Source: Acidobacteria bacterium 28-1
GTDB taxonomy: Bacteria > Acidobacteriota > Blastocatellia > Pyrinomonadales > Pyrinomonadaceae
DNA: 64,000 nt
Assembly (NCBI GenBank): GCA_002050365.1
Contig: MWYZ01000108.1
Location: 16,754-80,753 of the forward strand
Direction: 5' to 3'
The stretch's first letter is position 1. Each line of letters starts with the position of its first letter. Made by a program: the position numbers and the translations under genes. The notes below the pieces were generated by a model, which was given only the letters and a program-made list of their open reading frames with translations, was not told where the DNA came from and ran no database searches. Shown here one piece after another: positions 1 to 64,000 of the stretch.

Positions 1-1805
1 CGGTTGAAATCTCCGGCTTCGATAAGGTCGAAAATCACATTGGTTTTTTTCTTGCTGACATAAACATAACCGCTCCTGTAAGCCGCAATATATTTTTCAT
101 AAACGGCAATAAAACGTCCGAGCGTTTTGCGAAACGCTTCAAAGCTGCTTTCCAGCCGTTTGACGAGCAAAACCTTCATAAATCCGGCAAGGTTGTTTTG
201 CGCCGTCACCGTGTTTTCGTCCAGTTCGCCTCTAAAATACTTTTCGACTAAAGGACGATAACGCGCGTATGTGATTTGTTTGGCAATGCGTTCAATAGTG
301 CGAGTGAAAATTTCGTTTTCGCGTTTTGACAGTTCGTAATAAACCGATTGCGGCGTTTCGACTTCGGGAAATTTTAGATTTTGTTTGGTTAAATCTTCGT
401 CGTAAAACCTTGAAATCTCGCTGCGCGTTCGGCGAACCATCAGATATTTCAAAATTCTTTCACGAACTTCGCGGGCGTTTTCGCGCATTACTCTAAGATA
501 TTCTTCGCGGTCGGCGACGCGATGATATTGGCTCAAACGGCTATTCAGATTGCGAAAGAAATTATCCAGATTCGGCAGATTCGGCAAAGTGCTGCTGCGC
601 GAATTTTGGAAAAGTTTGAGCTGGCTCAAAAGGTCGTTCGGGCGATTATTAAAAGGCGTTGCCGTTACCAGAACGACTTTCTTGTTGCGGCAAATGCGGT
701 GCAGTTTGGCGTAAGTTTCATTGTCTTCGTTGCGAAAACGATGCGCTTCGTCAATGAAAACGTATTGAAACTTGCTCAAATCAAGTTTCAAAATTGCGTC
801 GAGTTTTCCAACGGATTCGGCGTGAAAGCCGCGCACGCCGAAATCGTGAAAAACATTTTGCCACGCGCCCGGATTGTTTTTATCAATCAGCGCGGGCGGC
901 GCGATAACAAGGCTTCTGCCATTTAACTCACGCGCCAGCATTGCTGCCATATAAGTTTTGCCCAAACCGACGACATCAGCCAGAAAAACGCCGTCGTATT
1001 CTTCAACAATACGTTTCGCAGTCAGAACGGCATCGTGTTGATATTGCAGCCGCATAAAATTTTCCGGCTGATAATCCTGGTCAAGCTCGCGCGGACTGTT
1101 GAGTTCGGTCCGAAAGTATTCGTAAAGAAATTTAAGATAAAGTTCAAACGGGGAAAACTGCGCTAAGTGTGATTCGTTTTTAACTGTGCGAACGAAATTT
1201 TCTGAAACTTCAACCGAATCCTTCCATAATTCTTCAAACTTAGCGGCAGCAAATTCATAATCAGAACGATTTTTCAATTCAACATTAAACTCTAAATTGT
1301 CATGCAAACCTGAAAGTGAAAGATTGCTTGAGCCGGTAATCACGCGACCTTTATCAACTTGGTCAGAATTAAAGGTAAAAATATAAAGTTTAGCGTGGAT
1401 TTTATGTTTGTCGTAGGCGCGAACTTCGACTTTGCCTTCCGCGCACCAACGAACGAACTGCTCAATTCCTGTTTCAACTTCGGCTGTTTCTTCTGCCGTT
1501 TCGAGTTGTTCCAAAACAACTTTGCTAAATTCTTTAACTGTTTCAGAATTTGAATGAAAATCAAATTCAGGTTGTATCTTAGCTCGTTGAAGTGCTTTGA
1601 GAACTTGGCTTTCTGTTTCAAGTCCAATCAAAATGCGAATTTTCTCACAAGGCTCAAGTGATTTTCTGATTAGATAAAAACCGCTTAAATAAAAATATCC
1701 GACAAGACAATCAAAGCGGTTTGATTTTGACAAAAGATTACTTAGGCGCGTTGAAAGTTTGCGTTCATCTTCATTCGTTAAAAATGTTATGTCTGAATTT
1801 ACCAA
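1..1805 (-). CDS. PLD-like (HKD) nuclease domain fused to SNF2/DEAH-type helicase; 3' end lies outside the window
   Basis: Not in the ORF track because it runs off the window. Hand translation of the minus strand from TTG 1805 (in-frame TAG at 1811-1809 just upstream) gives LVNSDITFLTNEDERKL... It then shows HKIHAKLYIF...VITGSSNLSLSG (PLD/HKD-type, near 1340), helicase motif I DVVGLGKTY (near 968), motif II FIDEAH (near 752) and VLVTATP. The three motifs whose positions I checked (near 1343, 968 and 752) share one reading frame. Confidence 0.8.
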   Translation of the reverse strand, partial: MVNSDITFLTNEDERKLSTRLSNLLSKSNRFDCLVGYFYLSGFYLIRKSLEPCEKIRILIGLETESQVLKALQRAKIQPEFDFHSNSETVKEFSKVVLEQLETAEETAEVETGIEQFVRWCAEGKVEVRAYDKHKIHAKLYIFTFNSDQVDKGRVITGSSNLSLSGLHDNLEFNVELKNRSDYEFAAAKFEELWKDSVEVSENFVRTVKNESHLAQFSPFELYLKFLYEYFRTELNSPRELDQDYQPENFMRLQYQHDAVLTAKRIVEEYDGVFLADVVGLGKTYMAAMLARELNGRSLVIAPPALIDKNNPGAWQNVFHDFGVRGFHAESVGKLDAILKLDLSKFQYVFIDEAHRFRNEDNETYAKLHRICRNKKVVLVTATPFNNRPNDLLSQLKLFQNSRSSTLPNLPNLDNFFRNLNSRLSQYHRVADREEYLRVMRENAREVRERILKYLMVRRTRSEISRFYDEDLTKQNLKFPEVETPQSVYYELSKRENEIFTRTIERIAKQITYARYRPLVEKYFRGELDENTVTAQNNLAGFMKVLLVKRLESSFEAFRKTLGRFIAVYEKYIAAYRSGYVYVSKKKTNVIFDLIEAGDFN

Positions 1806-2171
1806 AATCTAAGAGTGTTGCAGGACTAAGTTTGACTCTCTAAACGAAGGATTATTTAGAGAGTAAAGAAAATGTAAATAATATTTTTACAACACTCAAA
1901 AATTTTGTTTTCAGAGATAGTAAAAACTTATGATTACTTCGTAAGAAACCCGTAAAAATATGTCAGTTACACATTCAAAAAATTCAACTACAAGGCTAAG
2001 AATGGGTAATAAACTAAAAGGCGGTAACTATTATAGGAAACTTTAGAGGAAACCTGCAACAGTTAAGACCGCCTATTTTTTTAAGGTAGCTTTATCATTA
2101 TTAAAAGAAAACTTTTATCGTTTCAAACACACAGGTCTAAAACCTTGCAATCAAATTGCATGTTTTACTTC

Positions 2172-2894
2172 TTAGAGCAAAATTAGCCCGCGCCGCAGGG
2201 CTTGCGTAACTGCTTCGGTGCGCGTGTTCACGCCGAGTTTGCTGAAAATCGAGGCGACGTGAAACTTGACCGTGTGTTCCGAAATACGTAACCGGTAGGC
2301 AATGACTTTATTACTTTCGCCCTCGACAAGAAACTCTAAAACCTCTCGTTCGCGCGGGGTTAAATCCTCAACCGCCTCGCCCGACAAACCTTTCTTTACG
2401 TTCGGCAAATAATCTTCGCTTGTAATCGAAGAAACGAGCGTTTCTAAAATTTCCGGCGACGCAACGATTAAATTGTTCGCCGCCGCGCCTATTGCCGCGA
2501 TGATTTCGCCCGCTGTTGCCTCCGCCAGCAGAATTCCGCGCACACCGTTTTGCAACAACTCGACTGCTTGCTCCGAGTTCTGAAAATCAGTTGAAAGAAG
2601 CGCGACAACAGACGGGGAACTTGTATCTTCGCCGTCGCCGCTCAAAAATTCCGTCAAAGCAACCAACTGGCTGGGTTGTTCGACGTTCACTAAAAGCACG
2701 TCAAAAGTTTGACCGAATGAGAAAACGGACGGCGCGGCGAAAATCTCCGCCGCGCTGCCCGTGACAATCAATCTTTCATCAATTTGCAAAACCGCTTCCA
2801 AACCGGCGCGCGCGATTGGCGAAGCCGCGACGATAAAAATTGTGATGATGTCGTTTTCACCGTTCATCGTTACCGGCAACCGCGTCGTCTCCAA
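2172..2894 (-). CDS. LuxR/FixJ-type transcriptional regulator with degenerate (pseudo-)receiver domain
   Basis: The C-terminus LTPREREVLEFLVEGESNKVIAYRLRISEHTVKFHVASIFSKLGV is a LuxR-type HTH. The N-terminus is CheY-like. Hand-aligned to NarL, the acidic pair (IFIVAASP), the phospho-acceptor Asp (VLLVNV) and the conserved Lys (GILLAEA) are all substituted. Confidence 0.8.
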   Translation of the reverse strand: METTRLPVTMNGENDIITIFIVAASPIARAGLEAVLQIDERLIVTGSAAEIFAAPSVFSFGQTFDVLLVNVEQPSQLVALTEFLSGDGEDTSSPSVVALLSTDFQNSEQAVELLQNGVRGILLAEATAGEIIAAIGAAANNLIVASPEILETLVSSITSEDYLPNVKKGLSGEAVEDLTPREREVLEFLVEGESNKVIAYRLRISEHTVKFHVASIFSKLGVNTRTEAVTQALRRGLILL

Positions 2895-3889
2895 CCGCTT
2901 CTGCCGCGCTCGCGCGTTCCGCTTTCCTGTGCGGGACGCTCGCCCAAAGTGATTTCCACTTCTTTGAGTTCGCCGCCGCGCAAGAGTTTTGCCTTAACCG
3001 CGTCTCCGGCTTCTTTTCCCCAAAGGGCGGCTTGCACGTCCTCGGGGTCGAGCGTCGTTTTGTCGTCAATCGCCAGCAGAACATCGCCGATTAAAACACC
3101 GGCTTTCTCCGCCGCACCGTCCGCTTCAACCGTCAACATCATCAATCCGCTCGATTGCTCTAAATTTAAACGCTGACGTAGATTTTCAGAAATTGGAACG
3201 GCTTGCGTGCCGATTCCCAAATACGGTCGGGGGATTGTGCCTTTTGTTAATAAAACGTCAACTACGCGATTGACCGTTTCCGACGGAATGGTCAACGCCA
3301 GCCCGCGCCCGTATGCGGAAGTATTCACGCCCAAAACTTTTCCGTCCGCATTGATTAACGCGCCGCCGGAAAAACCGAGACGAATCGCCAAATCAAGCGC
3401 AATAAAGCGTTCGATTTCGTCGCCTCGCCACGTTCGCCACGCGCCGCCGATTCGATTAACTACTCCGAAACTCGCCGCCACAGCGCCGCCTTCTGCGCTC
3501 GTGCATCCGACCGCCAACACGAGATTGCCGACTTTGATTTTCGATGTTTCCGCAATCTCCGCCGATTTTAATGATTTGGCAATCGCTTCGTCATCAATTT
3601 TTAAGACGGCGAGGTCGCATCCCGCGTCGCGTCCGACGAGCGTTGCCGCCGTCGTCCGCCCGTCTTCAAGCGCGACGGTGATATTGTCGTCGCGGTGAAT
3701 CGTGTGATTAGTCGAAACAATCACACCGCCTTCGCGCCAGACGATGCCGCTCGTCGCCACGCGCGGGCGAGCGTCAATCGCCACGATTGATTGGGCGACA
3801 TTTTCAACCGCCTCGGTGATTTGTGCGGAAAAATCAGACAATTTGTTTCCGCTTTCTGTATTTTTTGTTTCCATTTTTATAAACTCCAT
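2870..3889 (-). CDS. S1C (HtrA/DegP-like) trypsin-like serine protease with C-terminal PDZ domain
   Basis: Catalytic-triad contexts are TNHTIH, DLAVLKI and GFSGGALIN. A PDZ-like segment reads GLMMLTVEADGAAEKAGVLIGDVLLAIDD. No obvious signal peptide. The 3' end overlaps the regulator gene by 25 nt. Confidence 0.85.
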   Translation of the reverse strand: MEFIKMETKNTESGNKLSDFSAQITEAVENVAQSIVAIDARPRVATSGIVWREGGVIVSTNHTIHRDDNITVALEDGRTTAATLVGRDAGCDLAVLKIDDEAIAKSLKSAEIAETSKIKVGNLVLAVGCTSAEGGAVAASFGVVNRIGGAWRTWRGDEIERFIALDLAIRLGFSGGALINADGKVLGVNTSAYGRGLALTIPSETVNRVVDVLLTKGTIPRPYLGIGTQAVPISENLRQRLNLEQSSGLMMLTVEADGAAEKAGVLIGDVLLAIDDKTTLDPEDVQAALWGKEAGDAVKAKLLRGGELKEVEITLGERPAQESGTRERGRSGWRRRGCR

Positions 3890-3967
3890 TTTAACTTAAT
3901 CGAAAGAAATTAATTTTTTCTTTTGTTAAATGAATTATGACGGAAACAAACCGTCCGCACATCAGCC

Positions 3968-4008
3968 ATTCGGCTAGGAGAGAAAGCAGTGAATTCGGCT
4001 AGGAGAGA
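3968..4008. promoter_or_regulatory. Two identical 16-nt direct repeats ATTCGGCTAGGAGAGA in a divergent promoter region
   Basis: Exact copies at 3968-3983 and 3993-4008 (start-to-start 25 nt). They lie about 80-120 nt upstream of the minus-strand ATG at 3889 and about 115-155 nt upstream of the plus-strand start at 4123. Confidence 0.35.
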
Positions 4009-4122
4009 TTTAACCTTTCTCGGACCCGGCAAGTTTGTTATTTAAAACTTCTTGTTTGCCGGAACAAAATAAAGACGTAGTAAAGTATCCCTTTTAGAAG
4101 TGTGTAATCAAAATCAAGTTTT

Positions 4123-4701
4123 ATGTTCACTTTCTCCGAGCCGTCCGACGCGCAGATTGAAAATTTTCTTGCCGAGCAGCGAGATTTGCCATTCTCATAC
4201 GGGGAAGTCGGCGCATCGCAAAACACAATTCCGTCCGGCTATCCAATCAATCATCACCGCGTTCAAATAGGTAATGGAGATAATACTTTCGCTCGCGCCA
4301 AAAACGCGATTCAAAATTGGGCGATGTATGAGCTCAAATGGACGCGGCTTTATCCGTCTCATACGCCGGTTGCCGCCCGTGAAGTCGTCTGCGTGGTCGT
4401 CAATCACGGTTTTTGCTGGTCTCTAAATCCGTGCCGAATTATTTATACCCTAGAAGAAAAAGGAGAAGTTGAGCGATTTGGTTTCGCGTTCGGAACGCTG
4501 CCCGGGCATTCTGAAGAAGGCGAAGAAAGATTCGTCGTCGAATGGCATCACGCGGACGATTCGGTTTGGTATGAGCTTTTTTCATTCGCCCGCCCGCATC
4601 ACATTTTAGCCAAAATCGGTTTTCCGTTTGTCCGATTAACACAGCAGCGTTTTGGAAAAGATTCGGAAGGCGCGATGCTGAAAGCTGTGATTAAAAGTTA
4701 A
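4123..4701 (+). CDS. DUF1990 family protein
   Basis: 192-aa ORF. The N-terminal pattern LPFSYGEVGAS...PSGY..HHRVQIGNGDNTFARAKNAIQNWAMY matches my recollection of DUF1990 proteins. No signal peptide or TM segment. Confidence 0.65.
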   Translation: MFTFSEPSDAQIENFLAEQRDLPFSYGEVGASQNTIPSGYPINHHRVQIGNGDNTFARAKNAIQNWAMYELKWTRLYPSHTPVAAREVVCVVVNHGFCWSLNPCRIIYTLEEKGEVERFGFAFGTLPGHSEEGEERFVVEWHHADDSVWYELFSFARPHHILAKIGFPFVRLTQQRFGKDSEGAMLKAVIKS

Positions 4702-4968
4702 AGAAAAAGAGAAATAACTCTGTTAGACGAATCGTTATTAAACAAATCGTTGATGCAGGTGAAAACAATAATTGAAATTAGATGGAATATAATGAAAATA
4801 TGAAGGGCGCGAATTATTTTAAGAGTGATGCTTCCCGAAAATTAAAATTCCTTCGATGCCGAGCGCAGATTGTTATTTTTGCCGCAAATCATTCACAAAT
4901 TTTGCAAGATGTAGGAATATGAAAAGACATCGGGGAATAAATCGAAACTTATAGTTGATTTTATAATT

Positions 4969-5259
4969 ATGTCTTTACAGTATTTGAAAGAAGCCGTGTC
5001 AAACGACGACACAGAAAAGCTGATTCGCTACGTGCGCCTACATTTCGGCGACGGCAGCGAAGCGGCGGGGAAGAAAGAAATTGATAAAGCGTGGATTGAA
5101 GCCTTGAAACTGCTGCTCGACGTTCCCGCAACGAAGCGCGAATTTATTTTGCAAACTTTAGCTGAAAACGACGCGGCGACGCTCGCGCATCTTTTCTTTC
5201 ATCTACATTTTTATTTTGTCGAGCGTTCGGGAGAGTGGATTCACGATGGACGAGTCTAA
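4969..5259 (+). CDS. Hypothetical small protein
   Basis: 96-codon ATG ORF immediately upstream of the GrdB-family gene, overlapping it by 14 nt in another frame. No recognisable motif. Confidence 0.35.
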   Translation: MSLQYLKEAVSNDDTEKLIRYVRLHFGDGSEAAGKKEIDKAWIEALKLLLDVPATKREFILQTLAENDAATLAHLFFHLHFYFVERSGEWIHDGRV

Positions 5260-6067
5260 AGAAAACGATTCACCGCAACTTCGTCCCGGTTTATGGGCGA
5301 CGGTCAATGAACGCTATCCGGGTTCGATGATTACGAAAAGCGATTTTATTCCGCTGGCGAAATTGAAAAAACCTTTGTCAGAATCACGCTTGACTTTTGT
5401 CAGTACGGCGGGCGTTCAGCCAAAAGGCAGTTTGCCGTTCGACACGGTTCATCCGGTCGGTGATTATACTTTTCGGCGCGTGCCTGCCGATTCAAAGCCT
5501 GAAGATTTAGAAATCCATCAACTTAAATATCCGACTGTCGGCGCAGATAAAGATTTAAATGTTATTTTTCCGATTGAGCGACTTCAGGAATTAGCAAAGG
5601 AAAAAATTATCGGCGAACTTGCCCCGAATTTCTTTTCGTTTATCGGCTACAATATGAATCCCGAAATGCTCGAAGAAAAACTGGCGGAAGACATCGCCGA
5701 AGCGGTCAAAGTGGAAGGCTCGGACATTGCACTGCTCGCGCCCGCCTGACCGATTTGCCATCAGAGCATTGCGCTGGTTCAGCGCGCCATCGAAAAGAGA
5801 GGAATTCCGACCGTTTCAATTAGTGTTGCTTTAGATGTAACCGAACACGTCAAACCGCCGCGCGCCGTCTTCGTGCCGTTTATGATGGGACATCACTTCG
5901 GCGTGCCGTTTCACACCGAATTACAGCGAAGAATTATTCTCGAAGCATTAGATTTTTTAATGGCGGCGGAGCGAAGCGGAGAAGTGAAAATGCTGCCGCT
6001 AAAATGGGCGCAGGCGCGGCGCGAAGCGATTGAAATCAAGCGGAAACTCAAATTAAGGAAAGACTAA
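5246..6067 (+). CDS. Glycine/sarcosine/betaine/D-proline reductase selenoprotein-B-family protein; candidate selenoprotein with in-frame UGA at 5747-5749
   Basis: Track ORFs 5216..5749 and 5873..6067 are in the same frame, and there is no further stop between 5750 and 5872. Read-through gives ...SDIALLAPA-U-PICHQSIALVQRAIEKRGIPTVSISVALD..., a UxxC motif. ATG 5246 follows a GGGAGAG RBS. Confidence 0.6.
5771..5785 (+). other. Candidate SECIS-like hairpin GCGCUG-GUU-CAGCGC
   Basis: Perfect 6-bp stem with a 3-nt GUU loop, starting 22 nt after UGA 5747-5749. Confidence 0.35.
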
Positions 6068-6102
6068 AATTTATTGACCTGTAAATTATTTGAAGGATAA
6101 AA

Positions 6103-7047
6103 ATGTCGGACAAAATTATCGTCGGAATCGTCCAAGCGAGTCCGGTTTTTATGAATCTCGAAGCGAGTCTCGCCAAAGCCATCGCGTTAATTCAGCAGGC
6201 GGCGGAGCAAGGCGCAAAGCTCGTCGCGTTTGGCGAAACGTGGCTCGCCGGTTATCCGGCGTGGCTCGATTATTGTCCGAACGCCGCGCTCTGGAATCAC
6301 GAGCCGACGAAAGAAGTTTTCGCCCGACTGCGCCGCAACAGCGTCGTCGTGCCGGGACTGGAAACCGAAATGCTCAGCGAGGTTGCCGCCAAATACGGCG
6401 TTGTTTTAGTCGTCGGAATCAACGAACGAATCGAACGCGGCGCGGGCAACGGGACGCTTTACAATTCTTTGCTTACTTTCGGCGCGGACGGAGCGATTCT
6501 GAATCATCATCGCAAACTCGTCCCGACTTATACCGAGCGATTGGTTTGGGGGCAAGGTGACGCGGCGGGACTCGAAGCAGTTGAAACGAATGCGGGAAGG
6601 GTCGGCGGACTTATTTGCTGGGAACATTGGATGCCGCTCGCGCGTCAAGCAATGCATAATTCCGGCGAAGACGTTCACATCGCGGTTTTTCCGACCGTTC
6701 ATGAAACGCATCAGATTGCCAGCCGTCATTACGCTTTTGAAGGTAGATGTTTTGTATTAGCGGCGGGCTTGCTGATGAAAGCCGGCGATTTGCCGGCGGA
6801 ACTCGCGGCGGGAACTGAATCAGAAAATACGCCCGAAAAATTTCTTCTGCGTGGCGGAAGCTGCGTCATCGCGCCCGACGGCACTTACGTTGTCGAGCCG
6901 ATTTTCGACGAGGAGAAAATTATCGTCGCCGAACTCGATTTAACAATCATTGACCGGGAAAAAATGACGCTCGACGTTTCCGGTCATTACTCGCGCCCGG
7001 ACGTTTTCGATTTGAAAATTAATCGCAGTTCGCGGCGTGAAAAATAA
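6103..7047 (+). CDS. Nitrilase / carbon-nitrogen hydrolase family protein
   Basis: Glu-Lys-Cys triad contexts are FGETW, HRKLVP and GGLICWEHWMP. The size (314 aa) is typical of branch-1 nitrilases. Confidence 0.9.
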   Translation: MSDKIIVGIVQASPVFMNLEASLAKAIALIQQAAEQGAKLVAFGETWLAGYPAWLDYCPNAALWNHEPTKEVFARLRRNSVVVPGLETEMLSEVAAKYGVVLVVGINERIERGAGNGTLYNSLLTFGADGAILNHHRKLVPTYTERLVWGQGDAAGLEAVETNAGRVGGLICWEHWMPLARQAMHNSGEDVHIAVFPTVHETHQIASRHYAFEGRCFVLAAGLLMKAGDLPAELAAGTESENTPEKFLLRGGSCVIAPDGTYVVEPIFDEEKIIVAELDLTIIDREKMTLDVSGHYSRPDVFDLKINRSSRREK

Positions 7048-7048
7048 T

Positions 7049-7315
7049 TTACCGGGAAAGATTTTCTAAAATTTGCCGGGCTGACGTGGCTTGCAAAACA
7101 TCGAATTGCGGATTGAGCGCAAGCGCGCGGTTAATAAATTCGCCCGCCGCCGTTTTATCGCCGCCAGCGCGGGCAATCATTCCGGCGTGATAGAAAAGTT
7201 TCGCGTCCCCGGTATTCAATCGCAAAGCGTCTTTTATCGCCGCTTGCGTTTCACTAAACTTGCCTACCTTTAATGCCGAACTGAAGTTTCCCGTGCCAGA
7301 CATTTGAATGAACAT
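7049..7315 (-). CDS. Short TPR-type protein, homologous only to the C-terminal tail of the 10282..11646 TPR protein (possible gene remnant)
   Basis: DAKLFYHAGMIARAGGDKTAAGEFINRALALNPQFDVLQATSARQILENL aligns with DARLFYHAGMIEQALGNRRNAIKHLQLALKINPSFDILQAEVARQTLRAI at the end of the 458-aa protein. It starts 7 nt after the SOD stop codon. Confidence 0.45.
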   Translation of the reverse strand: MFIQMSGTGNFSSALKVGKFSETQAAIKDALRLNTGDAKLFYHAGMIARAGGDKTAAGEFINRALALNPQFDVLQATSARQILENLSR

Positions 7316-7322
7316 CTAGCAC

Positions 7323-8051
7323 CTATTTGTCATCATCAGCGGCGTTATTGTCTGAAACTAGCTCGATGATACCGCACGCGATCCGCGCACCACCGGATGC
7401 ACCGGTAACGCCGGTGATACCTCGATCTGGATCCAAATGGATGATGACCGCGCTGCCGTCCAGATCAAACACACTGAGAGGACCGGGTGAGAGTGTGATC
7501 CGGCTCGTCGTATGTTGGAGAAATCCGTGTCCGGTTGCATCAACAATGAGATTGGGGACGTCACCCGTATGGTAAGGGTGGTTAGCGTCCACGGGGGTTG
7601 AACTACCAAACGGTCCGGGGTCGAAGTGTCCACCAGCGGTCGTAAAGCCAGGGAGTTCGCATCTTCCAACCTCATGGATATGCATTCCGTGCGCTCCTGG
7701 CGTCAAAACGCCATTTGGTCCGTTAATCCGTGCCACAATTTCCACGGTTGGCTCGGGGAAGTTTCTAAATCCGGGAGCAGTTGGCGGAGCCGTAGGGCCC
7801 GGCGTGGGGCATCCCGGACATTGCGGCTGCCTAAAAGTGACTACGCCTGCAATACCTGAACTAGGAGCGCCATGGACAAACGCGCGAGCAAGCACAGGGT
7901 TAGATTGTTTGTTCTCATTGTTTTTGCTAGGTCTGGCACTATTAACAGCCCAGACATTTCCCAGAAGCCATATTGTTCCGAGAAGACATGCAACGAGAAA
8001 ACAGCCGACGAACAGTTTAGTGATTAGTCTCATATTACTGATTAGTTTCAT
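7323..8051 (-). CDS. sodC: Cu/Zn superoxide dismutase family protein, exported
   Basis: Motifs HGMHIHEVGRCE, GGHFDPG, NHPYHTGDVPN, AVIIHLDPD and GGARIACGII. An N-terminal hydrophobic signal/anchor reads LFVGCFLVACLLGTIWLLG. Confidence 0.9.
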   Translation of the reverse strand: MKLISNMRLITKLFVGCFLVACLLGTIWLLGNVWAVNSARPSKNNENKQSNPVLARAFVHGAPSSGIAGVVTFRQPQCPGCPTPGPTAPPTAPGFRNFPEPTVEIVARINGPNGVLTPGAHGMHIHEVGRCELPGFTTAGGHFDPGPFGSSTPVDANHPYHTGDVPNLIVDATGHGFLQHTTSRITLSPGPLSVFDLDGSAVIIHLDPDRGITGVTGASGGARIACGIIELVSDNNAADDDK

Positions 8052-8340
8052 ATGTTTTCCTTCCTTCCTTTCTGATTAAGATTTGGTTTAATTAGACCAC
8101 CAATAACAGTATCATTCCATACGATACGACTCTTAGCGGTATCACGGCGGAATTGACGTGGGGCGAAACCGAATCCACGCAACTCAAAGTTTAACGGACG
8201 ACGCGATAACAAAGTCGCTGTTTTGCGCTCACGTCCAATGGTAGGATGAAAGACGGGCTTTTGTCCGATTTCATCCAACTTGTTCTTTGACAGTCAATCG
8301 CATTGTTTTTCCTTCTAACGCAAAAAGCAGGTTTTATTCA

Positions 8341-8613
8341 ATGCAGCAATCTATTTTCGTTGGTTTGGACTTGGGTTCGAGCCATTGTCATCAAACCGTT
8401 ATCAATTCCGACGGTGTGCTTGTCCGTTCGCGCTCCATCCCGACTTCGGAACAGCATCTGCGACTCGCTTTTGCCGATTTGGGTAATGATGTTCACCTTC
8501 ACGCCGAAGCCTCGGAACTCGCCGCTTGGTCGCCTTCGATCATCAGTCGGCTAGTCAGCCGATTTGTCATCTCACATCCCCCTTCATTGGCTTGGATTGC
8601 CAAAGATTCCCAA
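8341..8613 (+). pseudogene. Truncated IS110-family (DEDD) transposase N-terminal fragment
   Basis: MQQSIFVGLDLGSSHCHQTVINSDG...HLHAEASELAAW...FVISHPPSLAWIAKDSQ resembles the IS110 N-terminal domain (VGIDV.K......D..G, .mEATG, VvnP...k.fa). The rest of the transposase is missing, and the track ORF continues into unrelated sequence. Confidence 0.5.
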
Positions 8614-8749
8614 GCAAGTATTACCGAGTTCAGGGCGAAAGTTGCTAGAACCAATCCACAAATTGCCATTAGCTTAAACGCTAGGTTTGAGCCGTTTTCT
8701 GATTTCTTACCCGTCGCTTTCCGCGCTCTTTCGTCATTTATTTTCTTTA

Positions 8750-9397
8750 TCACTTATTCTTTTTCATTTCCTTGTTATTCATCATTACTGCCTTGTCCGC
8801 GTCGCCCAGCTCCGTATTCGACACCTGAAACAGAAAGCCCTTCATATATTCCGGGTTCTTCATCTCAAGAACCGATTCGGCGTAAAACTTACGCGCGTCT
8901 TTGACGCTTTTCTTACCCTTGACAATATCGTCGGCAAGATTCAAAGCCAGAAAGTTCGCTTCTTCCTTATCACAACGCGCCGAGATTTCGCCTTTTGTGC
9001 GCTCGACAATCACGCTGCCGTCGTATTCGGCAAGGTCGTCGAATTTATCGGTCGGGACTTGATAACTGATTGTCTGTTTCAGCATGTCCGGGTGCTGTTT
9101 TGGAAACGAATGCGGAATTTCTTCATTAACGAGTTCGGTTCGTTTCCAAGGTCCATTGTTATGCCAGACAAGTCTTTCGGCGGTCGCCTCCTGCGGCATT
9201 CCGTATTTGGCGATGACGGTTCGCGCCACTTCCTGCGGCGTGGGCTTCCAGCCCGTGATAATTTGCTCGACGGTTGCCTTGTCAACCATCATCATTTTGT
9301 CCATTTTGTCCATCTTGTTCATATCCTGGCTGGAAACGAGTCCGCCAAAAGTTAGAACTGCTAATGCAAACACTAATGTAAATCCTAAAAATTTCAT
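8750..9397 (-). CDS. Secreted hypothetical protein
   Basis: 215-aa ORF with signal peptide MKFLGFTLVFALAVLTFGGLVSS. No recognisable domain. Confidence 0.55.
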   Translation of the reverse strand: MKFLGFTLVFALAVLTFGGLVSSQDMNKMDKMDKMMMVDKATVEQIITGWKPTPQEVARTVIAKYGMPQEATAERLVWHNNGPWKRTELVNEEIPHSFPKQHPDMLKQTISYQVPTDKFDDLAEYDGSVIVERTKGEISARCDKEEANFLALNLADDIVKGKKSVKDARKFYAESVLEMKNPEYMKGFLFQVSNTELGDADKAVMMNNKEMKKNK

Positions 9398-9477
9398 TTT
9401 TTTACCTCCCTTATTTAGTTATCGGCGTATGAAAATTCTCGTCCACACGCCGTTTGATTTTTGTCCGAGCATGCCAA

Positions 9478-10149
9478 TCAAAAATTGATGCCGGTATGCA
9501 CGGCGAACTGAACCGAAGTAAATCCGGTGCCGTTGGGACGACGTTCCCGGCGCACCGGAAAATCCGCTTCGATAAAATAGTTGGTTTTGCCTTTGAGCTT
9601 AAAACTGCGCGAGGCAATCGGGGTAAATCCGTAATTTCCCGTTCCAAATTCATATGCCGCACGCACTCCAACCGCATACTTTTTCTTAAAACTGTAGGTA
9701 ATGCCCGGATGCACCAGAAATCTAAAATCCTGATTTGACGGCGTGTTTATTATCGGGACGAACTCAAAATCGAAAGCCGCCGGACTGTTTGTTCTAACGA
9801 CGAGAGCGAAGGGAAAGCCGATGATGAAATTATCCGCAATCGTCGTGGTCGTACCGTTGCCGCGGGTCACGATTGGAATCACGATTCCGACGTGACCGCC
9901 GAAACGCTGCGGTTTAGCTTCCGCCTGCTTCTTGAGTTCCGTTTCCTTTGTATCTTTTTTCGCTATTTTATTTTTATTTACTGTTTCATCCTCGTCCGTT
10001 GTTTCATCTTTGTCCTGCGTTTTCTCGGTTTCCTGCGATTCGTTGATGTTTTGCAAAATTGTTTGCGCCGACAGATTCGCCGTCATCAAGCCAACTGCGA
10101 AAAACAAAAGCAGACAGCGGATGTGTAAAAGATTTCCAAAAAAGTTCAT
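9478..10149 (-). CDS. Putative outer-membrane beta-barrel protein with acidic/Lys-rich linker
   Basis: It has the signal peptide ...GLMTANLSAQ and a low-complexity region TEKTQDKDETTDEDETVNKNK. The remainder has alternating beta-strand-like sequence and ends in an aromatic residue (...FAVHTGINF). Confidence 0.45.
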   Translation of the reverse strand: MNFFGNLLHIRCLLLFFAVGLMTANLSAQTILQNINESQETEKTQDKDETTDEDETVNKNKIAKKDTKETELKKQAEAKPQRFGGHVGIVIPIVTRGNGTTTTIADNFIIGFPFALVVRTNSPAAFDFEFVPIINTPSNQDFRFLVHPGITYSFKKKYAVGVRAAYEFGTGNYGFTPIASRSFKLKGKTNYFIEADFPVRRERRPNGTGFTSVQFAVHTGINF

Positions 10150-10281
10150 AGTTAAGTTCCTCGCATAGTTGTCTTGTGATTCTCACGACTTGCTTTGATC
10201 AAGCCGCAGGGTTGTTTTTAATCTTTACGTAATCGCAAAAGATAAGAAACGAAGGAAAAGATGAAAGATTCTCAAACGTAT

Positions 10282-11646
10282 TCATCTTTCCTCCTTTATC
10301 CGCTCGTTAGTTGTACGGGCAAGCGTCCCCGTAGTAATAGCGCGTAATGTTTGCCTTGCCACCTCCGCTTGTAGAATGTCGAACGAGGGATTTATTTTGA
10401 GCGCAAGTTGTAGGTGTTTAATAGCATTGCGACGGTTGCCGAGTGCCTGCTCGATCATTCCGGCGTGATAGAAAAGACGCGCGTCCTGTGTGCCTAGCCG
10501 CAATGCTTCATCCATCGCCGTTTTCGCTTCCGTCAGTTGACCTTTTTTGAACAGACACCAGGCGAGCGTGTCGCTGGTGAAAATGTCGGAGCGCACCTCT
10601 CGCTCGCGCTTCGCAATCGTTAAAGCCTCGTCGAGTTTAATATCGTGGTCAGCCCAGAAAAGCGCGATATTGCGCGAATAGGCGCGGCTCTCGGTTGTGC
10701 CGGCTTGCTCTATGAACTCGACCAAATCGTATTGACGCTTTGCCTCTTCGGATAATCCGCGTTGTGCATATAGATCGCCGAGCGCGATTGCAAATTCAGG
10801 CAGCGGCACACGCTCCTGAGCTTGTTTGTAAAACTTTATGGCGGAATCGGCGTCGCCGGCGGCGAGTCGGGCGCGAGCCTTCCCGGCTAAGGCGAGGTAA
10901 TAATCGGGAAAGATGTAAAGCGCGTTATCAAGCTCACGGTCGGCGGCTGCCGCTTTGCCTGAATTTATTAACAAATCGCCGAGATGGACGCGGCACCACG
11001 CGGCGGTTTCGGGATCGCCCGCCGCCTCTGCTGCTGCGCGCATCGATTCGATTGCACCTTGCGTATCACCTTGTAGCTCGCGTAGATACGAGACTCTTGA
11101 GTAAGACGATGTACCCGGTTTAATATCCATCATCGCTTGTGCCGCCTTGAAAGCCCCCGGATAATCGCCGAGTTCGACGAGCGCATCGGTAATCGCGCCA
11201 TAATTTTGCGGGTCTTGTGGCTGTATCTCCTGTGCGAGGCGCGCCGCTTCGAGTGCCTCGCCGAAACGGTGATAAGCGAGCAGGAGCATTGCCTTTAACC
11301 TGATTGCGTCATAATTATCCGCAGATGAATTTAGCTCGAACGAGCGATTAAGCGCCGCTTCCGCTCTGGCGTTGAAACCGAAATCGCCGGTTTCTCTCGC
11401 CTTCTTCAGATAAGCGGCGGACAGCATATTGTAGCCGTTCGGATCGGCGGGAGATCTCTCGATTGCGCTCTGTATCTTTTGAAGCTGCCGGTCGAAAGGC
11501 TTTGCCTGCGCGTCGAAAGCAGAGGGATTTTGGCGCACGGCTTCGGGGCGCGGAGCGTGATACGACACCGCTCGAATGCCGACGATGACGAAACCGCCAA
11601 GAACTATTCCGATAATGATTAAAAGTTTAAAGCGCATATCTTCCAT
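10282..11646 (-). CDS. Tetratricopeptide-repeat protein with N-terminal membrane anchor
   Basis: A single TM segment (FKLLIIIGIVLGGFVIVGI) is followed by many TPR-like Ala/Leu/Tyr-patterned repeats. The track ORF starts at TTG 11658, and the first ATG is at 11646. Confidence 0.8.
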   Translation of the reverse strand: MEDMRFKLLIIIGIVLGGFVIVGIRAVSYHAPRPEAVRQNPSAFDAQAKPFDRQLQKIQSAIERSPADPNGYNMLSAAYLKKARETGDFGFNARAEAALNRSFELNSSADNYDAIRLKAMLLLAYHRFGEALEAARLAQEIQPQDPQNYGAITDALVELGDYPGAFKAAQAMMDIKPGTSSYSRVSYLRELQGDTQGAIESMRAAAEAAGDPETAAWCRVHLGDLLINSGKAAAADRELDNALYIFPDYYLALAGKARARLAAGDADSAIKFYKQAQERVPLPEFAIALGDLYAQRGLSEEAKRQYDLVEFIEQAGTTESRAYSRNIALFWADHDIKLDEALTIAKREREVRSDIFTSDTLAWCLFKKGQLTEAKTAMDEALRLGTQDARLFYHAGMIEQALGNRRNAIKHLQLALKINPSFDILQAEVARQTLRAITTGTLARTTNERIKEER

Positions 11647-11684
11647 CAGAGCTAACAATTCAATAGAGATTATTGGAAATAATA

Positions 11685-11823
11685 AACCACGAAGTTACAC
11701 GAAGATTTCACGAAAAGTTTTGCGAACAAAATTTACGAGCGTAATGAAACTCGATTGATGTTGTAAGTGGTTTCCAAACTTTTTCATTTAAACTTCGTGT
11801 TTCCTTCGTGTAGCTTCGTGGTT
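11685..11823. repeat. Long palindromic intergenic element with AACCAC...GTGGTT termini (GAAG variant)
   Basis: The left arm AACCACGAAGTTACACGAAGATTTCACGAA (11685-11714) is near-complementary to the right arm TTCGTGTTTCCTTCGTGTAGCTTCGTGGTT (11794-11823). The arms are built from ACAC-GAAG-type short periodic units. Confidence 0.75.
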
Positions 11824-11841
11824 AAATTTTTATTTTTAGCC

Positions 11842-11871
11842 GGAGTCGAGTCCTTTGATGCACTCGACTCC
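11842..11871. other. Perfect 10-bp stem hairpin GGAGTCGAGT-N10-ACTCGACTCC downstream of the DUF4331 gene
   Basis: Seen directly. The flanking run is T-rich on the plus strand (A-rich on the transcribed minus strand), so it is not a canonical intrinsic terminator for the minus-strand gene. Confidence 0.4.
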
Positions 11872-11938
11872 GTCCGGCAGCGTCAGATTTGCGTTCTTAA
11901 GCTGCGCCGTTTTTCAGTGCCGCCCGCTTTGCGACGGA

Positions 11939-13552
11939 CTACGGCTGGTTGTGGATGTGCGTGTGATTGAAGCCCTCGTGCGGCAATCCGAGATACGGAA
12001 AGACGGGCAAATACGATACGTCGTTCGCAGGCACGTTGTCCGTCAATCTCGCCGCTATAAGCGCACAGTTAGTTGAGGAGCCAAACTCCGTCTGTAACTC
12101 GCCGCCCCAGAGGCGCAGAAGAATATCCACCGAATCGTCGGCGACGCGGCGACCGTTCGGGAATCCGGCGAAGTCCCCGTTCAAGACGCCCATCGGGTCC
12201 TGCGCCCCGAACGGTTTCGGCGGAATGTTGTAGTTCAGCCGCATTTCATCGGCGATTGCCGGATTTGCGGTCTGGGTTTCACGGTTGCCGGGGAAACCTC
12301 TCACCACGCCAGCCGGATAGCCCAACATAAATGAGGCAACCTGATCCCGACGATTAACGACATCGGTGCAACGGGTAAATTCCCGCAGTTGCTGCACCAG
12401 CGTGTTCGGTCCCTGAACCGTGGCGGGATTCAGAATGCCCGGAAAAATATTCTTTTCGTCCAGAGAAGGAGTCGTCGCATTGTAGAGATCCTTTAACCTG
12501 ATGGGGTCGAGGAACTCATTAAACAGCGGGTTAGCCAGACGCGACACCTGCGTGCCAACGCCGTTGTTAACACCCGGTGCTATGCAGGGCTGATTATCGT
12601 TCAAATTTTGGGAATTGCAGACCGGATGCCTCGTCCGGCTCGCGGTAGACCACACGCCGATGATGCCGTCGGTGTCGCCCGCCGCCCTTAAACGCGCCTT
12701 CGGAATCTCGACGGCGAGCGTGGAGGTGTTGAATCCGCCGGTTCCGTCCGCGCCGGGGGCTGTCGGATTGATTAAATCAAAGGCTGTCCCCAGTCCGACG
12801 TAGAAGCCTTCATCGCGCGGACCGACGAAAGAGCGCAAGCCTCCCGAATTGGGTGCGGTATGAACCGCCATCTCGGCAAGGTTCTGGTATGCGACGGTAG
12901 TGTCGCCTTGCACGACAGTTCCTCCCCTTCCCACAGCGGTAAAATTGATTGACTTCGGTCCGGGGCGATTGGGCGCGGTTCGCACGTTTTCAAGCAGCAC
13001 CCGCCCGCTGCCCGTCGTACCTCTACCGCGTTCCGTGAGCGTGTAGCTTTGCGGCTGGTTCAAATTAACATACTGCGAAGTCGGGTCAAGCGGATTCGGC
13101 GGCGGCAGAATCGTGTTCGTGGCGTAGAGATACGTGCCGGGGTCAACGATTCTGGTCTTGAACTTAAACTCGTATGTCAAATCCGCAAGTGCGTCGCCGT
13201 CCACGTCAATGAGGATCTCATAGTTGACGAAGTCGGAAAGTTTGTAGAAGTTCGGACCATTGGCAGGTTCCTGTAGCGGAACGAAATTACTGAGCAAAGT
13301 CACGTAGTCGGAGCGTCCCGTTTCGGTGCTGACGAATGCGTAAACGTCGGTGTTGTCCGCCGCCGGGTCTTCTGAAATGAACGGCGAATCACGGTGACTA
13401 GAAGCGCGGGCGGACGGCACGAGCATGACTCCCGCCATTAAGCTAGCCGTGATGGCAAGTGCGCTTATCTTAGTTAAATAACGAGCCGTTGCCGTTATCG
13501 CAACGGCAATCAATGCGATTTTTTTTGTTTTTTTTGTTTTTTTGTTAATCAT
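11939..13552 (-). CDS. DUF4331 domain-containing secreted protein (long type)
   Basis: The hallmark ASSHRDSPFISEDPAADNTDVYAFVS follows a signal peptide. The start was moved to ATG 13552, which follows an AAGGGAGA RBS. The track's upstream extension to 13810 crosses a gene remnant. Confidence 0.85.
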   Translation of the reverse strand: MINKKTKKTKKIALIAVAITATARYLTKISALAITASLMAGVMLVPSARASSHRDSPFISEDPAADNTDVYAFVSTETGRSDYVTLLSNFVPLQEPANGPNFYKLSDFVNYEILIDVDGDALADLTYEFKFKTRIVDPGTYLYATNTILPPPNPLDPTSQYVNLNQPQSYTLTERGRGTTGSGRVLLENVRTAPNRPGPKSINFTAVGRGGTVVQGDTTVAYQNLAEMAVHTAPNSGGLRSFVGPRDEGFYVGLGTAFDLINPTAPGADGTGGFNTSTLAVEIPKARLRAAGDTDGIIGVWSTASRTRHPVCNSQNLNDNQPCIAPGVNNGVGTQVSRLANPLFNEFLDPIRLKDLYNATTPSLDEKNIFPGILNPATVQGPNTLVQQLREFTRCTDVVNRRDQVASFMLGYPAGVVRGFPGNRETQTANPAIADEMRLNYNIPPKPFGAQDPMGVLNGDFAGFPNGRRVADDSVDILLRLWGGELQTEFGSSTNCALIAARLTDNVPANDVSYLPVFPYLGLPHEGFNHTHIHNQP

Positions 13553-13718
13553 TTTATCTCCCTTGTTCATAGTGATAGCCTGAATCGGCTTTTTAACGAC
13601 CGGATATCCGATTCGGCGCGTTGCCGTTTCGCCCGGTCGTCCTGTATTAAATGCTCCGTTTTGGAGCAAATATCTACGCCAAATCTTGTCTGCCGTTGGC
13701 GCAGGTATTGTCTGAAAG

Positions 13719-13913
13719 TTATTGCCGCGTGTGGTCGTCCGCGCCGCTTCCCGGCGGGAACGGTTGCGTCGGCTTGGCGACAAACGGAAACTGATTATTA
13801 AACGGCACATCGTTGCCGTTGACTTTATCGCCGAGCGGCTTGCCGTTGTTGATAATCGTGAAGGTTGCGTCCATCACGTCGTTTCTCAAACGCCGCCCGC
13901 TAAAAAACGCCAT
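13719..13913 (-). pseudogene. C-terminal remnant of a short-type DUF4331 gene
   Basis: GRRLRNDVMDATFTIINNGKPLGDKVNGNDVPFNNQFPFVAKPTQPFPPGSGADDHTRQ matches the last 59 aa of the 15375..16601 protein (46 of 59 identical by hand alignment). The DNA is also alignable to 15375-15565. It has no N-terminal domain or signal peptide. Confidence 0.7.
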
Positions 13914-13916
13914 TCG

Positions 13917-15146
13917 TTAGCGAGCAGCGAGACCGTTTGCGCCCGCCGGAAATCCGTGTCCGGCATCGAATCTCAAAAGCGTCAGACTGCCGTCGCCTTC
14001 GACTCGGAATGAACTGACGACAGCCGTAATGTTATTCAGAATATATAGATAACGCCCGTTGTCGCTCATGCCCGGGTCGCGCGGGTCGCCGCCGGTTAAA
14101 TCCGCGGCACTCGCGCGGAGTAAAGTGATGCTTCCGTTTTCTTGAATCGTGTAGCTCGTCAGCGAGTCGGAAACCGGATTAGACGTGTAAGCGTATCGCC
14201 CGTTATTGGTGATAATCACCCAGCACGACGCGGCTTGACCGTTTCCCAAAGTCGCGGTTGTCGGTGCCAAATTTCCCGTTGCCGAAAGAATATATGAAGA
14301 AGCCGCGCCCCTGCCGACCTCATCCAAAAAGGCATTGGCAACAACCAACCGCCCGCGTTTGGCAAAGGCAAAACCGAAAGGCGTTGAATCTTGCACGGTT
14401 TGAAAAACTTGCACCAGCGTCAAACGCCCGTCGTCACCGACGGTGAAGGTGTCGATCCTATCAGGCAGTCTTTCGGTTACAACCACAAAGTCGCCATTCG
14501 GATTAAATCCGACGGTGGTTGCACCGGTTAAGCTGCACAGAGCGTGCGGGTCGCCCGCATCCGTGACTAGAGGCGGGCAGATTTCGGATTGCGTCAAACT
14601 CAACGCCCGCGTTGAATTCGCTATCGGCGATAAACTGCCGTCGGAGCCGATATTAAAACCCGTAATATTGCCTTCGCTTCCGGTGTTGAGAACATACAAT
14701 AAATTTTCGCTGACGGTTAAACTGACTGGACGGTCGCCGCCGGAAGAAATTTTTTGGACAAATTCCAAACCATCGCCTTCAATTACTTTGAAAACAGTTA
14801 TCTCGTCGCTTCCCGGATTGGCGGCAAAAAGCCATTCGCCACCCTCGCTCAAAATTAGCGAACCTTGATTTTCCAACAGGTTTCCCGTGCCGCGACCGCC
14901 GGTCGAGATTGTTCCCGCATTTGCCAGACTACCATCGGCGGCTCGGCGAAAGTGAACTACGGCGTTGCCGTGAACTCCGTTGGTCATGACATAGACAGCC
15001 CCGACTCCGCCTATTTTCGATTGCGGCGTAAGTCCCGGAATCGGGTTTCGACCAAACGCCGCACTTTGCGTAAAAGTCATTATTCCAAACGCCGCCAACA
15101 TCAATGCCGTGATTGTCGCCAGTTTTCGTGTCTTATATTTTCTCAT
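13917..15146 (-). CDS. Secreted beta-propeller protein, lactonase (7-bladed, 6-phosphogluconolactonase-like) family
   Basis: The signal peptide is MRKYKTRKLATITALMLAAFGIMTF. Repeated blade-like segments have the pattern G..P..l..s..g.ylyv.n..s..i..f.v..dG.L. ATG 15146 follows an AAGGAG RBS. Confidence 0.7.
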   Translation of the reverse strand: MRKYKTRKLATITALMLAAFGIMTFTQSAAFGRNPIPGLTPQSKIGGVGAVYVMTNGVHGNAVVHFRRAADGSLANAGTISTGGRGTGNLLENQGSLILSEGGEWLFAANPGSDEITVFKVIEGDGLEFVQKISSGGDRPVSLTVSENLLYVLNTGSEGNITGFNIGSDGSLSPIANSTRALSLTQSEICPPLVTDAGDPHALCSLTGATTVGFNPNGDFVVVTERLPDRIDTFTVGDDGRLTLVQVFQTVQDSTPFGFAFAKRGRLVVANAFLDEVGRGAASSYILSATGNLAPTTATLGNGQAASCWVIITNNGRYAYTSNPVSDSLTSYTIQENGSITLLRASAADLTGGDPRDPGMSDNGRYLYILNNITAVVSSFRVEGDGSLTLLRFDAGHGFPAGANGLAAR

Positions 15147-15259
15147 TATTTTTACTCCTTGTTGTTTTGCTTGGAAAATACTTTCCCAAATGTCAATGTT
15201 CCACATCGGACGAATTTATTCCTTCCGACAACGGAAAGCCCGGAGAAACAAAATTTCTC

Positions 15260-15334
15260 CTAATTTAATTCCTGCAAAACCAATTTCAAATTTTCAGCCT
15301 GCAAAAAGTCGAATGACGGATTTGTTTCCAATAT
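15260..15334 (-). pseudogene. Approximately 24-codon remnant of a TPR-protein C-terminus
   Basis: ILETNPSFDFLQAENLKLVLQELN-stop aligns with ALKINPSFDILQAEVARQTLRAI of the 10282..11646 protein. It lies 40 nt downstream of the DUF4331 stop, with no TPR body upstream. Confidence 0.45.
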
Positions 15335-15374
15335 TGTGTACGCCGTCATACACAACGCACTTTTAGCAAGAGTT

Positions 15375-16601
15375 TTACTGTCGCGTGTGGTCGTCCGGAT
15401 TTTTTCCCGGCGGGAACGGCTGCGTCGGCTTGGCGACAAACGGAAATTGATTGAGAAACGGCACTTCGTTGCGGTCAACTTTATCACCGAGCGGCTGACC
15501 GTTGTTGATTATCGTGAAAACCATATCAACCACGTCGTCCTGCAGCCGCCGTCCACCCATTTTGCCGAAACCGCCGTCTTTGTTATTTCCGCCGCCTGAA
15601 CCTCTGTTCGGCACGTTCAAGTCGAGCCGCAAAATATCGCCGGTTTCAACCGCGGCTTTCGCCAGCATCGCAATATGCGCGTCATTTGTTCCCAAACCTT
15701 TCAGCGATTTCACGAGGTCGTCTTTAAATTTGCCTTTCGCGTCGTCTTCGGTCGAAGCGGCGTTATATTCGTCTTTGCGCGGCGGCGGAATCAGACCGTT
15801 ATTGACCAGCGGTCCGCCGTCGCGGTCAACCGTTACCCAATCGCCGTCGCCTGTAACTTGATTGTTTCTGCCGATTCTTTGACGCTCCCGACGTTGCGTA
15901 ACGGCGTTGATGCCGATGACGTTTCCTCTGCCTTTGAGCATCGAAGCCGGAACGCTGACGGCGGTAATCAAAGTGTTAAAGCCGGCGTAAGTGTCGCGCC
16001 CGCCGCGCTCGTCGAGAAGCGATTTATTCGGTCTTCCCGGATTCATAATCGAAGATGCGACGAAGCGGTTTGCGCCCGTATCGTCCAGGAAAAACGGGTC
16101 GTCGGCAACGCCCGCGTAAAATGCGGCGTTGTTCTCGCTGTTATTCGTAATGACGAATTCAGGTGCTTTGTACTCCTGGTCTGAGACAGTTGTCGGCGCG
16201 GTGAACTTCTTGCCGTTCGACAATTCAATCGTCGCCGTCTGCGGCGTAACGCGCCCGAGTCCCGGCGAGTAATAGACATCAATAAACTGGTCGGGTTTGG
16301 CATCGCCCGTGTTTTCAATCTCGAAACGATAACGAATGTTGTGGTCGAAAATCGCCATTCCGAAATGCTCGCCCGACACGACAAAGCCTTGCGTTGACAT
16401 AATCAAAACGACTTTTGAATTGTCGTTCGGGTCTAAAAAAGCGAAAGTGTCGGCTAAATCCGAGCCGCGGTCTTGCGTGATAATCGGCGAGTCAATATGG
16501 TCGGACGCGCTTGTCGGCGGCATGGGCGCAAATTGTATCGCCATCGCCGCTATTAAGAAAATAGCGGCAATCGCTATCTTTTTTCCTCGTATAAGAAACA
16601 T
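15375..16601 (-). CDS. DUF4331 domain-containing secreted protein (short type)
   Basis: SASDHIDSPIITQDRGSDLADTFAFLDPND follows the signal peptide MFLIRGKKIAIAAIFLIAAMAIQF. ATG 16601 follows a GAGGAG RBS. Confidence 0.85.
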   Translation of the reverse strand: MFLIRGKKIAIAAIFLIAAMAIQFAPMPPTSASDHIDSPIITQDRGSDLADTFAFLDPNDNSKVVLIMSTQGFVVSGEHFGMAIFDHNIRYRFEIENTGDAKPDQFIDVYYSPGLGRVTPQTATIELSNGKKFTAPTTVSDQEYKAPEFVITNNSENNAAFYAGVADDPFFLDDTGANRFVASSIMNPGRPNKSLLDERGGRDTYAGFNTLITAVSVPASMLKGRGNVIGINAVTQRRERQRIGRNNQVTGDGDWVTVDRDGGPLVNNGLIPPPRKDEYNAASTEDDAKGKFKDDLVKSLKGLGTNDAHIAMLAKAAVETGDILRLDLNVPNRGSGGGNNKDGGFGKMGGRRLQDDVVDMVFTIINNGQPLGDKVDRNEVPFLNQFPFVAKPTQPFPPGKNPDDHTRQ

Positions 16602-16873
16602 AAATTTTCTCCTCAAAGATTAAATAAAAATTATTGTTCGAGGCTCTCCGATTGATTAAACGAGCAGCCGGAAAGCCGGAAACAAATCCCCCTTGTTCAT
16701 TCTTAAAGCCGCTTGTCAAACGGATTTATTCCCGCGAAAAAAATTATTTTTTCCGAAATTCGTTTCGATACACGATTCAAATTTTTACTGGTTTATAATC
16801 AGGGTCTGATGAGATTGAAGCGTCTTGACTATTTCAGGCGAGCGATTTAATTCTCTACTTGCTGCCGGCAGAA

Positions 16874-17710
16874 TCAAATGTTTCTTTCGACTTTTGAAGG
16901 CTGGAGAGCAGCTTCCGCGTAAGATAAGTTTTCAATTTGCCGGCGAATCAAATCGGCAATTTCTCTCGGTGCTTCGAGCGGCAAAAGATGTTTGACTTCG
17001 GGGACAACGACCAGACGCGCGTTTTCGATGCGCCGGACGATTTCTCGTTTCAACAGTTTGGCGGTCATCATTTCATCCTTTTCGCCCGCCGCGACCAGAA
17101 CCGGAACATTGATTTTTTTGATGTCGGATGAAACGTCTCTGCGGCTCTCACTTTCGAGCCACGCCCGCCACGCCGCTTGCGAGCTTCTCAAATTATCCGT
17201 GACGGCACGCTCGAAAACTGCGGCGGGCAATTTTCCTCCGGCGGCGCGGCAAGCCGTTTCGGTGGCGGCGCAGCGATTACCGTGCGCGTTCAATAACCGT
17301 TTTCTTTCATCATCGAGAATCGGTTCGGGCGACGGCGGCGACGGCGCGAGCAGAATTAAAGATTGCAAATTTTTCGGCTTTCTTGCCGCCAATGCGAGCG
17401 CGAATTTGCCACCCATCGAATGACCGATGAGCGCGAAATTTTCAAGTCTGAACAACGTAATTAACTCTTGAACGTCGCTGGCGTAATCTTCGATTGCATA
17501 ATTTTCGGCAGAAGCCTCCGACGCTCCGAAACCGCGTAAATCCGGCGCAACGCAATGATAATCGTCCGCAAGTTCGGCGATAACTTCCGTCCACGCGAGC
17601 GATGAACCGCCGAAGTAATGCAGAAAGACGAGCGACGGGCGACCTTTATTATAATTTTTTGCTCCCGCCTCAAAAATATTGAGAACCGTGCCGTTGACTT
17701 TGTATCGCAT
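16874..17710 (-). CDS. Alpha/beta hydrolase fold protein
   Basis: It has the HG-type oxyanion context FLHYFGGS and the nucleophile elbow GHSMGG. Length is 278 aa. Confidence 0.85.
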   Translation of the reverse strand: MRYKVNGTVLNIFEAGAKNYNKGRPSLVFLHYFGGSSLAWTEVIAELADDYHCVAPDLRGFGASEASAENYAIEDYASDVQELITLFRLENFALIGHSMGGKFALALAARKPKNLQSLILLAPSPPSPEPILDDERKRLLNAHGNRCAATETACRAAGGKLPAAVFERAVTDNLRSSQAAWRAWLESESRRDVSSDIKKINVPVLVAAGEKDEMMTAKLLKREIVRRIENARLVVVPEVKHLLPLEAPREIADLIRRQIENLSYAEAALQPSKVERNI

Positions 17711-17713
17711 AAA

Positions 17714-19054
17714 TTAAACTTCAACTTTCAAACGCGCCGGATTGCCGGTTACTTCAAACAATTCGCCGTGTGGCACGATCGTGATTTGCCCGAACTCTTC
17801 GAGCAGCGCGCGATACGCGTTTCCGACCGGACGAATCTTGCGCTCCAAATCGTAAAGTCCGCATTCGTTCACCTTTCCGCGTTTTTTGCCGAGCGCGGAA
17901 TCCCAGTCAACCTGGTCAATCAAGCTATACCAGGTAAAACCGAGAACCGGCACGCCGTCTTTCCGCATCCGCAAAATATTTATCCATTGTTTCCAAAGCC
18001 AATTCGACGCCTCTTCTGGGTCGAAGTGGTTCGTCTCTGTGTGCATCACCGGCTTTTTGTAGCGTTCGTAGTATTCCTTTGTGATTTGATACCAACCCAT
18101 CACGTCTTCGCCCGTGCAGGTCGTGCCGTCGGGCAGCAGGATTTTTTCATTATTTCCGTAATAATCGTTGCCCATAATCTGGTATCCGGGCGGCTCGCCC
18201 TTCATAAACCAATCGTATTCCTCGCGCGTCATCCCGTTGTCGAGCATAAATTGATAAACGTCGGCATCCGGTTGATGCGCGTAAAGCAAATCGAGCGACA
18301 ATAGTCGTTTTTTATTATCGAGCGCGATTTGCGGCGATTGTTCCGAACGGGCTTCATGCATATATTCGGCTGATTCCGATTGGACGATAACGCAGTCGGG
18401 GCGGCGTTGCGAGATAGCGTGATTGGCGAGAATGCTCGCGGCAACCGTGTGTTTCAAAGCCGTCACAAAACCTTTGTCGGATTTTAACTGCTCGTTCCAG
18501 ATGCCGTCTTTCGCGCTCAACTTCGCCGTCACGTAAATCTCGTTGACCGGCGTGTAATAACGCACCCAAGGGTAACGCTCGGCAACCGCGTCGGCGTATT
18601 CGGCAAACAGAACGGGCAGTTCGGGATTTTGAAAATCGCCGATCCAATTCGGAACGCCAAAGTGCATCAAATCGAGAATCGGCGTAATGTTCAAATGCTG
18701 CATTTCCTGCATCGCTTGGTCGGCGAATTCCCAATCGAACTTGCCCTTACCTTTGTGAATTTTGTAATACGGCAAACCGTAGCGCAGAACTTTCAAACCC
18801 AATTCTTGTACGAGCCGCAAATCTTCCTTCCAATGCTCGTAATGCCCGCATTCTTTTAAAAGGTCGCGCCGCGTTTTGCCGTGGTGAATCGTCGGATACG
18901 AGCATTCGATTCCGGTAGCAAACATAAAATTTCCGGGAAAGCCGTCAGGCAAGCCTCTGCCGGACATTCCCGCCGCGCCGCCGTGCTGGTCGCCCGCGTA
19001 ATTGCTGTCGCCGCGTTCCTTTTTTACAATGTCAAGAAAATTCTTTTTAGCCAT
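17714..19054 (-). CDS. Glycoside hydrolase family 1-like TIM-barrel protein
   Basis: FMFATGIECSYP..., the acid/base-like YYTPVNEIYV and the nucleophile-like VMHTETN resemble the NEP/TENG motifs of GH1-like enzymes. Confidence 0.7.
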   Translation of the reverse strand: MAKKNFLDIVKKERGDSNYAGDQHGGAAGMSGRGLPDGFPGNFMFATGIECSYPTIHHGKTRRDLLKECGHYEHWKEDLRLVQELGLKVLRYGLPYYKIHKGKGKFDWEFADQAMQEMQHLNITPILDLMHFGVPNWIGDFQNPELPVLFAEYADAVAERYPWVRYYTPVNEIYVTAKLSAKDGIWNEQLKSDKGFVTALKHTVAASILANHAISQRRPDCVIVQSESAEYMHEARSEQSPQIALDNKKRLLSLDLLYAHQPDADVYQFMLDNGMTREEYDWFMKGEPPGYQIMGNDYYGNNEKILLPDGTTCTGEDVMGWYQITKEYYERYKKPVMHTETNHFDPEEASNWLWKQWINILRMRKDGVPVLGFTWYSLIDQVDWDSALGKKRGKVNECGLYDLERKIRPVGNAYRALLEEFGQITIVPHGELFEVTGNPARLKVEV

Positions 19055-19084
19055 ATAATCCTCTACAGAGATTTAAGAATTATT

Positions 19085-19182
19085 AACCACAGATAGACAC
19101 AGATAAACACAGATAAAAGCAAGATAAAAACAATCTTTTTTATCTTCAAAAAATCTGTGTCTATCTGTGTCTATCTGTGGTT
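19085..19182. repeat. Long palindromic intergenic element with AACCAC...GTGGTT termini (CACAGATA variant)
   Basis: The left arm AACCACAGATAGACACAGATAAACACAGAT (19085-19114) and right arm ATCTGTGTCTATCTGTGTCTATCTGTGGTT (19153-19182) are complementary with 1 mismatch. The arms are tandem decamers CACAGATARA. The inner AAGATAAAAA/TTTTTATCTT is also palindromic. Confidence 0.8.
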
Positions 19183-19231
19183 TCATTTTCTCTGTATTTT
19201 TGTGATTCAAACTTAATCGTTCCTTATCGGT

Positions 19232-21370
19232 TTAATTTTGCAAAAAAATATCTGCCGTTCTGAGTGCTAAAGCCATAATCGTTAATGCCGGATTGACGCT
19301 CAACGCCGAAGGAAAAACCGAATTGTCGCAGATGTATAAATTCGGAATATCAAAACTTTGATTTTCCGAATTAACAACCGAATCCGCCGCGTCCATTCCC
19401 ATCCGGCAGGTCCCGATGATGTGCGCGTTGCGCTGAAACGTCCACATTTTTCTCGCGCCTGCTTCCGTCCAAATTTCGCGCATTAGTTTTTCGGCGTGTG
19501 CCGTCATTCGGTTTTCATTTTCGCCGTGTGAAAAATGAACGCGCGGTTTCTTAAGTCCGCGAGCATCGTTTTCGTCTGCCAATTCAAGAACATTATTTGC
19601 GTGCGGCAGGCAATCGCCCAAAATGTTGATGCCCGCCGTATTGTTATATGCGCTCATCCACTCATTTAATTCCGAGCCGAAAACTTTCTCGCCGCGAGCC
19701 AGTTGCGACGCGTAAGTGACGGGCATCACGCCGATTGATTGCAGCAAATAACCGCCCGCGAAATCCGCGTTTTTCGGACGGTGCGTGTCTTCTGAAATCA
19801 AACCGCCGGGAATACCTTTGTGCGGATAAATCGGTTCGTCGAAAACGCCCCAAATTTGAACGCCCGTGTGTGCCATAAAATTCTTGCCGACCTGTCCGCT
19901 TGAATTTGCAAGATTATTTATCAGAAGCAAGCGCGGCGTTTCGATTCCGCCCGCGCACAAAAAAACATTTTTGCACGGCTGCTTTTTCGTCTCGCCGTTT
20001 TGCGAATAAACGACTGCTTTGATTTTTTTGTTGGCATCAAATTCAAATTCGGTTACAAAACATTCGGAACGAATTTCCGCGCCAGATTTTACCGCCAGCG
20101 GCAGAAAAGTTACGTCCATCGAGCCTTTTGCGCCGACCGAACAACCGGCTTGGCAAAAGCCCCGATTTGTGCAGGCGTGCCGCAAACCAATTTGTTCCTG
20201 AAAATAATCTTGCGACAAAGCCGCGTTCGGTGCCGGCGCAGTTGTAATATTTAGTTTTTCGCAAGCGCGTTGCATCAATTGAGCCGCGCCGTTCAAAGGT
20301 AAAGGCAAAAGTGGATAACCTCGTTTTCTCGCTTTTCCCCACGGATACGGCGACGCGCCCGACACGCCTAAAAACCATTCGAGTTCATCGAAATACGGCT
20401 CTAAATCTTCGTAAGAAATCGCCCAATCGCGCCCGACTCCGAAATCCGAAAAAAGGCGAAAATCGTCCGCCTGCGGGCGCGGCGTGTAAGCCGTAAAATG
20501 CAGAGTCGAACCGCCCACGCCGCAGCCGGAATTATTGCTTCCGAACGCAACCGCGTTTTCGCCCGCACTCAATCGCTCGTCCGTCCAAAATAATTTACTT
20601 TGCTCGCGCTCGTCGGTGGCAAATCCGCGGTAATCAAATTTTTTTCCGGCTTCCAGAGCGACGACTTTCAATCCGGCTTGTGCAAGGCGCGCGAGAATCG
20701 GCGCGCCGCCCGCGCCCGTGCCGATTATGACAGCATCAACTTGATTTTGGATTTTGGATTTTGGATTTTGGATTTGAAGATTCTGATGCAGGTTTTCGAT
20801 TTTTCGACCTTGAACTTCGGACTCAAGACTTTGGCCTCCCAAATCCCAGCCGCGCGCGTCCGCGAAACCAATGTAGCCGATTTCTTCTAAAACAAGCGGA
20901 TGTGAGTAAAAAAGTTCGACGAATTCGGCGCAAATTTCTTCTAAAAATTTATCGGACGAAAATTCAAATTTGATTTCTCCGTTTTTTAAGCGGTGAAAAA
21001 TTTCGCGCCTTTGTTCGTTTTCGAGCGAAGCGAAGCGGTCGCTGAAAAGTTTTTCGGCAATTCGGTCAAATTCGCCGAGCGCGGTTCGATAAGCGTCGCC
21101 GTCGGGCGGTAGCGCGTCGTAACGCCAGCCGTTTCCTCTGCCAGCCGCCAGCCGCAAATCAATCTCGCCCGCGACAAACCGGCACGGCACGACCTCTGAG
21201 GGCGCGAGCGCGTCACAAATGCCTTTCAAAATTTCAAACTCGCGCTCGTCGAAAAAACGCGGTGGCATCTCGCGGGCGTTTAACCTTTCCTTTAATACGC
21301 GGCGCGTTTCGTCGGTTACAAAATCGCTGTCGAGTAGTTCGATAAAACTTTTTTCTGGAAAATTCTGCAT
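19232..21370 (-). CDS. Fusion protein: gluconate-2-dehydrogenase-subunit-3-like domain + GMC-family FAD oxidoreductase
   Basis: The N-terminus PRFFDEREFEILKGICDALAPSE...GWRYDALPPDGDAYR is subunit-3-like. From VDAVIIGTGAGGAP onward it is a GMC flavoprotein, with a C-terminal ...IGTCRMG...NLYICDNSVFP. Confidence 0.85.
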   Translation of the reverse strand: MQNFPEKSFIELLDSDFVTDETRRVLKERLNAREMPPRFFDEREFEILKGICDALAPSEVVPCRFVAGEIDLRLAAGRGNGWRYDALPPDGDAYRTALGEFDRIAEKLFSDRFASLENEQRREIFHRLKNGEIKFEFSSDKFLEEICAEFVELFYSHPLVLEEIGYIGFADARGWDLGGQSLESEVQGRKIENLHQNLQIQNPKSKIQNQVDAVIIGTGAGGAPILARLAQAGLKVVALEAGKKFDYRGFATDEREQSKLFWTDERLSAGENAVAFGSNNSGCGVGGSTLHFTAYTPRPQADDFRLFSDFGVGRDWAISYEDLEPYFDELEWFLGVSGASPYPWGKARKRGYPLLPLPLNGAAQLMQRACEKLNITTAPAPNAALSQDYFQEQIGLRHACTNRGFCQAGCSVGAKGSMDVTFLPLAVKSGAEIRSECFVTEFEFDANKKIKAVVYSQNGETKKQPCKNVFLCAGGIETPRLLLINNLANSSGQVGKNFMAHTGVQIWGVFDEPIYPHKGIPGGLISEDTHRPKNADFAGGYLLQSIGVMPVTYASQLARGEKVFGSELNEWMSAYNNTAGINILGDCLPHANNVLELADENDARGLKKPRVHFSHGENENRMTAHAEKLMREIWTEAGARKMWTFQRNAHIIGTCRMGMDAADSVVNSENQSFDIPNLYICDNSVFPSALSVNPALTIMALALRTADIFLQN
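20743..20777. repeat. Heptanucleotide tandem repeat (GATTTTG x4 perfect + 1 degenerate) inside the coding sequence
   Basis: Perfect units at 20743-49, 20750-56, 20757-63 and 20764-70, then GATTTGA. It encodes the interdomain linker IQNPKSKIQNQ of the fusion protein. Confidence 0.9.
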
Positions 21371-22140
21371 TAATTTTCTTTTGGATAATTCGGCAATTCT
21401 TTATCAATAACGCTTAAAAAAACCGTTTTCGTTCGCGCGTAAATTTCCGCCGCGAGCAGCATCGCTAATGGCGGAGCGACGAAATAAATCCACAGATGCT
21501 CCCATTTATTCGCCGCCAGAGCCGCTGCAAACGAACGCGCCGGATTCAAACTCATACCGGAAAACGGAAGTTCAAAGATTAAATAAAGCGCAATCAGAAC
21601 GCCTGTTACAACAGCGGCGTATTTTTCCAATCGTTTTGAACTGATGAAGATTAAGACGACGAACATCAAGACAAACGAGATGATAAATTCAGCGACGAAA
21701 GCGGTCATCGGAACGTGCGGCGGCTTCATTTCGGTGACGCCGAAATTGACAAGCGGATGTGCAAACCATTTGCCGAGCCAAAATCTTAAAACTAAAGCCG
21801 CCGCAATTGCTCCGACAAACTGTGCGGCGGTATAAAAACAGGCGTCGGCAAAATTGATTTTTCCCAACCGGAAGAACGCCCAGGTTGTCGCCGGATTGAT
21901 GTGGGCGCCTGATTTTTTACCGAATAAATAAACTATTCCGGAAATATACGCGCCCATCAAAATTCCGAGCGGAATGCGCCGCCAAATTGCGTTTTCTTCG
22001 CCGCCGAACGAACTTTGCATCGCCGGAAAATTGGGGTGTTCGAGAAAAACCGTCAAAAGTCCCGCGCCCAAAACAAAACCTGCTAGCCCGACAGTTTCCA
22101 TTAAATACTCGCGCCGGTGCCGTTTGAAAAGTTCAAGCAT
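21370..22140 (-). CDS. MIP/aquaporin family channel
   Basis: Two NPA boxes (HINPATT, SLNPARS) and six hydrophobic segments. The stop overlaps the downstream ATG. Confidence 0.9.
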   Translation of the reverse strand: MLELFKRHRREYLMETVGLAGFVLGAGLLTVFLEHPNFPAMQSSFGGEENAIWRRIPLGILMGAYISGIVYLFGKKSGAHINPATTWAFFRLGKINFADACFYTAAQFVGAIAAALVLRFWLGKWFAHPLVNFGVTEMKPPHVPMTAFVAEFIISFVLMFVVLIFISSKRLEKYAAVVTGVLIALYLIFELPFSGMSLNPARSFAAALAANKWEHLWIYFVAPPLAMLLAAEIYARTKTVFLSVIDKELPNYPKEN

Positions 22141-23013
22141 TTAATCGCTCGACATTTTGCCGCCCGTTACGTCCAGCAAACAGCCCGTAACAAAACTGCC
22201 GTCTTCCGACGCGAGAAAAACGTAAGCGGGAGCTAGTTCTTCGGGTTGTCCGGGACGTTTTAAAGCGACTTCGTGACCGAAGTTTTCGACTTCCTCAATC
22301 GGCATCGTGCCGGGAATGTTCGGTGTCCAAACCGGACCCGGAACAACGCAATTGACGCGGATTTCTTTTTCACCGAGATTCGTCGCCAGCGATTTTGTAA
22401 AAGAATGAATCGCGCCCTTAGTCGAAGTGTAATCAATCAAAATCGGGTTGCCGACGCGCCCGACGATGCTGCCCGTATTGATAATCGCGTCGCCTTTTTT
22501 CAAATGCGGCAAAGCGGCTTGCGCCATAAAAAAGTAACCCAGAATATTCGTTTCAAAGGTTCGGCGCAAATCTTCTTCCTCGATGTCTTCAAAGTTTTTT
22601 TGCGCCTTTTGAAAAGCGGCGTTGTTGACGAGAATGTTCAAGTCGCCGAACTCACCGACGCATTTTTCAACCGCGTCAAAACACATTTGCCGGTAACGCA
22701 CGTCGGATTTAATCACCAGACACTCGCCGCCGTTTGCTTCACATAATCGCTTTGTTTCTTCCGCGTCTTCCGTGTTTTCGTTATACACGATTGCGACGTT
22801 CGCGCCTTCCTTGCAAAATGCAATCGCCACAGCGCGCCCGATGCCGGAATCCGCGCCCGTTATAATAGCGACTTTGCCTTTTAATTTGCCTGCCGCCAGA
22901 TAATTCGATAAATCCGAATCCGGCTGCCGCTTCATATCCGATTGTTTTGCCGGATAGGGAAGTTTTTCTCCTCTAATGTCTTTGGCTTTCGGTCTTTGTT
23001 CGTTATCATTCAT
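22141..23013 (-). CDS. SDR family oxidoreductase (YdaD/YghA-like general-stress type)
   Basis: GKVAIITGADSGIGRAVAIAF is a Rossmann TGxxxGxG motif. NNAA is present, but I did not locate an active-site YxxxK motif in the translation. ATG 23013 follows a GAGGGAGA RBS, whereas the track start 23046 is GTG. Confidence 0.85.
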   Translation of the reverse strand: MNDNEQRPKAKDIRGEKLPYPAKQSDMKRQPDSDLSNYLAAGKLKGKVAIITGADSGIGRAVAIAFCKEGANVAIVYNENTEDAEETKRLCEANGGECLVIKSDVRYRQMCFDAVEKCVGEFGDLNILVNNAAFQKAQKNFEDIEEEDLRRTFETNILGYFFMAQAALPHLKKGDAIINTGSIVGRVGNPILIDYTSTKGAIHSFTKSLATNLGEKEIRVNCVVPGPVWTPNIPGTMPIEEVENFGHEVALKRPGQPEELAPAYVFLASEDGSFVTGCLLDVTGGKMSSD

Positions 23014-23334
23014 ACAAATCTCCCTCTGCTCCATAAAAAATATCACATCTTTAAAAATTTCACATCTTTATTGTGTGAGATACATTACAGAACAAATTAT
23101 TATTGAAATCAATTTTGAGAAGATTTTATTCCCGGCGCGAAGGAAAACGGCGGCGTTTTTGCGTCCGGGAATTTTTATCGGGCAAAAACGGCTTTATGTT
23201 AGAATGCGGGTGATAACTTAAATTTTCGACCGCGGCGGACGGTAGCCGATTAACAAACAATGAACGGTAAAAAATTCATGCGGTCTAAAACAAGCGAAAA
23301 ATTTACAACGGTATAATAAGGGAAATGGGAAATT

Positions 23335-24225
23335 ATGCCAAACCTTAACGAAAAAAAATGTGAAGTCGTCCAGGTCCGCCTTGATGCGTATATGGACGGC
23401 GAACTCGGCGATGAGATAGCCGGAAATATCACCCGACATTTAGAATTCTGCGCCGATTGCAGCGAATCCGCCCATGCAATTTTGCACGCCAAAACACTTC
23501 TTCGGCGCGCCGTGCAGAACGAGGTTGCGCCGAACGCTTTGCGCGAAACGATTCAAAAACAAATTCACGCCGAGCCGCGTCTTTTCAGATTTTTATTTGT
23601 TCGCAAATTTTTGACAGCGGCGACGGCGATTGTTTTGTTTGTCTGTTTCGGGCTATTCGGCATCTTCGTCTGGCAGCGCCGTTCGCCGTCAAATCTCGCC
23701 GGTAAATCAAGCCCGAGTCAAACTTTTCCCGGACAAATTACTGAATTGCTTCGCATCGGATTGGGCGACCACGTTCACTGCGCTCTCGAAGAAGGCTATG
23801 CCGAGCGGCATTATACCGTTGAGGAAATGTCCGGCAAACTCGGAGCGGAATACGCCGGTTTAGTGCCGCTGATAAAAGAAAAGGCTGACGACGGATTTGA
23901 TGTCGTCGCCGCCCATCACTGCACGATTGACGAAAGAAATTTCGTTCATCTGATTTTGAGAAAAAACGAAAAAATTCTCTCACTGATTATTACTAAAAAG
24001 AACGGCGAAACTTTTTCCGGTCGTGGCGGCATCGCGCTTTTGCAATCGTCGGGCATTGCGCTGTATCAAGAAGCGATTCAAAATTACGCCGTCGCGGGGT
24101 TTGAAACCGAAACTGATTTGGTCTTTTTCATTTCCAATTTGACGAACGCGGAAAACTTGCAGATTGCTTCAAACGCCGCGCCCGCCGTGCAAAATTTTCT
24201 TGAAAAATCGAGTGTCAATTTATAG
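23335..24225 (+). CDS. Putative zinc-finger (zf-HC2) anti-sigma factor, membrane-spanning
   Basis: The N-terminus CEVVQVRLDAYMDGELGDEIAGNITRHLEFCADCSESAHAIL has the H-x3-C-x2-C pattern. There is one TM segment (LTAATAIVLFVCFGLFGIFVW). Confidence 0.7.
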   Translation: MPNLNEKKCEVVQVRLDAYMDGELGDEIAGNITRHLEFCADCSESAHAILHAKTLLRRAVQNEVAPNALRETIQKQIHAEPRLFRFLFVRKFLTAATAIVLFVCFGLFGIFVWQRRSPSNLAGKSSPSQTFPGQITELLRIGLGDHVHCALEEGYAERHYTVEEMSGKLGAEYAGLVPLIKEKADDGFDVVAAHHCTIDERNFVHLILRKNEKILSLIITKKNGETFSGRGGIALLQSSGIALYQEAIQNYAVAGFETETDLVFFISNLTNAENLQIASNAAPAVQNFLEKSSVNL

Positions 24226-24303
24226 TCGAAAGGGCTAGAATAAATTTACTCTTTAAAGAGTTACATCAACGAAAGGTAAAAGGCAAAGAAACAGAAACGG
24301 GAA

Positions 24304-25050
24304 ATGAGCGGCGACACATTGAAACGATACAAAGCGGAATTTCCTTTCGGCGAACACCACGATTGCCGCGCTTTGACGACTTTGACGATTGAGCATCTGC
24401 CGCCGGACGGCTCGCTCGGCAAACAGCTTGAGTTCGGGCGCGGAGTGGATGTCTGGCAGCCGGGCGACCGTTCGGACAGTCTTTATTTCATCAAAAGCGG
24501 GCAAGCCGCTTTGATTGCGAGCAGCATCGAAGGGAACGAAATTGTGCTGAATGTGTTCGATGCGGGCGAACCGTTCGGCGAACTTTGTTTTTGCGGCAGA
24601 GGCGATACGGCACACCGTCAGAATTGGGCGCGGGCGACGACCGAAAGCACTATCGTTGAAATCAAACTCGCGGATTTTCTGAATTATCTGCAAGATAACA
24701 GCGAAATACTCGGCGCGTTTGTTTTTACTTTCTGCATCCGGCTTGCCGACGCTTTGCGGCGCGTCGAGATTCTCAGCTATCGCGGCGCGGAAGAACGACT
24801 CGGAATGTTATTGCTGCATCTTGCCAGCACGCGCGAAAAGCGCATTATCAAAGAAAGAACAGGTCAAGTCGAGTTGCTCGTAACGCACGACGATTTGGCG
24901 CGAATGGCGGCGATGAGCCGGCAACACGTAACAATTACTCTGGGGCGTTTGCGACAGGCGGGAATTGTCAATTATAAACGCGGGCATCCATTGACGCTTC
25001 AGCCCGACGCGCTGACGGATTATCTAACCAACAAAAGCTTTAAACGATAA
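24304..25050 (+). CDS. Crp/Fnr family transcriptional regulator
   Basis: The cNMP-binding-like segment is YFIKSGQAALIASSIEGNEIVLNVFDAGEPFGE. The C-terminal HTH is LARMAAMSRQHVTITLGRLRQAGIV. Confidence 0.85.
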   Translation: MSGDTLKRYKAEFPFGEHHDCRALTTLTIEHLPPDGSLGKQLEFGRGVDVWQPGDRSDSLYFIKSGQAALIASSIEGNEIVLNVFDAGEPFGELCFCGRGDTAHRQNWARATTESTIVEIKLADFLNYLQDNSEILGAFVFTFCIRLADALRRVEILSYRGAEERLGMLLLHLASTREKRIIKERTGQVELLVTHDDLARMAAMSRQHVTITLGRLRQAGIVNYKRGHPLTLQPDALTDYLTNKSFKR

Positions 25051-25192
25051 GCGTAATTTTTACCAAGCGCGAGTAAAATGACGATTGAATATCTGGTTTT
25101 GTATAGAAGTGATTTTATTACCACGCAAGACAACGGTTAATGAGGAAGTTTGCTTTTACCTACCAAAGTTCTCAGCGAAAAAATAAATATTT

Positions 25193-25216
25193 TATATGTC
25201 ACCGGGCTGACATATA
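25193..25216. promoter_or_regulatory. Perfect palindrome TATATGTCA-N6-TGACATATA (TGTCA-N6-TGACA core) upstream of the ECF sigma gene
   Basis: The 9-nt arms are at 25193-25201 and 25208-25216. The right arm overlaps a TATAAT hexamer (25213-25218). The centre lies about 100 nt upstream of ATG 25305 and directly downstream of the Crp/Fnr gene. Confidence 0.4.
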
Positions 25217-25304
25217 ATAATTTTTTTTCTAACGTAAGATTCACTCATTAGAAACGAATTTGCGTCCGGTTATTCCGGAAAAACTTTCGTATCAGAGAGG
25301 ATTT

Positions 25305-25895
25305 ATGCCGACTTTAAAGGAAAATACGATAAAAGATTTTGAAGCGGAAGCGATGCCGCATTTAAACGAGCTTTACCGCACTGCCTTGAAATTTACGAAA
25401 AATCAATCAGAAGCCGAAGACTTAATTCAGGAAGTTTTTCTGCAAGCGTGGAAATCATTCGGGTGCTATAAACTCGGAACTAATTGCCGGGCGTGGCTGC
25501 ATAAAATCCTTTCCAACAAGCTGAAACGCTTTTATTTTAACAATAAAAAATTTAAGTTCGTCGAAGACGGCGACGAAGCATTGAAGAGCTTGGTTTTCAA
25601 ACCCGCAATCGCCGAATCTCTCCGCGACGAGGAAATAATCGCCAGTCTTAAACACATTCCGCCGTGTTTTCGAGAAGTAGTGCTGCTTGCCGATGTCGAA
25701 GAATTTTCTTATCGGGAAATCGCCGAAATCTTGGACATTCCCGTCGGAACGGTGATGTCGCGCATCAGCCGCGGCAGAAAATTGTTGCGAATCGAGATGA
25801 TGAATTTAGCCGATTCCATCAACTCCAAATTTGAAGGTAAAAAAGAATCTATCAATGTTGTAAAGTTTTTACTCGGAAAACTCAAAATAGCGTGA
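25305..25895 (+). CDS. ECF-type RNA polymerase sigma-70 family factor
   Basis: Region 2 is EAEDLIQEVFLQAWKSF and region 4 is FSYREIAEILDIPVGTVMSRISRGRKLLR. ATG 25305 follows an AGAGAGGA RBS. Confidence 0.85.
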   Translation: MPTLKENTIKDFEAEAMPHLNELYRTALKFTKNQSEAEDLIQEVFLQAWKSFGCYKLGTNCRAWLHKILSNKLKRFYFNNKKFKFVEDGDEALKSLVFKPAIAESLRDEEIIASLKHIPPCFREVVLLADVEEFSYREIAEILDIPVGTVMSRISRGRKLLRIEMMNLADSINSKFEGKKESINVVKFLLGKLKIA

Positions 25896-26006
25896 ATCAG
25901 ATTGATTGATAATTATGCGGGAATAATAAAGAACCTTTTGGGGATTATTAAAGTATGTGAATCAACACTAAAAAGAAAATCCAGTTTAATAAAAAGTCAA
26001 TTTCTT

Positions 26007-26122
26007 GTCGGGAGCGCAGGCATCTTGCCTGCCACGACGCGAAGCGTCGCAGAAATTGCTGATTATCAACCGTTTTAGATTGCTGGCACAATCCGTGCAG
26101 GCAAGATGCCTGCGTTCCCGAC
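26007..26122. repeat. MITE-like palindromic element with 26-nt terminal inverted repeats
   Basis: GTCGGGAGCGCAGGCATCTTGCCTGC (26007-26032) is complementary, with 1 mismatch, to GCAGGCAAGATGCCTGCGTTCCCGAC (26097-26122). Each arm contains its own small palindrome GCAGGCA-N3-TGCCTGC. Confidence 0.75.
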
Positions 26123-26314
26123 TAAAACACTTCTTTGTATTAACTTTCCTAGTATTGATTCACACAAAGTTATGAAGCAAAGATTCCGCGAAGTCCGTTG
26201 AGTAATAAAAGACGTAAAACGAAAATACCAATGCTTCGGCAAAGGGTAAATTCTCGGCTGAACATAGACGGATGAGCGTCACTTTTGCCAAAATACGTCA
26301 AAAGGGAAATTATT

Positions 26315-27415
26315 ATGAACTACAAAATTACTTCGGTGTTAGCTTTAATCTCGCTCGTTGCAGCGATAATCTTTACCGGCTGTTCCCGCTCGGTCGCATC
26401 AAAACAAGATAGCCAATCGGCAGTTGCTACTCCCGGCAAAACCGATAAAAATAAAGAAAAGTTGAACCGCGAAGCTTCTTTCGTGCCGATGACTTCAGAT
26501 GAAAATGCTGGTGCCAACGCCCGCGACGCGCTGATTGCGGCAGGCAAGGCGAAGGCTGCTCCCGCGCTTAAAGAAGGACAATGGCTTAATTCCGAACCGA
26601 CGACGCTGGAGAATCTACGCGGGCGCGTCGTGCTGGTGGATTTCTGGACGTTCGGCTGTTATAACTGCCGCAATACTTTGCCGACGCTCAAGCGGCTGGA
26701 TGCCGATTACCGCGACAAGGGCTTGACCATCGTCGGCGTTCACACACCCGAATCCGAATACGAAAAGAATTTCGATAAGATTCAAGATGCCGTCAAACGC
26801 TTGGGCATCAAATACCCGGTCGTAACGGACGGAGGCGGCGATACGTGGCGGGAATATAATATCGAAGCGTGGCCGACGGTTGTGATTCTCGATAAACAGG
26901 GACGCATCCGCTATACGCACATCGGCGAGGGCGCATACGATGTGCAGGAAAAGGTTATTCAAACATTGCTTGCCGAAAAGGAAGCTAAAACGGCAAGCGC
27001 GTCAAACGGAGAATACAAGGGAGAAAAAATCGTGAAAACAGAAGACGAATGGCGAAAGCAACTCACTAAAGAACAATTTTACGTGATGCGCGAAAAGGGA
27101 ACCGAGCGAGCTTTTACGGGCGAATACAACGACAATCACGAACACGGCGATTATTACTGCGCGGCGTGTCATTTAAAGCTATTCAGTTCCGACGCAAAAT
27201 TTGAATCCGGCACGGGCTGGCCAAGTTTTTATCAGCCGATTGCCGCGATAAACGTCACCGAAGAAACCGATAATAGTTTTGGCTCGTCACGCACCGAAGT
27301 GTTATGCAGTCGTTGTCGTTCGCATCTCGGTCACGTTTTCGACGACGGACCGAAGCCGACCGGCTTACGTTATTGTATGAATTCGGTCGCGCTAAAATTT
27401 GAAAAACAAAACTGA
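26315..27415 (+). CDS. msrB: Lipoprotein fusion: thioredoxin-like (TlpA/redoxin) domain + methionine-R-sulfoxide reductase MsrB
   Basis: It has a lipobox-like IIFTGCS and the redoxin motif WTFGCYNC. The MsrB domain shows [34 protein letters not shown] and RYCMNS. ATG 26315 follows an AAGGGAAA RBS. Confidence 0.85.
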
Positions 27416-27419
27416 ATTT

Positions 27420-27435
27420 ACCGTCTGACGGTTTT
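27420..27435 (+). terminator. Weak terminator-like hairpin ACCGTC-T-GACGGT followed by TTTT
   Basis: Short stem right after the msrB stop. The loop is too small for the full stem to form, so support is weak. Confidence 0.25.
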
Positions 27436-27526
27436 AGCTTTATAATCGCCAAATAATGATGCAGGAAAACGGCATACAATTAGAAAAGAAGCCTTCGCTT
27501 GCGACGCGCTGGCTGCACTGAATTAG

Positions 27527-27907
27527 TTTTCCGCCGCTGACGATAATGATTTTTCGGATTTTACCGCGAAATATCAGCCGAAAACGCGCGATGGCAACGC
27601 GCCCGACTTAAAAAATCATCCCGAAAATCTGCTGCCGTATGTCTCGCTCGTGACTTCTGACGAAGGATATTACGTCGGCTTTGATATACCGAGCATTCTT
27701 CATCCGCAGACGCTTCTGGCGTATGAAATGAACGGCGCGCCACTAACTCTGGAACACGGCGCGCCGCTACGCCTCGCCACGCCGACCAAATACGGCATCA
27801 AACAAATCAAACGCATCGGACGAATTGAATATACCGACAAACGCCCGCGCGATTTTTGGGCGGAACAAGGCTATGATTGGTATTCGGAGCATAATTACAT
27901 TTCTTAA
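27527..27907 (+). pseudogene. C-terminal fragment of a sulfite-oxidase-family molybdopterin oxidoreductase (MsrP/YedY-like)
   Basis: LLAYEMNGAPLTLEHGAPLRLATPTKYGIKQIKRIGRIEYTDKRPRDFWAEQGYDWYS is typical of the family. The frame is open only from 27527 (TAG at 24-26), so the N-terminal Mo-binding part is absent. Confidence 0.6.
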
Positions 27908-28235
27908 TACCAAAATAGATGACAAAAAGAAAAGGCGATTCCGAAGAATTGCTCAAAAACAAGGTTGGACTGAGATGATTTGAACCTCCAACTTCTCCCA
28001 AACCGGACGACGGTGACGATAGAATCCCAGAGAGTAACAAACCAGACATATTTACGCATTTCCAAGATGAGCTAATTCTCCAGATTTAGCCAGTTATTGT
28101 TTCTTCATTTGCGCGTCGCCCTGCCGACTTGAGAAATTACTTAACAAATTATTTATCTTGCCGCAGCTATAGTTTTGTAATACATTAAGCGAAGAATCGT
28201 TTATTTATTTCAAATGTCCTTTGACCATTTTCAAA

Positions 28236-29366
28236 ATGCAAATCATTGTCTTGAAAGAATCATTTGCGGACGAAATTCGCGTCGCTCTTGTTCCTGAGTC
28301 GGTCAAAAAACTCGTTGCGGCAGGAAATAAAGTTCTTGTCGAAACCGGCGCGGGCGAATCAGCCGGCGCAACCGATACCGATTATGAACAAGCCGGAGCG
28401 GAAATTTCATCTGCTCAAGAAGAACTGCTGCAAAAAGCCGATGTTTTGCTGGCAATAAATCGTCCCGCCGACGCGAGTTTGTCGAAACTGAAAAAAAGCA
28501 CAATTGTCGTCGCTCTTCTGCGCCCTTTGGATGAGCCGGAAAAACTGCAAGCATTTATTGAGAATGATTTGACGGCAATTTCTCTGGAAATGATTCCACG
28601 CACAACGCGGGCGCAGGCGATGGACATTTTGTCTTCGATGGCGACGATTGCCGGTTACAAAGCCGTTCTTCTGGGATGCGAAAAACTGCCGCGAATGCTG
28701 CCGATGATGACGACCGCGGCGGGAACGATTCCGCCCGCGAAAGTTTTAATTGTCGGCGCGGGTGTTGCCGGACTTCAGGCGATTGCGACGGCGCGGCGTT
28801 TGGGCGCGGTCGTCGAAGGCTTTGACATCAGAGCGGCGGCTGGCGAAGCCGTGCGCTCTCTGGGAGCAAAGTTTCTCGAACTCGAAAACGTCAACGCCGA
28901 AGGCGAAGGCGGTTATGCGAAAGAAGTCGGCGAGGAAATTATGGAAAGCGCACGCGAACTTTTGAGAAAAGCGGCGGCAAACACCGATTGCATCATCACG
29001 ACCGCGCAAATTCCGGGAAGGCGCGCTCCAATTTTAATCACTGGAGAAGCCGTCGAAGCGATGAAACGCGGTTCGACGATTATTGATTTAGCGGGTGCAA
29101 ACGGCGGCAACTGTGAGCTTTCCAAGCCGAACGAAATCGTCAATCACAACGGAATTTTTATTTACGCGCCCACCAATCTGGCGGCGACAATTCCGGTTCA
29201 CGCGAGCCAGCTTTTTTCGCGCAACGTAACGGCATTTTGCAATCTGCTGGCGACGGGCGGCGCGTTAAATTTGGATTTTTCTGACGATATTCTGAACGGC
29301 AGTTGCGTCGTGCATCAGGGCGAGATTCGCAACGAGAGAATTAAAGAGATTTTCAATACAAAATAA
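28236..29366 (+). CDS. pntAA: NAD(P) transhydrogenase subunit alpha part 1 (AlaDH/PNT domains)
   Basis: VLIVGAGVAGLQAIATARRLGA is a Rossmann motif, and the architecture is AlaDH/PNT. ATG is at 28236. Confidence 0.9.
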   Translation: MQIIVLKESFADEIRVALVPESVKKLVAAGNKVLVETGAGESAGATDTDYEQAGAEISSAQEELLQKADVLLAINRPADASLSKLKKSTIVVALLRPLDEPEKLQAFIENDLTAISLEMIPRTTRAQAMDILSSMATIAGYKAVLLGCEKLPRMLPMMTTAAGTIPPAKVLIVGAGVAGLQAIATARRLGAVVEGFDIRAAAGEAVRSLGAKFLELENVNAEGEGGYAKEVGEEIMESARELLRKAAANTDCIITTAQIPGRRAPILITGEAVEAMKRGSTIIDLAGANGGNCELSKPNEIVNHNGIFIYAPTNLAATIPVHASQLFSRNVTAFCNLLATGGALNLDFSDDILNGSCVVHQGEIRNERIKEIFNTK

Positions 29367-29376
29367 ATAGAGTTTT

Positions 29377-29676
29377 ATGGATAACGAAACCATTATCAGC
29401 TTGCTATACGTTTTCGCGTTAGCGGCTTTTCTGGGCTATCTGGTCATCTCGAAAGTGCCGCCGCTGCTTCATACGCCTTTGATGTCGGCGACCAACGCGA
29501 TTTCGGGAATTTCAGTCGTCGGCGCGATTGTTCTGGCAGGCTCGCAGCACGACCGAGTTAGTACGATTTTGGGCGTGATTGCCGTGATTTCCGCCACTAT
29601 AAATGTTGTCGGCGGTTTTATGATAACCGACCGAATGCTCAGAATGTTTCAAGACAAGACGGGAAGAAAGAAATAA
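29377..29676 (+). CDS. pntAB: NAD(P) transhydrogenase subunit alpha part 2 (membrane)
   Basis: 99-aa protein with three TM segments: LLYVFALAAFLGYLVISKVPPLLHTPLMSATNAISGISVVGAI... Confidence 0.9.
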   Translation: MDNETIISLLYVFALAAFLGYLVISKVPPLLHTPLMSATNAISGISVVGAIVLAGSQHDRVSTILGVIAVISATINVVGGFMITDRMLRMFQDKTGRKK

Positions 29677-29681
29677 GAGTT

Positions 29682-29777
29682 TTGCCCGCGGAACACGCGG
29701 AACACACGGAAAAAAAGAAAAATAATTTTTTATGTTTTGCCTTTTCTTTTAGCGTCTTTGGCGTGTTTCGCGGGCAA
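29682..29777. repeat. Palindromic element with termini TTGCCCGCGGAACACGC ... GCGTGTTTCGCGGGCAA (copy A)
   Basis: The terminal 17-mers are complementary with 1 mismatch. It sits between the pntAB stop and the GxxExxY gene. Confidence 0.8.
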
Positions 29778-29786
29778 TAAAAATTT

Positions 29787-30212
29787 ATGGCTGATTTAAT
29801 CTACAAAGAAGAAAGCTACAAAATCATCGGCGCATGTTTTGAACTTTATAAGCAAAAAGGCTGTGGTTTTCTTGAGCCTGTTTATCAAGAATGTTTGAGA
29901 ATAGAATTTGAAATTCAGGAAATTCCTTTTGTGTTTGAGCCTATAATTCAGCTTGAATACAAAGGAATACAATTAGAACAATTTTTCAAACCTGACTTTG
30001 TTTGCTTCAGCAAAATTATTGTTGAACTGAAGGCGGTATCGAGTTTGGTTGATGAACATAGAGCGCAAACAATGAATTACTTGAACGCGACTGGTTTTGA
30101 ATTGGCGTTACTGGTCAACTTCGGGCATTTTCCAAAACTCGAATACGAACGCTTTGCCAACACTAAAAACTCCAAAAATTTGATTCGGGAAGTTAAAAGC
30201 TGGAATGAATGA
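29787..30212 (+). CDS. GxxExxY family protein (PD-(D/E)XK-like fold)
   Basis: YKEESYKIIGACFELYKQKGCGFLEPVYQECLRIEF contains the family-defining G-F-L-E-P-V-Y. AT-rich relative to its neighbours. Confidence 0.8.
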   Translation: MADLIYKEESYKIIGACFELYKQKGCGFLEPVYQECLRIEFEIQEIPFVFEPIIQLEYKGIQLEQFFKPDFVCFSKIIVELKAVSSLVDEHRAQTMNYLNATGFELALLVNFGHFPKLEYERFANTKNSKNLIREVKSWNE

Positions 30213-30398
30213 TTGCCCGCGAAACACGCGAAAGACGCTAAAAAGATAAGAACGAAAAGGCAAAATTTTCTTTATTTCTTTTTTCGAGGGCAAACAAACA
30301 AAAATGAAACGGATACTTTTGGAATGTGTGGAACAGATGAAGCAATTTTTGCTTTGATTTTGTTTTCTTTTCGCGTTTTTAGCGTGTTTCGCGGGCAA
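30213..30398. repeat. Palindromic element with termini TTGCCCGCGAAACACGC ... GCGTGTTTCGCGGGCAA (copy B)
   Basis: The terminal 17-mers are perfectly complementary. The first ~54 nt are the reverse complement of the right part of copy A (29735-29777). It begins immediately after the GxxExxY stop. Confidence 0.8.
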
Positions 30399-30407
30399 AT
30401 ATCTTTT

Positions 30408-31778
30408 ATGCAAATTCCTTATTTAATCGAAATCATCTATCTCGTCGCGTCCGTTTTATTTATTTACGGTCTGAAAGCGATGAGTCATCCGACGACGGCG
30501 CGACGCGGAATGAATGCGGCGGCGGTTGGAATGTTGATGGCGATTGCCGGAACGCTTTTTCATCGAGAAATCGTTTCTTACGAATGGATTATCGTCGGTC
30601 TGGTGATTGGCTCGCTAATCGGCGCGGCAATGTCAATCTGGATGCCGATGACCGCGATGCCGCAGCGAACCGCTCTCTCACACGCTTTCGGCGCACTCGC
30701 CGCCACGATTGTCGGGATTGCCGAATTTTATCGGTACAGCGGCGAATTGGGTTCTTTTAAAATGACCGCCATAGGTTTTGAAGTTCTGTTCGGCGGCATC
30801 ACCGTTACGGGAAGTTTAATCGCTTTTGCCAAACTGCAAGGCTTGGTGCGCGGAACGCCTGTTACTTACAAAGGTCAAAACATCGTCAATATCTCTTTGT
30901 TCGTTGCGGCTGTCGGTATTTTTGTTTATCTGATTTTCTTTCCGGTCGGAATACTGTTTTATGTGATGGTCGGAATGGCGTTTTTGTTCGGCGTTTTGCT
31001 CGTGCTGCCGATTGGCGCGGCTGATATGCCGGTCGTCATGTCGCTGATGAATTCTTACGCCGGACTCGCTTCCGCCGCGACGGGTTTTGCCCTGAACAAC
31101 AAGGTTTTAATTATTGCCGGAACGCTCGACGGTTTTTCCGGCTTGATTCTTTCGATTCTAATGTGCCGCGCGATGAATCGTTCAATCACGAATGTTTTAT
31201 TCGGCGCGTTCGGTTCGGCGGGAACTGAAGCGACGCAGATTGAAGGAACGATGCGCGAAACTTCGGTTGACGATGTTGCTGTGCAGTTGGCTTATGCGCG
31301 TCAGGTCGTTTTCGTTCCCGGCTACGGAATGGCGACGGCGCAGGCGCAGCACGCTCTGCGGGAGTTGGCGGACACGCTTGAAAAGCGCGGCGTTTCGGTC
31401 AAATACGCGATTCATCCGGTCGCCGGCAGAATGCCCGGACATATGAACGTGCTGCTTGCCGAAGCCAACGTGCCGTATTCGCTCCTTTATGAACTCGAAC
31501 AAGTCAATCCGGAAATGCCGACCACCGATGTCGCCGTTGTCGTCGGCGCAAACGACACGGTAAATCCGGATGCAAGAGATAATCCGAAAAGCGCGATTGC
31601 CGGGATGCCGATTATCGAAGTTGACCGCGCGACTCAGGTGATTGTTCTCAAACGCGGGCAGGGAAAAGGTTTTTCCGGCATCGAAAATCCTTTGTTTTTC
31701 AAACCGAATACGGCGATGCTGTACGGCGACGCGAAAGATTCTTTGTCCAAACTCGCGCAAGCGGTTCAACAAGCCTGA
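30408..31778 (+). CDS. pntB: NAD(P) transhydrogenase subunit beta
   Basis: MQIPYLIEIIYLVASVLFIYGLKAMSHPTTARRGM... has a C-terminal NADP(H) domain VVFVPGYGMA...GANDTVNP. The track ORF start 30213 lies in repeat copy B, so the start was moved to ATG 30408. Confidence 0.9.
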   Translation: MQIPYLIEIIYLVASVLFIYGLKAMSHPTTARRGMNAAAVGMLMAIAGTLFHREIVSYEWIIVGLVIGSLIGAAMSIWMPMTAMPQRTALSHAFGALAATIVGIAEFYRYSGELGSFKMTAIGFEVLFGGITVTGSLIAFAKLQGLVRGTPVTYKGQNIVNISLFVAAVGIFVYLIFFPVGILFYVMVGMAFLFGVLLVLPIGAADMPVVMSLMNSYAGLASAATGFALNNKVLIIAGTLDGFSGLILSILMCRAMNRSITNVLFGAFGSAGTEATQIEGTMRETSVDDVAVQLAYARQVVFVPGYGMATAQAQHALRELADTLEKRGVSVKYAIHPVAGRMPGHMNVLLAEANVPYSLLYELEQVNPEMPTTDVAVVVGANDTVNPDARDNPKSAIAGMPIIEVDRATQVIVLKRGQGKGFSGIENPLFFKPNTAMLYGDAKDSLSKLAQAVQQA

Positions 31779-31803
31779 AATGCCGAATTTCGCAAATAAA
31801 ATT

Positions 31804-34800
31804 ATGAAATTATTAAAACGCTCTCTCTTGCCGATATTTATTATCGCTTTCGTATTCGGCATTCAAACAATTGCTGACGCGCAGGCGTTTAATCAGGATT
31901 TCAAACAAGCTCTGCATTGGCGCAACATCGGACCGTTTCGCGGCAGTCGAACCCGCGCCGTCGCGGGTGTCCCTTCGCAACCTAACGTTTTTTATATGGC
32001 GCAGAGCAACGGCGGAGTTTTTAAAACGACCGATGCCGGACGCACCTGGATTCCAATTTTTGACGACCAACCGACGGGTTCAATCGGCGCAATCGCCGTT
32101 TCAATTTCAAATCCGAACGTGATTTACGTCGGCAGCGGCGAAGGTTTGCATCGTCCTGATTTGTCGGTCGGCGACGGCGTTTATAAATCAATTGACGCAG
32201 GACGCACTTGGACGCATTTAGGTTTGCGCGACGGTCAACAAATCGCGGAAATTGCCGTTGACCCGCGCGACGAAAATAAAGTTCTTGTTGCTGTCGCCGG
32301 ACATCCTTACGGCGCAAACGCGGAGCGCGGTATTTATCGCTCTCTCGACGGCGGAAAAACTTTTGAAAAAGTTCTCGGCAAAGATGAAAACGTCGGCGGC
32401 TGGGATGTCGTGATTGACCCGACCAATACAAACATCATTTACGCATCGCTCTGGGAATCGCGCGAAGGCGCGTGGGAAAACGCCCGGTTCGACGGCACGA
32501 ACGGCGGCGTCTTTAAATCAATTGATGGCGGCAAGACTTGGCGGCAATTAACAAAAGGCTTGCCTGCCAGTATCACGCAAGCCAGCCTCGCCGTTGCGCC
32601 GAGCAATCCGAAACGCTTGTTTGCCGCAGTCAGAACGCCGGACGACACGAAATTTTATCGCTCAAGCGACGCAGGCGAAACGTGGACGGTTGTTACAACC
32701 GATTCTCGTCCGGCGAATCGTATTGCGAGCGGCGATTTGGGCGATTTGCAGTTTGACCCGAAAAACGCGGACGTGATTTACGCGGCAAGTATTGTTACCT
32801 GGAAATCTACGGACGGCGGTACAACCTGGACGGCTTTTCGCGGAGCGCCGGGCGGCGACGATTATCAAAACATCTGGATAAATCCGAATAATTCCGAAAT
32901 TATTTTAATGGGCAGCGACCAGGGCGCAATCATCACGGTTAACGGCGGAAAGTCCTGGAGTTCGTGGTATAACCAGCCGACCGCGCAGCTTTATCACGTT
33001 TCCGCCGACAACTCTTTTCCGTATCGCCTGTGCAGCGGTCAACAGGAAAGCGGCTCGGTTTGCATTTCGAGCCGCGGCAATTACGGCGAGATAACTTTTA
33101 AAGATTGGACTCCGGTAGCGGCGGAAGAATACGGCTACGTCGCCGCCGACCCGCTCGACCCCGACATCGTTTATGGCGGCAAACTCTCGCGCTACGACCG
33201 GCGGACGGGACAGGCGCAAAACATTTTGCCGAAACCGTTTCGCGGCGCTGATTTTCGGATGATTAGAACGCAGCCGGTAATTTTTTCGCCCGTTGATAAT
33301 CGAACGTTGTATTTTTCGGGAAACACTTTGTGGAAAACGCGCGACGGCGGGCAGAATTGGGAGCAAATCAGTCAGGATTTGACGCGCAAAACGTGGGAAA
33401 TTCCGGCAAGCACGGGCAAATTCAAAACACTGCCTTCCGCGCAGCCGACGCAGCGCGGAGTGATTTACACCGTCGCGCCGTCATTCCAAGACATCAATCG
33501 AATTTGGGTTGGAACTGACGACGGTTTGATTCAACTGACCACCGACGGCGGCAAAAATTGGAAAGACATCACGCCGCCAAACATTTCGGCGTGGCAGAAA
33601 ATTTCCATCGTCGAAGCCGGACATTTTGACAAGGACACGGCTTATGCGGCAGTCAACACTTTGCGGCTCGACGACAATCGTCCGCACATCTACCGGACGC
33701 ACGACAGCGGAAAAAATTGGAAGGAAATTACAAAGGGCATTCCCGACGGGCAAACCGTCAATGTTGTGCGCGAGGACACGCGGCGAAAAGGTTTATTATT
33801 TGCCGGAACCGAACGCGCCGTTTATGTCTCGTTTGACGACGGCGAAAATTGGCAATCTCTGCGGTTTAATATGCCCGCGACTTCCGTGCGCGATTTAATC
33901 GTCAAAGACGACGACATCGCCGTCGGCACGCACGGGCGCGGATTTTGGATTTTGGATAACATCACGCCGCTTCGACAGCTTGAAACGAACAATCAAGAAT
34001 CGGTTCTTTTCAAACCGCAAACCGCTTTGCGTGTTCGTTGGAATATGAACACCGACACGCCTTTGCCGCCCGACGAGCCGTCAGGCGAAAATCCGCCGGA
34101 CGGCGCGATGATTGATTATTATCTCGACAAAAACGCGCCGAACGTTACGCTGGAAATCAAAGACCGCAAAGGAAGCGTTGTGCGGAGTTATTCGAGCGCG
34201 GACAAGTTTGCGCCGGTAAAGGATACGAACAATGTTCCGGCTTACTGGATTCGACCGCCACAAGTATTATCGAACAAAGCCGGAATCCACCGCTTTATGT
34301 GGGATTTGCAGTATCAGCCGATTCCGAACGTTGAGCCGGAATATCCGATTGCCGCCGTTTATCGCAACACCGCGCCGAACGCGACCGCGCCGTGGGCGAT
34401 GCCGGGCGAATATTCAATTGTGCTGACCGTCGGCGGCAAAAGCTACACGCAGCCGATGACGGTTAAAATTGACCCGCGCCTGAAAACTTCGACGGCTGAT
34501 TTGACAAAACAGTTTGAATTATCAAAACAACTTTACGACCACAGGCTCACGCTGCAGCCGATAACCGAGCGCGTCAATTTGCTCGGTTCCGAACTCGCCA
34601 AAGCCAAAGAAAGGGCGGGACAAAATGCTGTCGCCGGGCAAATTGACGCGCTGGATAAAAAACTGAACGAACTTACCGGCGCAACAAATCGCCGTCCGGG
34701 CGCGCCGCTTTCACTTGATGTTTTAGCTAGACTGCAAACGCTTTTCGGCGTGATTCAGGAAGTTGATGCCGCGCCAACTCCGCAAGTCGCGGCAGCCGTC

Positions 34801-34926
34801 GTCGAAGTGAACCGCGAATCAAAATCCGTCATCGAACGCTGGCAGACAATCGAATCGCAAGACATTCCGGCACTAAATCGGCAGCTTCAAGCCGTAGGTC
34901 TGCCAAGTGTAAAGATAAAAGAATGA
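31804..34926 (+). CDS. Large secreted Asp-box (BNR) repeat protein, sortilin/VPS10-like double propeller
   Basis: The signal peptide is MKLLKRSLLPIFIIAFVFGIQTIADA. There are at least 10 Asp-boxes (TDAGRTW, SIDAGRTW, SLDGGKTF, SIDGGKTW, SSDAGETW, STDGGTTW, TRDGGQNW, TTDGGKNW, THDSGKNW, FDDGENW). Confidence 0.75.
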   Translation: MKLLKRSLLPIFIIAFVFGIQTIADAQAFNQDFKQALHWRNIGPFRGSRTRAVAGVPSQPNVFYMAQSNGGVFKTTDAGRTWIPIFDDQPTGSIGAIAVSISNPNVIYVGSGEGLHRPDLSVGDGVYKSIDAGRTWTHLGLRDGQQIAEIAVDPRDENKVLVAVAGHPYGANAERGIYRSLDGGKTFEKVLGKDENVGGWDVVIDPTNTNIIYASLWESREGAWENARFDGTNGGVFKSIDGGKTWRQLTKGLPASITQASLAVAPSNPKRLFAAVRTPDDTKFYRSSDAGETWTVVTTDSRPANRIASGDLGDLQFDPKNADVIYAASIVTWKSTDGGTTWTAFRGAPGGDDYQNIWINPNNSEIILMGSDQGAIITVNGGKSWSSWYNQPTAQLYHVSADNSFPYRLCSGQQESGSVCISSRGNYGEITFKDWTPVAAEEYGYVAADPLDPDIVYGGKLSRYDRRTGQAQNILPKPFRGADFRMIRTQPVIFSPVDNRTLYFSGNTLWKTRDGGQNWEQISQDLTRKTWEIPASTGKFKTLPSAQPTQRGVIYTVAPSFQDINRIWVGTDDGLIQLTTDGGKNWKDITPPNISAWQKISIVEAGHFDKDTAYAAVNTLRLDDNRPHIYRTHDSGKNWKEITKGIPDGQTVNVVREDTRRKGLLFAGTERAVYVSFDDGENWQSLRFNMPATSVRDLIVKDDDIAVGTHGRGFWILDNITPLRQLETNNQESVLFKPQTALRVRWNMNTDTPLPPDEPSGENPPDGAMIDYYLDKNAPNVTLEIKDRKGSVVRSYSSADKFAPVKDTNNVPAYWIRPPQVLSNKAGIHRFMWDLQYQPIPNVEPEYPIAAVYRNTAPNATAPWAMPGEYSIVLTVGGKSYTQPMTVKIDPRLKTSTADLTKQFELSKQLYDHRLTLQPITERVNLLGSELAKAKERAGQNAVAGQIDALDKKLNELTGATNRRPGAPLSLDVLARLQTLFGVIQEVDAAPTPQVAAAVVEVNRESKSVIERWQTIESQDIPALNRQLQAVGLPSVKIKE

Positions 34927-34981
34927 AAACAGGAAGAATGATAATTCAAATGAAAAGATTATAATTTTTGATTATTTTGCT

Positions 34982-36049
34982 TCAACAAATTCTTGGAAGT
35001 TGTTCGCCGAGCTGCAGATCTACGACGCGAGTGCCGCCGATACCGGTTTTAGCGACGACCATTCCGGCGTGTTCGGCGACGACTTCGCCGATGATTTCCG
35101 CTTTTTCGCCAAACTTATTTGAGCGCATCTTTTCGAGCATTTCGTCGGCATATTCGCGCGACAGAATCGCCACGAGTTTGCCTTCGTTGGCGACGTAAAG
35201 CGGGTCAAGTCCGAGCATTTCGCACGCCGAGCGCACAATGCGCGGAACGGGCAAACTGTTTTCCTGAAGGCGAATTCCGACGTTTGAAGACTTGGCGATT
35301 TCATTTAACACCGAAGCCACGCCGCCGCGCGTCGCGTCGCGCAGAACGTGAATTTCTTTTGTAACTTCGAGCATTTCCGCAACTAATCCATTCAACGGCG
35401 CACAGTCAGACAAAATCGGCGCGTCAAACTCTAAGCCTTCGCGGACGCTCATAATCGCAATTCCGTGCAGACCGATTTCGCCCGAAACAATGACGACATC
35501 GCCCGCTTGCGCTAGATTCGGCGCGATATTTACGCCTCCGGAAACGATGCCGATACCACTCGTGTTGATAAAAACGCCGTCGCCTTTGCCGCGCTCGACA
35601 ACCTTCGTATCGCCGGTGACGATGCGCACATTCGCAGTGAGCGCGGCTTGGCTCATCGAACCGACGATTCTACCAAGATTTTCCATCTCGAAACCTTCTT
35701 CGATGATAAAACCCGCGCTTAAAAACATAGGCTTTGCGCCGCTCATCGCCACGTCGTTGACCGTGCCGTTGATTGCCAAATCGCCGATGTTGCCGCCGGG
35801 AAAAAATAACGGATTGACGACAAAAGAATCGGTGGAATATGCGAGCCGTGCGCCATTTTGCAAAATTCCATTTAAATCAATCGTCGCCGCGTCGCCCAAT
35901 TTTTCCAGCGTTTCATTTGAGAAGGCGGGCAGGAAAAGATTTTCGATTAACTCGTTTGACAATTTTCCGCCGCCGCCGTGTCCGAGAACAATTTTCGGAT
36001 AATCACGAAGCGGCAAAGGGCAAGTCCAACTGTTAAAATCTAAATTCAT
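34982..36049 (-). CDS. hypE: [NiFe]-hydrogenase maturation protein HypE
   Basis: It has the PurM-like fold pattern, an N-terminal CPLP...GHGGGG and the diagnostic C-terminal ...LPRIC. Confidence 0.9.
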   Translation of the reverse strand: MNLDFNSWTCPLPLRDYPKIVLGHGGGGKLSNELIENLFLPAFSNETLEKLGDAATIDLNGILQNGARLAYSTDSFVVNPLFFPGGNIGDLAINGTVNDVAMSGAKPMFLSAGFIIEEGFEMENLGRIVGSMSQAALTANVRIVTGDTKVVERGKGDGVFINTSGIGIVSGGVNIAPNLAQAGDVVIVSGEIGLHGIAIMSVREGLEFDAPILSDCAPLNGLVAEMLEVTKEIHVLRDATRGGVASVLNEIAKSSNVGIRLQENSLPVPRIVRSACEMLGLDPLYVANEGKLVAILSREYADEMLEKMRSNKFGEKAEIIGEVVAEHAGMVVAKTGIGGTRVVDLQLGEQLPRIC

Positions 36050-36110
36050 TTTGTTATTCAGGGATTATTAAATGTCTTCGGCGGCGGCGATTTTTGACGA
36101 ACGTCCGAAA

Positions 36111-36462
36111 TTACGATTGAGCAAATCTGACCCGCGTTTCTGTTGCCACGAAAAATTGCTCCGGCAATTTTTCAGCGTAATTTTCCAATAACCTTTGCAG
36201 AACCGCAATTTTATTCGCCGCCCGTTCATCTTCAAGCCGCAGAAGAATCACGCCTTTGTGTTCGCGCCGCTCGCGGAAAAACATCTCGCCGAAATCTTTG
36301 TCGTTAGTTACTAAAATCCAATCTTCAGTGAAAGCCTTTTCGATAACTTCATCATCGGTCATTCCACGCGCTTCGTTGAAAACGGAAAAGACTTCGTGAT
36401 GCGTGTTCGCGCAGCCATTTGGCGACTTTCGAGCCGGTGCATTCGTCAACCAGAAAACGCAT
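36111..36462 (-). pseudogene. DUF5615/PIN-like toxin gene with an N-terminal frameshift
   Basis: ATG 36462 opens MRFLVDECTGSKVAKWLREH, a canonical N-terminus, but that frame stops after 36 codons. The rest of the domain (HEVFSVFNEARGMTDDEVIEKAFTEDWILVTNDKDFGE...) is in the frame of the TTG-started track ORF 36111..36467. The frame switch is near 36400. Confidence 0.6.
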
Positions 36463-36463
36463 T

Positions 36464-36712
36464 TCAAACCGTCTCCACCGTCAGAGGCATAAAATCAATA
36501 CGGCTTAAAGATTCTCCGGCAAAAAGCAGACAGGCTTGAACATCTTCCGCCATCAAGCCTTCGTATTCATCTAAAATTTCTTCAATCGTCGCGCCGTGCG
36601 CCAATAAATTAATAATAAATTCGACCGTCAAACGTGTGCCTTTGATGACGGGCTTTCCGATCATCACTTTGGGATTGAGAACGATACGTTCGAGTAATTG
36701 TTGATTTCGCAT
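36464..36712 (-). CDS. DUF433 domain protein (antitoxin-like partner of the PIN-like gene)
   Basis: IVLNPKVMIGKPVIKGTRLTVEFIINLLAHGATIEEILDEYEGLMAEDVQACLLFA is typical DUF433. The stop overlaps the downstream gene start. Confidence 0.75.
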   Translation of the reverse strand: MRNQQLLERIVLNPKVMIGKPVIKGTRLTVEFIINLLAHGATIEEILDEYEGLMAEDVQACLLFAGESLSRIDFMPLTVETV

Positions 36713-36769
36713 ATTTCAACCTCGGCTTTATTTTCGCACAAACTTTTTTGTAATCAAACTTTATTGGTT

Positions 36770-37201
36770 TCAAGTCGTTTTGCCGGGTAAATAATAAAAT
36801 CGCAAAATGATAAGTCCGGCGATTGCCGCCGCGCACAGCAGTAAATCGAGCGCGGTGATGTTCGGATTGACCGTCTTACGGGCGAGGACGAAAACCACGA
36901 CTTCGACCGCCGCGCTCATTCGATGATACAGCAGAAGAAACGCGAACTCAGCGGCAATGGCAATCAGCAAAACATTTTCGACGATTCTTTGCAGAGCGAC
37001 ATACTCGTCATTCTGTTGCCAGAGTTGAGGAAAATCGCGGACAACCGTATCGTAAGCGGCGATGCCAGCCGCAATCAACAGCAACAGGGCAAGCACTGAA
37101 AGAAACAAATGAATGACAACGCCGACATAATTTGCGATGGCACGTTCGATTTTGGTTTCTTTGCCCGTTCCGATTACGTCTTTTTCCGTTTCTTCAGTCA
37201 T
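36770..37201 (-). CDS. Small integral membrane protein, possibly PsiE-like
   Basis: 143 aa with four hydrophobic segments. The IVENVLLIAIAAEFAFLLL region is reminiscent of the PsiE family. The assignment is tentative. Confidence 0.4.
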   Translation of the reverse strand: MTEETEKDVIGTGKETKIERAIANYVGVVIHLFLSVLALLLLIAAGIAAYDTVVRDFPQLWQQNDEYVALQRIVENVLLIAIAAEFAFLLLYHRMSAAVEVVVFVLARKTVNPNITALDLLLCAAAIAGLIILRFYYLPGKTT

Positions 37202-37208
37202 AAAACTT

Positions 37209-37714
37209 TCAGTCCAACAAATCGCGCACCGCCTGCCGCACCAAATCAGTTGTCAATCCATAAACCAAGTGCGAAGAAAGGGCGTAAGCGTGCGTCGAAA
37301 GCGGATATTGGGTTGCCGGTTTTGCAAGTCCGAGCGCGGGCACGACGACATCATCCGCAACCAGCCAAACCGCCGCGCCGAACGGAAGCCCCAATCCGAC
37401 TGTCGTCATCGGCGCAATCTCGGAAGCAATACCGTAAATCAAGCCCGACATTGCGCCCATCGCGTAATGCGCCGCTTCGCCCGCCGGTTCTTTTTCGCTT
37501 TTCTTTAATCGGTGGTCGAAAACCGCTTTGGAAATTCCTTCGGCGGCTTTGACGTTTGCCGGTTCGTCTTCCTTTTTTTTTTTGATTTTTTCTCTTCTTC
37601 CGAAAGCGCGCTTAAAAGCGTCTGAAATGCGCTCATCACGAAAGAAGCCACCAGCCCGCCGACGAGTCCGGCAACCGCTCCTTTTACCACATCGCCCTCA
37701 TTTGTTTTTTTCAT
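37209..37714 (-). CDS. DUF1440-like membrane protein interrupted by a frameshift in an A11 tract (37573-37583)
   Basis: ORF 37505..37714 (MKKTNEGDVVKGAVAGLVGGLVASFVMSAFQ...) and ORF 37209..37460 are in different frames. The second frame is open upstream to the A-run and reads KKKKEDEPANVKAAEGISKAVFDHRLKKSEKEPAGEAAHYAMGAMSGLIYG..., giving one continuous DUF1440-type protein if the run were A12. Confidence 0.6.
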
Positions 37715-37768
37715 ATAATCTCTTTAATTTCTTTCACAGATTGTTTTGAAAAGAGTTGCAGTCGCAAT

Positions 37769-38080
37769 TCACACACTAAACTCTTTTGGCTCAATCTTAA
37801 TTTCCTTTAGAATTTCAAAATAGCTGTCGAAAATATACTCCATTTCTTCCGTGTCAAAATCGAAACTATCCCAATCATCAAAATATTTTTGTATTTCTTG
37901 AATTACAAATTGGTTAGTCGGATGAGTTTTGTAGAGATTTATCAGAAAGTCAATAAAAGTTTTGACAGCCAATTGCATCTCTTCAATAGTTGACTCTTCT
38001 GAATGATTCAAGCCGCGTTCACCCCATTCATCCAACGGAAAAAACTGCTTGGCTTTTAAATCATTTAAAGTTTCTATCAT
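37769..38080 (-). CDS. Acidic AT-rich ORFan, start overlaps the hypD stop (ATGA)
   Basis: 103-aa ORF rich in D/E/F/I, in visibly AT-rich DNA. No recognisable motif. Confidence 0.45.
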
Positions 38081-39186
38081 ATTGAATGCTCTGCCTTCGG
38101 TGCTAATCGTCCGTAATTATAATAAGCCGCGCACGCGCCCTCGCTCGAAACCATTGTCGCGCCGAGCGGTTTGCGCGGCGTGCAGTTTTTGCCGAAGCAT
38201 TCGCATTCGTGCGGTTTAATCATTCCTTGCAAGACTTCACCGCTTCGACAGAGAGGCGATTCGACGGTGTTTATTCCCGTCACATCAAACTTCGCTTCGG
38301 CATCGAACTGGCGATATTTTTCATTCAAACGCCAGCCGCTTTGCGGAATAATGCCAATGCCGCGCCACGCACTGTCAGTCGTGCGAAAAACTTCGGCGAG
38401 CATCGTTTGCGCGGGAATGTTTCCGTCGAAATTAACTACTCTTTTGTAGCCGTTTTCGATTTCGTGTCGCCCGCTTTCGAGTTGCATCACCACGCGGCGA
38501 ATGCCTTCCAAAACGTCAACCGGCTCAAAGCCCGTCACGACAATCGGAACTTTGTATTTTTCGACGAGCGGCGGGTATTGCGCGTAGCCCATCACCGAAC
38601 AGACATGACCGGCGGCAAGAAATCCTTGGACGCGATTGGTCGGCGAGTCCATAATCGCGGCAATCGCGGGCGGCACGAGAACGTGCGAAACCAGCATCGA
38701 AAAATTTTCGAGATTTTGCTGTTTTGCCTGGAAAACCGCCATTGCATTTGCAGGCGCGGTCGTTTCAAAACCGATGCCGAAAAAGACGACTTCCTTTTCG
38801 GGATTTTCCCGTGCAATTTTCAGCGCGTCGAGCGGCGAATAAACCGTGCGAACATCGCCGCCTTCGCTTTTGACGCGAAACAAATCCTTCTCGCTTCCGG
38901 GAACGCGCAGCATATCACCGAACGAACAGAAAATTACATTCGGTTTGGCGGCAATCGCTAGAGCTTTGTCAATCATATCGAGCGGCGTCACGCAGACCGG
39001 ACAGCCCGGACCGTGAATCAGTTCGATATTTTCCGGAAGGAGCTGGTCAATGCCGTGCCGAATAATCGAATGCGTCTGACCGCCGCAAACTTCCATAATC
39101 GCCCACGGGCGCGTGGTGGCGGCGCGAATCTCCGATAAGATATTTTGCGCTAGTTCTGGGTCACGAAACTCTTGCAGATATTTCAT
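38077..39186 (-). CDS. hypD: [NiFe]-hydrogenase maturation protein HypD
   Basis: [13 protein letters not shown]..., CGGQTH and [10 protein letters not shown] motifs. ATG 39186 follows an AAGGAG RBS. Confidence 0.9.
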
Positions 39187-39454
39187 TTTGTACTCCTTGG
39201 GCTTCCGTTGTCGCACCGAGTTCTTCTTCTAAAACGCCCATCTCTCGAAATATCTGAAGCGTTTCGAGAGCCGTTTTTTCGTCTAATTTTTCGATGGCAA
39301 AACCGACGTGGACGAGCGCGTATTCACCGATTTTAATGTCCGGCACATACGCCAAACAGATGTTTTTGGTGATGCCGTCGAAATCAATTTTGCCCATCTG
39401 CACGCCGTCGGCTTCAAATTTATTAACGATTTTTCCGGGAATTGCTAAACACAT
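39161..39454 (-). CDS. hypC: [NiFe]-hydrogenase maturation chaperone HypC
   Basis: The N-terminus is [10 protein letters not shown]. The 3' end overlaps the hypD start by 26 nt. Confidence 0.85.
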
Positions 39455-39500
39455 AATTTTTTGTCCTTTATATCAACTATAAAACGATTTTCTATTCAAA

Positions 39501-40418
39501 TTATGAAACGCGATTTTCATAAATATATTTATAAACGTTTTCATTTTTGAGAGTTGATTTTATTTTTGATTTTATTTCTTCCTTATTCGGCAATTTATAT
39601 TCTTTGTCGAAAAATGACCAAGCTACTTCTTCTTTGCCCATATAGATGTAACGCAAAACTATATCAAGCCTGTTGGATAAATAATTACTTTCATTGCTCG
39701 GATTTAACCGCTTTACTTCATTCTCGATTCCCGCTAATAAATAGTCCTGAAACATTGGATTGGCGGGGAAATATTTTCTTGCGTCTTTGTCATATTTGAA
39801 AATGATTTCTGGAAGCGGGGTTTCCGCCATTGACATATTTTCAAACATATAAAAATTAGTAAGCGGCAAAGAAATTTCATACACTCCATCTTTATCAATG
39901 TCTATAACATTGAATTCTTCCCGCCCGACACCATAATCTTTACTATCGAAAATCACCCGTGCTTCAGATGATAAATCAATAACCCAGTGCCTTCCACCGC
40001 GAGGTATTGTTTGTGAAACAGCAAGTTGTTTTGTTCCTTTACCCAAGAAAGGAAATAAGCCGAAATCGGTTGCGTTTCCCGCACCAAAATAAACTCCGTC
40101 AAACGTATCTAATACTTTATTTTTCTTTTTTAAAACGGCATAAGAAACCTCAACCGATTCAGGTTTTGATTTCATTTCTGGTGGATATTCCAATTTAACT
40201 TTCTTTTTTAGTTTAACTACATCATAACAGTTGAAAGAGAGTGAATCTTTATCAACAAAAATGCTGTCAATTTGTTCAGGTTCTTCTTTAGACGAATTAG
40301 AATTAGTCGTATTTTGTAATCCTGGAGTAATTGCAGATTGAGAAACTGTTTGAGCTTCGCACGCCAAAAAAGTTGGCGCGAATATGAAAAGAATAAATAA
40401 AAAGTAGAATTGTTTCAT
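39501..40418 (-). CDS. AT-rich hypothetical lipoprotein
   Basis: The signal plus lipobox is MKQFYFLFILFIFAPTFLAC. Length is 305 aa with no recognisable domain. Composition is much more AT-rich than the flanking hyp genes. Confidence 0.55.
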   Translation of the reverse strand: MKQFYFLFILFIFAPTFLACEAQTVSQSAITPGLQNTTNSNSSKEEPEQIDSIFVDKDSLSFNCYDVVKLKKKVKLEYPPEMKSKPESVEVSYAVLKKKNKVLDTFDGVYFGAGNATDFGLFPFLGKGTKQLAVSQTIPRGGRHWVIDLSSEARVIFDSKDYGVGREEFNVIDIDKDGVYEISLPLTNFYMFENMSMAETPLPEIIFKYDKDARKYFPANPMFQDYLLAGIENEVKRLNPSNESNYLSNRLDIVLRYIYMGKEEVAWSFFDKEYKLPNKEEIKSKIKSTLKNENVYKYIYENRVS

Positions 40419-40480
40419 TTAAAAATCTTACTTATATTTCCGCCTTTACGACAAAATGCCATTGTAGAAATTCCAACCAT

Positions 40481-40819
40481 TCATTCCCCAATAATTTCAT
40501 TCAGTCCTTCAATCACTAACTCCAACTCATCGGCTGATGCTCTGCCCAATTTCTTTCCTAATCGTTTCACTGACAAAACTCTGATTTGACTGATTTTCAC
40601 CCAGGACTTCTTTGGCAAATTGGAATCGGTCAATTCGAGCGTCAAAGGAAAACCCGCGCTCGGCGGCTGACTTGTCAATGCAACCGCAATGACTGTTCCC
40701 GAGCGGTCGTTAAAAACGTTCTGACTCAACACTAGGACGGGACGCAAGCCGGATTGTTCGTGTCCTTGCGTCGGGTCAAGACTCGCCCAGATAATGTCGC
40801 CCCTTAATATTCGAGCCAT
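40481..40819 (-). CDS. mazF: MazF/PemK family endoribonuclease toxin
   Basis: RGDIIWASLDPTQGHEQSGLRPVLVLSQNVFNDRSGTVIAVALTSQ is the canonical MazF/PemK N-terminal region. Confidence 0.85.
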   Translation of the reverse strand: MARILRGDIIWASLDPTQGHEQSGLRPVLVLSQNVFNDRSGTVIAVALTSQPPSAGFPLTLELTDSNLPKKSWVKISQIRVLSVKRLGKKLGRASADELELVIEGLNEIIGE

Positions 40820-41046
40820 TCCGCTACCTCGGAAGCCAAGCCTTCATCGGCAAGAGCCTGCTCGAATTTTTTATCGAGCTTCGCGCACTCACGCGCTAAA
40901 CGATTGCGGTCGAGTCGTGAAACCTTTTCTTCAACGGCGGATTGAATGGCTTGACTGCGATTTGAAAAAACTTGTTCTTTAACCAGAATATCAACCTTTT
41001 TCAGCAAGTTTGATTCAATGGAAATTGTTACTTTTGCGACACTCAT
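40804..41046 (-). CDS. Ribbon-helix-helix (CopG/MazE-type) antitoxin
   Basis: MSVAKVTISIESNLLKKVDILVKEQVFSNRSQAIQSAVEE is RHH-like. It overlaps the mazF start by 16 nt. The track ORF's longer N-terminus would run into hypB. Confidence 0.7.
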   Translation of the reverse strand: MSVAKVTISIESNLLKKVDILVKEQVFSNRSQAIQSAVEEKVSRLDRNRLARECAKLDKKFEQALADEGLASEVAEWLEY

Positions 41047-41065
41047 AATTAAGTAATACCATTGG

Positions 41066-41734
41066 TCATACTTGCCCGTCAACAAATTTAGCTTGCAGAA
41101 ATTCCAGCCATTTGTCCATTCCCTCGCCCGTTTTTGACGAAACTTCAAACACCTGCATCGCGGGACGCACGGCTTGGATGCTCGCGTGTGCCGCTTTCAA
41201 ATCAAACTCGACAGCTTCCGCCAAATCCATTTTTGTAATCACGGCGACATCAGCCGTATTGAAAATCGTCGGATATTTGAGCGGCTTATCTTCGCCTTCG
41301 GTCGTTGACATCAGCACGACGCGCAACGCTTCGCCCAAATCGTAACTTGATGGGCAAACGAGATTGCCGACGTTTTCGATAAACAAACAATCGAGTTCGT
41401 TCAAATCCCAATCTTGCAGCGAATCTGAAACCATCTGCGCTTCGAGATGACAAATCGTGCCGGTGACGATTTGTTTGACGGGAACTTCCGCCCGCGCCAA
41501 ACGCGCCGCATCGTTCGCCGTCGCCAAATCGCCGACGAGCGCGGTAATGCGATACTGCGAACGCAGCTTCGTTAAAGTCTTTTCCAGAAAAGCGGTTTTG
41601 CCCGAACCCGGACTCGACACAAAACTGGCGACAAAAACTCCGGCTTTCTGAAAACGAATTCGTAGTTCACGCGCCAAAACATCGTTGTGTTTCAGCACGT
41701 TTTGTCTGACTTCGACTAAGCGAGTTTGTGTCAT
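41066..41734 (-). CDS. hypB: [NiFe]-hydrogenase nickel-incorporation GTPase HypB
   Basis: It has the P-loop SSPGSGKT, IENVGNLVCP and the NKxD-like ITKMDL. Confidence 0.9.
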   Translation of the reverse strand: MTQTRLVEVRQNVLKHNDVLARELRIRFQKAGVFVASFVSSPGSGKTAFLEKTLTKLRSQYRITALVGDLATANDAARLARAEVPVKQIVTGTICHLEAQMVSDSLQDWDLNELDCLFIENVGNLVCPSSYDLGEALRVVLMSTTEGEDKPLKYPTIFNTADVAVITKMDLAEAVEFDLKAAHASIQAVRPAMQVFEVSSKTGEGMDKWLEFLQAKFVDGQV

Positions 41735-42078
41735 TCAATAATCTCCAATGCCGTTACTTCCAATTCTCTGCCTTGCATAACTTCCGGTGTCGGCGCATTG
41801 CAAACAGGACACAAAAAATTATTAATCTCTGCAATCGTTCGATCTGTTTTGCAATTCTCACAATGCACGACGACGGGAATTTCCGTAATCTCAAGTCGTG
41901 AACTTTCGAGTGTCGTTCCCTGACAGGCAATTTCCCACGAAAAAAGCAGCGCGTCTTTGACCACTCCCGAAAGCCGTCCGAGTTTCAAATGAACCGCGTC
42001 AACTTTCGCTCCGCCGCGCTTGTTTGATTCTTCGATTCCCATCTCAACGATACTCAGTGCAATTGAAAGTTCGTGCAT
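41731..42078 (-). CDS. hypA: [NiFe]-hydrogenase nickel-incorporation protein HypA
   Basis: The N-terminus is MHELSIALSIVE. The zinc site is formed by CENC...CPVC. Confidence 0.9.
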   Translation of the reverse strand: MHELSIALSIVEMGIEESNKRGGAKVDAVHLKLGRLSGVVKDALLFSWEIACQGTTLESSRLEITEIPVVVHCENCKTDRTIAEINNFLCPVCNAPTPEVMQGRELEVTALEIIE

Positions 42079-42105
42079 GTTTTCAAAACCGGCGAATCAA
42101 TCCAG

Positions 42106-42675
42106 TTAAATTTCTGCCGTGATGTCAAAGGAAATTTCCACTTCGTCCTTAACTTTGAGCGTGCCGCCGAGCGCTTTCACCTTTTTGATATTGAAATCGC
42201 TTTGTTTCAATTTAAATTCGCCTTGCGCGCGGATGGTTTTTCCGCTAATTTCCGCTTCGGCTTCGATTGTCTGCCCGCGCGTTTCACCGTGAAGCGACAA
42301 AGAGCCGTTAATTTTGATGGCGTATCTGTTGTCGGCAATTTGCCTCATCGAAACATCACGACTGACAAAGACGATCTCCGGATGCCGCGAAATTTCCAGC
42401 ACTTCTTCGCGCATCGTATTTTCTATTTCCGCCGCATCTTTGGCACTGACTTTATCGAGTAACGACAGCTTATCCGCCTGCGCTATTAACAGCATCGAAT
42501 CAACTTCCCGGTTGTCGGAATCAAGCTGTATTTCGCCGCCGTAGCGCCCGACGGCAAAAGTCGGATTGTGTCCCATAAATGAAAGCATTCCTTCGGCAAA
42601 GGCTTGCGCGGTGAAACTGCTGCGGCTGGCATCAATGCGATAACGTATTCCTAAATTTTCCGGGTTGTTCGTCAT
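42106..42675 (-). CDS. YceI-like domain protein
   Basis: YRIDASRSSFTAQAF...LSLHGETRGQTIEAEAEISGKTIRAQGEFKLKQSDFNI follows the YceI pattern. ATG is at 42675. Confidence 0.75.
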   Translation of the reverse strand: MTNNPENLGIRYRIDASRSSFTAQAFAEGMLSFMGHNPTFAVGRYGGEIQLDSDNREVDSMLLIAQADKLSLLDKVSAKDAAEIENTMREEVLEISRHPEIVFVSRDVSMRQIADNRYAIKINGSLSLHGETRGQTIEAEAEISGKTIRAQGEFKLKQSDFNIKKVKALGGTLKVKDEVEISFDITAEI

Positions 42676-42805
42676 AATTTTTAATTTGCGCCGCGTTATC
42701 TTCTTCTGTCTATTTCTAGTCAAAAAATTGCTTATGACTTATGACCGAACAGCGAATAATGAATCGAAAAGTTTTTATCTATTGCGCAAATATTTATTTT
42801 CTGTT

Positions 42806-44230
42806 TTATATTCCTCTCAAAGCCGCCCGCGCCGCAAAATAACCGCACATTCCGTGAACGCCGCCGCCCGGCGGTGTTGATGACGAGCAGATGTAAAGAC
42901 CTTTTGCAGGCGTTGAATAAAGACTTAATGTCGGGCGCAGAAAAAGCTGCCGAATGTCGTTTGAGCCGCCGCTAATATTGCCGCCAACGAGATTGGCATT
43001 GTGCCGTTCGAGTTCGGCGGGCGGCGAAACTTTTTTAGCGATAATGCAATCACGAAAGCCGGGCGCAAAGCGTTCGATTTGATTTTCGATGCGCTCGGTC
43101 ATATCAAAAGTTGAGCCGTTCGGGACGTGACAATAACCCCAAGCCGTATGTTTTCCTTCCGGCGCACGAGTCGAGTCAAACAAACTCGGCTGAGTTACGA
43201 GAACGTACGGTTTCTCGGCGTGTTTGCCTTTTGCCGGCGCGTCTTCGGAAGCGGCAATCTCGGCAAGCGTTCCGCCGAGATGAACTGTTCCGGCGCGGGC
43301 GCATTCTTTAGCCTTCCACGGAATCGGGGCGTTTAACGCCCAATCAATTTTGAACACGGCATGACCGATACGGTAACGCTCAAGTTTGCGCCGGTAACTT
43401 TTCGGCAAATGATGTCCGGCGACTTTTAACAATCCGCGCGGCGTTAGATCGCACAGCACGGCGCGTTCGGGTTTTAGTAAATTATCAATTGATTCGACGC
43501 GCGAATTTGCGACGACTTCGCCGCCGAGCGAGCGCAAATAAGAACTGAGCGCGTCGGCGATTTTCTGCGAGCCGCCGCGCGGAATCGCCCAACCAACGGC
43601 GTGTCCCGCAACGGCGAGAACGACGGCGAATGAAGCGGAAAAGGCTTGGTCGAGCGACAACATTGAGTGACCGGCAATTCCGGCAAATATCGCGCGGGCG
43701 CGTTCGCCCTTAAAATGGCTTTTTGCCAAACCTTGCGCCGAACGCCTTGCGCTTAAACCGAAGCGGGCAAACGTCAAAGGATGTTTCGGAAAACGTATCG
43801 GACCGAGCAAGTCGGCAAAGAGATTTTCCCAATCGTCAACCAACGGATTTATCAATTTGCGATACGCGGCGGCATCTTCACCAAGATTTTCGCAAGTTTC
43901 CTCAATTGATTTTTCCAACACGACCGCCGTTCCATCGTCAAGCGGATGCGCGAGCGGCGCAGGCGGTTGAATCCACTCTAAGCCGTGCGAAGCGAGCGGC
44001 AACGTGCGAAAGAACGGCGACGCAACACCGAGCGGATGCACCGCCGAGCAAATATCGTGAACAAAATTCGGCAGCGTCAATTCACCCGAACGAGTGCCGC
44101 CGCCGATAGTTTTTTCCGCTTCAAGCACTTGCACGGAACATCCGCTACGCGCCAATTCAATGGCGGCGGCAAGTCCATTTGGACCCGAACCGATAACGGT
44201 CGCCTGATTGAAATGCAGCGGTTGGCTCAT
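42806..44230 (-). CDS. Phytoene-desaturase-family (CrtI-like) NAD(P)/FAD-dependent oxidoreductase
   Basis: The N-terminal dinucleotide fold is ATVIGSGPNGLAAAIELARSGCSVQVLEA. Length is 474 aa, with a C-terminal ...GLYICSSSTPPGGGVHG. Confidence 0.8.
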   Translation of the reverse strand: MSQPLHFNQATVIGSGPNGLAAAIELARSGCSVQVLEAEKTIGGGTRSGELTLPNFVHDICSAVHPLGVASPFFRTLPLASHGLEWIQPPAPLAHPLDDGTAVVLEKSIEETCENLGEDAAAYRKLINPLVDDWENLFADLLGPIRFPKHPLTFARFGLSARRSAQGLAKSHFKGERARAIFAGIAGHSMLSLDQAFSASFAVVLAVAGHAVGWAIPRGGSQKIADALSSYLRSLGGEVVANSRVESIDNLLKPERAVLCDLTPRGLLKVAGHHLPKSYRRKLERYRIGHAVFKIDWALNAPIPWKAKECARAGTVHLGGTLAEIAASEDAPAKGKHAEKPYVLVTQPSLFDSTRAPEGKHTAWGYCHVPNGSTFDMTERIENQIERFAPGFRDCIIAKKVSPPAELERHNANLVGGNISGGSNDIRQLFLRPTLSLYSTPAKGLYICSSSTPPGGGVHGMCGYFAARAALRGI

Positions 44231-44257
44231 ATTGCGTTTGCCAGTTGTTCAAACCAA

Positions 44258-44440
44258 CTACATCATGCTGATTTTGATATACCGCTTAATATCGGGCAGA
44301 GCGGCAATTACCGTCACCGCCGCCAAAGCGAGAACCGTTCCGCCGACAATTTTCCAAGCTGTTGCCGCCGCCGAACTTTCGTCTCTGTATCTCGCCATCT
44401 GTCGGTTATCTTCTCTTCTTTCCATTTTATTGTGTTCCAT
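44258..44440 (-). CDS. Small single-TM protein
   Basis: 60 codons: a polar N-terminus, one hydrophobic helix (WKIVGGTVLALAAVTVIAAL), then PDIKRYIKISMM. As far as I recall, similar minis accompany actinobacterial-type hydrogenase clusters. Confidence 0.4.
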   Translation of the reverse strand: MEHNKMERREDNRQMARYRDESSAAATAWKIVGGTVLALAAVTVIAALPDIKRYIKISMM

Positions 44441-44473
44441 TTTCTTAATGCTCCTTGTAAATTCAAATTTTAT

Positions 44474-44992
44474 TTAGGCACAAGCCTTTTCTTGTTTTTC
44501 CGCCAAAATTTTAGTGATAAGCGATTCGACGACTTCGACCGCTTTATCAACTGCCGCTTCGACCGGTTCGCTCAAACCCATAAATCCGATGTCTTCCTCG
44601 CCGGTAAAAAGCGGCTCGCAACCGACGAGAAAGATTTTTTTGAATTCGCCGCCTAAAGTTTTGACCATACTCAAAACCTTCAGCGGGTTCATATTATGCG
44701 TATCAATCGCCGCCGGTTGCGCGTCGAGTTTATCGAGTTCGTCCAAATCCGGTTCAATAAGATAAATCGTGCCGGGCGCGTCGCCGCGCGGAGTTGCGTC
44801 AATAAATACGGTCACATCGTAACCGTCCATCAGCGCATAAGCCAAATCAAAACCGCGAATTCCGTAATCAACCACGCGCACATTTTCGGGTAATTTTCGT
44901 TCAAACAATCGTTTCGCCACTTCGCAGCCAAAAGCATCGTCGCCCAGAAAAATGTTGCCGATGCCCGCGATTAATATGCGCGGCTGTGTCAT
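44474..44992 (-). CDS. Hydrogenase maturation endopeptidase (HupD/HyaD/HybD family)
   Basis: ILIAGIGNIFLGDDAFG, VVDYG, DATPRGDAPG and HNMNP motifs. ATG 44992 is one codon inside the TTG 44995 track start. Confidence 0.85.
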   Translation of the reverse strand: MTQPRILIAGIGNIFLGDDAFGCEVAKRLFERKLPENVRVVDYGIRGFDLAYALMDGYDVTVFIDATPRGDAPGTIYLIEPDLDELDKLDAQPAAIDTHNMNPLKVLSMVKTLGGEFKKIFLVGCEPLFTGEEDIGFMGLSEPVEAAVDKAVEVVESLITKILAEKQEKACA

Positions 44993-45009
44993 CAATCAAT
45001 CTCCCTCTT

Positions 45010-45093
45010 GAAAGGATAAAGGATGAAGGATAAGGGATAAAGTAAAAACAATTCTCTTGTCTTTCTCCCTTCTCCTTTATACTTTATCCTTTC
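45010..45093. repeat. Purine-rich imperfect inverted repeat (33-nt arms)
   Basis: GAAAGGATAAAGGATGAAGGATAAGGGATAAAG (45010-45042) matches the reverse complement of 45061-45093 at 29 of 33 positions by hand. The right arm covers the last codons of the upstream gene, and the left arm abuts the protease RBS. Confidence 0.6.
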
Positions 45094-45391
45094 CTCTTAG
45101 CGGTTCGACTTCTTCCAAGGTAAAAAAGAAACGATGTCCGGGTTGCCGCATCATACCCAAATCGCGTCCCGGGTCGTCTTCCAAAACAACGGCGAGTTGA
45201 ACCTGGTCTTCGTAGGTTTGCTCGATTGATTCGATCACGGCGATTTGATTTGCCAGAGCCATATCGAAAATATCGCCGTTTTTACGCGGTCGCAGAATCA
45301 CGCGGTCGCCTTTTTTTATTTCAACGCCGGATACGCTCACCGATTCCAGCGGTGTGTGTTCTTCAAGAAGTTGCCATTCCAATTCGTTCAT
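45077..45391 (-). CDS. Conserved-looking hypothetical protein within the hydrogenase accessory arm
   Basis: 104-aa acidic ORF. I cannot assign a family. Confidence 0.45.
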   Translation of the reverse strand: MNELEWQLLEEHTPLESVSVSGVEIKKGDRVILRPRKNGDIFDMALANQIAVIESIEQTYEDQVQLAVVLEDDPGRDLGMMRQPGHRFFFTLEEVEPLRGKDKV

Positions 45392-45401
45392 TTATCCTAT
45401 T

Positions 45402-45860
45402 TTAGTTGGCTTCCATCGTCGCAGGCACTTTGCCGACCAGCGCGAAGAAGGCTAAACCCATAATCGCTCCGAAAATAATATGACCCATTAAACTCATTAT
45501 TCCCATCATTCGCATCGGTTCCATCGTCAGCGGAGCAAAGACCGGCATTCCGAGAAACAGCGGCATCAAAATTAATCCGCCTATAATCCACCAAACAACG
45601 CCCCAGATAATTCCCCATAAAATCCCCGCACCGTAGTTTTGAACGCGATTGCCGAACAGCAGACCGAACGACGCGCCGATAATCACGCTATTGAACAAAT
45701 GATAAAGCCACCCGACAACCAGACTGTCCGATTGAACGACTTTAGCCACCATTGCCATCATCGGCTTTCCGTCCGGCGCACTCATCATCGTCATTATCAT
45801 TCCGAATGCAACACCACCGATTAATGCGGCGATAATGCCTGTTACAACTTTTGATTGCAT
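45402..45860 (-). CDS. Integral membrane protein (4 TM), unknown function
   Basis: 152 aa, Gly/Ile/Met-rich hydrophobic segments. An AAGGAG RBS lies upstream of ATG 45860. Confidence 0.55.
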   Translation of the reverse strand: MQSKVVTGIIAALIGGVAFGMIMTMMSAPDGKPMMAMVAKVVQSDSLVVGWLYHLFNSVIIGASFGLLFGNRVQNYGAGILWGIIWGVVWWIIGGLILMPLFLGMPVFAPLTMEPMRMMGIMSLMGHIIFGAIMGLAFFALVGKVPATMEAN

Positions 45861-45874
45861 AGTTATTATCTCCT

Positions 45875-46162
45875 TTACAGATTTCTGTCTATAGGCAAAC
45901 TCGTTACAACCGACGTATGTTCAACTTTTACCGGCAACAACTCAAAGCCGTTGATTTCCAGTTGATGCGGAAATAAAACATCAAACGGTGCTGACAAAGA
46001 CATTTTCCCGATGCTGACCTTGATTGCCGTTTCCTAGACGCTCACAATGCTGACAAACTTTTCGTTCGACACATCTTCAATCAAACTCTGGGCATACGCA
46101 CTCAAACTCGCACTGCCTGCAATAAACCACAAAAGCGTATGGGTATCAAGCAACAGCTTCAT
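45875..46162 (-). pseudogene. vapC: VapC/PIN-domain toxin gene inactivated by an in-frame TAG and C-terminal truncation
   Basis: MKLLLDTHTLLWFIAGSASLSAYAQSLIEDVSNEKFVSIVSV-TAG(46036-46034)-ETAIKVSIGKMSL...SLPIDRNL-stop. The TAG sits where PIN toxins have the Trp of the S(V/I)WE..IK segment. The protein ends before the usual C-terminal acidic motif. Confidence 0.65.
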
Positions 46163-46389
46163 TTGCGATATTCGTCAAAATCCGCAACCGGTTCGTTAAA
46201 ATCATCCGCCAGTACAAACAAGCCTTTCGCACTGCCAAACTGCGGTCGTGGCTTTTCCTGCCGCACGGCGACGAGTTTTGCAATGGGTAAATTGTTTCGG
46301 GTGAAAATAACTTCTTCGCCTTCGACAACCGATTCAATCAAAGCAGGTAATTCAATTGTGTCGCTTTTTTCGACGCTCACTTCATACAT
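46159..46389 (-). CDS. Phd/YefM-type antitoxin
   Basis: ...VIFTRNNLPIAKLVAV...GSAKGLFVLADDFNEPVADFDEY. The stop overlaps the vapC ATG (ATGA). Confidence 0.65.
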   Translation of the reverse strand: MYEVSVEKSDTIELPALIESVVEGEEVIFTRNNLPIAKLVAVRQEKPRPQFGSAKGLFVLADDFNEPVADFDEYRK

Positions 46390-46515
46390 ACAATTTTGTT
46401 GCTTCCGAATTTAAATTTTTATCACACGCTCAAAGCAAACTTTTTCGAGAAAACACGGTAGCCGCCCAAGTTTGTATTATACGGAAGTTCCGCACAATAA
46501 CATTCTTTTCAAGAT

Positions 46516-47178
46516 TTATAACGAAACGCTCTTTGTAATTTCCTCTTCTTCCGCGAGCAGAAGTTTTTCCAACGCCTGCTCAAAGGTTGGAATACCGCGC
46601 TGCATTTTATACTTTTGCAGCCGCTCAAAAGCATCGCGGCGTAAAATTAACCACGCGCTGTTCGGATAATAATGCTCCATCATCTCTCGCCAGACGCCCA
46701 CTGATAGACTAAATTTTGCTTCCTTGCTCCAGGAAATCTGCGAGATTTGTATCGCTCCATCTTCAGCTTCATAAAAAATCGTGCCGCTGAACAACAATAA
46801 AAGCGGAATTTCGCCGGACTCGAGTCCGGCGAAATACTTTGTGCCGGCGACGTTAAAATCAAACGTGCAATTTACGGGCAAATCAACCGTCGTTGAATTT
46901 TGAAACGGCGAAACGACTGTGCTAGCGTGTGTCCACAGCATCGTTTTCAGCGTTTGTCCCCAACGCTCAGACTCGCCGAAAAGGTCGAGCATTTTTTCCT
47001 TTTCTTCACCGTTATATTGCCTGCGCGTCGGCTCAATCTGAATCTGACAACGCAGCGCGACAGTTTGAATCCATTCGTCCGGGTTTGAATTGTCAACGCG
47101 CAATTTAAAATTCAAAAGTGGCGCGACTGCGAACGGCACGGCTTCGACCGATTCGACTTGAAAATCCAAGTCAGGCAT
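46516..47178 (-). CDS. Conserved hydrogenase-cluster protein (I believe DUF6084 family)
   Basis: PDLDFQVESVEAVPFAVAPLLNFKLRVDN...VALRCQIQIEPTRRQY resembles proteins encoded next to group 1h/5 hydrogenases. The family number is from memory. Confidence 0.55.
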   Translation of the reverse strand: MPDLDFQVESVEAVPFAVAPLLNFKLRVDNSNPDEWIQTVALRCQIQIEPTRRQYNGEEKEKMLDLFGESERWGQTLKTMLWTHASTVVSPFQNSTTVDLPVNCTFDFNVAGTKYFAGLESGEIPLLLLFSGTIFYEAEDGAIQISQISWSKEAKFSLSVGVWREMMEHYYPNSAWLILRRDAFERLQKYKMQRGIPTFEQALEKLLLAEEEEITKSVSL

Positions 47179-47749
47179 TTTTTACCTCGCTGGCGCGTTC
47201 CTTCAATTTGGCGTAAAATTCCGCGATTTCCCGCCAAACTTCCGTGCCGCCGGACAATCCGCTCCAATGTGTGCGAATCAAACCGACGAGCTTGTAACAT
47301 TCGTCAATCGGCACAATATAATAATCGCGCGTATTGCCGACGCGGTTGACGAGCAATGCTTCTACATCCGCTTCCATCTGTTCCAAAATTGGATTTTCCG
47401 CTGCAATTTCGCCCCAGGATTCAAAAGATAAAAGCGATTCGGTCGCGCCCGCCGAACCCGGATAAATTGCAACTATTCTTTCATTGACCGTACTGTTGAA
47501 AAAGAACGCGAGTTGAATCGGGATTCTCAAATTGTCCCACTGCGCGTCCGTCAGGCGAAAATTCGAAAGATACCTGATGCGGCGCGGAACGCTTTTGTAT
47601 TTCGTTTCGCCCGGATTGTCGAAAAGAATCGCGCACGGCTGGCAGGCGCAGATTAGTTGACGGCTGAGCGGGTCAATCAAATGCTGATGCTCGGCGGCAA
47701 GTTCGGCATTACACATATCGCAATGCTCGAGAGCGACGCGCGGGCGCAC
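47171..47749 (-). CDS. Conserved hydrogenase-cluster protein (I believe DUF5947 family)
   Basis: The N-terminal Cys cluster is EHCDMCNAELAAEHQHLIDPLSRQLICACQPCAILF. It has an 8-nt overlap with the downstream gene. The family number is from memory. Confidence 0.55.
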   Translation of the reverse strand: MRPRVALEHCDMCNAELAAEHQHLIDPLSRQLICACQPCAILFDNPGETKYKSVPRRIRYLSNFRLTDAQWDNLRIPIQLAFFFNSTVNERIVAIYPGSAGATESLLSFESWGEIAAENPILEQMEADVEALLVNRVGNTRDYYIVPIDECYKLVGLIRTHWSGLSGGTEVWREIAEFYAKLKERASEVKNA

Positions 47750-47812
47750 AAACCGCCGAAGCGCGGCAAACGAATCATTTTCTTTCGGAGGCTATATCGA
47801 ATTCATTGCCGA

Positions 47813-48331
47813 TTAGACCGAATCCATTCGATTATTTCTCCAACCCGCCGCGCGTAACGCTTCGCCCGCCGACCAGATTGCGATTCCGAGCAGTGCCAAA
47901 TCCTTTGCAATAAATTGACCCGGCATCGGCGACGGAAACGGAAAGCCGTAACCCGGCTGCCACACGCCCGGCGTCGTCAAAAGAAAGTGCAGGGTGATAA
48001 GAAAAATTCCAATCGCAATAATACTACCAACGGCTGAAATTTTCGGCGCAAACGAGCGCGTCGCAATCAGCAATGCCGCGATAATTTCCGTCGCGCCGAT
48101 AAGCATCGAAGCCGTGCGTACGCTCATCACGCTATACATCCACGACATCAGCGGAGAGTTGGCGATTAAGCCCTGGATGCCTTCGGCTTCGTAGGCGGTG
48201 AATTTGAGCGCGCCAACCCACAGCAAAATTATCACCAGACCGTAGCGAATTACGTTCGCGCCGATATTTTCCAGCGTGTAACCCCAGCCGCTCGCATCCG
48301 CGCGTTCCATAGTTTCCATTCTAGTTGCCAT
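47813..48331 (-). CDS. DUF417 (YkgB-like) membrane protein
   Basis: IRYGLVIILLWVGALKFTAYEAEGIQGLIANSPLMSWMY resembles E. coli YkgB (IRLSIAIVFMWIGLLKFVPYEADSITPFVANSPLMSFFY). ATG is at 48331. Confidence 0.7.
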   Translation of the reverse strand: MATRMETMERADASGWGYTLENIGANVIRYGLVIILLWVGALKFTAYEAEGIQGLIANSPLMSWMYSVMSVRTASMLIGATEIIAALLIATRSFAPKISAVGSIIAIGIFLITLHFLLTTPGVWQPGYGFPFPSPMPGQFIAKDLALLGIAIWSAGEALRAAGWRNNRMDSV

Positions 48332-48515
48332 TTTTGTTTTCTCCTCACTCGCCTGCCGCCGAAAAAAGCCGGGCGACAAGTCAGCTTATTTTTATTCGTC
48401 GTTTCCGACGAAAGATAAATTTTGATAGACGAAACTTTGACTTTCAACCGATTGCATCTGTCCGCTCAATCAAAATTAAAATACCGTTAAACCACTTGCG
48501 GCTTGCCTCACGATT

Positions 48516-49142
48516 TCATTTTACGCCCATTTTGTCAGCCATACCTTTAATCATTTCCAAGTGCATTTTCAAAGTCGGCAGTGTTTTTGTGGCAAATGCT
48601 TTCACATCCGCGTCGGCGGCTGTTTTAGAAACATTTTCGAACGCTGCGACATCTTTTTCGTGATCTTCGACCATTGCTTTGACGTATTCTTTGTCAAAGT
48701 CCGCGCCGCTCAGCTTCGATAACTTATCCATTATCTCTTTGTGTTTCGGCATCACGTCCGGCGGCAGCGTAACTTTTTTCTGCGCCGCCAACTGTTTCAA
48801 TTCTTCATTTGCCTTCGAGTGATCTTCAACCATTTTTTGACCGAAGATTTTAACTTCCGCATTTTGCGCTTTTGCAGCAGCGAGTTTACCGAGTTCGACT
48901 TCCGCCATTCCGCCCGGAGCCGCATCGTTCATAAAGGCGAGGTCGCCGCCCGTGACAACTGTATCGCCTTTATCGCTCGGCGGTTTCGCCGGATCAGTTT
49001 TTACTAACGGCTCGCTGTTCGCCGTTCCCTTATTGCCCGGCTCATTTGAACAAGCCGCTCCAATCGCAAGCAAAGTACTGACTGATATTAATAAAACTAT
49101 TGTCTTTATTTGTTTAACCATTTGTTTAATCATTGTTTCCAT
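48516..49142 (-). CDS. DUF4142 domain protein, secreted/lipoprotein (copy 1)
   Basis: The signal peptide with LAIGAACS is followed by FMNDAAPGGMAEVELGKLAAAKAQNAEVKIFGQKMVEDHSKANEELK...DFDKEYVKAMVEDHEKDVAAF. Confidence 0.8.
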   Translation of the reverse strand: METMIKQMVKQIKTIVLLISVSTLLAIGAACSNEPGNKGTANSEPLVKTDPAKPPSDKGDTVVTGGDLAFMNDAAPGGMAEVELGKLAAAKAQNAEVKIFGQKMVEDHSKANEELKQLAAQKKVTLPPDVMPKHKEIMDKLSKLSGADFDKEYVKAMVEDHEKDVAAFENVSKTAADADVKAFATKTLPTLKMHLEMIKGMADKMGVK

Positions 49143-49220
49143 CTTGTTATTCCTCAGAAATTATTTCCCATGTCATCACCGAATGATTTTCGGGCGATTT
49201 CGCGTCCGAAAGATTATAGC

Positions 49221-49361
49221 TTACTGCGCCTCGTAAGCGGTGAATTTCAAAGCTCCGACCCACAACAAAACGATAACTAACCCGTAGCGAATTACATTTG
49301 CGCCGATATTTTCGAGCGTGTAACCCCAGCCGTTCGCATCCGTGCGTTCCATAGTTGCCAT
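49221..49361 (-). pseudogene. 46-codon 5' fragment of a DUF417 gene (duplicate of 48190-48331)
   Basis: MATMERTDANGWGYTLENIGANVIRYGLVIVLLWVGALKFTAYEAQ-stop parallels the N-terminus of the full gene up to KFTAYEA, where similarity ends. Confidence 0.65.
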
Positions 49362-49400
49362 TTTTGTTTTCTCCTTATCTACTGAATTCGCCCCCGCGCT

Positions 49401-50021
49401 TTACGGTTTCACGCCCATTTTGGCAGCCATACCTTTAATCATTTCTAAGCGCATTTTTATAGTTGGCAGCCTCTTCGTGGCAAACGCTTTTACATCCGCG
49501 TCGGCAGCTGTTTTAGAAACATTTTCAAATGCCGCGACATCTTTTTCGTGCGCTTCGACCATCGCTTTGACGTATTCTTTGTCAAAGTCCGCGCCGCTCA
49601 GCTTCGACAATTTATCCATCAACTCCATATGCATCGGCACCACATCCGATGGCAGCAGAACTTTTTTCTGTACCATCAACACTTTCACATCCTCGATTGC
49701 CTTCGAGTGGTCTTCAACCATTTTTTGACCGAAGGCTTTGACATCCGCGCTCTGCGCTTTTGAAGCGGCGAGATTGCCGAGTTCAATTGCCCCCATTCCG
49801 CCCGGAGCCTCGGCGATCACAAAGGCGAGATCAGCGCCGGTGATAAGCGCGTCTTCTGTATCGCTCGCCGAACCGGTTTTTATTGGCGGCTCACTGCTCG
49901 CCGCTCCATTGTTGCCCGGCTCCTTTGAACAAGCCGCTCCAATCGCAAGCAAAATACTGATTGATATCAATAAAATATTTGTTTTTATTTGTTTAATCAT
50001 TTGTTTAATTATTGTTTTCAT
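49401..50021 (-). CDS. DUF4142 domain protein, secreted/lipoprotein (copy 2)
   Basis: Clear paralogue of 48516..49142 along its whole length (same signal peptide, ...FGQKMVEDHSKAIEDVK...DFDKEYVKAMVEAHEKDVAAF). Confidence 0.8.
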   Translation of the reverse strand: MKTIIKQMIKQIKTNILLISISILLAIGAACSKEPGNNGAASSEPPIKTGSASDTEDALITGADLAFVIAEAPGGMGAIELGNLAASKAQSADVKAFGQKMVEDHSKAIEDVKVLMVQKKVLLPSDVVPMHMELMDKLSKLSGADFDKEYVKAMVEAHEKDVAAFENVSKTAADADVKAFATKRLPTIKMRLEMIKGMAAKMGVKP

Positions 50022-50148
50022 TTTGTTATTCGTTGAAGATTATTTCCCTCGTTATCTCCCAATGATTTTCGGGCGACTTCGCATCCTAAAGATTATATGT
50101 CATTGCTCGCGGATTCCGCATTTTATTTTCGGCTTTTTAGACTGGGGG

Positions 50149-50215
50149 CAAGTTTGGCATTGTACAACCGCAATGCTCAAGAGCGACGCGCGAGCGCATA
50201 AACCGCTGAAGCGCG
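50149..50215 (-). repeat. Displaced duplicate of the 5' end (start codon region) of the DUF5947-like gene
   Basis: 50149-50215 aligns to 47698-47765 (about 58 of 68 positions identical by hand). It includes the start codon region (GCGCAT here versus GCGCAC there). Confidence 0.6.
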
Positions 50216-50356
50216 TCGCATAAAGATTGGCGATTGTCCTTTAAGCTCGAATCTTAACTCATAATCAACAACTGATGAACACGGAATAATGAATGATGAA
50301 ATTTAAATACAAGTTGCCCTTCATTCATCATTTATACTTCACATTCCATAAATCAC

Positions 50357-50497
50357 CTAAGCGGGCGGCATATTCGGCATCTCCGGGTCTATCGGCTCTC
50401 TTTCTTCCACATTGACGCTGGTGGAATTTCTCGCCGTAGAAGTTCCGGTCGGGCGACCTGCTTCATCTTTTCCGGTGTCGTGGAGTTTTTCGCCCAT
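50357..50497 (-). CDS. Hypothetical small protein (uncertain start)
   Basis: MGEKLHDTGKDEAGRPTGTSTARNSTSVNVEEREPIDPEMPNMPPA. There is no SD before this ATG. A perfect AAGGAGGA + ATG at 50525 opens a different frame. Confidence 0.25.
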   Translation of the reverse strand: MGEKLHDTGKDEAGRPTGTSTARNSTSVNVEEREPIDPEMPNMPPA

Positions 50498-51011
50498 AAG
50501 GAATATTTTCTGCTTCTGCTGCCATCGTTTTTCCTCCTTTTGGTTTGGTAGATTGTAGTTCAACAATCAATGATTCAAATATCACTCTACTTACATTAAG
50601 CGACGCGCCTTAATATTTTATTCCGCAAAATTATTAATTTGAAATTTCTCGTCGGAAATTAAAATCTTAGGTAAATTTTCTTTAGTGAATTGTTTTAGTT
50701 ATCACGCTGCAGAGGCGCACCCGTGCAAGCATCGTCCAACTAAACAGTTTCAAAGACCTGCACCGGGAACGCCGAGAGTAGTTGCACTTGTCGGCACGAA
50801 TTAAGTTCGATAAATCGAAGTGTTTAACTGTCATAACGCTTTACGGGAAGTTTGTCAAATTTTTTTATGCGTGTAGTAAAAAAACAAGTAAAAATATTTA
50901 ATTACAGGCGAAAATTTATTGGTTTTGATTGGAAAAAAGTGGTAAAGTATTCTTCAAATTTTGAATCAAGCGAAGGTTATGAATAAATTTTTCGCATTCG
51001 CGCATTAAACG

Positions 51012-51413
51012 ATGAATCTGCCGATTTTAAGTCTACCGATAGAGAATGCTTGCGGGTGCGGGGATACGGAATCAGGCGAGAGCAACGAGTGTATGTGTCC
51101 GGCGACGGGTTTAGTGCAAATCATCGGGCGCAAATATGCACTTAGACTGCTGACAGTCATCGGCGAACGTCAAAGTATACGTTTTAACGATCTAAAGGTT
51201 GCGATGAACGATATAAGTTCTTCGACTTTGACGATTCGGTTGGCAGAACTTGAACGCGCCGGGCTCATCGAACGTCAAACGTATTCTGAGACGCCGCCGC
51301 GCGTTGAATACACGCTGTCAACAGACGGCAGGAAACTGCGGCAAAGCCTTTTCGCGCTCTCGAAATATGCGTCTAGAAAATCAGAAAGGTCAAAGTTATT
51401 GGCGGCGGAGTGA
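51012..51413 (+). CDS. HxlR-type winged-helix transcriptional regulator
   Basis: CPATGLVQIIGRKYALRLLTVIGERQSIRFNDLKVAM.DISSSTLTIRLAELERAGLIERQTYSETPPRVEYTLS. The start is uncertain, with an alternative ATG at 51093. Confidence 0.8.
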   Translation: MNLPILSLPIENACGCGDTESGESNECMCPATGLVQIIGRKYALRLLTVIGERQSIRFNDLKVAMNDISSSTLTIRLAELERAGLIERQTYSETPPRVEYTLSTDGRKLRQSLFALSKYASRKSERSKLLAAE

Positions 51414-51493
51414 TTTGTCTGCAAAAGCGTCGCTGCCAAGATTTTACTAAGCGCAAAATTGTGTTTTTGTCTTAAAGATTTGGAGGAAAAACG

Positions 51494-51790
51494 ATGGATT
51501 CGATTACGATTTGGACATATTCGCTGATTGTCGGCGTAGTAGTGATTTTGATTGTCGCGGTTCTGCTGATTGCAATCGTTTTAACTGCCCGCAAAATTGA
51601 CGACCACGCCAAAGATATTTGGCAAGCCGGAAAACTAATCGCCGGAAATACGGTTTCGATTTGGATGTTGAAAGACACTAACGTCGTCGCGGGCGATATT
51701 CTTACAACCGCTCAATCCATCGCCGGAGTCGCCGGAGAAATCAATAATAAACTTGACGATTTGGGACAGGCATTAACCAAAGGAGCGTAA
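51494..51790 (+). CDS. Small bitopic membrane protein, type A (paralogue of 52176..52508)
   Basis: It has a GGAGGA RBS and an N-terminal TM segment (LIVGVVVILIVAVLLIAIVL). It then reads TARKIDDHA...LIAGNT...TN.VA... in an Ala/Gly/Leu-rich helical tail. Confidence 0.7.
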   Translation: MDSITIWTYSLIVGVVVILIVAVLLIAIVLTARKIDDHAKDIWQAGKLIAGNTVSIWMLKDTNVVAGDILTTAQSIAGVAGEINNKLDDLGQALTKGA

Positions 51791-51795
51791 ATTAT

Positions 51796-52089
51796 ATGGA
51801 ACTGCTGACTTGGTTGACGATTATTTACGCGGTGATTTTGGTGCTGACCTTGGCGGTCGGGTTGATTGCGATTTTGACGACTTTGATGAGCGTTGCCAAA
51901 AAACTCGGCGCAATCAGCGCGGGTTTGCAGGTGGTCGAGCAAAATACCGCGCCGCTCAATGCTGGAGTTGAACAATTAAACGGCTCGCTCGGCGGATTGG
52001 CTGGCGGTTTGATGGTCGCCGAATCTAGTTTTGCTTCGGCGAACGAGCATTTGCAGGAAACGCTCGACGCGGTAACGGTTGCGCGTTAA
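51796..52089 (+). CDS. Small bitopic membrane protein, type B (paralogue of 52508..52807)
   Basis: It has an AAGGAG RBS and an N-terminal TM segment. It then reads ...VEQNTAPLNAGVEQLNGSLGGLAGG...SANEHLQ. Confidence 0.7.
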   Translation: MELLTWLTIIYAVILVLTLAVGLIAILTTLMSVAKKLGAISAGLQVVEQNTAPLNAGVEQLNGSLGGLAGGLMVAESSFASANEHLQETLDAVTVAR

Positions 52090-52093
52090 TTAC

Positions 52094-52163
52094 GTCAGAA
52101 CCGCCTGCGGTAGCGGGCGGGTATTCGACGCAGCTACCCGCCCGCTACCGCAGGCGGTCTGAC
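52094..52163. repeat. REP doublet (inverted pair) forming a roughly 27-bp stem
   Basis: GTCAGAACCGCCTGCGGTAGCGGGCGGG (52094-52121) pairs with CCCGCCCGCTACCGCAGGCGGTCTGAC (52137-52163). It has the same sequence as the REPs flanking the RAYT gene at 55001-55617. Confidence 0.85.
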
Positions 52164-52175
52164 CGGAGGGTTTAT

Positions 52176-52508
52176 ATGTTTTTAATCGAACTAACTCCTA
52201 ATGCAGAACTCGCGGTTAAAATCGCGTGGTCTGTCGGATTGATTCTCGCCCTGATTGTCACGGCGATTGATGTTCATTTGTTAATTCGCGTAATTAAAGC
52301 CGCCCGCAAAATTGACCGCTTGGCGGGCAGAACTTTGACGGCGGCTGGCGGAATCGCGGGCAATACTTCAGCACTAAAAAATTTGACGGCAACCAACGAA
52401 GTCGCCGCCGCGCTGATTGCGGGCGCGACACCGATTGTAAGTGTCGCCGATGCGATTGATAAAAAACTGTCGGCAGTTTCGACATTTTTCGGCGGAGGTA
52501 AGAAATAA
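52176..52508 (+). CDS. Small bitopic membrane protein, type A (paralogue of 51494..51790)
   Basis: It has a GGAGGG RBS and a TM segment. It then reads KAARKIDRLA...GIAGNTSALKNLTATNEVAAALIAG. Confidence 0.7.
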   Translation: MFLIELTPNAELAVKIAWSVGLILALIVTAIDVHLLIRVIKAARKIDRLAGRTLTAAGGIAGNTSALKNLTATNEVAAALIAGATPIVSVADAIDKKLSAVSTFFGGGKK

Positions 52509-52807
52509 TGGACACGGTTTTATTATTGACAATTTTAACGATTGTCGCCGCCGCAGTTTTACTCATTGCGCTCGGTATTGGATTGTTTCAAATCGCGCTT
52601 GGCTTGGAAGGCATCGGTTCGAGCCTCGACAAAATCGCTTATGGCGTGCGGGCAATTGAAACCGAAACCTCGCCTTTGCCCATTTGCATTGACGGCATCA
52701 ACGGTTCGCTCGCGCCGGTGGTCGGCGGTTTTGAAGCGGTCGGCGAAAGTTTAACGAGTGCAGACGCACATTTAGGAAATGTTGCCGGAGTTTTGGGCAT
52801 TAAGTGA
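52508..52807 (+). CDS. Small bitopic membrane protein, type B (paralogue of 51796..52089)
   Basis: The start overlaps the previous stop (TAATG), with a GGAGG RBS. After a TM segment it reads ...IETETSPLPICIDGINGSLAPVVGG...SADAHLG. Confidence 0.7.
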   Translation: MDTVLLLTILTIVAAAVLLIALGIGLFQIALGLEGIGSSLDKIAYGVRAIETETSPLPICIDGINGSLAPVVGGFEAVGESLTSADAHLGNVAGVLGIK

Positions 52808-52815
52808 AGAAATGA

Positions 52816-52893
52816 AACCACAGATAGACACAGATGATTTTAAGATAAAACAAAATCGGTTTTAATCTTTTGTTATCCGTGTTTATCTGTGGT
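52816..52893. repeat. Second copy of the CACAGATA-type palindromic element
   Basis: AACCACAGATAGACACAGAT (52816-52835) matches the reverse complement of ATCCGTGTTTATCTGTGGT (52875-52893) with two mismatches plus one unpaired terminal base. Same family as 19085-19182. Confidence 0.75.
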
Positions 52894-52906
52894 AAAAAAA
52901 TAAATT

Positions 52907-53728
52907 ATGAAAATAGGAATCAGCGGCAAAGGTGGTTCGGGTAAAACGACAATTTCGGCGACGCTGGCGCGTGTCTTTGCGCGTCAAGGTTTTCCCGTTT
53001 TGGCGATTGACGGCGACCCGAATCCGAATCTGGGAATGGCTCTGGGTTTAAAAGCCGAAACGCTCGAAGAAACTCATTCTATTCCGCGCAGTATTGTCGA
53101 AAGAAAAGAAGACGCGGACGGCAAAATGCGGATGGTTTTAAAAGATTCGGTGGAAAACATTACTGCGCTACACGGCATTGCCGCGCCAGACGGAATTCGT
53201 TTGATAGTTGGCACGAAAGTCGAAAATCCGGGCGCGGGCTGACTCTGTTCCGCACACGCTGCCGTGCGCAGCCTGATGGGAGAAATCGTTTCGGAAGCCG
53301 ACAATATCACTGTGATGGATATGGAAGCGTCTTTGGAACACCTGAGTCGCGGCACGGTTCGCCACGTTGACGTTTTGCTGATTGTTACCGAACCGTATTA
53401 TCGTTCGCTTGAAACCGCCCGCCGGACTTTGCCGCTCGCTCGCGGTCTCGGCATCAATCACATTTACGCCGTCGTCAATAAATATCGAAGCGCGGAAGAC
53501 GAGAAAGCCGTGACGAGTTTTTGCCGAAACAATGATTTGGAAATTATCGCCAAAATTCCTTTTGACGAAAACGTAACGAAAGCCGATTTGGAAGGAAAAT
53601 CTTTATACGATTTTAATTCCGCCGCGCCCGTTGTGACGGAAGTTGAAAAACTCGCTGCGACATTGCGCGAGCGTGTGCCGCTGAATAATTCTTCGGCGAG
53701 CAAAATATTAACCAAGCCGAACTGTTAG
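52907..53728 (+). CDS. CooC/MinD-type P-loop NTPase (metallocentre maturation factor-like) with an in-frame UGA at 53240-53242; candidate selenoprotein
   Basis: Track ORFs 52907..53242 and 53264..53728 share one frame, with no further stop in between. Read-through gives MKIGISGKGGSGKTT...LIVGTKVENPGAG-U-LC-SAHAAVRSLMGEIV...DMEASLEHLSRGT... The UGA falls at the first Cys of the CooC-type G.GCxC metal motif. Confidence 0.55.
53258..53272 (+). other. Candidate SECIS-like hairpin GCUGC-CGUGC-GCAGC
   Basis: 5-bp GC stem with a 5-nt loop. It is extendable by CA/UG across a C-C mismatch and starts 16 nt after the UGA. Confidence 0.3.
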
Positions 53729-53743
53729 ATTGAGGAGAATTTT

Positions 53744-55000
53744 ATGTTAGACGACCCTAAATCACTAGCCGGAAACCCGACTGACAATAACGTCGCGCCG
53801 CAGGTCAAACCAGAAGAGAAACTGGCGGAGCTTTCCTTCGGACCTTTGAAGACGGTTCACGTTTTTTGGCTGGCGGGAATGAGCTGCGACGGCTGCACGG
53901 TTGCCGTGGCGGGCGCGACGCAGCCGCCGCTTGAAAATTTGCTGACCGGAACGGTTACCGGCGTTCCGCAGGTTATTCTTCATCATCCGGTGTTATCAAT
54001 CGAAGCGGGCGAGGAATTTATTGCAAATTTTTACAAGGCTGAACGTGGCGAACTCGACGCGCCTTATGTCGTTTGCTATGAAGGCTCAATCGCTGACGAA
54101 AGAATCGCGGCGGCAACCGGCGGATATTTCTCGGCAATCGGTTCGGAACGCTTGAGCGATGACGTTCACCGTCCGATTCCGACAACCGAATGGCTCAAAA
54201 GACTTGCGCCGGGCGCGGCGGCTGTCATTGCAATCGGAACTTGCGCAACGTGGGGCGGAATTCCCGCCGCCGCCGGAAACCCGACGAACTCGATGAGTTT
54301 GATGGATTTTCTCGGCAAAGATTATCGCGGCACCGCCGGTTTGCCGGTCATTAACATTCCGGGATGCGCGCCCGTCGGCGACAATTTTACCGAAACGGTG
54401 GCGATGGTTTTGCTTTTCCTGCAAGGCATCGGACCGCTGCCCGAATTTGACGAACTCGGTCGTCCGGCGTGGCTTTTCAAGGAAACCGTGCATCAGCGAT
54501 GCGTTCGCGGCGGTTATTATGAAGAAGGTATTTTTGCCACCGAATACGGCGGCAAAGAGTGTCTGGTGGAAATCGGCTGTTGGGGTCCGGTTGTGCAGTG
54601 CAATATCACGCAACGCGGAGCAATCAATCACATGGGCGGCTGTATGAACACGGGCGGCGTTTGTATCGGCTGCACGATGCCCGGTTTTCCCGACAAATTC
54701 GCGCCCTTTTATAAAACGCCGCCGGGTTCGACGGTTTCCAGCAATGCCGTGCGGACTTACGGCGCAGTCATCAGGCGGTTGCGGCGAATGACGCAGCAGT
54801 TTCAAAATATGGAGCCGCGCTGGGATGAAAGCAATCAGCCCGTTCCGAGCGGTTGGGGGCAAGTCGAAAAACCGTCTCTGGTCAATAAGGCAATCCATTA
54901 TCTTTATGAAAAAATGCAGTATCGCGGTTCGGTCAGACCGGGCGATTATGTCGGTGAAGGCTCGCTTAAAGCGAAGGGAAAACATACGCCGGAAGTTTAA
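53744..55000 (+). CDS. [NiFe]-hydrogenase small subunit without twin-arginine signal (group 1h/5, HhyS-like)
   Basis: VHVFWLAGMSCDGCTVA is the proximal cluster motif, and further Cys clusters include GCWGPVVQCN and GGVCIGCTMPGFPD. The N-terminus lacks RRxF. It has a GAGGAG RBS. Confidence 0.9.
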   Translation: MLDDPKSLAGNPTDNNVAPQVKPEEKLAELSFGPLKTVHVFWLAGMSCDGCTVAVAGATQPPLENLLTGTVTGVPQVILHHPVLSIEAGEEFIANFYKAERGELDAPYVVCYEGSIADERIAAATGGYFSAIGSERLSDDVHRPIPTTEWLKRLAPGAAAVIAIGTCATWGGIPAAAGNPTNSMSLMDFLGKDYRGTAGLPVINIPGCAPVGDNFTETVAMVLLFLQGIGPLPEFDELGRPAWLFKETVHQRCVRGGYYEEGIFATEYGGKECLVEIGCWGPVVQCNITQRGAINHMGGCMNTGGVCIGCTMPGFPDKFAPFYKTPPGSTVSSNAVRTYGAVIRRLRRMTQQFQNMEPRWDESNQPVPSGWGQVEKPSLVNKAIHYLYEKMQYRGSVRPGDYVGEGSLKAKGKHTPEV

Positions 55001-55617
55001 GTCAGAACCGTTTGCGGTAGCGAACGGGTTTTTACGCAATTATGTGGAACGATACCGACACACCTTTAGCCTATTTAATTACGTTTCGCACTTACGGAAC
55101 GTGGTTGCACGGTGATTCTCGCGGGTCTGTTGACCGATTTCATAATGTTTATAATTCGCCGTTTATTACAGCGAATGAAAGATGGCGACAATATAATACG
55201 CAAGTGCTTAAAGATAAACCTGTTTTACTGAACACAAAACAGCGTGAAACGGTTGAATTTGCCATCCGCGAAACCTGCGAGAAACGCAATTGGTTATTGC
55301 GGGCAATCAACGTGCGAACAAATCACGTTCATACCGTAATCACAATCGGCTTAGAAAAACCGGAAAAGGCACTTAACGCTTTCAAGGCAAATGCGACAAG
55401 AAAGATGCGCGAAGATAAGTGTTGGAATTCCGAAAATAGTCCTTGGGCTGTCAAAGGAAGTCGGCGTTACTTGTGGAATGAACGCAGTATCGAGATAGCG
55501 ATTGATTATGTGATTAATGGGCAAGGTGATGAGTTACTGAAGTTTGATTAAGCGTGGTTTTTAGTCGTTGGCTGCCGAACGACATTTTACCCGCCCGCTA
55601 CCGCAGGCGGTTCTGAC
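55001..55617 (+). mobile_element. REPtron: RAYT transposase gene bracketed by inverted REP sequences, inserted between the hydrogenase subunit genes
   Basis: The left REP is GTCAGAACCGTTTGCGGTAGCGAACGGG (55001-55028) and the right REP is CCCGCCCGCTACCGCAGGCGGTTCTGAC (55590-55617). They are inverted relative to each other. The left REP begins at the first base after the small-subunit stop, and the right REP ends 9 nt before the large-subunit ATG. Confidence 0.8.
55042..55551 (+). CDS. REP-associated tyrosine transposase (RAYT, IS200/IS605 Y1 superfamily)
   Basis: YLITFRTYGTWLHGDSRG, the HUH motif TNHVHTVI, and Tyr in the GSRRYLWNERS region. Length is 169 aa. Confidence 0.8.
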   Translation: MWNDTDTPLAYLITFRTYGTWLHGDSRGSVDRFHNVYNSPFITANERWRQYNTQVLKDKPVLLNTKQRETVEFAIRETCEKRNWLLRAINVRTNHVHTVITIGLEKPEKALNAFKANATRKMREDKCWNSENSPWAVKGSRRYLWNERSIEIAIDYVINGQGDELLKFD

Positions 55618-55626
55618 AATAATATT

Positions 55627-57534
55627 ATGTGCTTCAAAAATTTACCGATTGAATTCGACGAGCAGGGCAAGGCTTTTTTAAAGGGCGGCATCCGCGACCC
55701 GTATTCGACCAAAAACGCGATTACCTCGGTTGGCGAAGTCAAGCAAATGCCATACGACACGGTGCGCGAACTGCTGGCGCGAAACGGCTACATCAAAGAC
55801 GTTGATTTCGACCCGGTTACGCGCGTCGCCGGCGCGCTCGCTTTTCACGGCGTGGCGGATTTGGAAAACCGCAAGTTTATCGAAGCGCGTTCGATGGCGA
55901 CTTTGTTTCGCGGCTACGAAATTATTATGCAGGGACGCGACCCGCGCGACGCGATTTTTATCACGAGCCGCGCCTGCGGCGTGTGCGGCGGCGTTCACTC
56001 GTCGTGCGCCGCTTTAGGAATCGAGATGGCTTTTGGCATCACGCCGCCGCCGCTCGGAATTATCGTGCGAAATCTGATGCTCTCGCTCGAATTTTTATAT
56101 GACAATCCGCTGCATCTTTTCCTGCTCGCCGGACCCGATTATTCGGAACTGATAGTCAAAGCGACGACTCCGAGTTTGTGGGAAAAAGCCCTAAAGACCG
56201 CCGCCCCGAATGCCGAGCATCACGGCTATGCGATGATGAGCGATTTGATGCGCGATATGAACCCGCTTTCAGGAAATCTTTATCTCGAAGCGCTGCATAT
56301 GACGCGCGTCGCGCGTGAAGCGTATGTCGTTATCGGCGGTAAATATCCGCATCCCGAAACGCTCGTGCCGGGCGGTGTCAGCACGACCGTCACTCTGCAA
56401 ACTTTCAACGAAATTTACAGCCGGCTGCATCAATTTTTCGATTACTCGAAAAAAGTGGTAATGATTTGGGACGATTTGACCGACTTTTTCTACGATGCAA
56501 ATCCCGAATATCGGAAAAACGGAATGCGGGCGGCGAATATGGTTGACTTGGGAATTTGGGATGACCCTGACGTTTACGACGCGACCTACGAAAATTGCAA
56601 CGAATGGGGCAAAAATCGCTGGTCAACGCCGGGCGCAATTATCGGCGGCGAACTTGTTACCACCGATTTACAAAGTATCAATTTGGGGATGGAAGAGTTT
56701 ATCGAACACTCGTTCTACGAACAATGGTCAAACGGCGATGGTAATGGCGGCGGTTTGAAACATCCGACCGACCCGAAAGGTGCGCCGCTCTCGCCGTATC
56801 ACCCGTGGAACAAGCAAACTCTGCCGCGTCCGACGGGACAAAATTGGCGCGAAAAATATACCTGGGCAACGTCACCGCGCTGGGATAGGCAGGTTTTTGA
56901 AGCCGGTTCTTACGCCCGCGTTTGGAACACCGCCGCCGCGCAGAAAATTCGCCCGAATCCGTTTATTGAATCTACGGGAACGAGCCTGAAAATGCGTCTG
57001 CCAAAAGCGGCAAAACCGGAAATGAATATCGAATGGAAGATTCCGACCGATTGGAACACTTTCGAGCGCAACAAAGCGCGTGCTTACGGCGTGGCTTTTA
57101 CGGCACTCGTCGCAATGAACGATTGGCTCAAAGGTCTCGACCTTTTGAAAAAAGGAGAAACAAAAGTCAGCACCGAATTTGAGATTCCGAAAACAAACCG
57201 CATCGGCGTCGGATTCTGGGGGGCGGGACGCGGTTTTCTCTCGCATCATATGGAACTCGACAAGGGCATCGTAACCAACTATCAAATCGTTACGCCTTCG
57301 ACGATTAACGCTTCGCCGATGGACGCTTGGGACAAACACGGAGCGTATGAAGAAGCCGTGCTGAACACGCCGATTCTCGAAGAATTCGACAAACCGGAAA
57401 ATTACAAAGGCATTGATTTGCTGCGGACTTTGCGGAGTTTCGACCCGTGTATGCCCTGCACAACGCACATCTACGCGGGTGAGCACAAAGTTGTCAGGGA
57501 AATCAACACTTGCGCTTGCGGCGTTGACGGTTAA
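55627..57534 (+). CDS. [NiFe]-hydrogenase large subunit (group 1h/5, HhyL-like)
   Basis: The N-terminal motif is SRACGVCGGVHSSCAA and the C-terminal motif is FDPCMPCTTH, followed by a 21-aa tail that would be removed by the maturation protease. Confidence 0.9.
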   Translation: MCFKNLPIEFDEQGKAFLKGGIRDPYSTKNAITSVGEVKQMPYDTVRELLARNGYIKDVDFDPVTRVAGALAFHGVADLENRKFIEARSMATLFRGYEIIMQGRDPRDAIFITSRACGVCGGVHSSCAALGIEMAFGITPPPLGIIVRNLMLSLEFLYDNPLHLFLLAGPDYSELIVKATTPSLWEKALKTAAPNAEHHGYAMMSDLMRDMNPLSGNLYLEALHMTRVAREAYVVIGGKYPHPETLVPGGVSTTVTLQTFNEIYSRLHQFFDYSKKVVMIWDDLTDFFYDANPEYRKNGMRAANMVDLGIWDDPDVYDATYENCNEWGKNRWSTPGAIIGGELVTTDLQSINLGMEEFIEHSFYEQWSNGDGNGGGLKHPTDPKGAPLSPYHPWNKQTLPRPTGQNWREKYTWATSPRWDRQVFEAGSYARVWNTAAAQKIRPNPFIESTGTSLKMRLPKAAKPEMNIEWKIPTDWNTFERNKARAYGVAFTALVAMNDWLKGLDLLKKGETKVSTEFEIPKTNRIGVGFWGAGRGFLSHHMELDKGIVTNYQIVTPSTINASPMDAWDKHGAYEEAVLNTPILEEFDKPENYKGIDLLRTLRSFDPCMPCTTHIYAGEHKVVREINTCACGVDG

Positions 57535-57623
57535 TAATGCCCTCTCGGTTTCCTTGGCTTTTAACAATTTGTTTAGGATTGACATATTTTAAGGATACGC
57601 GAAAATAAAAGCGGAGGCGTTTT

Positions 57624-57857
57624 ATGACTAACGAAGAAATTTTGCGCGAAATTAATTCTCTGCCGCTTGAAGCTCAACGCCAGATTGAAGATTTTGTTTT
57701 TTTTCTGCGAGAGCGTTACAAATCGCCGCAACCGGAAAGCATTCCGGCTTCTGATTTACAAACCGAAGCGTTTGTCGGAATGTGGCGCGACCGCGAAGAT
57801 ATAAGCGACAGTTCGGCTTGGGTTCGCAGCGTCCGCGAAACACATTGGAGCAAGTGA
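57624..57857 (+). CDS. VapB-type antitoxin (DUF2281-like)
   Basis: The 77-aa protein MTNEEILREINSLPLEAQRQIEDFVFFLRERY... ends 1 nt before the PIN toxin gene. Confidence 0.6.
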   Translation: MTNEEILREINSLPLEAQRQIEDFVFFLRERYKSPQPESIPASDLQTEAFVGMWRDREDISDSSAWVRSVRETHWSK

Positions 57858-57858
57858 G

Positions 57859-58251
57859 ATGGCTTTAACCATTGTGGATTCGGACATTTTAATTGACGTG
57901 GCGCGTGGCGACAGCGACGCAATCAATTATTGCCAGCGTCTTGAAAAAGCTTCCGTTTTGGCTGTCAGCACCGTAACACAATTGGAATTGATTGTCGGTT
58001 GTCGAAACAAAACGGAGTTGAAAGACCTCGAAAAATTTCTGAATCGTTACCAGATTCTGAAAATCACCGACCAAATCTCCGACCGCGCGGTTGATTTATT
58101 GAAACAATATTTTTTGAGTCACGGTTTGTTAATTGCCGACGGGCTGATTGCCGCAACTGCGCTTGTTCACAATGAAGCGTTCGTATCAAAGAACCAACGC
58201 GACTTTCGTTTTATCGCAGGCTTGAATTTATCACCCTATCCATTAAATTAA
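57859..58251 (+). CDS. vapC: VapC PIN-domain toxin
   Basis: The N-terminal acidic motif is IVDSDILID. It also has ...SKNQRDF near the C-terminus. Length is 130 aa. Confidence 0.8.
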   Translation: MALTIVDSDILIDVARGDSDAINYCQRLEKASVLAVSTVTQLELIVGCRNKTELKDLEKFLNRYQILKITDQISDRAVDLLKQYFLSHGLLIADGLIAATALVHNEAFVSKNQRDFRFIAGLNLSPYPLN

Positions 58252-58261
58252 AAAAGTAGTC

Positions 58262-58765
58262 GTGAAAGTTTTAATCGCCGGAGTCGGTCATCCCAACTTA
58301 AAAGATTTATCTTTCGGACAGGTTTTGCTTCCGCATTTAAAAAAGCAAAAATGGGCGAAAGATTTCGACCTTGAAAATTTGAGTTTCGGCGCGATTGCGG
58401 TTTTGCAGTGGTTTCAGGATTTTCCCGGTAAATACGAGAGAGTCGTTTTCGTTTCGGCGGCGGAACGCGCAGGACGCAAGCCCGGAACTTTGGACGTTTA
58501 TAAGTGGGATTTTGCGCCGCTTGACGAGGAAGTCGTGCAGGAATGCGTGGCTGAATCGGTCACGGGAATTATCAGTCTGGATAATTTGATGATGATTTTG
58601 CAGTATTTCAAGGCTTTGCCGCCGGAAGTCGTTGTGTTAGACCTTGAGCCGATTGATTCGGAAATTGGTTTTGAATGCAGTCCCGAAATTACGGCGCGTT
58701 TTGATGAGTTCGGCGAAATTATCAGAGAGAAGGCGACGGCAAAATTGGAAACTAAAAATGAGTGA
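58262..58765 (+). CDS. Second, divergent HupD/HyaD-like hydrogenase maturation protease homologue
   Basis: VLIAGVGHPNLKDLSFGQVL...RVVFVSAAERAGRKPGTLDVY parallels ILIAGIGNIFLGDDAFG...VTVFIDATPRGDAPGTIYL of the 44474..44992 protein. The GDD motif is not conserved. Confidence 0.55.
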   Translation: MKVLIAGVGHPNLKDLSFGQVLLPHLKKQKWAKDFDLENLSFGAIAVLQWFQDFPGKYERVVFVSAAERAGRKPGTLDVYKWDFAPLDEEVVQECVAESVTGIISLDNLMMILQYFKALPPEVVVLDLEPIDSEIGFECSPEITARFDEFGEIIREKATAKLETKNE

Positions 58766-59666
58766 AATAACCACGGAAGTTGCAGAAGAAACAACCGCTT
58801 TCGACCAATTAAATATCCTGCTCGAATCAATCGAACAGCACCCGGAAGAAGCGGTTCGCAACCACGTTCGCGCTCTGGTTTATACGCTGCTCGACCTTCA
58901 TCACGGCGCGTTGCAGCGCATTGTCGAAATAGTTTCCGCGCAGCCGACGGGCGAAAAAATATTGCAGGAATTAAGCGACGACGAGCTTGTGCAGGCGGTT
59001 TTGATGGTTCACGAATTGATGGCGCAGCCGCTTGAAACGCGCATTGAAAACGCGCTCGAAATCGCCCGCGAGCAACTGAAAATTTACGGCGCGGATGTCG
59101 AACTCATTGAAGTCAAAAACGGAGTTGCTCAATTAAAACTTTTTGGCGGCGCATCAACCGCGAATGTTTCGACCACTATTCTAAAAGCCGAAATCGAACA
59201 CGCTTTGCACGAACACACGCCCGATTTGCTCAACGTCGAATACGAAGACACGATTGCTCCGACGCGCCCGCCGAAATTGGTGCAGATTCTGCCGCGCCAA
59301 CCCGTTCAAAACACCGCGTCGAAGGAATTTTTTATGGCGATAATCCGCGCCGACCAGGTTCCTGATAACGGACTGCGTGTTGTTGAAACGGGCGGCATCA
59401 ATTTGCTCTTGTGCAATGTGGCGGGAACGATTTACACTTTTCAAAATGCTTGCGCCGAAGGGAATTTGCCGCTTGACGAAAGTATTTTAGAAGACGGCGT
59501 TTTGACTTGTCCGTGCCACGGTTATCAATTCGACGCGCGGCAAAAAGGACGCTGTTTGACCGACCCGAAATTGCGGCTTGAAGCGTTGCCGATGCGAGTG
59601 GAAAATGATGTTGTTAAAGTCGCTTTGCCAAAGGAGGACGAAATAAATGCAGGAACAAACCATTGA
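58758..59666 (+). CDS. NifU-like + Rieske-like two-domain protein (HhyE-like accessory protein)
   Basis: The NifU C-terminal-like segment is IENALEIAREQLKIYGADVELIEVKNGVAQLKLFGG. The Rieske-like C-terminus carries CPCHGYQFD. ATG 58758 overlaps the previous gene by 8 nt. Confidence 0.6.
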   Translation: MSEITTEVAEETTAFDQLNILLESIEQHPEEAVRNHVRALVYTLLDLHHGALQRIVEIVSAQPTGEKILQELSDDELVQAVLMVHELMAQPLETRIENALEIAREQLKIYGADVELIEVKNGVAQLKLFGGASTANVSTTILKAEIEHALHEHTPDLLNVEYEDTIAPTRPPKLVQILPRQPVQNTASKEFFMAIIRADQVPDNGLRVVETGGINLLLCNVAGTIYTFQNACAEGNLPLDESILEDGVLTCPCHGYQFDARQKGRCLTDPKLRLEALPMRVENDVVKVALPKEDEINAGTNH

Positions 59667-60033
59667 TTTGATTAAGACCAACGAACAGCCCTCTCTTTTC
59701 TGGCAGGACGAGATTTTGCAGGTGATGTATTGGATGCGCGGCGAAGGTTTCGGCGAAAAAATTACCGTCTCCGAATTGAAGAAATTTCTCGACGCTTCAA
59801 ACGAAATTCTCGCCGCCAATTTATCGCAATTGGCGAAAAACGGTTTGATCAATTTTGACTTTTCAGACACTTACGAACTAACCGAAACGGGTATCAAAGA
59901 AGGCGGACGACGTTTTGCCGACGAGTTTGACGGAATGCTCAAACAAGGTCATTACGAATGCGACGACCCCGATTGCGATTGCCACAGCCCCGATGCCGTG
60001 CCGTGCCGCGCCGTCCACAATCATCAACAGTAG
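59647..60033 (+). CDS. Hypothetical protein with Cys/His/Asp-rich C-terminus
   Basis: It has an AAGGAGGA RBS and is 128 aa long. The C-terminus HYECDDPDCDCHSPDAVPCRAVHNH looks metal-binding. Confidence 0.5.
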   Translation: MQEQTIDLIKTNEQPSLFWQDEILQVMYWMRGEGFGEKITVSELKKFLDASNEILAANLSQLAKNGLINFDFSDTYELTETGIKEGGRRFADEFDGMLKQGHYECDDPDCDCHSPDAVPCRAVHNHQQ

Positions 60034-60143
60034 CCGTTCAATTCAGGATTTGTAGTTTGTCTTGCACCGCCGCGCTTCGCTGGCGATTTCACGCTAAAGC
60101 GTGGACTCTGAACGCTGTGTCTTTCTAGCGAACGAATTCAAAT

Positions 60144-60962
60144 ATGAAACATATTCTAGCAACTGCGGTTTTGATAATAACTGTATCAACATTCGCTTTC
60201 GGTCAATGCAGCGACGCGGAAAAAAAGGCTCTCGAAGCGTTTGATTTGGCGTGGGAGGCAGCCGGACAGCGCGGCGACCGTGCTTATCTGGAAAGCACAT
60301 TTGCCGATGATTTTGTCGCTTTGCCTGCAATGACAAACAAAACTCAGACGATTGACAATATTCTTCGTCGGGCTGAGCGCAACAAAGCCAATCCGCAGAC
60401 GGCCGACATGGTAATTTCTGACAATTACATTATCTCCTGCACGCCGACGACGGCGACCATCACGCACCGTCTTTTGGTCACAGTCAAAAACAGCGCGGGC
60501 AAGGAAGAAACTTTTTATAACCGGAGCGTCCACGTTCTTGAAAAGCGCGGCGGACGCTGGCAAGCCGTTACTAACGCCAATCACGAAGTCAGCGACTATG
60601 CCGTTTTAGATTATATGAAACGCGATTGGAACAACGCTTTAATAAAACGCGATACGCCGTGGTTTGAGCGAAATTACGCCGCCGATGCCAGCGAAATTGA
60701 CGGCAAAGCGGGCGCGATTAGCGGACGGGCGGCGATGATTGCAAAAATAAAAGCCGACAAAAGCGCGTTTGAATCCGCCGAACTTTCCGAAACGGACGTT
60801 CGCATCGAAGGCGGCACGGCGATCGTAACGGGCGTTAATCGTCTCAAAGGGCGAGACGAAAAAAATCAGTCTTTCGATATGCGGGTTCGTTTTACCGATA
60901 CATTCGTTAAGCGGGACGGACGCTGGCAGATTTGGGCGACGCACGGAACACGCATTCCGTAA
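60144..60962 (+). CDS. Secreted protein with two SnoaL/DUF4440-like (NTF2-fold) domains
   Basis: After a signal peptide there are two repeats of the pattern W..A...D......l.ADDF/...RDGRWQ (GGRWQAVTNANH and RDGRWQIWATHGT). Confidence 0.6.
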   Translation: MKHILATAVLIITVSTFAFGQCSDAEKKALEAFDLAWEAAGQRGDRAYLESTFADDFVALPAMTNKTQTIDNILRRAERNKANPQTADMVISDNYIISCTPTTATITHRLLVTVKNSAGKEETFYNRSVHVLEKRGGRWQAVTNANHEVSDYAVLDYMKRDWNNALIKRDTPWFERNYAADASEIDGKAGAISGRAAMIAKIKADKSAFESAELSETDVRIEGGTAIVTGVNRLKGRDEKNQSFDMRVRFTDTFVKRDGRWQIWATHGTRIP

Positions 60963-61020
60963 CCGAAGTTTCACCTTTTAAATTTGCAAAAACGCGGGAA
61001 AATCGAAAAGTATAATATTT

Positions 61021-62010
61021 ATGAAAATCTTTTTTCCCCGCTTGTATCAACGGCTTCTCGTCAAGCGCGTCATCCAATCGTTGATTCTCATTCTGCTGTT
61101 AATTGTCATCAATTTTTTCCTGATACATCTTGCGCCGGGCGACCCGGTTTATTATCTTGCCGGACAAAGCGGCGACGAGCAATATTATGAATTGATTCGC
61201 GCCAAATTCGGCTTAGACCAGTCGCTTTTGACGCAGCTTTGGGTTTATCTTTCGAGCGTTTTGCGCGGAGATTTGGGATATTCGTTAAGCTATCAACAGC
61301 CCGTGTCGGCAGTCATTTTCTCGCGCGTTCCGGCAACTCTTCTGCTAATTGTCAGCGCGATTTTGATGGCATCGGTCGGCGGCATTCTTCTCGGAGTCGA
61401 GGCGGCACGCAAGGAAAATTCTTTTTACGACCGCCTCTTTAATACATTTGCACTGCTGGGACACTCTTTTCCTTCTTTCTCGATCGGACATCTTTTATTG
61501 CTTTTCTTCGCGCTTTATCTTGGTTTGTTTCCGGCGCAGGGAATGGCTTCGGCAAATCAGGATTTAACGGGAATAAATTACTTTCTCGATTTACTGGTTC
61601 ATCTCGCACTGCCAAGTTTGACGCTTGCCATTGTGCAAATCGCCCAAATAATGCGGCTGACACGAGCCGAAATGCTAAACGTGCTTGGCGAAAATTTCAT
61701 CACGACGGCGCGAGCCAAAGGTGTTTCCGAGCGAAAAGTTTTATACGGTCACGCGCTCCGCAATGCTTTGCTGCCGGTTGTCACCATCATCGGAAGCGAT
61801 TTGGGTATGCTTTTGAGCGGCGCGGTTTTAACCGAAACGGTTTTTGCCTATCCGGGTCTCGGCAGATTGACGTTAGAAGTTTTAGCCGCGCGGGATTATC
61901 CGGTTTTAATGGGACTTTTTCTTTTAATTTCAATCTCGGTCGCCGTGATAAATTTTCTGACGGACATCACTTATCCGCTGATTGACCCACGCATTAAATA
62001 CAGCCGATGA
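61021..62010 (+). CDS. ABC transporter permease (peptide/nickel Dpp/Opp/Nik B-type)
   Basis: The N-terminus LINFFLIHLAPGDPV and the EAA-like loop ITTARAKGVSERKVLYGHALRNAL are both present. Confidence 0.85.
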   Translation: MKIFFPRLYQRLLVKRVIQSLILILLLIVINFFLIHLAPGDPVYYLAGQSGDEQYYELIRAKFGLDQSLLTQLWVYLSSVLRGDLGYSLSYQQPVSAVIFSRVPATLLLIVSAILMASVGGILLGVEAARKENSFYDRLFNTFALLGHSFPSFSIGHLLLLFFALYLGLFPAQGMASANQDLTGINYFLDLLVHLALPSLTLAIVQIAQIMRLTRAEMLNVLGENFITTARAKGVSERKVLYGHALRNALLPVVTIIGSDLGMLLSGAVLTETVFAYPGLGRLTLEVLAARDYPVLMGLFLLISISVAVINFLTDITYPLIDPRIKYSR

Positions 62011-62894
62011 AAGTTAATAGCGAAATCAAAAACCATCATCCGCTTTCGGCGGGAAATCTTTGGCGCGGCGTAAAACATAATAAAGTGGCATTGATTGGCG
62101 CGATTGTGCTGGTAGTTTTTTTCGGCGCAGCAATTTTTGCCGACCGCATTGCGCCGTATGACCCGCAGAAAACTTCCAACGAAACTTTTCAACCGCCGTC
62201 ACAAAAGTTTTTATTCGGCACTGACGACCTCGGCAGAGACGTATTTAGCGGCGTAATTTACGGAGCGCAGACTTCCATACTGATTGGTGTTTCCGTCGCG
62301 CTGCTTAGCGGGCTGTTAGGCGTATTTGTCGGTTCGGCGGCGGGTTACGCGGGCGGAATTGGGGATGACTTTTTGATGCGGCTGACGGAACTGTTTCTCA
62401 TTCCGCCGCAATTTTTTCTAGCGTTGATTATCGCCGCGCTTTTCGGTTCTTCGCTTTTCAATCTGATACTGATTTTAACCATCACCAGTTGGACAGCGAT
62501 GGCGCGGCTCGTGCGGGCGGAAGTTTTATCTCTGAAAGAAAGACCTTTTGTTGAAGCCTCAAGAGCGGTGGGCGCAAGTCCGACAAGAATACTGTTTCAC
62601 GATATTTTGCCTAATGCGTTTCCTCTGATAATTACTAAAATAATACTGATGGTCGGCGGCGTGATTCTGCTCGAAGCTGGGTTGGAATTTGTCGGCATCG
62701 GCGACGCGAACCGTATCAGTTGGGGCTATATGCTGCACAACGGACAGCATTTTATCCGCGACGGCTGGTGGATAATCGCCTTTCCGAGTCTGGCTCTCGC
62801 CGCGCTCGTGCTGGCACTAAACGTAGTCGGCGACGCGCTAAACTCTGCGCTCAATCCAAAAGCAAGAGCGGCGCATTTCGATAAGGCTGTCTGA
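62007..62894 (+). CDS. ABC transporter permease (peptide/nickel Dpp/Opp/Nik C-type)
   Basis: LFGTDDLGRDVFSGVIYGAQ and FVEASRAVGASPTRILFHDILPNA. There is a 4-nt overlap with the upstream permease. Confidence 0.85.
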   Translation: MKVNSEIKNHHPLSAGNLWRGVKHNKVALIGAIVLVVFFGAAIFADRIAPYDPQKTSNETFQPPSQKFLFGTDDLGRDVFSGVIYGAQTSILIGVSVALLSGLLGVFVGSAAGYAGGIGDDFLMRLTELFLIPPQFFLALIIAALFGSSLFNLILILTITSWTAMARLVRAEVLSLKERPFVEASRAVGASPTRILFHDILPNAFPLIITKIILMVGGVILLEAGLEFVGIGDANRISWGYMLHNGQHFIRDGWWIIAFPSLALAALVLALNVVGDALNSALNPKARAAHFDKAV

Positions 62895-62944
62895 GCTTTG
62901 TTCTTTAACAAAATAATTCACCGCCCGAATTCACCGCCGCGAGC

Positions 62945-63991
62945 TTATTGCTCTCGAATAGACGGAGAGCGCGAGCCGTATAGCTTGTCCACGCCGGTTG
63001 CGGGAGTACCGAACTTTGCCTGCATTACAACCCGCGAAGGAGGCTCGCTCCAAGGCATTACTCCTATAACCAATTTCGGGATGTTGATGAAAACATCCGT
63101 GCCGCTGCGCTTGACTACTGCGTCCAGCGGAATATAAGTGTCCGTCTGGAAAATCAATCCGCGCGACACAAGCAGGTAGCCTTCGATTTCCTCTGCAGCT
63201 TCGACGACCTCTTTAACGGTGCCGATTTCTCCGTGGTCGGAACCATATACCTTATCGCCCGGCTGCACGCTTATTACTGAAGCGTCCACGGCGGCGAGAA
63301 ATTCGTCCACCGTTATAACGGCGTTGCCGATGAGCGGGAAGTTCACGCGAATTGAAGCCTCATATTCAGGAATACTCGCCGCGCCGATAGCGTCGGAGAG
63401 AAATGTCACGTCAAATCCTTCTTCCATCGCGTGCCGTCCGGTGGACTCGCAGCATAGGTTGGCGGACATTCCGGCGATTATCAGATGAGTAATTCCCATC
63501 CGTCGCAGGTGTTCGGGAAGGTCGGTCTGGAAAACATCACAACTCTTATGCGGCAGAAGTATAGTGTCGTTCTCGCGCGGCTGCAAATCGGGATGAAAGT
63601 CTGCACCCCAACTGCCAGCCAGAAACATCTTCTTCTCAAACATCAAGCGATTAATCCCGCTCCTGCGCTGCAGCCGCTCGTCGGCGTAATCTTCTTCGGT
63701 ATATGCCATCGGACCAAACAGGACAGGAATGCCGTGCAATCGCGCGCCCTCAATAGCGTGCTTTAGATGACCAACCACGTCGTTCTTCTTCACAGTGGTT
63801 TCGGTCAATTCCCAGCCTGCTCCACCCTCGGAGAGGAAATCGTTGACCGGATCAATCACCAGCAGAGCCGTCCGGTCAGGCGGGAATGAAATCCCGGTTT
63901 CTTCTTTCGGCAGATAAGTGTTGCAGCCTTCCCCGTCGCTGCCCAGCCGGTTAGTGCTTTTCATATTCATAACATCATCCTTATATTCCAA
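62945..63991 (-). CDS. Isochorismatase-family cysteine hydrolase fused to a C-terminal PRC-barrel/DUF2171-like domain
   Basis: TALLVIDPVNDF, KSCDVF and IIAGMSANLCCEST (catalytic Cys). The C-terminus is VQPGDKVYGSDHGEIGTVKEVV...YLLVSRG...YIPLDAV. Confidence 0.75.
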   Translation of the reverse strand: MEYKDDVMNMKSTNRLGSDGEGCNTYLPKEETGISFPPDRTALLVIDPVNDFLSEGGAGWELTETTVKKNDVVGHLKHAIEGARLHGIPVLFGPMAYTEEDYADERLQRRSGINRLMFEKKMFLAGSWGADFHPDLQPRENDTILLPHKSCDVFQTDLPEHLRRMGITHLIIAGMSANLCCESTGRHAMEEGFDVTFLSDAIGAASIPEYEASIRVNFPLIGNAVITVDEFLAAVDASVISVQPGDKVYGSDHGEIGTVKEVVEAAEEIEGYLLVSRGLIFQTDTYIPLDAVVKRSGTDVFINIPKLVIGVMPWSEPPSRVVMQAKFGTPATGVDKLYGSRSPSIREQ

Positions 63992-64000
63992 AACAGTAAC

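Follow-up and report, generated by a model that had tools for sequence, protein, structure and literature searches.

The window, i.e. the whole 64,000-nt stretch of Acidobacteria bacterium 28-1 DNA analysed here, harbours four consecutive small ORFs (A1, B1, A2 and B2) located downstream of an HxlR-family regulator gene and upstream of genes for a CooC-like ATPase and a [NiFe]-hydrogenase's small and large subunits, all of which share the strand of the four-gene block (Table 1). Each of the four ORFs is preceded by GGAG or GGAGG, and A1 is separated from B1 by 5 nt. An earlier note on this DNA had described four ORFs of about 100 codons with such upstream motifs, both intra-pair junctions, a REP doublet between the pairs and the same-strand neighbours, and all of these were found as described.

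Table 1. Features of the hydrogenase locus, with positions in the window
Feature	Position	Strand	Remarks
HxlR-family winged-helix regulator	51012-51413	+	Pfam HxlR E = 5e-20; upstream in L001-L010
A1	51494-51790	+	98 aa; single-pass TM protein, coiled-coil tail
B1	51796-52089	+	97 aa; single-pass TM protein
Inverted REP pair	52101-52157		Inserted in B1-A2 spacer; specific to this genome
A2	52176-52508	+	110 aa; A1 paralogue
B2	52508-52807	+	99 aa; B1 paralogue; start overlaps A2 stop (TAATG)
19-nt inverted repeat	52817-52893		In 99-nt B2-CooC spacer
CooC/CbiA-type P-loop ATPase (nickel-insertion type)	52907-53728	+	Candidate selenoprotein
[NiFe]-hydrogenase small subunit (HylS-like)	53744-55000	+	Proximal motif SCDGC; C-terminal extension
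REP-associated tyrosine transposase (RAYT)	55042-55551	+	Inserted between hylS and hylL
[NiFe]-hydrogenase large subunit (HylL-like)	55627-57534	+	N-terminus MCFKNLPIEFDEQG; C-terminus with SFDPCMPCTTHI, ..TCAC.. tail
Conserved hypothetical protein	58262-58765	+	3' of large subunit gene; also in related clusters by position and size
NifU-Rieske fusion (HhyE/HylE-type, putative electron relay)	58644-59666	+	True start probably near 58760

The four proteins belong to two families. A1 and A2 share 39% identity (E = 4e-12) and B1 and B2 share 37% (E = 2e-16), no significant similarity being detected between A and B (BLASTP E = 0.013; hhalign profile-profile probability 0.75%), in agreement with the A-B/A-B paralogy proposed earlier. 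Since A and B display no detectable homology, they were kept as separate profiles. The block represents a module in which two families alternate, and it therefore owes its origin to the duplication of one A-B pair.

In each of the four proteins, a single 19-residue segment close to the N-terminus is strongly hydrophobic (Kyte-Doolittle mean 2.4-3.7); the predicted extracytoplasmic N-termini that precede it comprise only 3-21 residues. Lys/Arg residues are located C-terminal to this segment in A1, B1 and A2; the absence of any Lys/Arg from the 15 residues that follow it in B2 counts against the stalk model proposed below. The tails comprise ~70 residues, are rich in Ala, Gly and Leu, and possess a hydrophobicity period of 3.4-3.5 residues. 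They are devoid of Cys/His clusters, as the set contains a single Cys in total (in B2) and only isolated His residues. AlphaFold2 monomer models are all-helical with long helices, B1 forming one unbroken helix (residues 2-96) and the model of A1 being weak (pLDDT 64). Hydropathy, composition and models thus bear out the N-terminal TM helix and the helical, cluster-free tail noticed earlier, and the set combines a TM-plus-coiled-coil architecture with the absence of cofactor-binding motifs. A1 is the best conserved of the four and carries the motif IW.AGK.IAGNTVSIWML..TN.VAG.IL.

Scans of the four proteins against Pfam and NCBIfam returned sub-threshold noise only. Foldseek retrieved zero PDB matches for the B1 model, an outcome in line with its being one long helix. 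Sequence searches of the PDB (E <= 10) yielded only designed coiled-coil bundles and barrels for the B profile and nothing meaningful for the A profile; the likeness of B to designed coiled coils reflects the heptad pattern, not homology. The closest approach to a characterized family is to DUF948/YoxC (PF06103, COG4768), the members of which likewise possess an N-terminal TM helix and a helical Ala/Leu-rich tail. The four proteins might accordingly be generic stress or membrane proteins of this type, placed near hydrogenase genes by chance, and weak matches are indeed found for B1 (E = 0.06) and for 6 of 17 B members (best E = 0.003). The earlier note had named a match of this kind as evidence against a hydrogenase function; the score of B1, however, amounts to 13.9 bits, all scores being far below the Pfam gathering threshold of 37.2 bits, and the A family is without such a signal (1 of 17 members, E = 0.98). 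To our knowledge, DUF948 proteins have no link to hydrogenases, whereas hydrogenase linkage of the block was found in all informative contexts, and because of this synteny (described below) the generic reading is effectively refuted.

All four genes and their order are retained in 10 other species genomes at 71-92% amino-acid identity, and they are regarded as real genes because order and sequence are kept across these genomes. The complete order HxlR-A1-B1-A2-B2-CooC-HylS-HylL is found in 10/10 related species genomes (L001-L010), such that in Pyrinomonadaceae (window and L001-L010) the block lies upstream of CooC-hylS-hylL. Further loci, in which block members were assigned by the A and B HMMs together with orthology, deviate from this arrangement. 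The block is located between hylS and hylL in L012, L016 and L018, which represent several lineages (one assigned to Chloroflexota), and the arrangements CooC-4TM-S-L, HTH-4TM-S-L and 4TM-S (4TM, the four TM-protein genes; S and L, small and large subunit genes) occur in L019, L021 and L026, respectively. In L030, four small ORFs (outside the HMM scoring) are followed by genes for HypF and HypC. In L023 and L027, S and L flank a set of five TM-protein genes, homologous to the A and B proteins of the window, and one member of each set has a tri-cysteine end (CPGCPQC in L023; CPG-TGA-PVC in L027). In every informative context, comprising Acidobacteriota, Chloroflexota and unassigned lineages, A1-B1-A2-B2 adjoins structural or maturation genes of a [NiFe]-hydrogenase. 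Co-localization with this hydrogenase lineage is hence strict and multi-phylum, in support of the link to the hydrogenase proposed earlier, and the position of the block within the cluster varies.

The families are also sizeable. The B profile matched 599 cluster representatives among 1.84 billion proteins (E <= 1e-3), nearly all of the 150 of 599 matches listed being full-length proteins of 85-120 aa, and an A1-type query seeded with lower-GC A1 homologues retrieved 858 proteins, mostly unassigned or from Acidobacteriota. Orthologues in loci of other lineages are 36-45% (B1), 36-43% (A2) and 42-49% (B2) identical to the window proteins. For A1 orthologues (L012, L016, L018, L019, L021), identity reaches 52-67%, matching that of the catalytic subunits, the large subunit being 58-65% identical to the TM-linked enzymes of other loci.

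These contexts bear on two further explanations. According to the first, the TM proteins are biogenesis scaffolds instead of permanent subunits: jointly with the CooC-like ATPase, they would keep the apo-enzyme membrane-bound while nickel and Fe-S are inserted, and would be released from it afterwards. The block adjoins the gene of this maturation ATPase in the window and in L019, and hypF and hypC directly follow it in L030; in several lineages, however, it is inserted between the structural genes, a position typical of subunits, the conservation of A1 is on a par with that of the catalytic subunits, and the window set is without metal-binding motifs, all of which renders such a scaffold improbable. 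The second explanation, a membrane sensing or regulatory module working with the HxlR regulator, draws on the HxlR gene directly upstream in all Pyrinomonadaceae loci and on the JGI auto-annotation of some B members as 'YoxC' (DUF948-type). The regulator nevertheless differs by lineage, i.e. HxlR in Pyrinomonadaceae, PadR in L012 and L027, HTH_17 in L021, a downstream HxlR in L019 and none in some loci, and because it varies while the TM block remains constant, a sensing module is unsupported. The proteins moreover lack an output or ligand-binding domain, their extracytoplasmic termini being as short as given above, and this reading is considered very unlikely. From the pair of functions suggested in the earlier note, a heteromeric tether is retained as the best reading and sensing is dropped.

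Several insertions distinguish the locus from its relatives. Two copies of the REP sequence CCGCCTGCGGTAGCGGGCGGGTA (52101-52123, + strand; 52135-52157, - strand) reside in the B1-A2 spacer and a third at 55588-55610, none being expected by chance in the window; this spacer measures ~24-37 nt in L001-L010. The spacer between B2 and CooC, enlarged in the window, comprises ~7 nt in relatives (L004 ORFs 7304-7603 and 7611-7946). The RAYT gene is flanked by REP-like hairpins (55008-55027, 55588-55610) and is absent from L002, L004, L005, L006 and L010. A promoter consensus scan revealed a number of sites not above chance, and no convincing terminator was found in the stretch from the block to hylS.

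A twin-arginine motif is missing from the sequence of the small subunit, in accordance with the absence of a Tat signal noted before, and the enzyme is taken to be cytoplasmic. Its proximal SCDGC motif aligns to GCDGD of 5AA5_A (group 1h, Cys3Asp) and thus provides a four-Cys cluster, which is kept in all related small subunits. The C-terminal extension reaches only ~50 residues past the end of the 5AA5 alignment, as against ~100 aa in Hymenobacter; within it lies an (F/Y)(F/L)Y helix that is conserved across the lineage. The large subunit is 39-42% identical to group 1h enzymes including HofG of Cupriavidus necator, a value that is borderline with respect to the '<40%' published for group 1l, and tblastn against plasmids retrieved only canonical group 1h enzymes at ~40% identity. 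The earlier assignment to group 1h is unsupported in view of this identity and of the four-Cys cluster in place of Cys3Asp. A 'Group 1h' label on a close large-subunit homologue (published Table S7) refers to the second hydrogenase of that contig and is no contradiction, since the contig has two hydrogenases. A survey assigns a group 1l hydrogenase to a Pyrinomonadaceae MAG (PMC10833075). The sub-lineage may alternatively correspond to group 1m, with which it was compared by published description alone: in group 1m clusters, S likewise adjoins L, and both are accompanied by a CooC-type ATPase and by small single-pass TM proteins without recognizable domains (PMC9561532); the latter, however, number two (82-92 aa) as against four in the window, and the group is reported only from Actinobacteriota.

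The earlier note had not recognized the four proteins from hydrogenase clusters described so far. A published hallmark of group 1l clusters, however, is the presence of small single-pass TM proteins named HylTM1-5 (Ortiz et al., bioRxiv 10.1101/2020.08.06.239558; PNAS 2021). The proteins of the window are tied to HylTM because the homologous five-gene sets between S and L, with their tri-cysteine member, match HylTM1-5 as published; the identification is a match to the published description, not an alignment with HylTM1-5 of Hymenobacter roseosalivarius. Both sets consist of small single-pass TM proteins of low mutual identity encoded in the structural gene cluster, both accompany a Tat-less enzyme with a four-Cys proximal cluster and a small subunit with a C-terminal extension (of ~50 residues in the window and ~100 in Hymenobacter), and for both a role as membrane anchor or scaffold is proposed. 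They differ in gene number (four in the window, five in the HylTM set), in position (upstream of both hylS and the CooC-like gene in the window, HylTM genes being located between hylS and hylL), in the lack of a window member with the tri-cysteine motif, and in the two-family A-B/A-B structure, which is absent from the available part of the HylTM description. Taken together, the sequence evidence indicates that the four genes probably encode homologues of HylTM that serve as stalk subunits, by which the neighbouring cytoplasmic hydrogenase of group 1l type is anchored to the membrane. This kind of protein was already known, and the window adds to it a four-gene version upstream of the enzyme genes and the two-family structure.

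In agreement with the earlier note, no cytochrome b gene was detected among the annotated ORFs of the cluster. Group 1 cytochrome b anchors are four-TM dihaem proteins serving Tat-exported periplasmic enzymes. Anchors of this type (HyaC/HoxZ) resemble the proteins studied here in being membrane partners through which an uptake hydrogenase is proposed to be connected with the quinone pool; the window proteins, in contrast, contain only one TM helix, are devoid of haem-ligating His pairs and accompany a cytoplasmic enzyme. The vacancy could suggest that they are themselves redox-active electron-transfer subunits replacing cytochrome b, and the five-gene relatives do include a CxxCxxC-tailed member. 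Given that precisely this member is missing from the window and that the four single-helix proteins possess no Cys/His clusters, a redox-active role appears highly improbable.

The most likely role, judged from the sequences, is that of a heteromeric coiled-coil stalk by which HylSL would be anchored to the membrane. Each protein would insert its N-terminal helix into the membrane with the N-terminus outside and the C-terminus inside, and would extend its tail as a heptad-repeat helix of ~70 residues into the cytoplasm. A1, B1, A2 and B2, each in a single copy, may then assemble into a heteromeric coiled-coil bundle or tube, for which the small subunit's C-terminal extension, specific to the lineage, would provide the docking site and which would keep the (HylSL)2 core membrane-bound, such that electrons from the distal Fe-S cluster could reach the respiratory quinone. 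What we infer here is that the proteins form a physical complex of this stoichiometry, that it docks at this site of the small subunit, and any role as a quinone conduit. For the Hymenobacter enzyme, an AlphaFold3 model, itself a prediction, depicts HylTM as tube-like membrane scaffolds next to HylS's C-terminal extension (PMC13554262).

A functional parallel is offered by HucM of the group 2a hydrogenase Huc from Mycobacterium smegmatis (PMC10017518), likewise a helical accessory stalk or tube connecting a cytosolic, atmospheric H2-oxidizing hydrogenase to the membrane, a connection that is predicted for the present proteins. The Huc tube has been proposed to conduct menaquinone (PMC10017518). 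HucM is, however, a homotetramer of 189-residue chains that is peripheral at the membrane, whereas the window encodes four different ~100-residue proteins with a TM helix, and no Huc chain was found among the PDB matches of the A and B profiles (E <= 10). A more far-reaching version of the stalk, which we regard as possible yet rather doubtful, is a heterotetramer of A1, B1, A2 and B2 in the shape of an alpha-helical barrel, the hydrophobic lumen of which would convey respiratory quinone out of the membrane up to the distal Fe-S cluster of the cytoplasmic group 1l hydrogenase. Such a barrel would be non-homologous to the HucM tube and would have evolved independently as its counterpart, with the duplicated A-B pair as minimal core and the Cys-motif subunit as optional add-on.

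Interest in such a stalk arises from the environmental role of the enzymes. Group 1l is reported to be the most abundant hydrogenase family in Antarctic desert soils of the Mackay Glacier region (bioRxiv 10.1101/2020.08.06.239558), and its enzymes are predicted to oxidize atmospheric H2. HylTM proteins are the only candidates linking the cytoplasmic Tat-less group 1l enzyme to the respiratory chain. The order A1-B1-A2-B2 is common to at least two phyla, the position of the block in the operon is free, and one version has four genes only, the Cys-motif member being absent. Duplication, fixed order and the four-gene version together narrow down the essential core and provide defined targets for modelling and experiment.

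Two of the neighbouring genes display features of their own. The CooC-like ATPase gene contains a conserved in-frame TGA (53240-53242) inside a CxC motif, a candidate selenocysteine codon; no tRNA-Sec gene was detected in the window. Downstream of the large subunit gene, the position of the conserved hypothetical protein is occupied in L004 and L012 by ORFs without Pfam match (162 and 161 aa, respectively), which are likened to it by size and position.

The four small genes reported in the earlier note (A1, B1, A2 and B2), located upstream of the genes for a CooC-like ATPase and a [NiFe]-hydrogenase, were recovered at identical coordinates in the ORF list (see table). GGAG or GGAGG precedes all four starts, and the 5-nt gap between A1 and B1 as well as the TAATG junction, in which A2 and B2 overlap, are evident from the sequence. 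Both proposed paralogies hold, with 39 % identity between A1 and A2 (E = 4e-12) and 37 % between B1 and B2 (E = 2e-16), and no relationship was detectable between A and B (BLASTP E = 0.013; hhalign probability <1 %). Each protein contains a single strongly hydrophobic N-terminal segment, in agreement with the one transmembrane (TM) helix described previously; Lys/Arg residues following this segment in A1, B1 and A2 suggest an N-out, C-in topology for these three. The tails (~70 residues) are rich in Ala/Gly/Leu and display in all four proteins a hydrophobicity period of 3.4–3.5 residues, the value of coiled coils. AlphaFold2 monomer models comprise two helices for A1 (3–51 and 57–97; pLDDT 64) and a single helix for B1 (2–96; pLDDT 79).

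Features in the window
Feature	Position	Strand	Remarks
Maturation genes	34982-47749	-	HypE, HypD, HypB, HycI-type endopeptidase, DUF6084/DUF5947 pair
Two DUF4142 proteins, DUF417 protein	48516-49142; 49401-50021	-	flank the cluster
A1	51494-51790	+	ORF list
B1	51796-52089	+	ORF list
REP doublet	52101-52157		two inverted copies
A2	52176-52508	+	ORF list
B2	52508-52807	+	ORF list
Inverted repeat	52817-52893		19 nt, 89 % complementary, 39-nt loop; in B2-CooC spacer
CooC/CbiA-like nickel-insertion ATPase	52907-53728		in-frame TGA at 53240-53242
REP-like hairpins	55008-55027; 55588-55610		on both sides of the RAYT gene
RAYT-type transposase	55042-55551		inserted between small and large subunit genes
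Third REP copy	55588-55610		adjoins the RAYT gene
Small ORF and PIN-domain gene	57624-58251		VapBC-like toxin-antitoxin pair, directly 3' of large subunit gene

With the A pair as query 386 proteins were found, with the B pair 215, and all named matches belong to Pyrinomonadaceae or other Acidobacteriota. In the genomes of ten related Pyrinomonadaceae species, the order HxlR-A1-B1-A2-B2-CooC-small-large is identical and the four proteins share 71–92 % amino-acid identity; A1, B1, A2 and B2 are real, conserved genes. The hydrogenase block is almost contiguous in these relatives, which supports its probable organization as a single operon. The REP doublet noted between the two gene pairs is present; this pair, the REP-associated tyrosine transposase (RAYT) gene and the 99-nt B2-CooC spacer (~7 nt in relatives) occur in the window only, without counterparts in the relatives compared. 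Since no T-run follows the inverted repeat in this spacer, it is not an obvious terminator. The RAYT insertion raises the question whether small and large subunit genes are still co-transcribed in the window.

Beyond the close relatives, the B-family profile, run against 1.84 billion representatives, had 599 matches with E <= 1e-3, of which 79 reached E <= 1e-10; among the 150 listed, almost all measure 85–120 aa and align over their full length. An A1-type query retrieved 858 proteins. Genomic context was looked up for twelve family representatives, ten of which were informative (excluded were L029, a 576-bp contig, and L017, a 1.3-kb contig with small TM genes only). The TM block adjoins [NiFe]-hydrogenase genes in all ten, at varying positions (4 and 5 denoting the number of TM genes): PadR-CbiA-small-(A1 B1 A2 B2)-large-...-NifU/Rieske-protease-HypFCDE in L012, small-(4)-large in L016 and L018, CooC-(4)-small-large in L019, HTH-(4)-small-large in L021, (4)-small in L026, (4)-HypF-HypC in L030, and small-(5)-large in L023 and L027. 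Judged by named relatives, L016 belongs to Chloroflexota, L023 to Anaerolineae and L019 to Acidobacteria/Pyrinomonadaceae. HMM scoring revealed the order A, B, A, B in every locus scored, and in the four-gene loci compared orf1–orf4 are orthologues of A1, B1, A2 and B2, respectively, A1 being the most conserved (52–67 % identity). The A/B family is thus much wider than the close relatives and always accompanies one hydrogenase lineage.

The enzyme of the window was previously assigned to group 1h, which does not agree with the subunit sequences. Its large subunit is 41.4 % identical to that of Cupriavidus necator, the type enzyme of group 1h, and 39–42 % to other group 1h enzymes vs. 58–65 % to each TM-linked large subunit recovered. 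Complete large-subunit sequences share the N-terminus MCFKNLP(I/V)EFD and, near the C-terminus, SFDPCMPCTTHI and then a (T/S)CAC tail. In the small subunit, SCDGC aligns with GCDGD of 5AA5 (chain A; group 1h-type Cys3Asp proximal cluster), predicting four Cys at the proximal cluster; no Tat motif was seen, and the C-terminal extension carries a conserved (F/Y)(F/L)Y helix. By these sequence traits the associated enzyme is not a canonical group 1h hydrogenase. Such traits have been published for group 1l (Supplementary Note 1 of bioRxiv 10.1101/2020.08.06.239558), where the extension comprises about 100 aa in Hymenobacter; that of the window reaches about 50 residues past the end of the 5AA5 alignment.

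Contrary to the earlier view that the small proteins are not part of described hydrogenase clusters, the feature itself is not new. According to Ortiz et al., hylS and hylL of group 1l are separated by the genes for HylTM1-5, five small proteins with one TM helix each, which are proposed as membrane anchor via the HylS C-terminal extension (bioRxiv 10.1101/2020.08.06.239558). This description fits the five-gene loci L023 and L027, including CPGCPQC ending one member, and the TM proteins of these loci are homologous to those of the window, both A-type and B-type; the window set is therefore read as a HylTM module that has four genes and a different position, matched to the Hymenobacter proteins by description. 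A Pyrinomonadaceae MAG was assigned to group 1l in a metagenomic survey (PMC10833075). Alternatively, the sub-lineage of the window may represent group 1m of Ray et al. (PMC9561532), in which the S and L genes are neighbours and come with a CooC-type ATPase and a pair of small TM proteins. Added here are the two-family A-B/A-B structure of the module, which at least two phyla retain although its position in the operon is free, and a four-gene version without the Cys-motif member.

The tether hypothesis of the earlier note is reasonable and in line with published proposals; in an AlphaFold3 model reported in 2026 (PMC13554262), intertwined HylTM helices form tube-like scaffolds by which the cytosolic core is held to the membrane. 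Permanent structural subunits, which would assemble into a heteromeric coiled-coil stalk, are favoured by the conserved gene order, by translational coupling, by heptad periodicity, by a conservation as strong as in the catalytic subunits, and by the lack of cofactor motifs (none seen in A1, B1, A2 or B2). Four rival readings each have less support than such a stalk: a scaffold for biogenesis, a sensor, a redox subunit and a DUF948 protein of the generic kind. In a PDB sequence search the B profile resembled designed coiled-coil bundles and barrels, a likeness of heptad pattern alone. The closest functional analogue of the stalk is HucM (PMC10017518), whose tetrameric coiled-coil tube joins Huc to the membrane and through which menaquinone is proposed to pass; A and B profile searches of the PDB revealed no sequence relationship to HucM. 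We infer that an A/B bundle might be a tube for quinone.

Full reading of the CooC-like ATPase gene demands decoding of a TGA within a CxC motif (G-A-G-U-L-C-S-A-H), rendering the protein a candidate selenoprotein. The TGA is retained in 14 of the loci checked plus L027, covering several divergent lineages (including L001-L010, L016, L019 and L020), and is replaced by TGC (Cys) in L012, L013 and L023. A conserved 5-bp hairpin (GCUGC-N5-GCAGC) with two compensatory changes lies 18 nt 3' of the TGA. Where the second small TM protein of the five-gene cluster in L023 (2907-3215) ends with CPGCPQC, L027 (4576-4920) and L028 (3424-3770) have CPG-TGA-PVC, TGA replacing the middle Cys codon, which may be another Sec/Cys pair within this type of operon. 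No published report of either TGA was found in the literature searched.

The VapBC-like pair breaks the run from the large subunit gene to conserved downstream genes. With the divergently oriented maturation genes included, the window holds a hydrogenase island of ~25 kb. The DUF4142/DUF417 genes may belong to this neighbourhood, because in L004, too, homologues of them (11799-12431) come after the gene for the large subunit.

Follow-up and report, generated by a model that had tools for sequence, protein, structure and literature searches.

Two open reading frames of the window (the whole 64,000-nucleotide stretch of DNA that was analysed), at positions 52907-53242 and 53264-53728, share one frame and are interrupted solely by the TGA codon at 53240-53242. 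We asked whether they are a disabled gene, two genes or a single gene in which UGA is read as selenocysteine (Sec, U), and what the product may do. Translation of 52907-53728 gives 111 amino acids, the UGA-encoded residue and a further 161 amino acids, 273 in all, in agreement with the initial annotation, which had joined both ORFs into one deviant-Walker-A NTPase; the P-loop GKGGSGKT, invariant in 26 full-length homologues, and the surroundings of the UGA, VENPGAG-U-LC-SAHAAVR, also read as it had described them. Gene callers cut the gene into a 111-aa piece and a 150-aa piece, the latter annotated as 'hypothetical protein', using the ATG (MGEIV...) and GTG codons that occur within 11 codons 3' of the UGA in its own clade. 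The features of the locus are listed in Table 1.

Table 1. Features of the window discussed in the text, with positions, strand and the basis of each identification
Feature	Position	Strand	Basis
PrdB/GrdB-like probable selenoprotein gene	5216-6067	+	TIGR04483, E 1e-43; PF07355
hypE	34982-36049	-	NCBIfam, E 2e-138
hypD	38077-39216	-	Pfam HypD, E 3e-156
hypC	39161-39454	-	recognised by translation, without profile scan
hypB	41066-41734	-	NCBIfam TIGR00073, E 1e-84
hypA	41731-42078	-	recognised by translation, without profile scan
Four tandem paralogous HylTM-like proteins, ~98-110 aa	51494-52807	+	hydropathy: one N-terminal TM helix each
CooC-like deviant-Walker-A NTPase gene, complete, 273 aa with UGA as Sec	52907-53728	+	stop TAG 53726-53728
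Deviant Walker A / P-loop GKGGSGKT, residues 7-14	52925-52948	+	read from sequence
U-L-C motif: UGA 53240-53242 = residue 112, Leu, Cys114	53240-53248	+	aligned to 3KJE
Extended SECIS-like stem-loop, lower stems around core	53248-53282	+	MFE -13.9 kcal/mol for 53240-53285
Putative bacterial SECIS core, 5-bp stem 53258-53262 / 53268-53272	53258-53272	+	RNAalifold, covariation
[NiFe]-hydrogenase small subunit (HylS/HhyS-like)	53744-55000	+	Pfam Oxidored_q6, NiFe_hyd_SSU_C
[NiFe]-hydrogenase large subunit	55627-57534	+	Pfam NiFeSe_Hases, E 2e-73
Hydrogenase maturation endopeptidase (HupD-like)	58262-58765	+	TIGR00072, E 6e-11; 42.5 bits vs curated cutoff of 47.45 bits
NifU-Rieske fusion protein (HylE-like)	58644-59666	+	Pfam Rieske, NifU

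In-frame TGA bridges joining two ORFs are found 18 times within the window, a chance frequency, and the NTPase bridge is therefore no evidence by itself. The codon at the UGA position was tabulated for 85 homologous sites (80 loci from GTDB species representatives and other contigs, all of the relatives being metagenome assemblies, with protein identities from 45% to 99%), and was TGA at 77 sites, TGC or TGT at eight and TAA or TAG at none. Going by record titles, the sites belong to Acidobacteriota, Chloroflexota, Actinomycetota, Myxococcota and Vulcanimicrobiota. Since TGA is kept at 77 sites and Cys codons occupy the others, the NTPase bridge goes beyond chance. The eight TGC/TGT sites are nested at no fewer than four places among the Sec forms in a rough NJ tree without support values, and the Cys orthologues P0001 and P0002 (72-76% identity) are single chains that read GSG-C-LC at this site. 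Estimates of dN/dS for the NTPase were 0.006-0.10 upstream and 0.04-0.09 downstream of the UGA, and neither frameshifts nor additional stops were present. Along the 11 codons from the UGA to the next Met the pattern L-C-x-x-H-x-x-V-R is kept while third-position changes are synonymous, and the Met itself is Val, Ile, Thr or Leu in other UGA-bearing clades. A Cys-to-Sec replacement at a metal ligand, which the initial annotation had proposed, is in line with this tabulation, as Cys is found at the UGA position in some close and some distant orthologues; the signs that it had named as speaking against Sec, homologues free of UGA and decay downstream of it, gave way to a predominance of UGA and to purifying selection.

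Alignment of 74 distinct sequences and folding with RNAalifold predicted exactly the five pairs of the core hairpin GCUGC-CGUGC-GCAGC, whose 5-nt apical loop, C-G-U-G-C (53263-53267), starts 20 nt past the UGA. Standard pairing at the core pairs was present in 96-100% of the sequences, the loop G and U were invariant, and two to three of the five pairs showed compensatory changes (UA:54/CG:19 and GC:48/AU:20/UA:2). Covariation of the core was 0.255 against 0.128 for shuffled alignments (reached in 0/500) and was also above slid controls, these controls taking no account of phylogeny. All five pairs were intact in 68 of the 74 distinct UGA forms versus three of nine Cys forms. The published limits for bacterial SECIS elements are a loop of 3-9 nt with a G within its first two positions, an upper stem of 4-16 bp, an MFE of -7.5 kcal/mol or lower and a distance of 16-37 nt from the UGA (PMC13188914), and the hairpin lies within them (5-nt loop, 5-bp core, 20-nt spacing, core -7.5 kcal/mol). 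The core stem reaches 8 bp in Chloroflexota, and the lower stem of the extended structure is conserved only in part in other clades. Single-sequence folding against shuffles gave an unremarkable hairpin energy (z about -0.7 to -0.85); the case for a SECIS is therefore built on covariation, the hairpin not being thermodynamically exceptional. The hairpin also persists in some Cys forms, namely L003 and the Cys paralogues of Ktedonobacteraceae in L086 and L087; it is a relic there or else follows in part from conservation of the H-x-x-V-R codons. The GC-rich hairpin at a SECIS-compatible distance, noticed initially in this one sequence, is thus conserved with compensatory changes among its relatives.

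A further in-frame UGA had been reported at 5747 in a gene of a known selenoprotein family, and the profile matches of the PrdB/GrdB-like gene agree with this. Its TGA (5747-5749) stands in A-U-P-I-C, at the UxxC motif of the family, a hairpin GCGCUG-GUU-CAGCGC is predicted at 5771-5785, and this UGA too is conserved, the best 120 homologue clusters all being cut off at it. ARAGORN found no tRNA in the window, hence no tRNA-Sec there, and an Rfam scan of the whole window at gathering thresholds gave no matches. The scan covered roughly half of the window's ORFs of at least 300 aa and found neither selA nor selB among them; there was no SelD among its AIRS-domain proteins, the sole one being HypE. 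Reassignment of UGA in the genetic code was considered and rejected, because TGA is the normal terminator of 12 of the 31 long ORFs in the window.

A single mutation separates TGA from each of the two Cys codons, and a TGC or TGT that became TGA and killed the gene, leaving the downstream ORF to decay, could also leave such a split call among so many chance bridges. This nonsense pseudogene, which the initial annotation had put forward as the alternative to Sec, is practically untenable: the same TGA recurs in five phyla and in homologues with as little as 45% protein identity, the low dN/dS after it is accompanied by an open frame, and the hairpin was kept with compensatory changes. It is extremely unlikely that the UGA is instead a real stop and that the 111-aa P-loop half assembles with a half of about 150 aa whose first residue would be Met123 or Val119. 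Such a split gene would be equally compatible with the purifying selection seen in each half, and it would fit the start codons chosen by the gene callers. Against it, the stretch between UGA and Met is conserved as amino acids, L-C-S/G-A-H-A-A/T-V-R-S, and includes an invariant His as well as the metal motif's second Cys; moreover, the Met is replaced in other UGA clades, the 'stop' is always TGA and the Cys orthologues are single chains. Read-through of the UGA as Cys, Trp or Gly by a suppressor or near-cognate tRNA is very unlikely. UGA followed by C is a weak termination context and a C directly follows the codon in every UGA form of alignment A1, and selA, selB, selC and selD were not seen in the window; these points are outweighed by the conserved hairpin with its G-U loop at SECIS spacing, by the alternation of UGA and Cys codons at a metal-ligand position, which is the classic mark of Sec, by the use of TGA as an ordinary stop, and by a GrdB/PrdB-family gene of the same window and lineage with UGA at its UxxC. 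The NTPase gene is intact and, as judged from these sequence comparisons, its UGA at 53240-53242 almost certainly encodes Sec.

Residues 1-240 of the NTPase match CooC1 (3KJE) with E 8e-33 and 29-30% identity, and U112-L-C114 aligns onto C112-Y-C114 of CooC1, placing the UGA at the first Cys of the CxC metal motif as the initial annotation had it. Pfam CbiA also matches (E 4e-19), while the NCBIfam scan returned no model at its cutoff and the HypB family model gave no match. An AlphaFold model of a 76%-identical Cys orthologue (pTM 0.86) had CooC1 as its best PDB match in Foldseek (TM 0.75-0.79), with NifH-type Fe proteins among the next-best fold matches. By sequence and by the predicted fold of this orthologue the NTPase is a full-length CooC homologue, and its earlier placement in the CooC type stands. 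The Cys-X-Cys of CooC1 chelates metal at the dimer interface (PMC3792862). Across the 26 full-length homologues the subfamily is marked by [U/C]-L-C-x-x-H with the His invariant, plus an extra invariant Cys206. No cooS or acs was found in the 64-kb window and the conserved neighbours are [NiFe]-hydrogenase genes; we therefore call the protein CooC-like and not CooC proper. A second CooC-like paralogue was not found in the window, unlike the situation in Ktedonobacteraceae, where some genomes carry Cys and Sec paralogues within one cluster.

The small-subunit gene begins 15 bases 3' of the NTPase gene, an adjacency present in most related loci, and synteny of the NTPase gene with hydS, hydL and HylTM-like genes extends to nearly all loci. 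The HylTM-like proteins match no Pfam family, and almost every related locus has their genes beside those of the NTPase and the hydrogenase; in Ktedonobacteraceae the canonical hydS-5TM-hydL order is kept and the NTPase gene lies immediately upstream, and the Cys-form NTPase genes adjoin HupD-like proteases. Among solved structures, the large subunit comes closest to the group 1h enzyme 5AA5 (E 2e-148, 43% identity), from which its active-site motifs TSRACGVCGGVH and SFDPCMPCTTH differ in the same alignment. The NifU-Rieske gene probably has its true start downstream of the listed TTG, the orthologues in L002 and L005 being of ~295 aa. The cluster of the window has the group 1l gene set of HylS, HylL, small single-TM proteins, Rieske protein and HupD, and the hydrogenase is group-1l-like by gene context, the 43% identity to 5AA5 being set against a group 1l criterion of <40% identity to group 1h. 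The canonical maturation genes (34982-42078, minus strand) are broken up by unrelated small genes. The published description of group 1l includes HylTM genes, a Rieske-type protein and HupD, and names neither a CooC-like gene nor a selenoprotein. The initial annotation knew of no such NTPase as a standard part of this hydrogenase type; its conservation among relatives makes the NTPase a regular component of the group-1l-like cluster and not an oddity of one genome.

Taken together, we consider it highly probable that the locus encodes one 273-aa CooC-type Sec-X-Cys selenoprotein, which likely delivers Ni(II) to the hydrogenase. The UGA would be recoded by a SelB-type mechanism, with insertion guided by the hairpin at 53258-53272 inside the coding sequence, so that the metal-chelating Cys-X-Cys of a CooC-type (MinD/SIMIBI class) ATPase becomes Sec-X-Cys. 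By analogy with CooC1, ATP binding would produce a homodimer in which the two U-x-C motifs pair into a 2Se+2S site. This would hold a single thiophilic metal ion, with Ni(II) as the best candidate, and hand it to the client upon ATP hydrolysis. Conservation of the neighbourhood across phyla suggests that the client is the uptake [NiFe]-hydrogenase encoded next to it, an oxygen-tolerant, group-1l-like enzyme. The metal may serve the large subunit of this enzyme or an Fe-S/Ni site that is built in parallel with HypA and HypB. Selenium in place of sulfur may bind the metal tighter, exchange it faster and spare the ligand irreversible over-oxidation in air, an advantage that would fit aerobes scavenging trace metal and trace H2.

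The presence of hypA and hypB in the window led us to reject the NTPase as a replacement of HypB, and it is no simple substitute for the standard nickel-insertion system. As HypA and HypB are the standard nickel inserters, their presence also means that a nickel role for the NTPase is not required, and an Fe-S cluster or another metal is equally possible. A selenoprotein that is not a nickel chaperone, one bridging an Fe-S cluster like its Mrp/NBP35/NifH-type relatives and serving the NifU-Rieske protein or the small subunit, or one whose redox-switched selenenylsulfide regulates the ATPase, is the less likely reading and a serious one. In its favour are the canonical nickel insertion already covered by HypA and HypB, the NifU-domain protein encoded in the cluster, the NifH-type Fe proteins among the fold matches, the altered proximal-cluster ligand reported for group 1l small subunits, and the invariant His and Cys206 that set the subfamily apart from CooC1. 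Nickel delivery is favoured by CooC1 being closest in sequence and fold, well ahead of NifH and Mrp, and by a spacing that is the C-x-C of CooC and not the CxxC of Mrp/NBP35. The Cys and Sec paralogues sharing one cluster fit nickel and other roles alike.

No CooC-like NTPase appears among the 119 prokaryotic selenoprotein families in the inventory of May 2026, the most complete one so far; this agrees with the earlier remark that no Sec-containing CooC-like protein had been described. The main text of the deep-Sep and BSepDB papers mentions no CooC, nickel or hydrogenase, and literature searches for CooC with selenoproteins, or for a selenoprotein with a CO dehydrogenase maturation factor, returned nothing relevant. 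More than 90 of the best 120 database clusters for the NTPase are 150-aa fragments, named, where they have a name, 'hypothetical protein' or 'CO dehydrogenase maturation factor'. The NTPase would accordingly represent a widespread selenoprotein family that annotation pipelines split in two, and an unlabelled conserved accessory gene of a hydrogenase type believed to carry out most of the atmospheric H2 uptake of desert soils; the group-1l-type enzyme is reported as the prevailing atmospheric-H2-oxidising hydrogenase of Antarctic desert soils. Most bacterial Sec biology concerns anaerobes and redox enzymes, and here Sec would belong to an ATPase that traffics metal in soil bacteria living aerobically. 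Tentatively, and with a little less than even confidence, we suggest that selenium is a hidden need for the assembly of group-1l-type hydrogenases and that the Sec-containing CooC-like chaperone is ancestral to their gene cluster, spread over at least five phyla of aerobes with repeated Sec-to-Cys reversions. On this reading the MinD/CooC ATPase class would gain its first selenoprotein, Sec would bind the metal transiently on its way to the client, and the soil sink for atmospheric H2 could be limited by selenium availability. The prediction is that H2 uptake in these bacteria depends on selenium supply and on the NTPase gene, and the adjacent Sec and Cys paralogues of Ktedonobacteraceae offer a natural comparison of what Sec adds to metal delivery.

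CooC1 of Carboxydothermus hydrogenoformans (PDB 3KJE) is an ATP-dependent Ni-insertion factor for Ni,Fe-CO dehydrogenase and has AcsF as a relative. The NTPase shares with it length, fold, the N-terminal deviant Walker A and the position of the metal motif (U112/C114 versus C112/C114), but has Sec for the first Cys, an invariant His that CooC1 lacks, a [NiFe]-hydrogenase cluster as partner instead of cooS/acs, and aerobic soil bacteria as hosts. CobW proteins are P-loop NTPase metallochaperones of the G3E family, unlike the CooC type; the CobW-type entry, nearest by name among the 119 families of the inventory, likewise has Sec in a Cys-type motif, there UxxC against UxC in the NTPase. To 3VX3, which we take to be an archaeal Mrp/MinD-type HypB and so an example of a MinD-type ATPase at work in hydrogenase maturation, the NTPase matches weakly and over the P-loop only (E 4e-4). 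HypB and UreG are nucleotide-dependent dimerising Ni metallochaperones with Cys ligands at the dimer interface (PMC3792862); these are G3E GTPases, to which the NTPase does not belong, and the window encodes a HypB of its own (41066-41734). With the published group 1l cluster the locus shares the small single-TM proteins, the Rieske-type protein and HupD beside the structural genes, while its four TM genes precede the NTPase gene and do not lie between hydS and hydL. In [NiFeSe]-hydrogenase large subunits Sec replaces a Ni-ligating Cys, the proposed benefit being the avoidance of irreversible oxidation (PMC13188914). There (PDB 2WPN, 5JSH) Sec is inside the enzyme, in anaerobic sulfate reducers and methanogens, whereas the large subunit of the window keeps Cys (C-terminal DPCMPC) and Sec would reside in an accessory ATPase of aerobes.

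Translation of the CooC-like gene revealed that the two ORFs of the initial annotation lie in one frame, interrupted only by a single TGA, and encode 111 residues, the UGA and 161 further residues (273 aa) before a TAG terminator. Since in-frame TGA bridges joining two ORFs are frequent by chance (18 were counted in the window), the bridge alone is no proof and the case rests on comparative data. The protein carries a deviant Walker A motif, GKGGSGKT, at its N-terminus and reads VENPGAG-U-LC-SAHAAVR around the UGA; with Cys put in at that position it matched Pfam CbiA (E 4e-19), and none of the NCBIfam models reached its curated cutoff. By far the best solved relative was CooC1 of Carboxydothermus hydrogenoformans (3KJE; E 8e-33), which aligned along nearly the whole chain (residues 1-240 to 1-238) with the UGA on Cys112 and the next cysteine, Cys114, on Cys114. 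The Cys-X-Cys motif of CooC1 is a metal chelator at the dimer interface (PMC3792862). An AlphaFold model of P0001, a full-length Cys orthologue 76% identical (pLDDT 84, pTM 0.86), had CooC1 as its top PDB match (E 7e-18, TM 0.75-0.79), with MinD, FleN and NifH ranking behind; its sole poorly defined internal segment was the loop directly before the metal motif, as expected of an interface loop modelled as a monomer. The protein is thus, as initially annotated, a complete NTPase of the CooC type with the UGA at the first Cys of the CxC metal motif.

Features of the window associated with the two in-frame UGA genes and the hydrogenase cluster
Feature	Position	Strand	Remarks
CooC-like NTPase gene	52907-53728	+	TGA 53240-53242; TAG 53726-53728
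Putative bacterial SECIS core	stem 53258-53262 / 53268-53272	+	loop CGUGC 53263-53267; RNAalifold
Four tandem paralogous HylTM-like proteins	51494-52807	+	~100 aa, one N-terminal TM helix each; without Pfam family
[NiFe]-hydrogenase small subunit (hydS)	53744-55000	+	
[NiFe]-hydrogenase large subunit (hydL)	55627-57534	+	
PrdB/GrdB-family gene	5216-6067	+	TGA 5747-5749; hairpin 5771-5785; TIGR04483 E 1e-43, PF07355
IS200/REP-associated tyrosine-transposase (RAYT)-like ORF	55042-55551	+	between hydS and hydL
REP-like palindrome	52817-52893		just 5' of the CooC-like gene
REP-like palindrome, recurrence	19086-19181		34 kb off
VapB/VapC pair	57624-58251	+	between hydL and protease gene
Two further small overlapping toxin-antitoxin-like pairs	40481-41148; 36111-36712	-	putative; between hypB/hypC and between hypE/hypD
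DUF6084 and DUF5947 proteins, second hydrogenase maturation protease	46516-47749; 44474-44995	-	upstream, opposite strand

Among the best 120 matches of the protein search, more than 90 clusters were exactly 150 aa long and matched the segment following Met123 at 86-95% identity, the named ones deriving from Acidobacteriota, Pyrinomonadaceae and Blastocatellia MAGs; full-length proteins were few, and the closest of them read GSG-C-LC. On contigs of the relatives gene callers split the frame into genes of 111/112 aa and 150 aa, in that order, which means that the identical interruption exists there. The homologue scan, with one genome per GTDB species, yielded 80 loci, 99% to about 45% identical to the protein of the window; with the frame read through in these and other contigs, TGA stood at the aligned codon 77 times and TGC or TGT 8 times, and TAA or TAG did not occur. 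By record labels the UGA forms belong to Acidobacteriota, Chloroflexota (Chloroflexia, Herpetosiphonaceae, Anaerolineaceae, Tepidiformaceae, Limnocylindria and Ktedonobacteraceae), Actinomycetota, Polyangiaceae and Vulcanimicrobiota. In a rough NJ tree without support values the Cys forms fell at four or more separate places among the Sec forms, a scatter of sequences which suggests that Sec is old in the family and that Cys was substituted for it several times.

The initial annotation had kept a TGC/TGT-to-TGA nonsense pseudogene as the alternative. This is excluded by the conservation of TGA across phyla, never replaced by TAA or TAG, and by pairwise dN/dS against close relatives with unsaturated dS, which was 0.006-0.10 upstream of the UGA and 0.04-0.09 downstream, where pseudogene-like decay was absent. 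A split gene, in which the UGA is a true stop between two separate polypeptides, is very unlikely on the same sequence comparisons: the eleven codons from the UGA to the next Met retain L-C-x-x-H-x-x-V-R with substitutions mostly at third positions, whereas the Met itself varies in other clades. The genetic code is standard, since TGA terminates 12 of the 31 long ORFs in the window. We are highly confident that the CooC-like gene is a genuine, translated UGA-Sec gene.

The GC-rich hairpin initially noted at a SECIS-compatible distance was recovered independently by RNAalifold from 74 distinct UGA-form sequences. Its five core stem pairs showed standard pairing in 96-100% of sequences, and double changes were abundant at two of them (U-A 54, C-G 19; G-C 48, A-U 20, U-A 2), in several of which one arm changes the encoded residue (Ala to Thr, Ser to Gly) and the opposite arm only the Arg codon, synonymously. 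The covariation score was 0.255 against 0.128 for shuffled alignments (0/500 shuffles as high) and did not exceed 0.114 for slid partners, these controls being without phylogeny correction. The 5-nt loop (N-G-U-[G/U]-C in all UGA forms), the stem of at least 5 bp, the G at loop position 2, the distance of 20 nt from the UGA and the energy (core -7.5 kcal/mol, extended form -13.9 kcal/mol) all fit the published limits on bacterial SECIS elements as given in PMC13188914; the single-sequence folding energy is unexceptional (z about -0.7). An intact hairpin was found in 68/74 UGA forms versus 3/9 Cys forms (Fisher p 2e-4, uncorrected). The Cys paralogues of Ktedonobacteraceae are among those retaining it, perhaps as a remnant from a Sec ancestor. 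Only 3/5 pairs are left in the more distant Cys forms, those of Rhodothermales, Luteimonas, an alphaproteobacterium and Dormibacterota. The clusters on the related contigs L081 (around 1733-2030), L072 (560 and 1234) and L079 (1-490, minus strand) also contain CooC-like paralogues of greater divergence; one such paralogue reads RAGAG-U-TCGNH, with TGA and hairpin, and L072 shows 'NPG*P*CG', with two stops.

The second in-frame UGA pointed out initially indeed lies in a known selenoprotein family. In the PrdB/GrdB-family gene it sits at A-U-P-I-C, the UxxC Sec motif given for this family (PMC13188914), with a GCGCUG-GUU-CAGCGC hairpin 3' of it, and each of the top 120 homologue clusters ends at 160-171 aa, the UGA position. 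Several truncated clusters from Pyrinomonadaceae bear the name 'selenoprotein B family protein', and one truncated homologue shares a 4.8-Mb contig with a UGA-form CooC-like gene. At least two independent, conserved in-frame UGA genes are therefore maintained in the lineage, which lends indirect support to Sec decoding by this organism, and the PrdB/GrdB-family gene is a probable second selenoprotein of an aerobic acidobacterium. Within the 64-kb window no tRNA was found, the Rfam scan gave zero matches and SelD was not found, the AIRS protein there being HypE.

The CooC-like gene ends 15 bases 5' of hydS, and a HupD-like protease and a NifU-Rieske protein are further neighbours. According to tblastn it adjoins hydS and TM genes in almost every UGA locus, whatever the phylum; Cys forms in other phyla adjoin HupD-like proteases. 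The place of the HylTM-like genes differs among phyla: they precede the NTPase gene in the window, another acidobacterial clade has them between that gene and hydS, and in Chloroflexota they follow hydS and precede hydL, the Ktedonobacteraceae loci having the canonical hydS-5TM-hydL order. Two Ktedonobacteraceae loci (L086 8001-10283, L087 8001-10395) carry a Cys-form and a Sec-form CooC-like paralogue with a PadR gene between them; a TnpB-like (Cas12f1-like_TNB) gene lies just upstream. With the group 1h enzyme 5AA5 the large subunit shares 43% identity, so the group 1l label is based on gene context, not phylogeny; group 1l hydrogenase has been reported as prevailing in Antarctic desert soils. 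No such NTPase was initially known as a standard part of this hydrogenase type, and the group 1l papers mention neither CooC nor selenocysteine; by its conserved gene order it is a regular component.

In relatives such as L002 hydS and hydL adjoin directly. The REP-like palindrome (ACCACAGATAGACAC ... GTGTTTATCTGTGGT; 19-nt arms, 39-nt spacer; 5 matches versus 0.06 expected) may be connected with the RAYT-like ORF. Toxin-antitoxin-like pairs lie inside the hydrogenase and hyp operons, and with the upstream maturation protease two HupD-type proteases are encoded in the window. The aerobic hydrogenase cluster also occurs on L025, labelled 'Heliobacteriaceae' (79-83% identical to Pyrinomonadaceae genes), and L072, labelled 'Candidatus Saccharimonadales', both probably mis-binned or mislabelled MAG contigs.

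As hypA, hypB, hypC, hypD and hypE are all encoded in the window, the CooC-like protein is an additional accessory factor; substitution for HypB was rejected, hypB itself being present. By analogy a CooC1-like mechanism would be most economical: ATP would drive dimer formation, the resulting 2Se+2S site would hold Ni(II) or another thiophilic metal, and ATP hydrolysis would free the metal for the hydrogenase. We lean towards a metal-delivery ATPase for the adjacent hydrogenase, nickel as the specific metal being a tentative proposal; roles as an Fe-S carrier or a redox switch are conceivable.

Table 1 of a May 2026 review (PMC13188914), covering 119 prokaryotic selenoprotein families and subfamilies, contains no CooC, CbiA, MinD or ParA-type NTPase, the nearest entry being a CobW-related selenoprotein (UxxC). 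In the full-text literature searched, which covers part of the journals, nothing relevant linked selenoproteins to CooC or to the term 'CO dehydrogenase maturation factor'; the latter and 'hypothetical protein' are the names that NCBI and JGI give to the fragments. This agrees with the initial statement that no described Sec-containing CooC-like protein was known. We regard the family as a selenoprotein family not described before, in which a known type of metallochaperone has acquired a Sec variant and serves another client. Compared with CooC1, the subfamily has two additional invariant residues, a His three positions beyond Cys114 and Cys206, which may be extra ligands.
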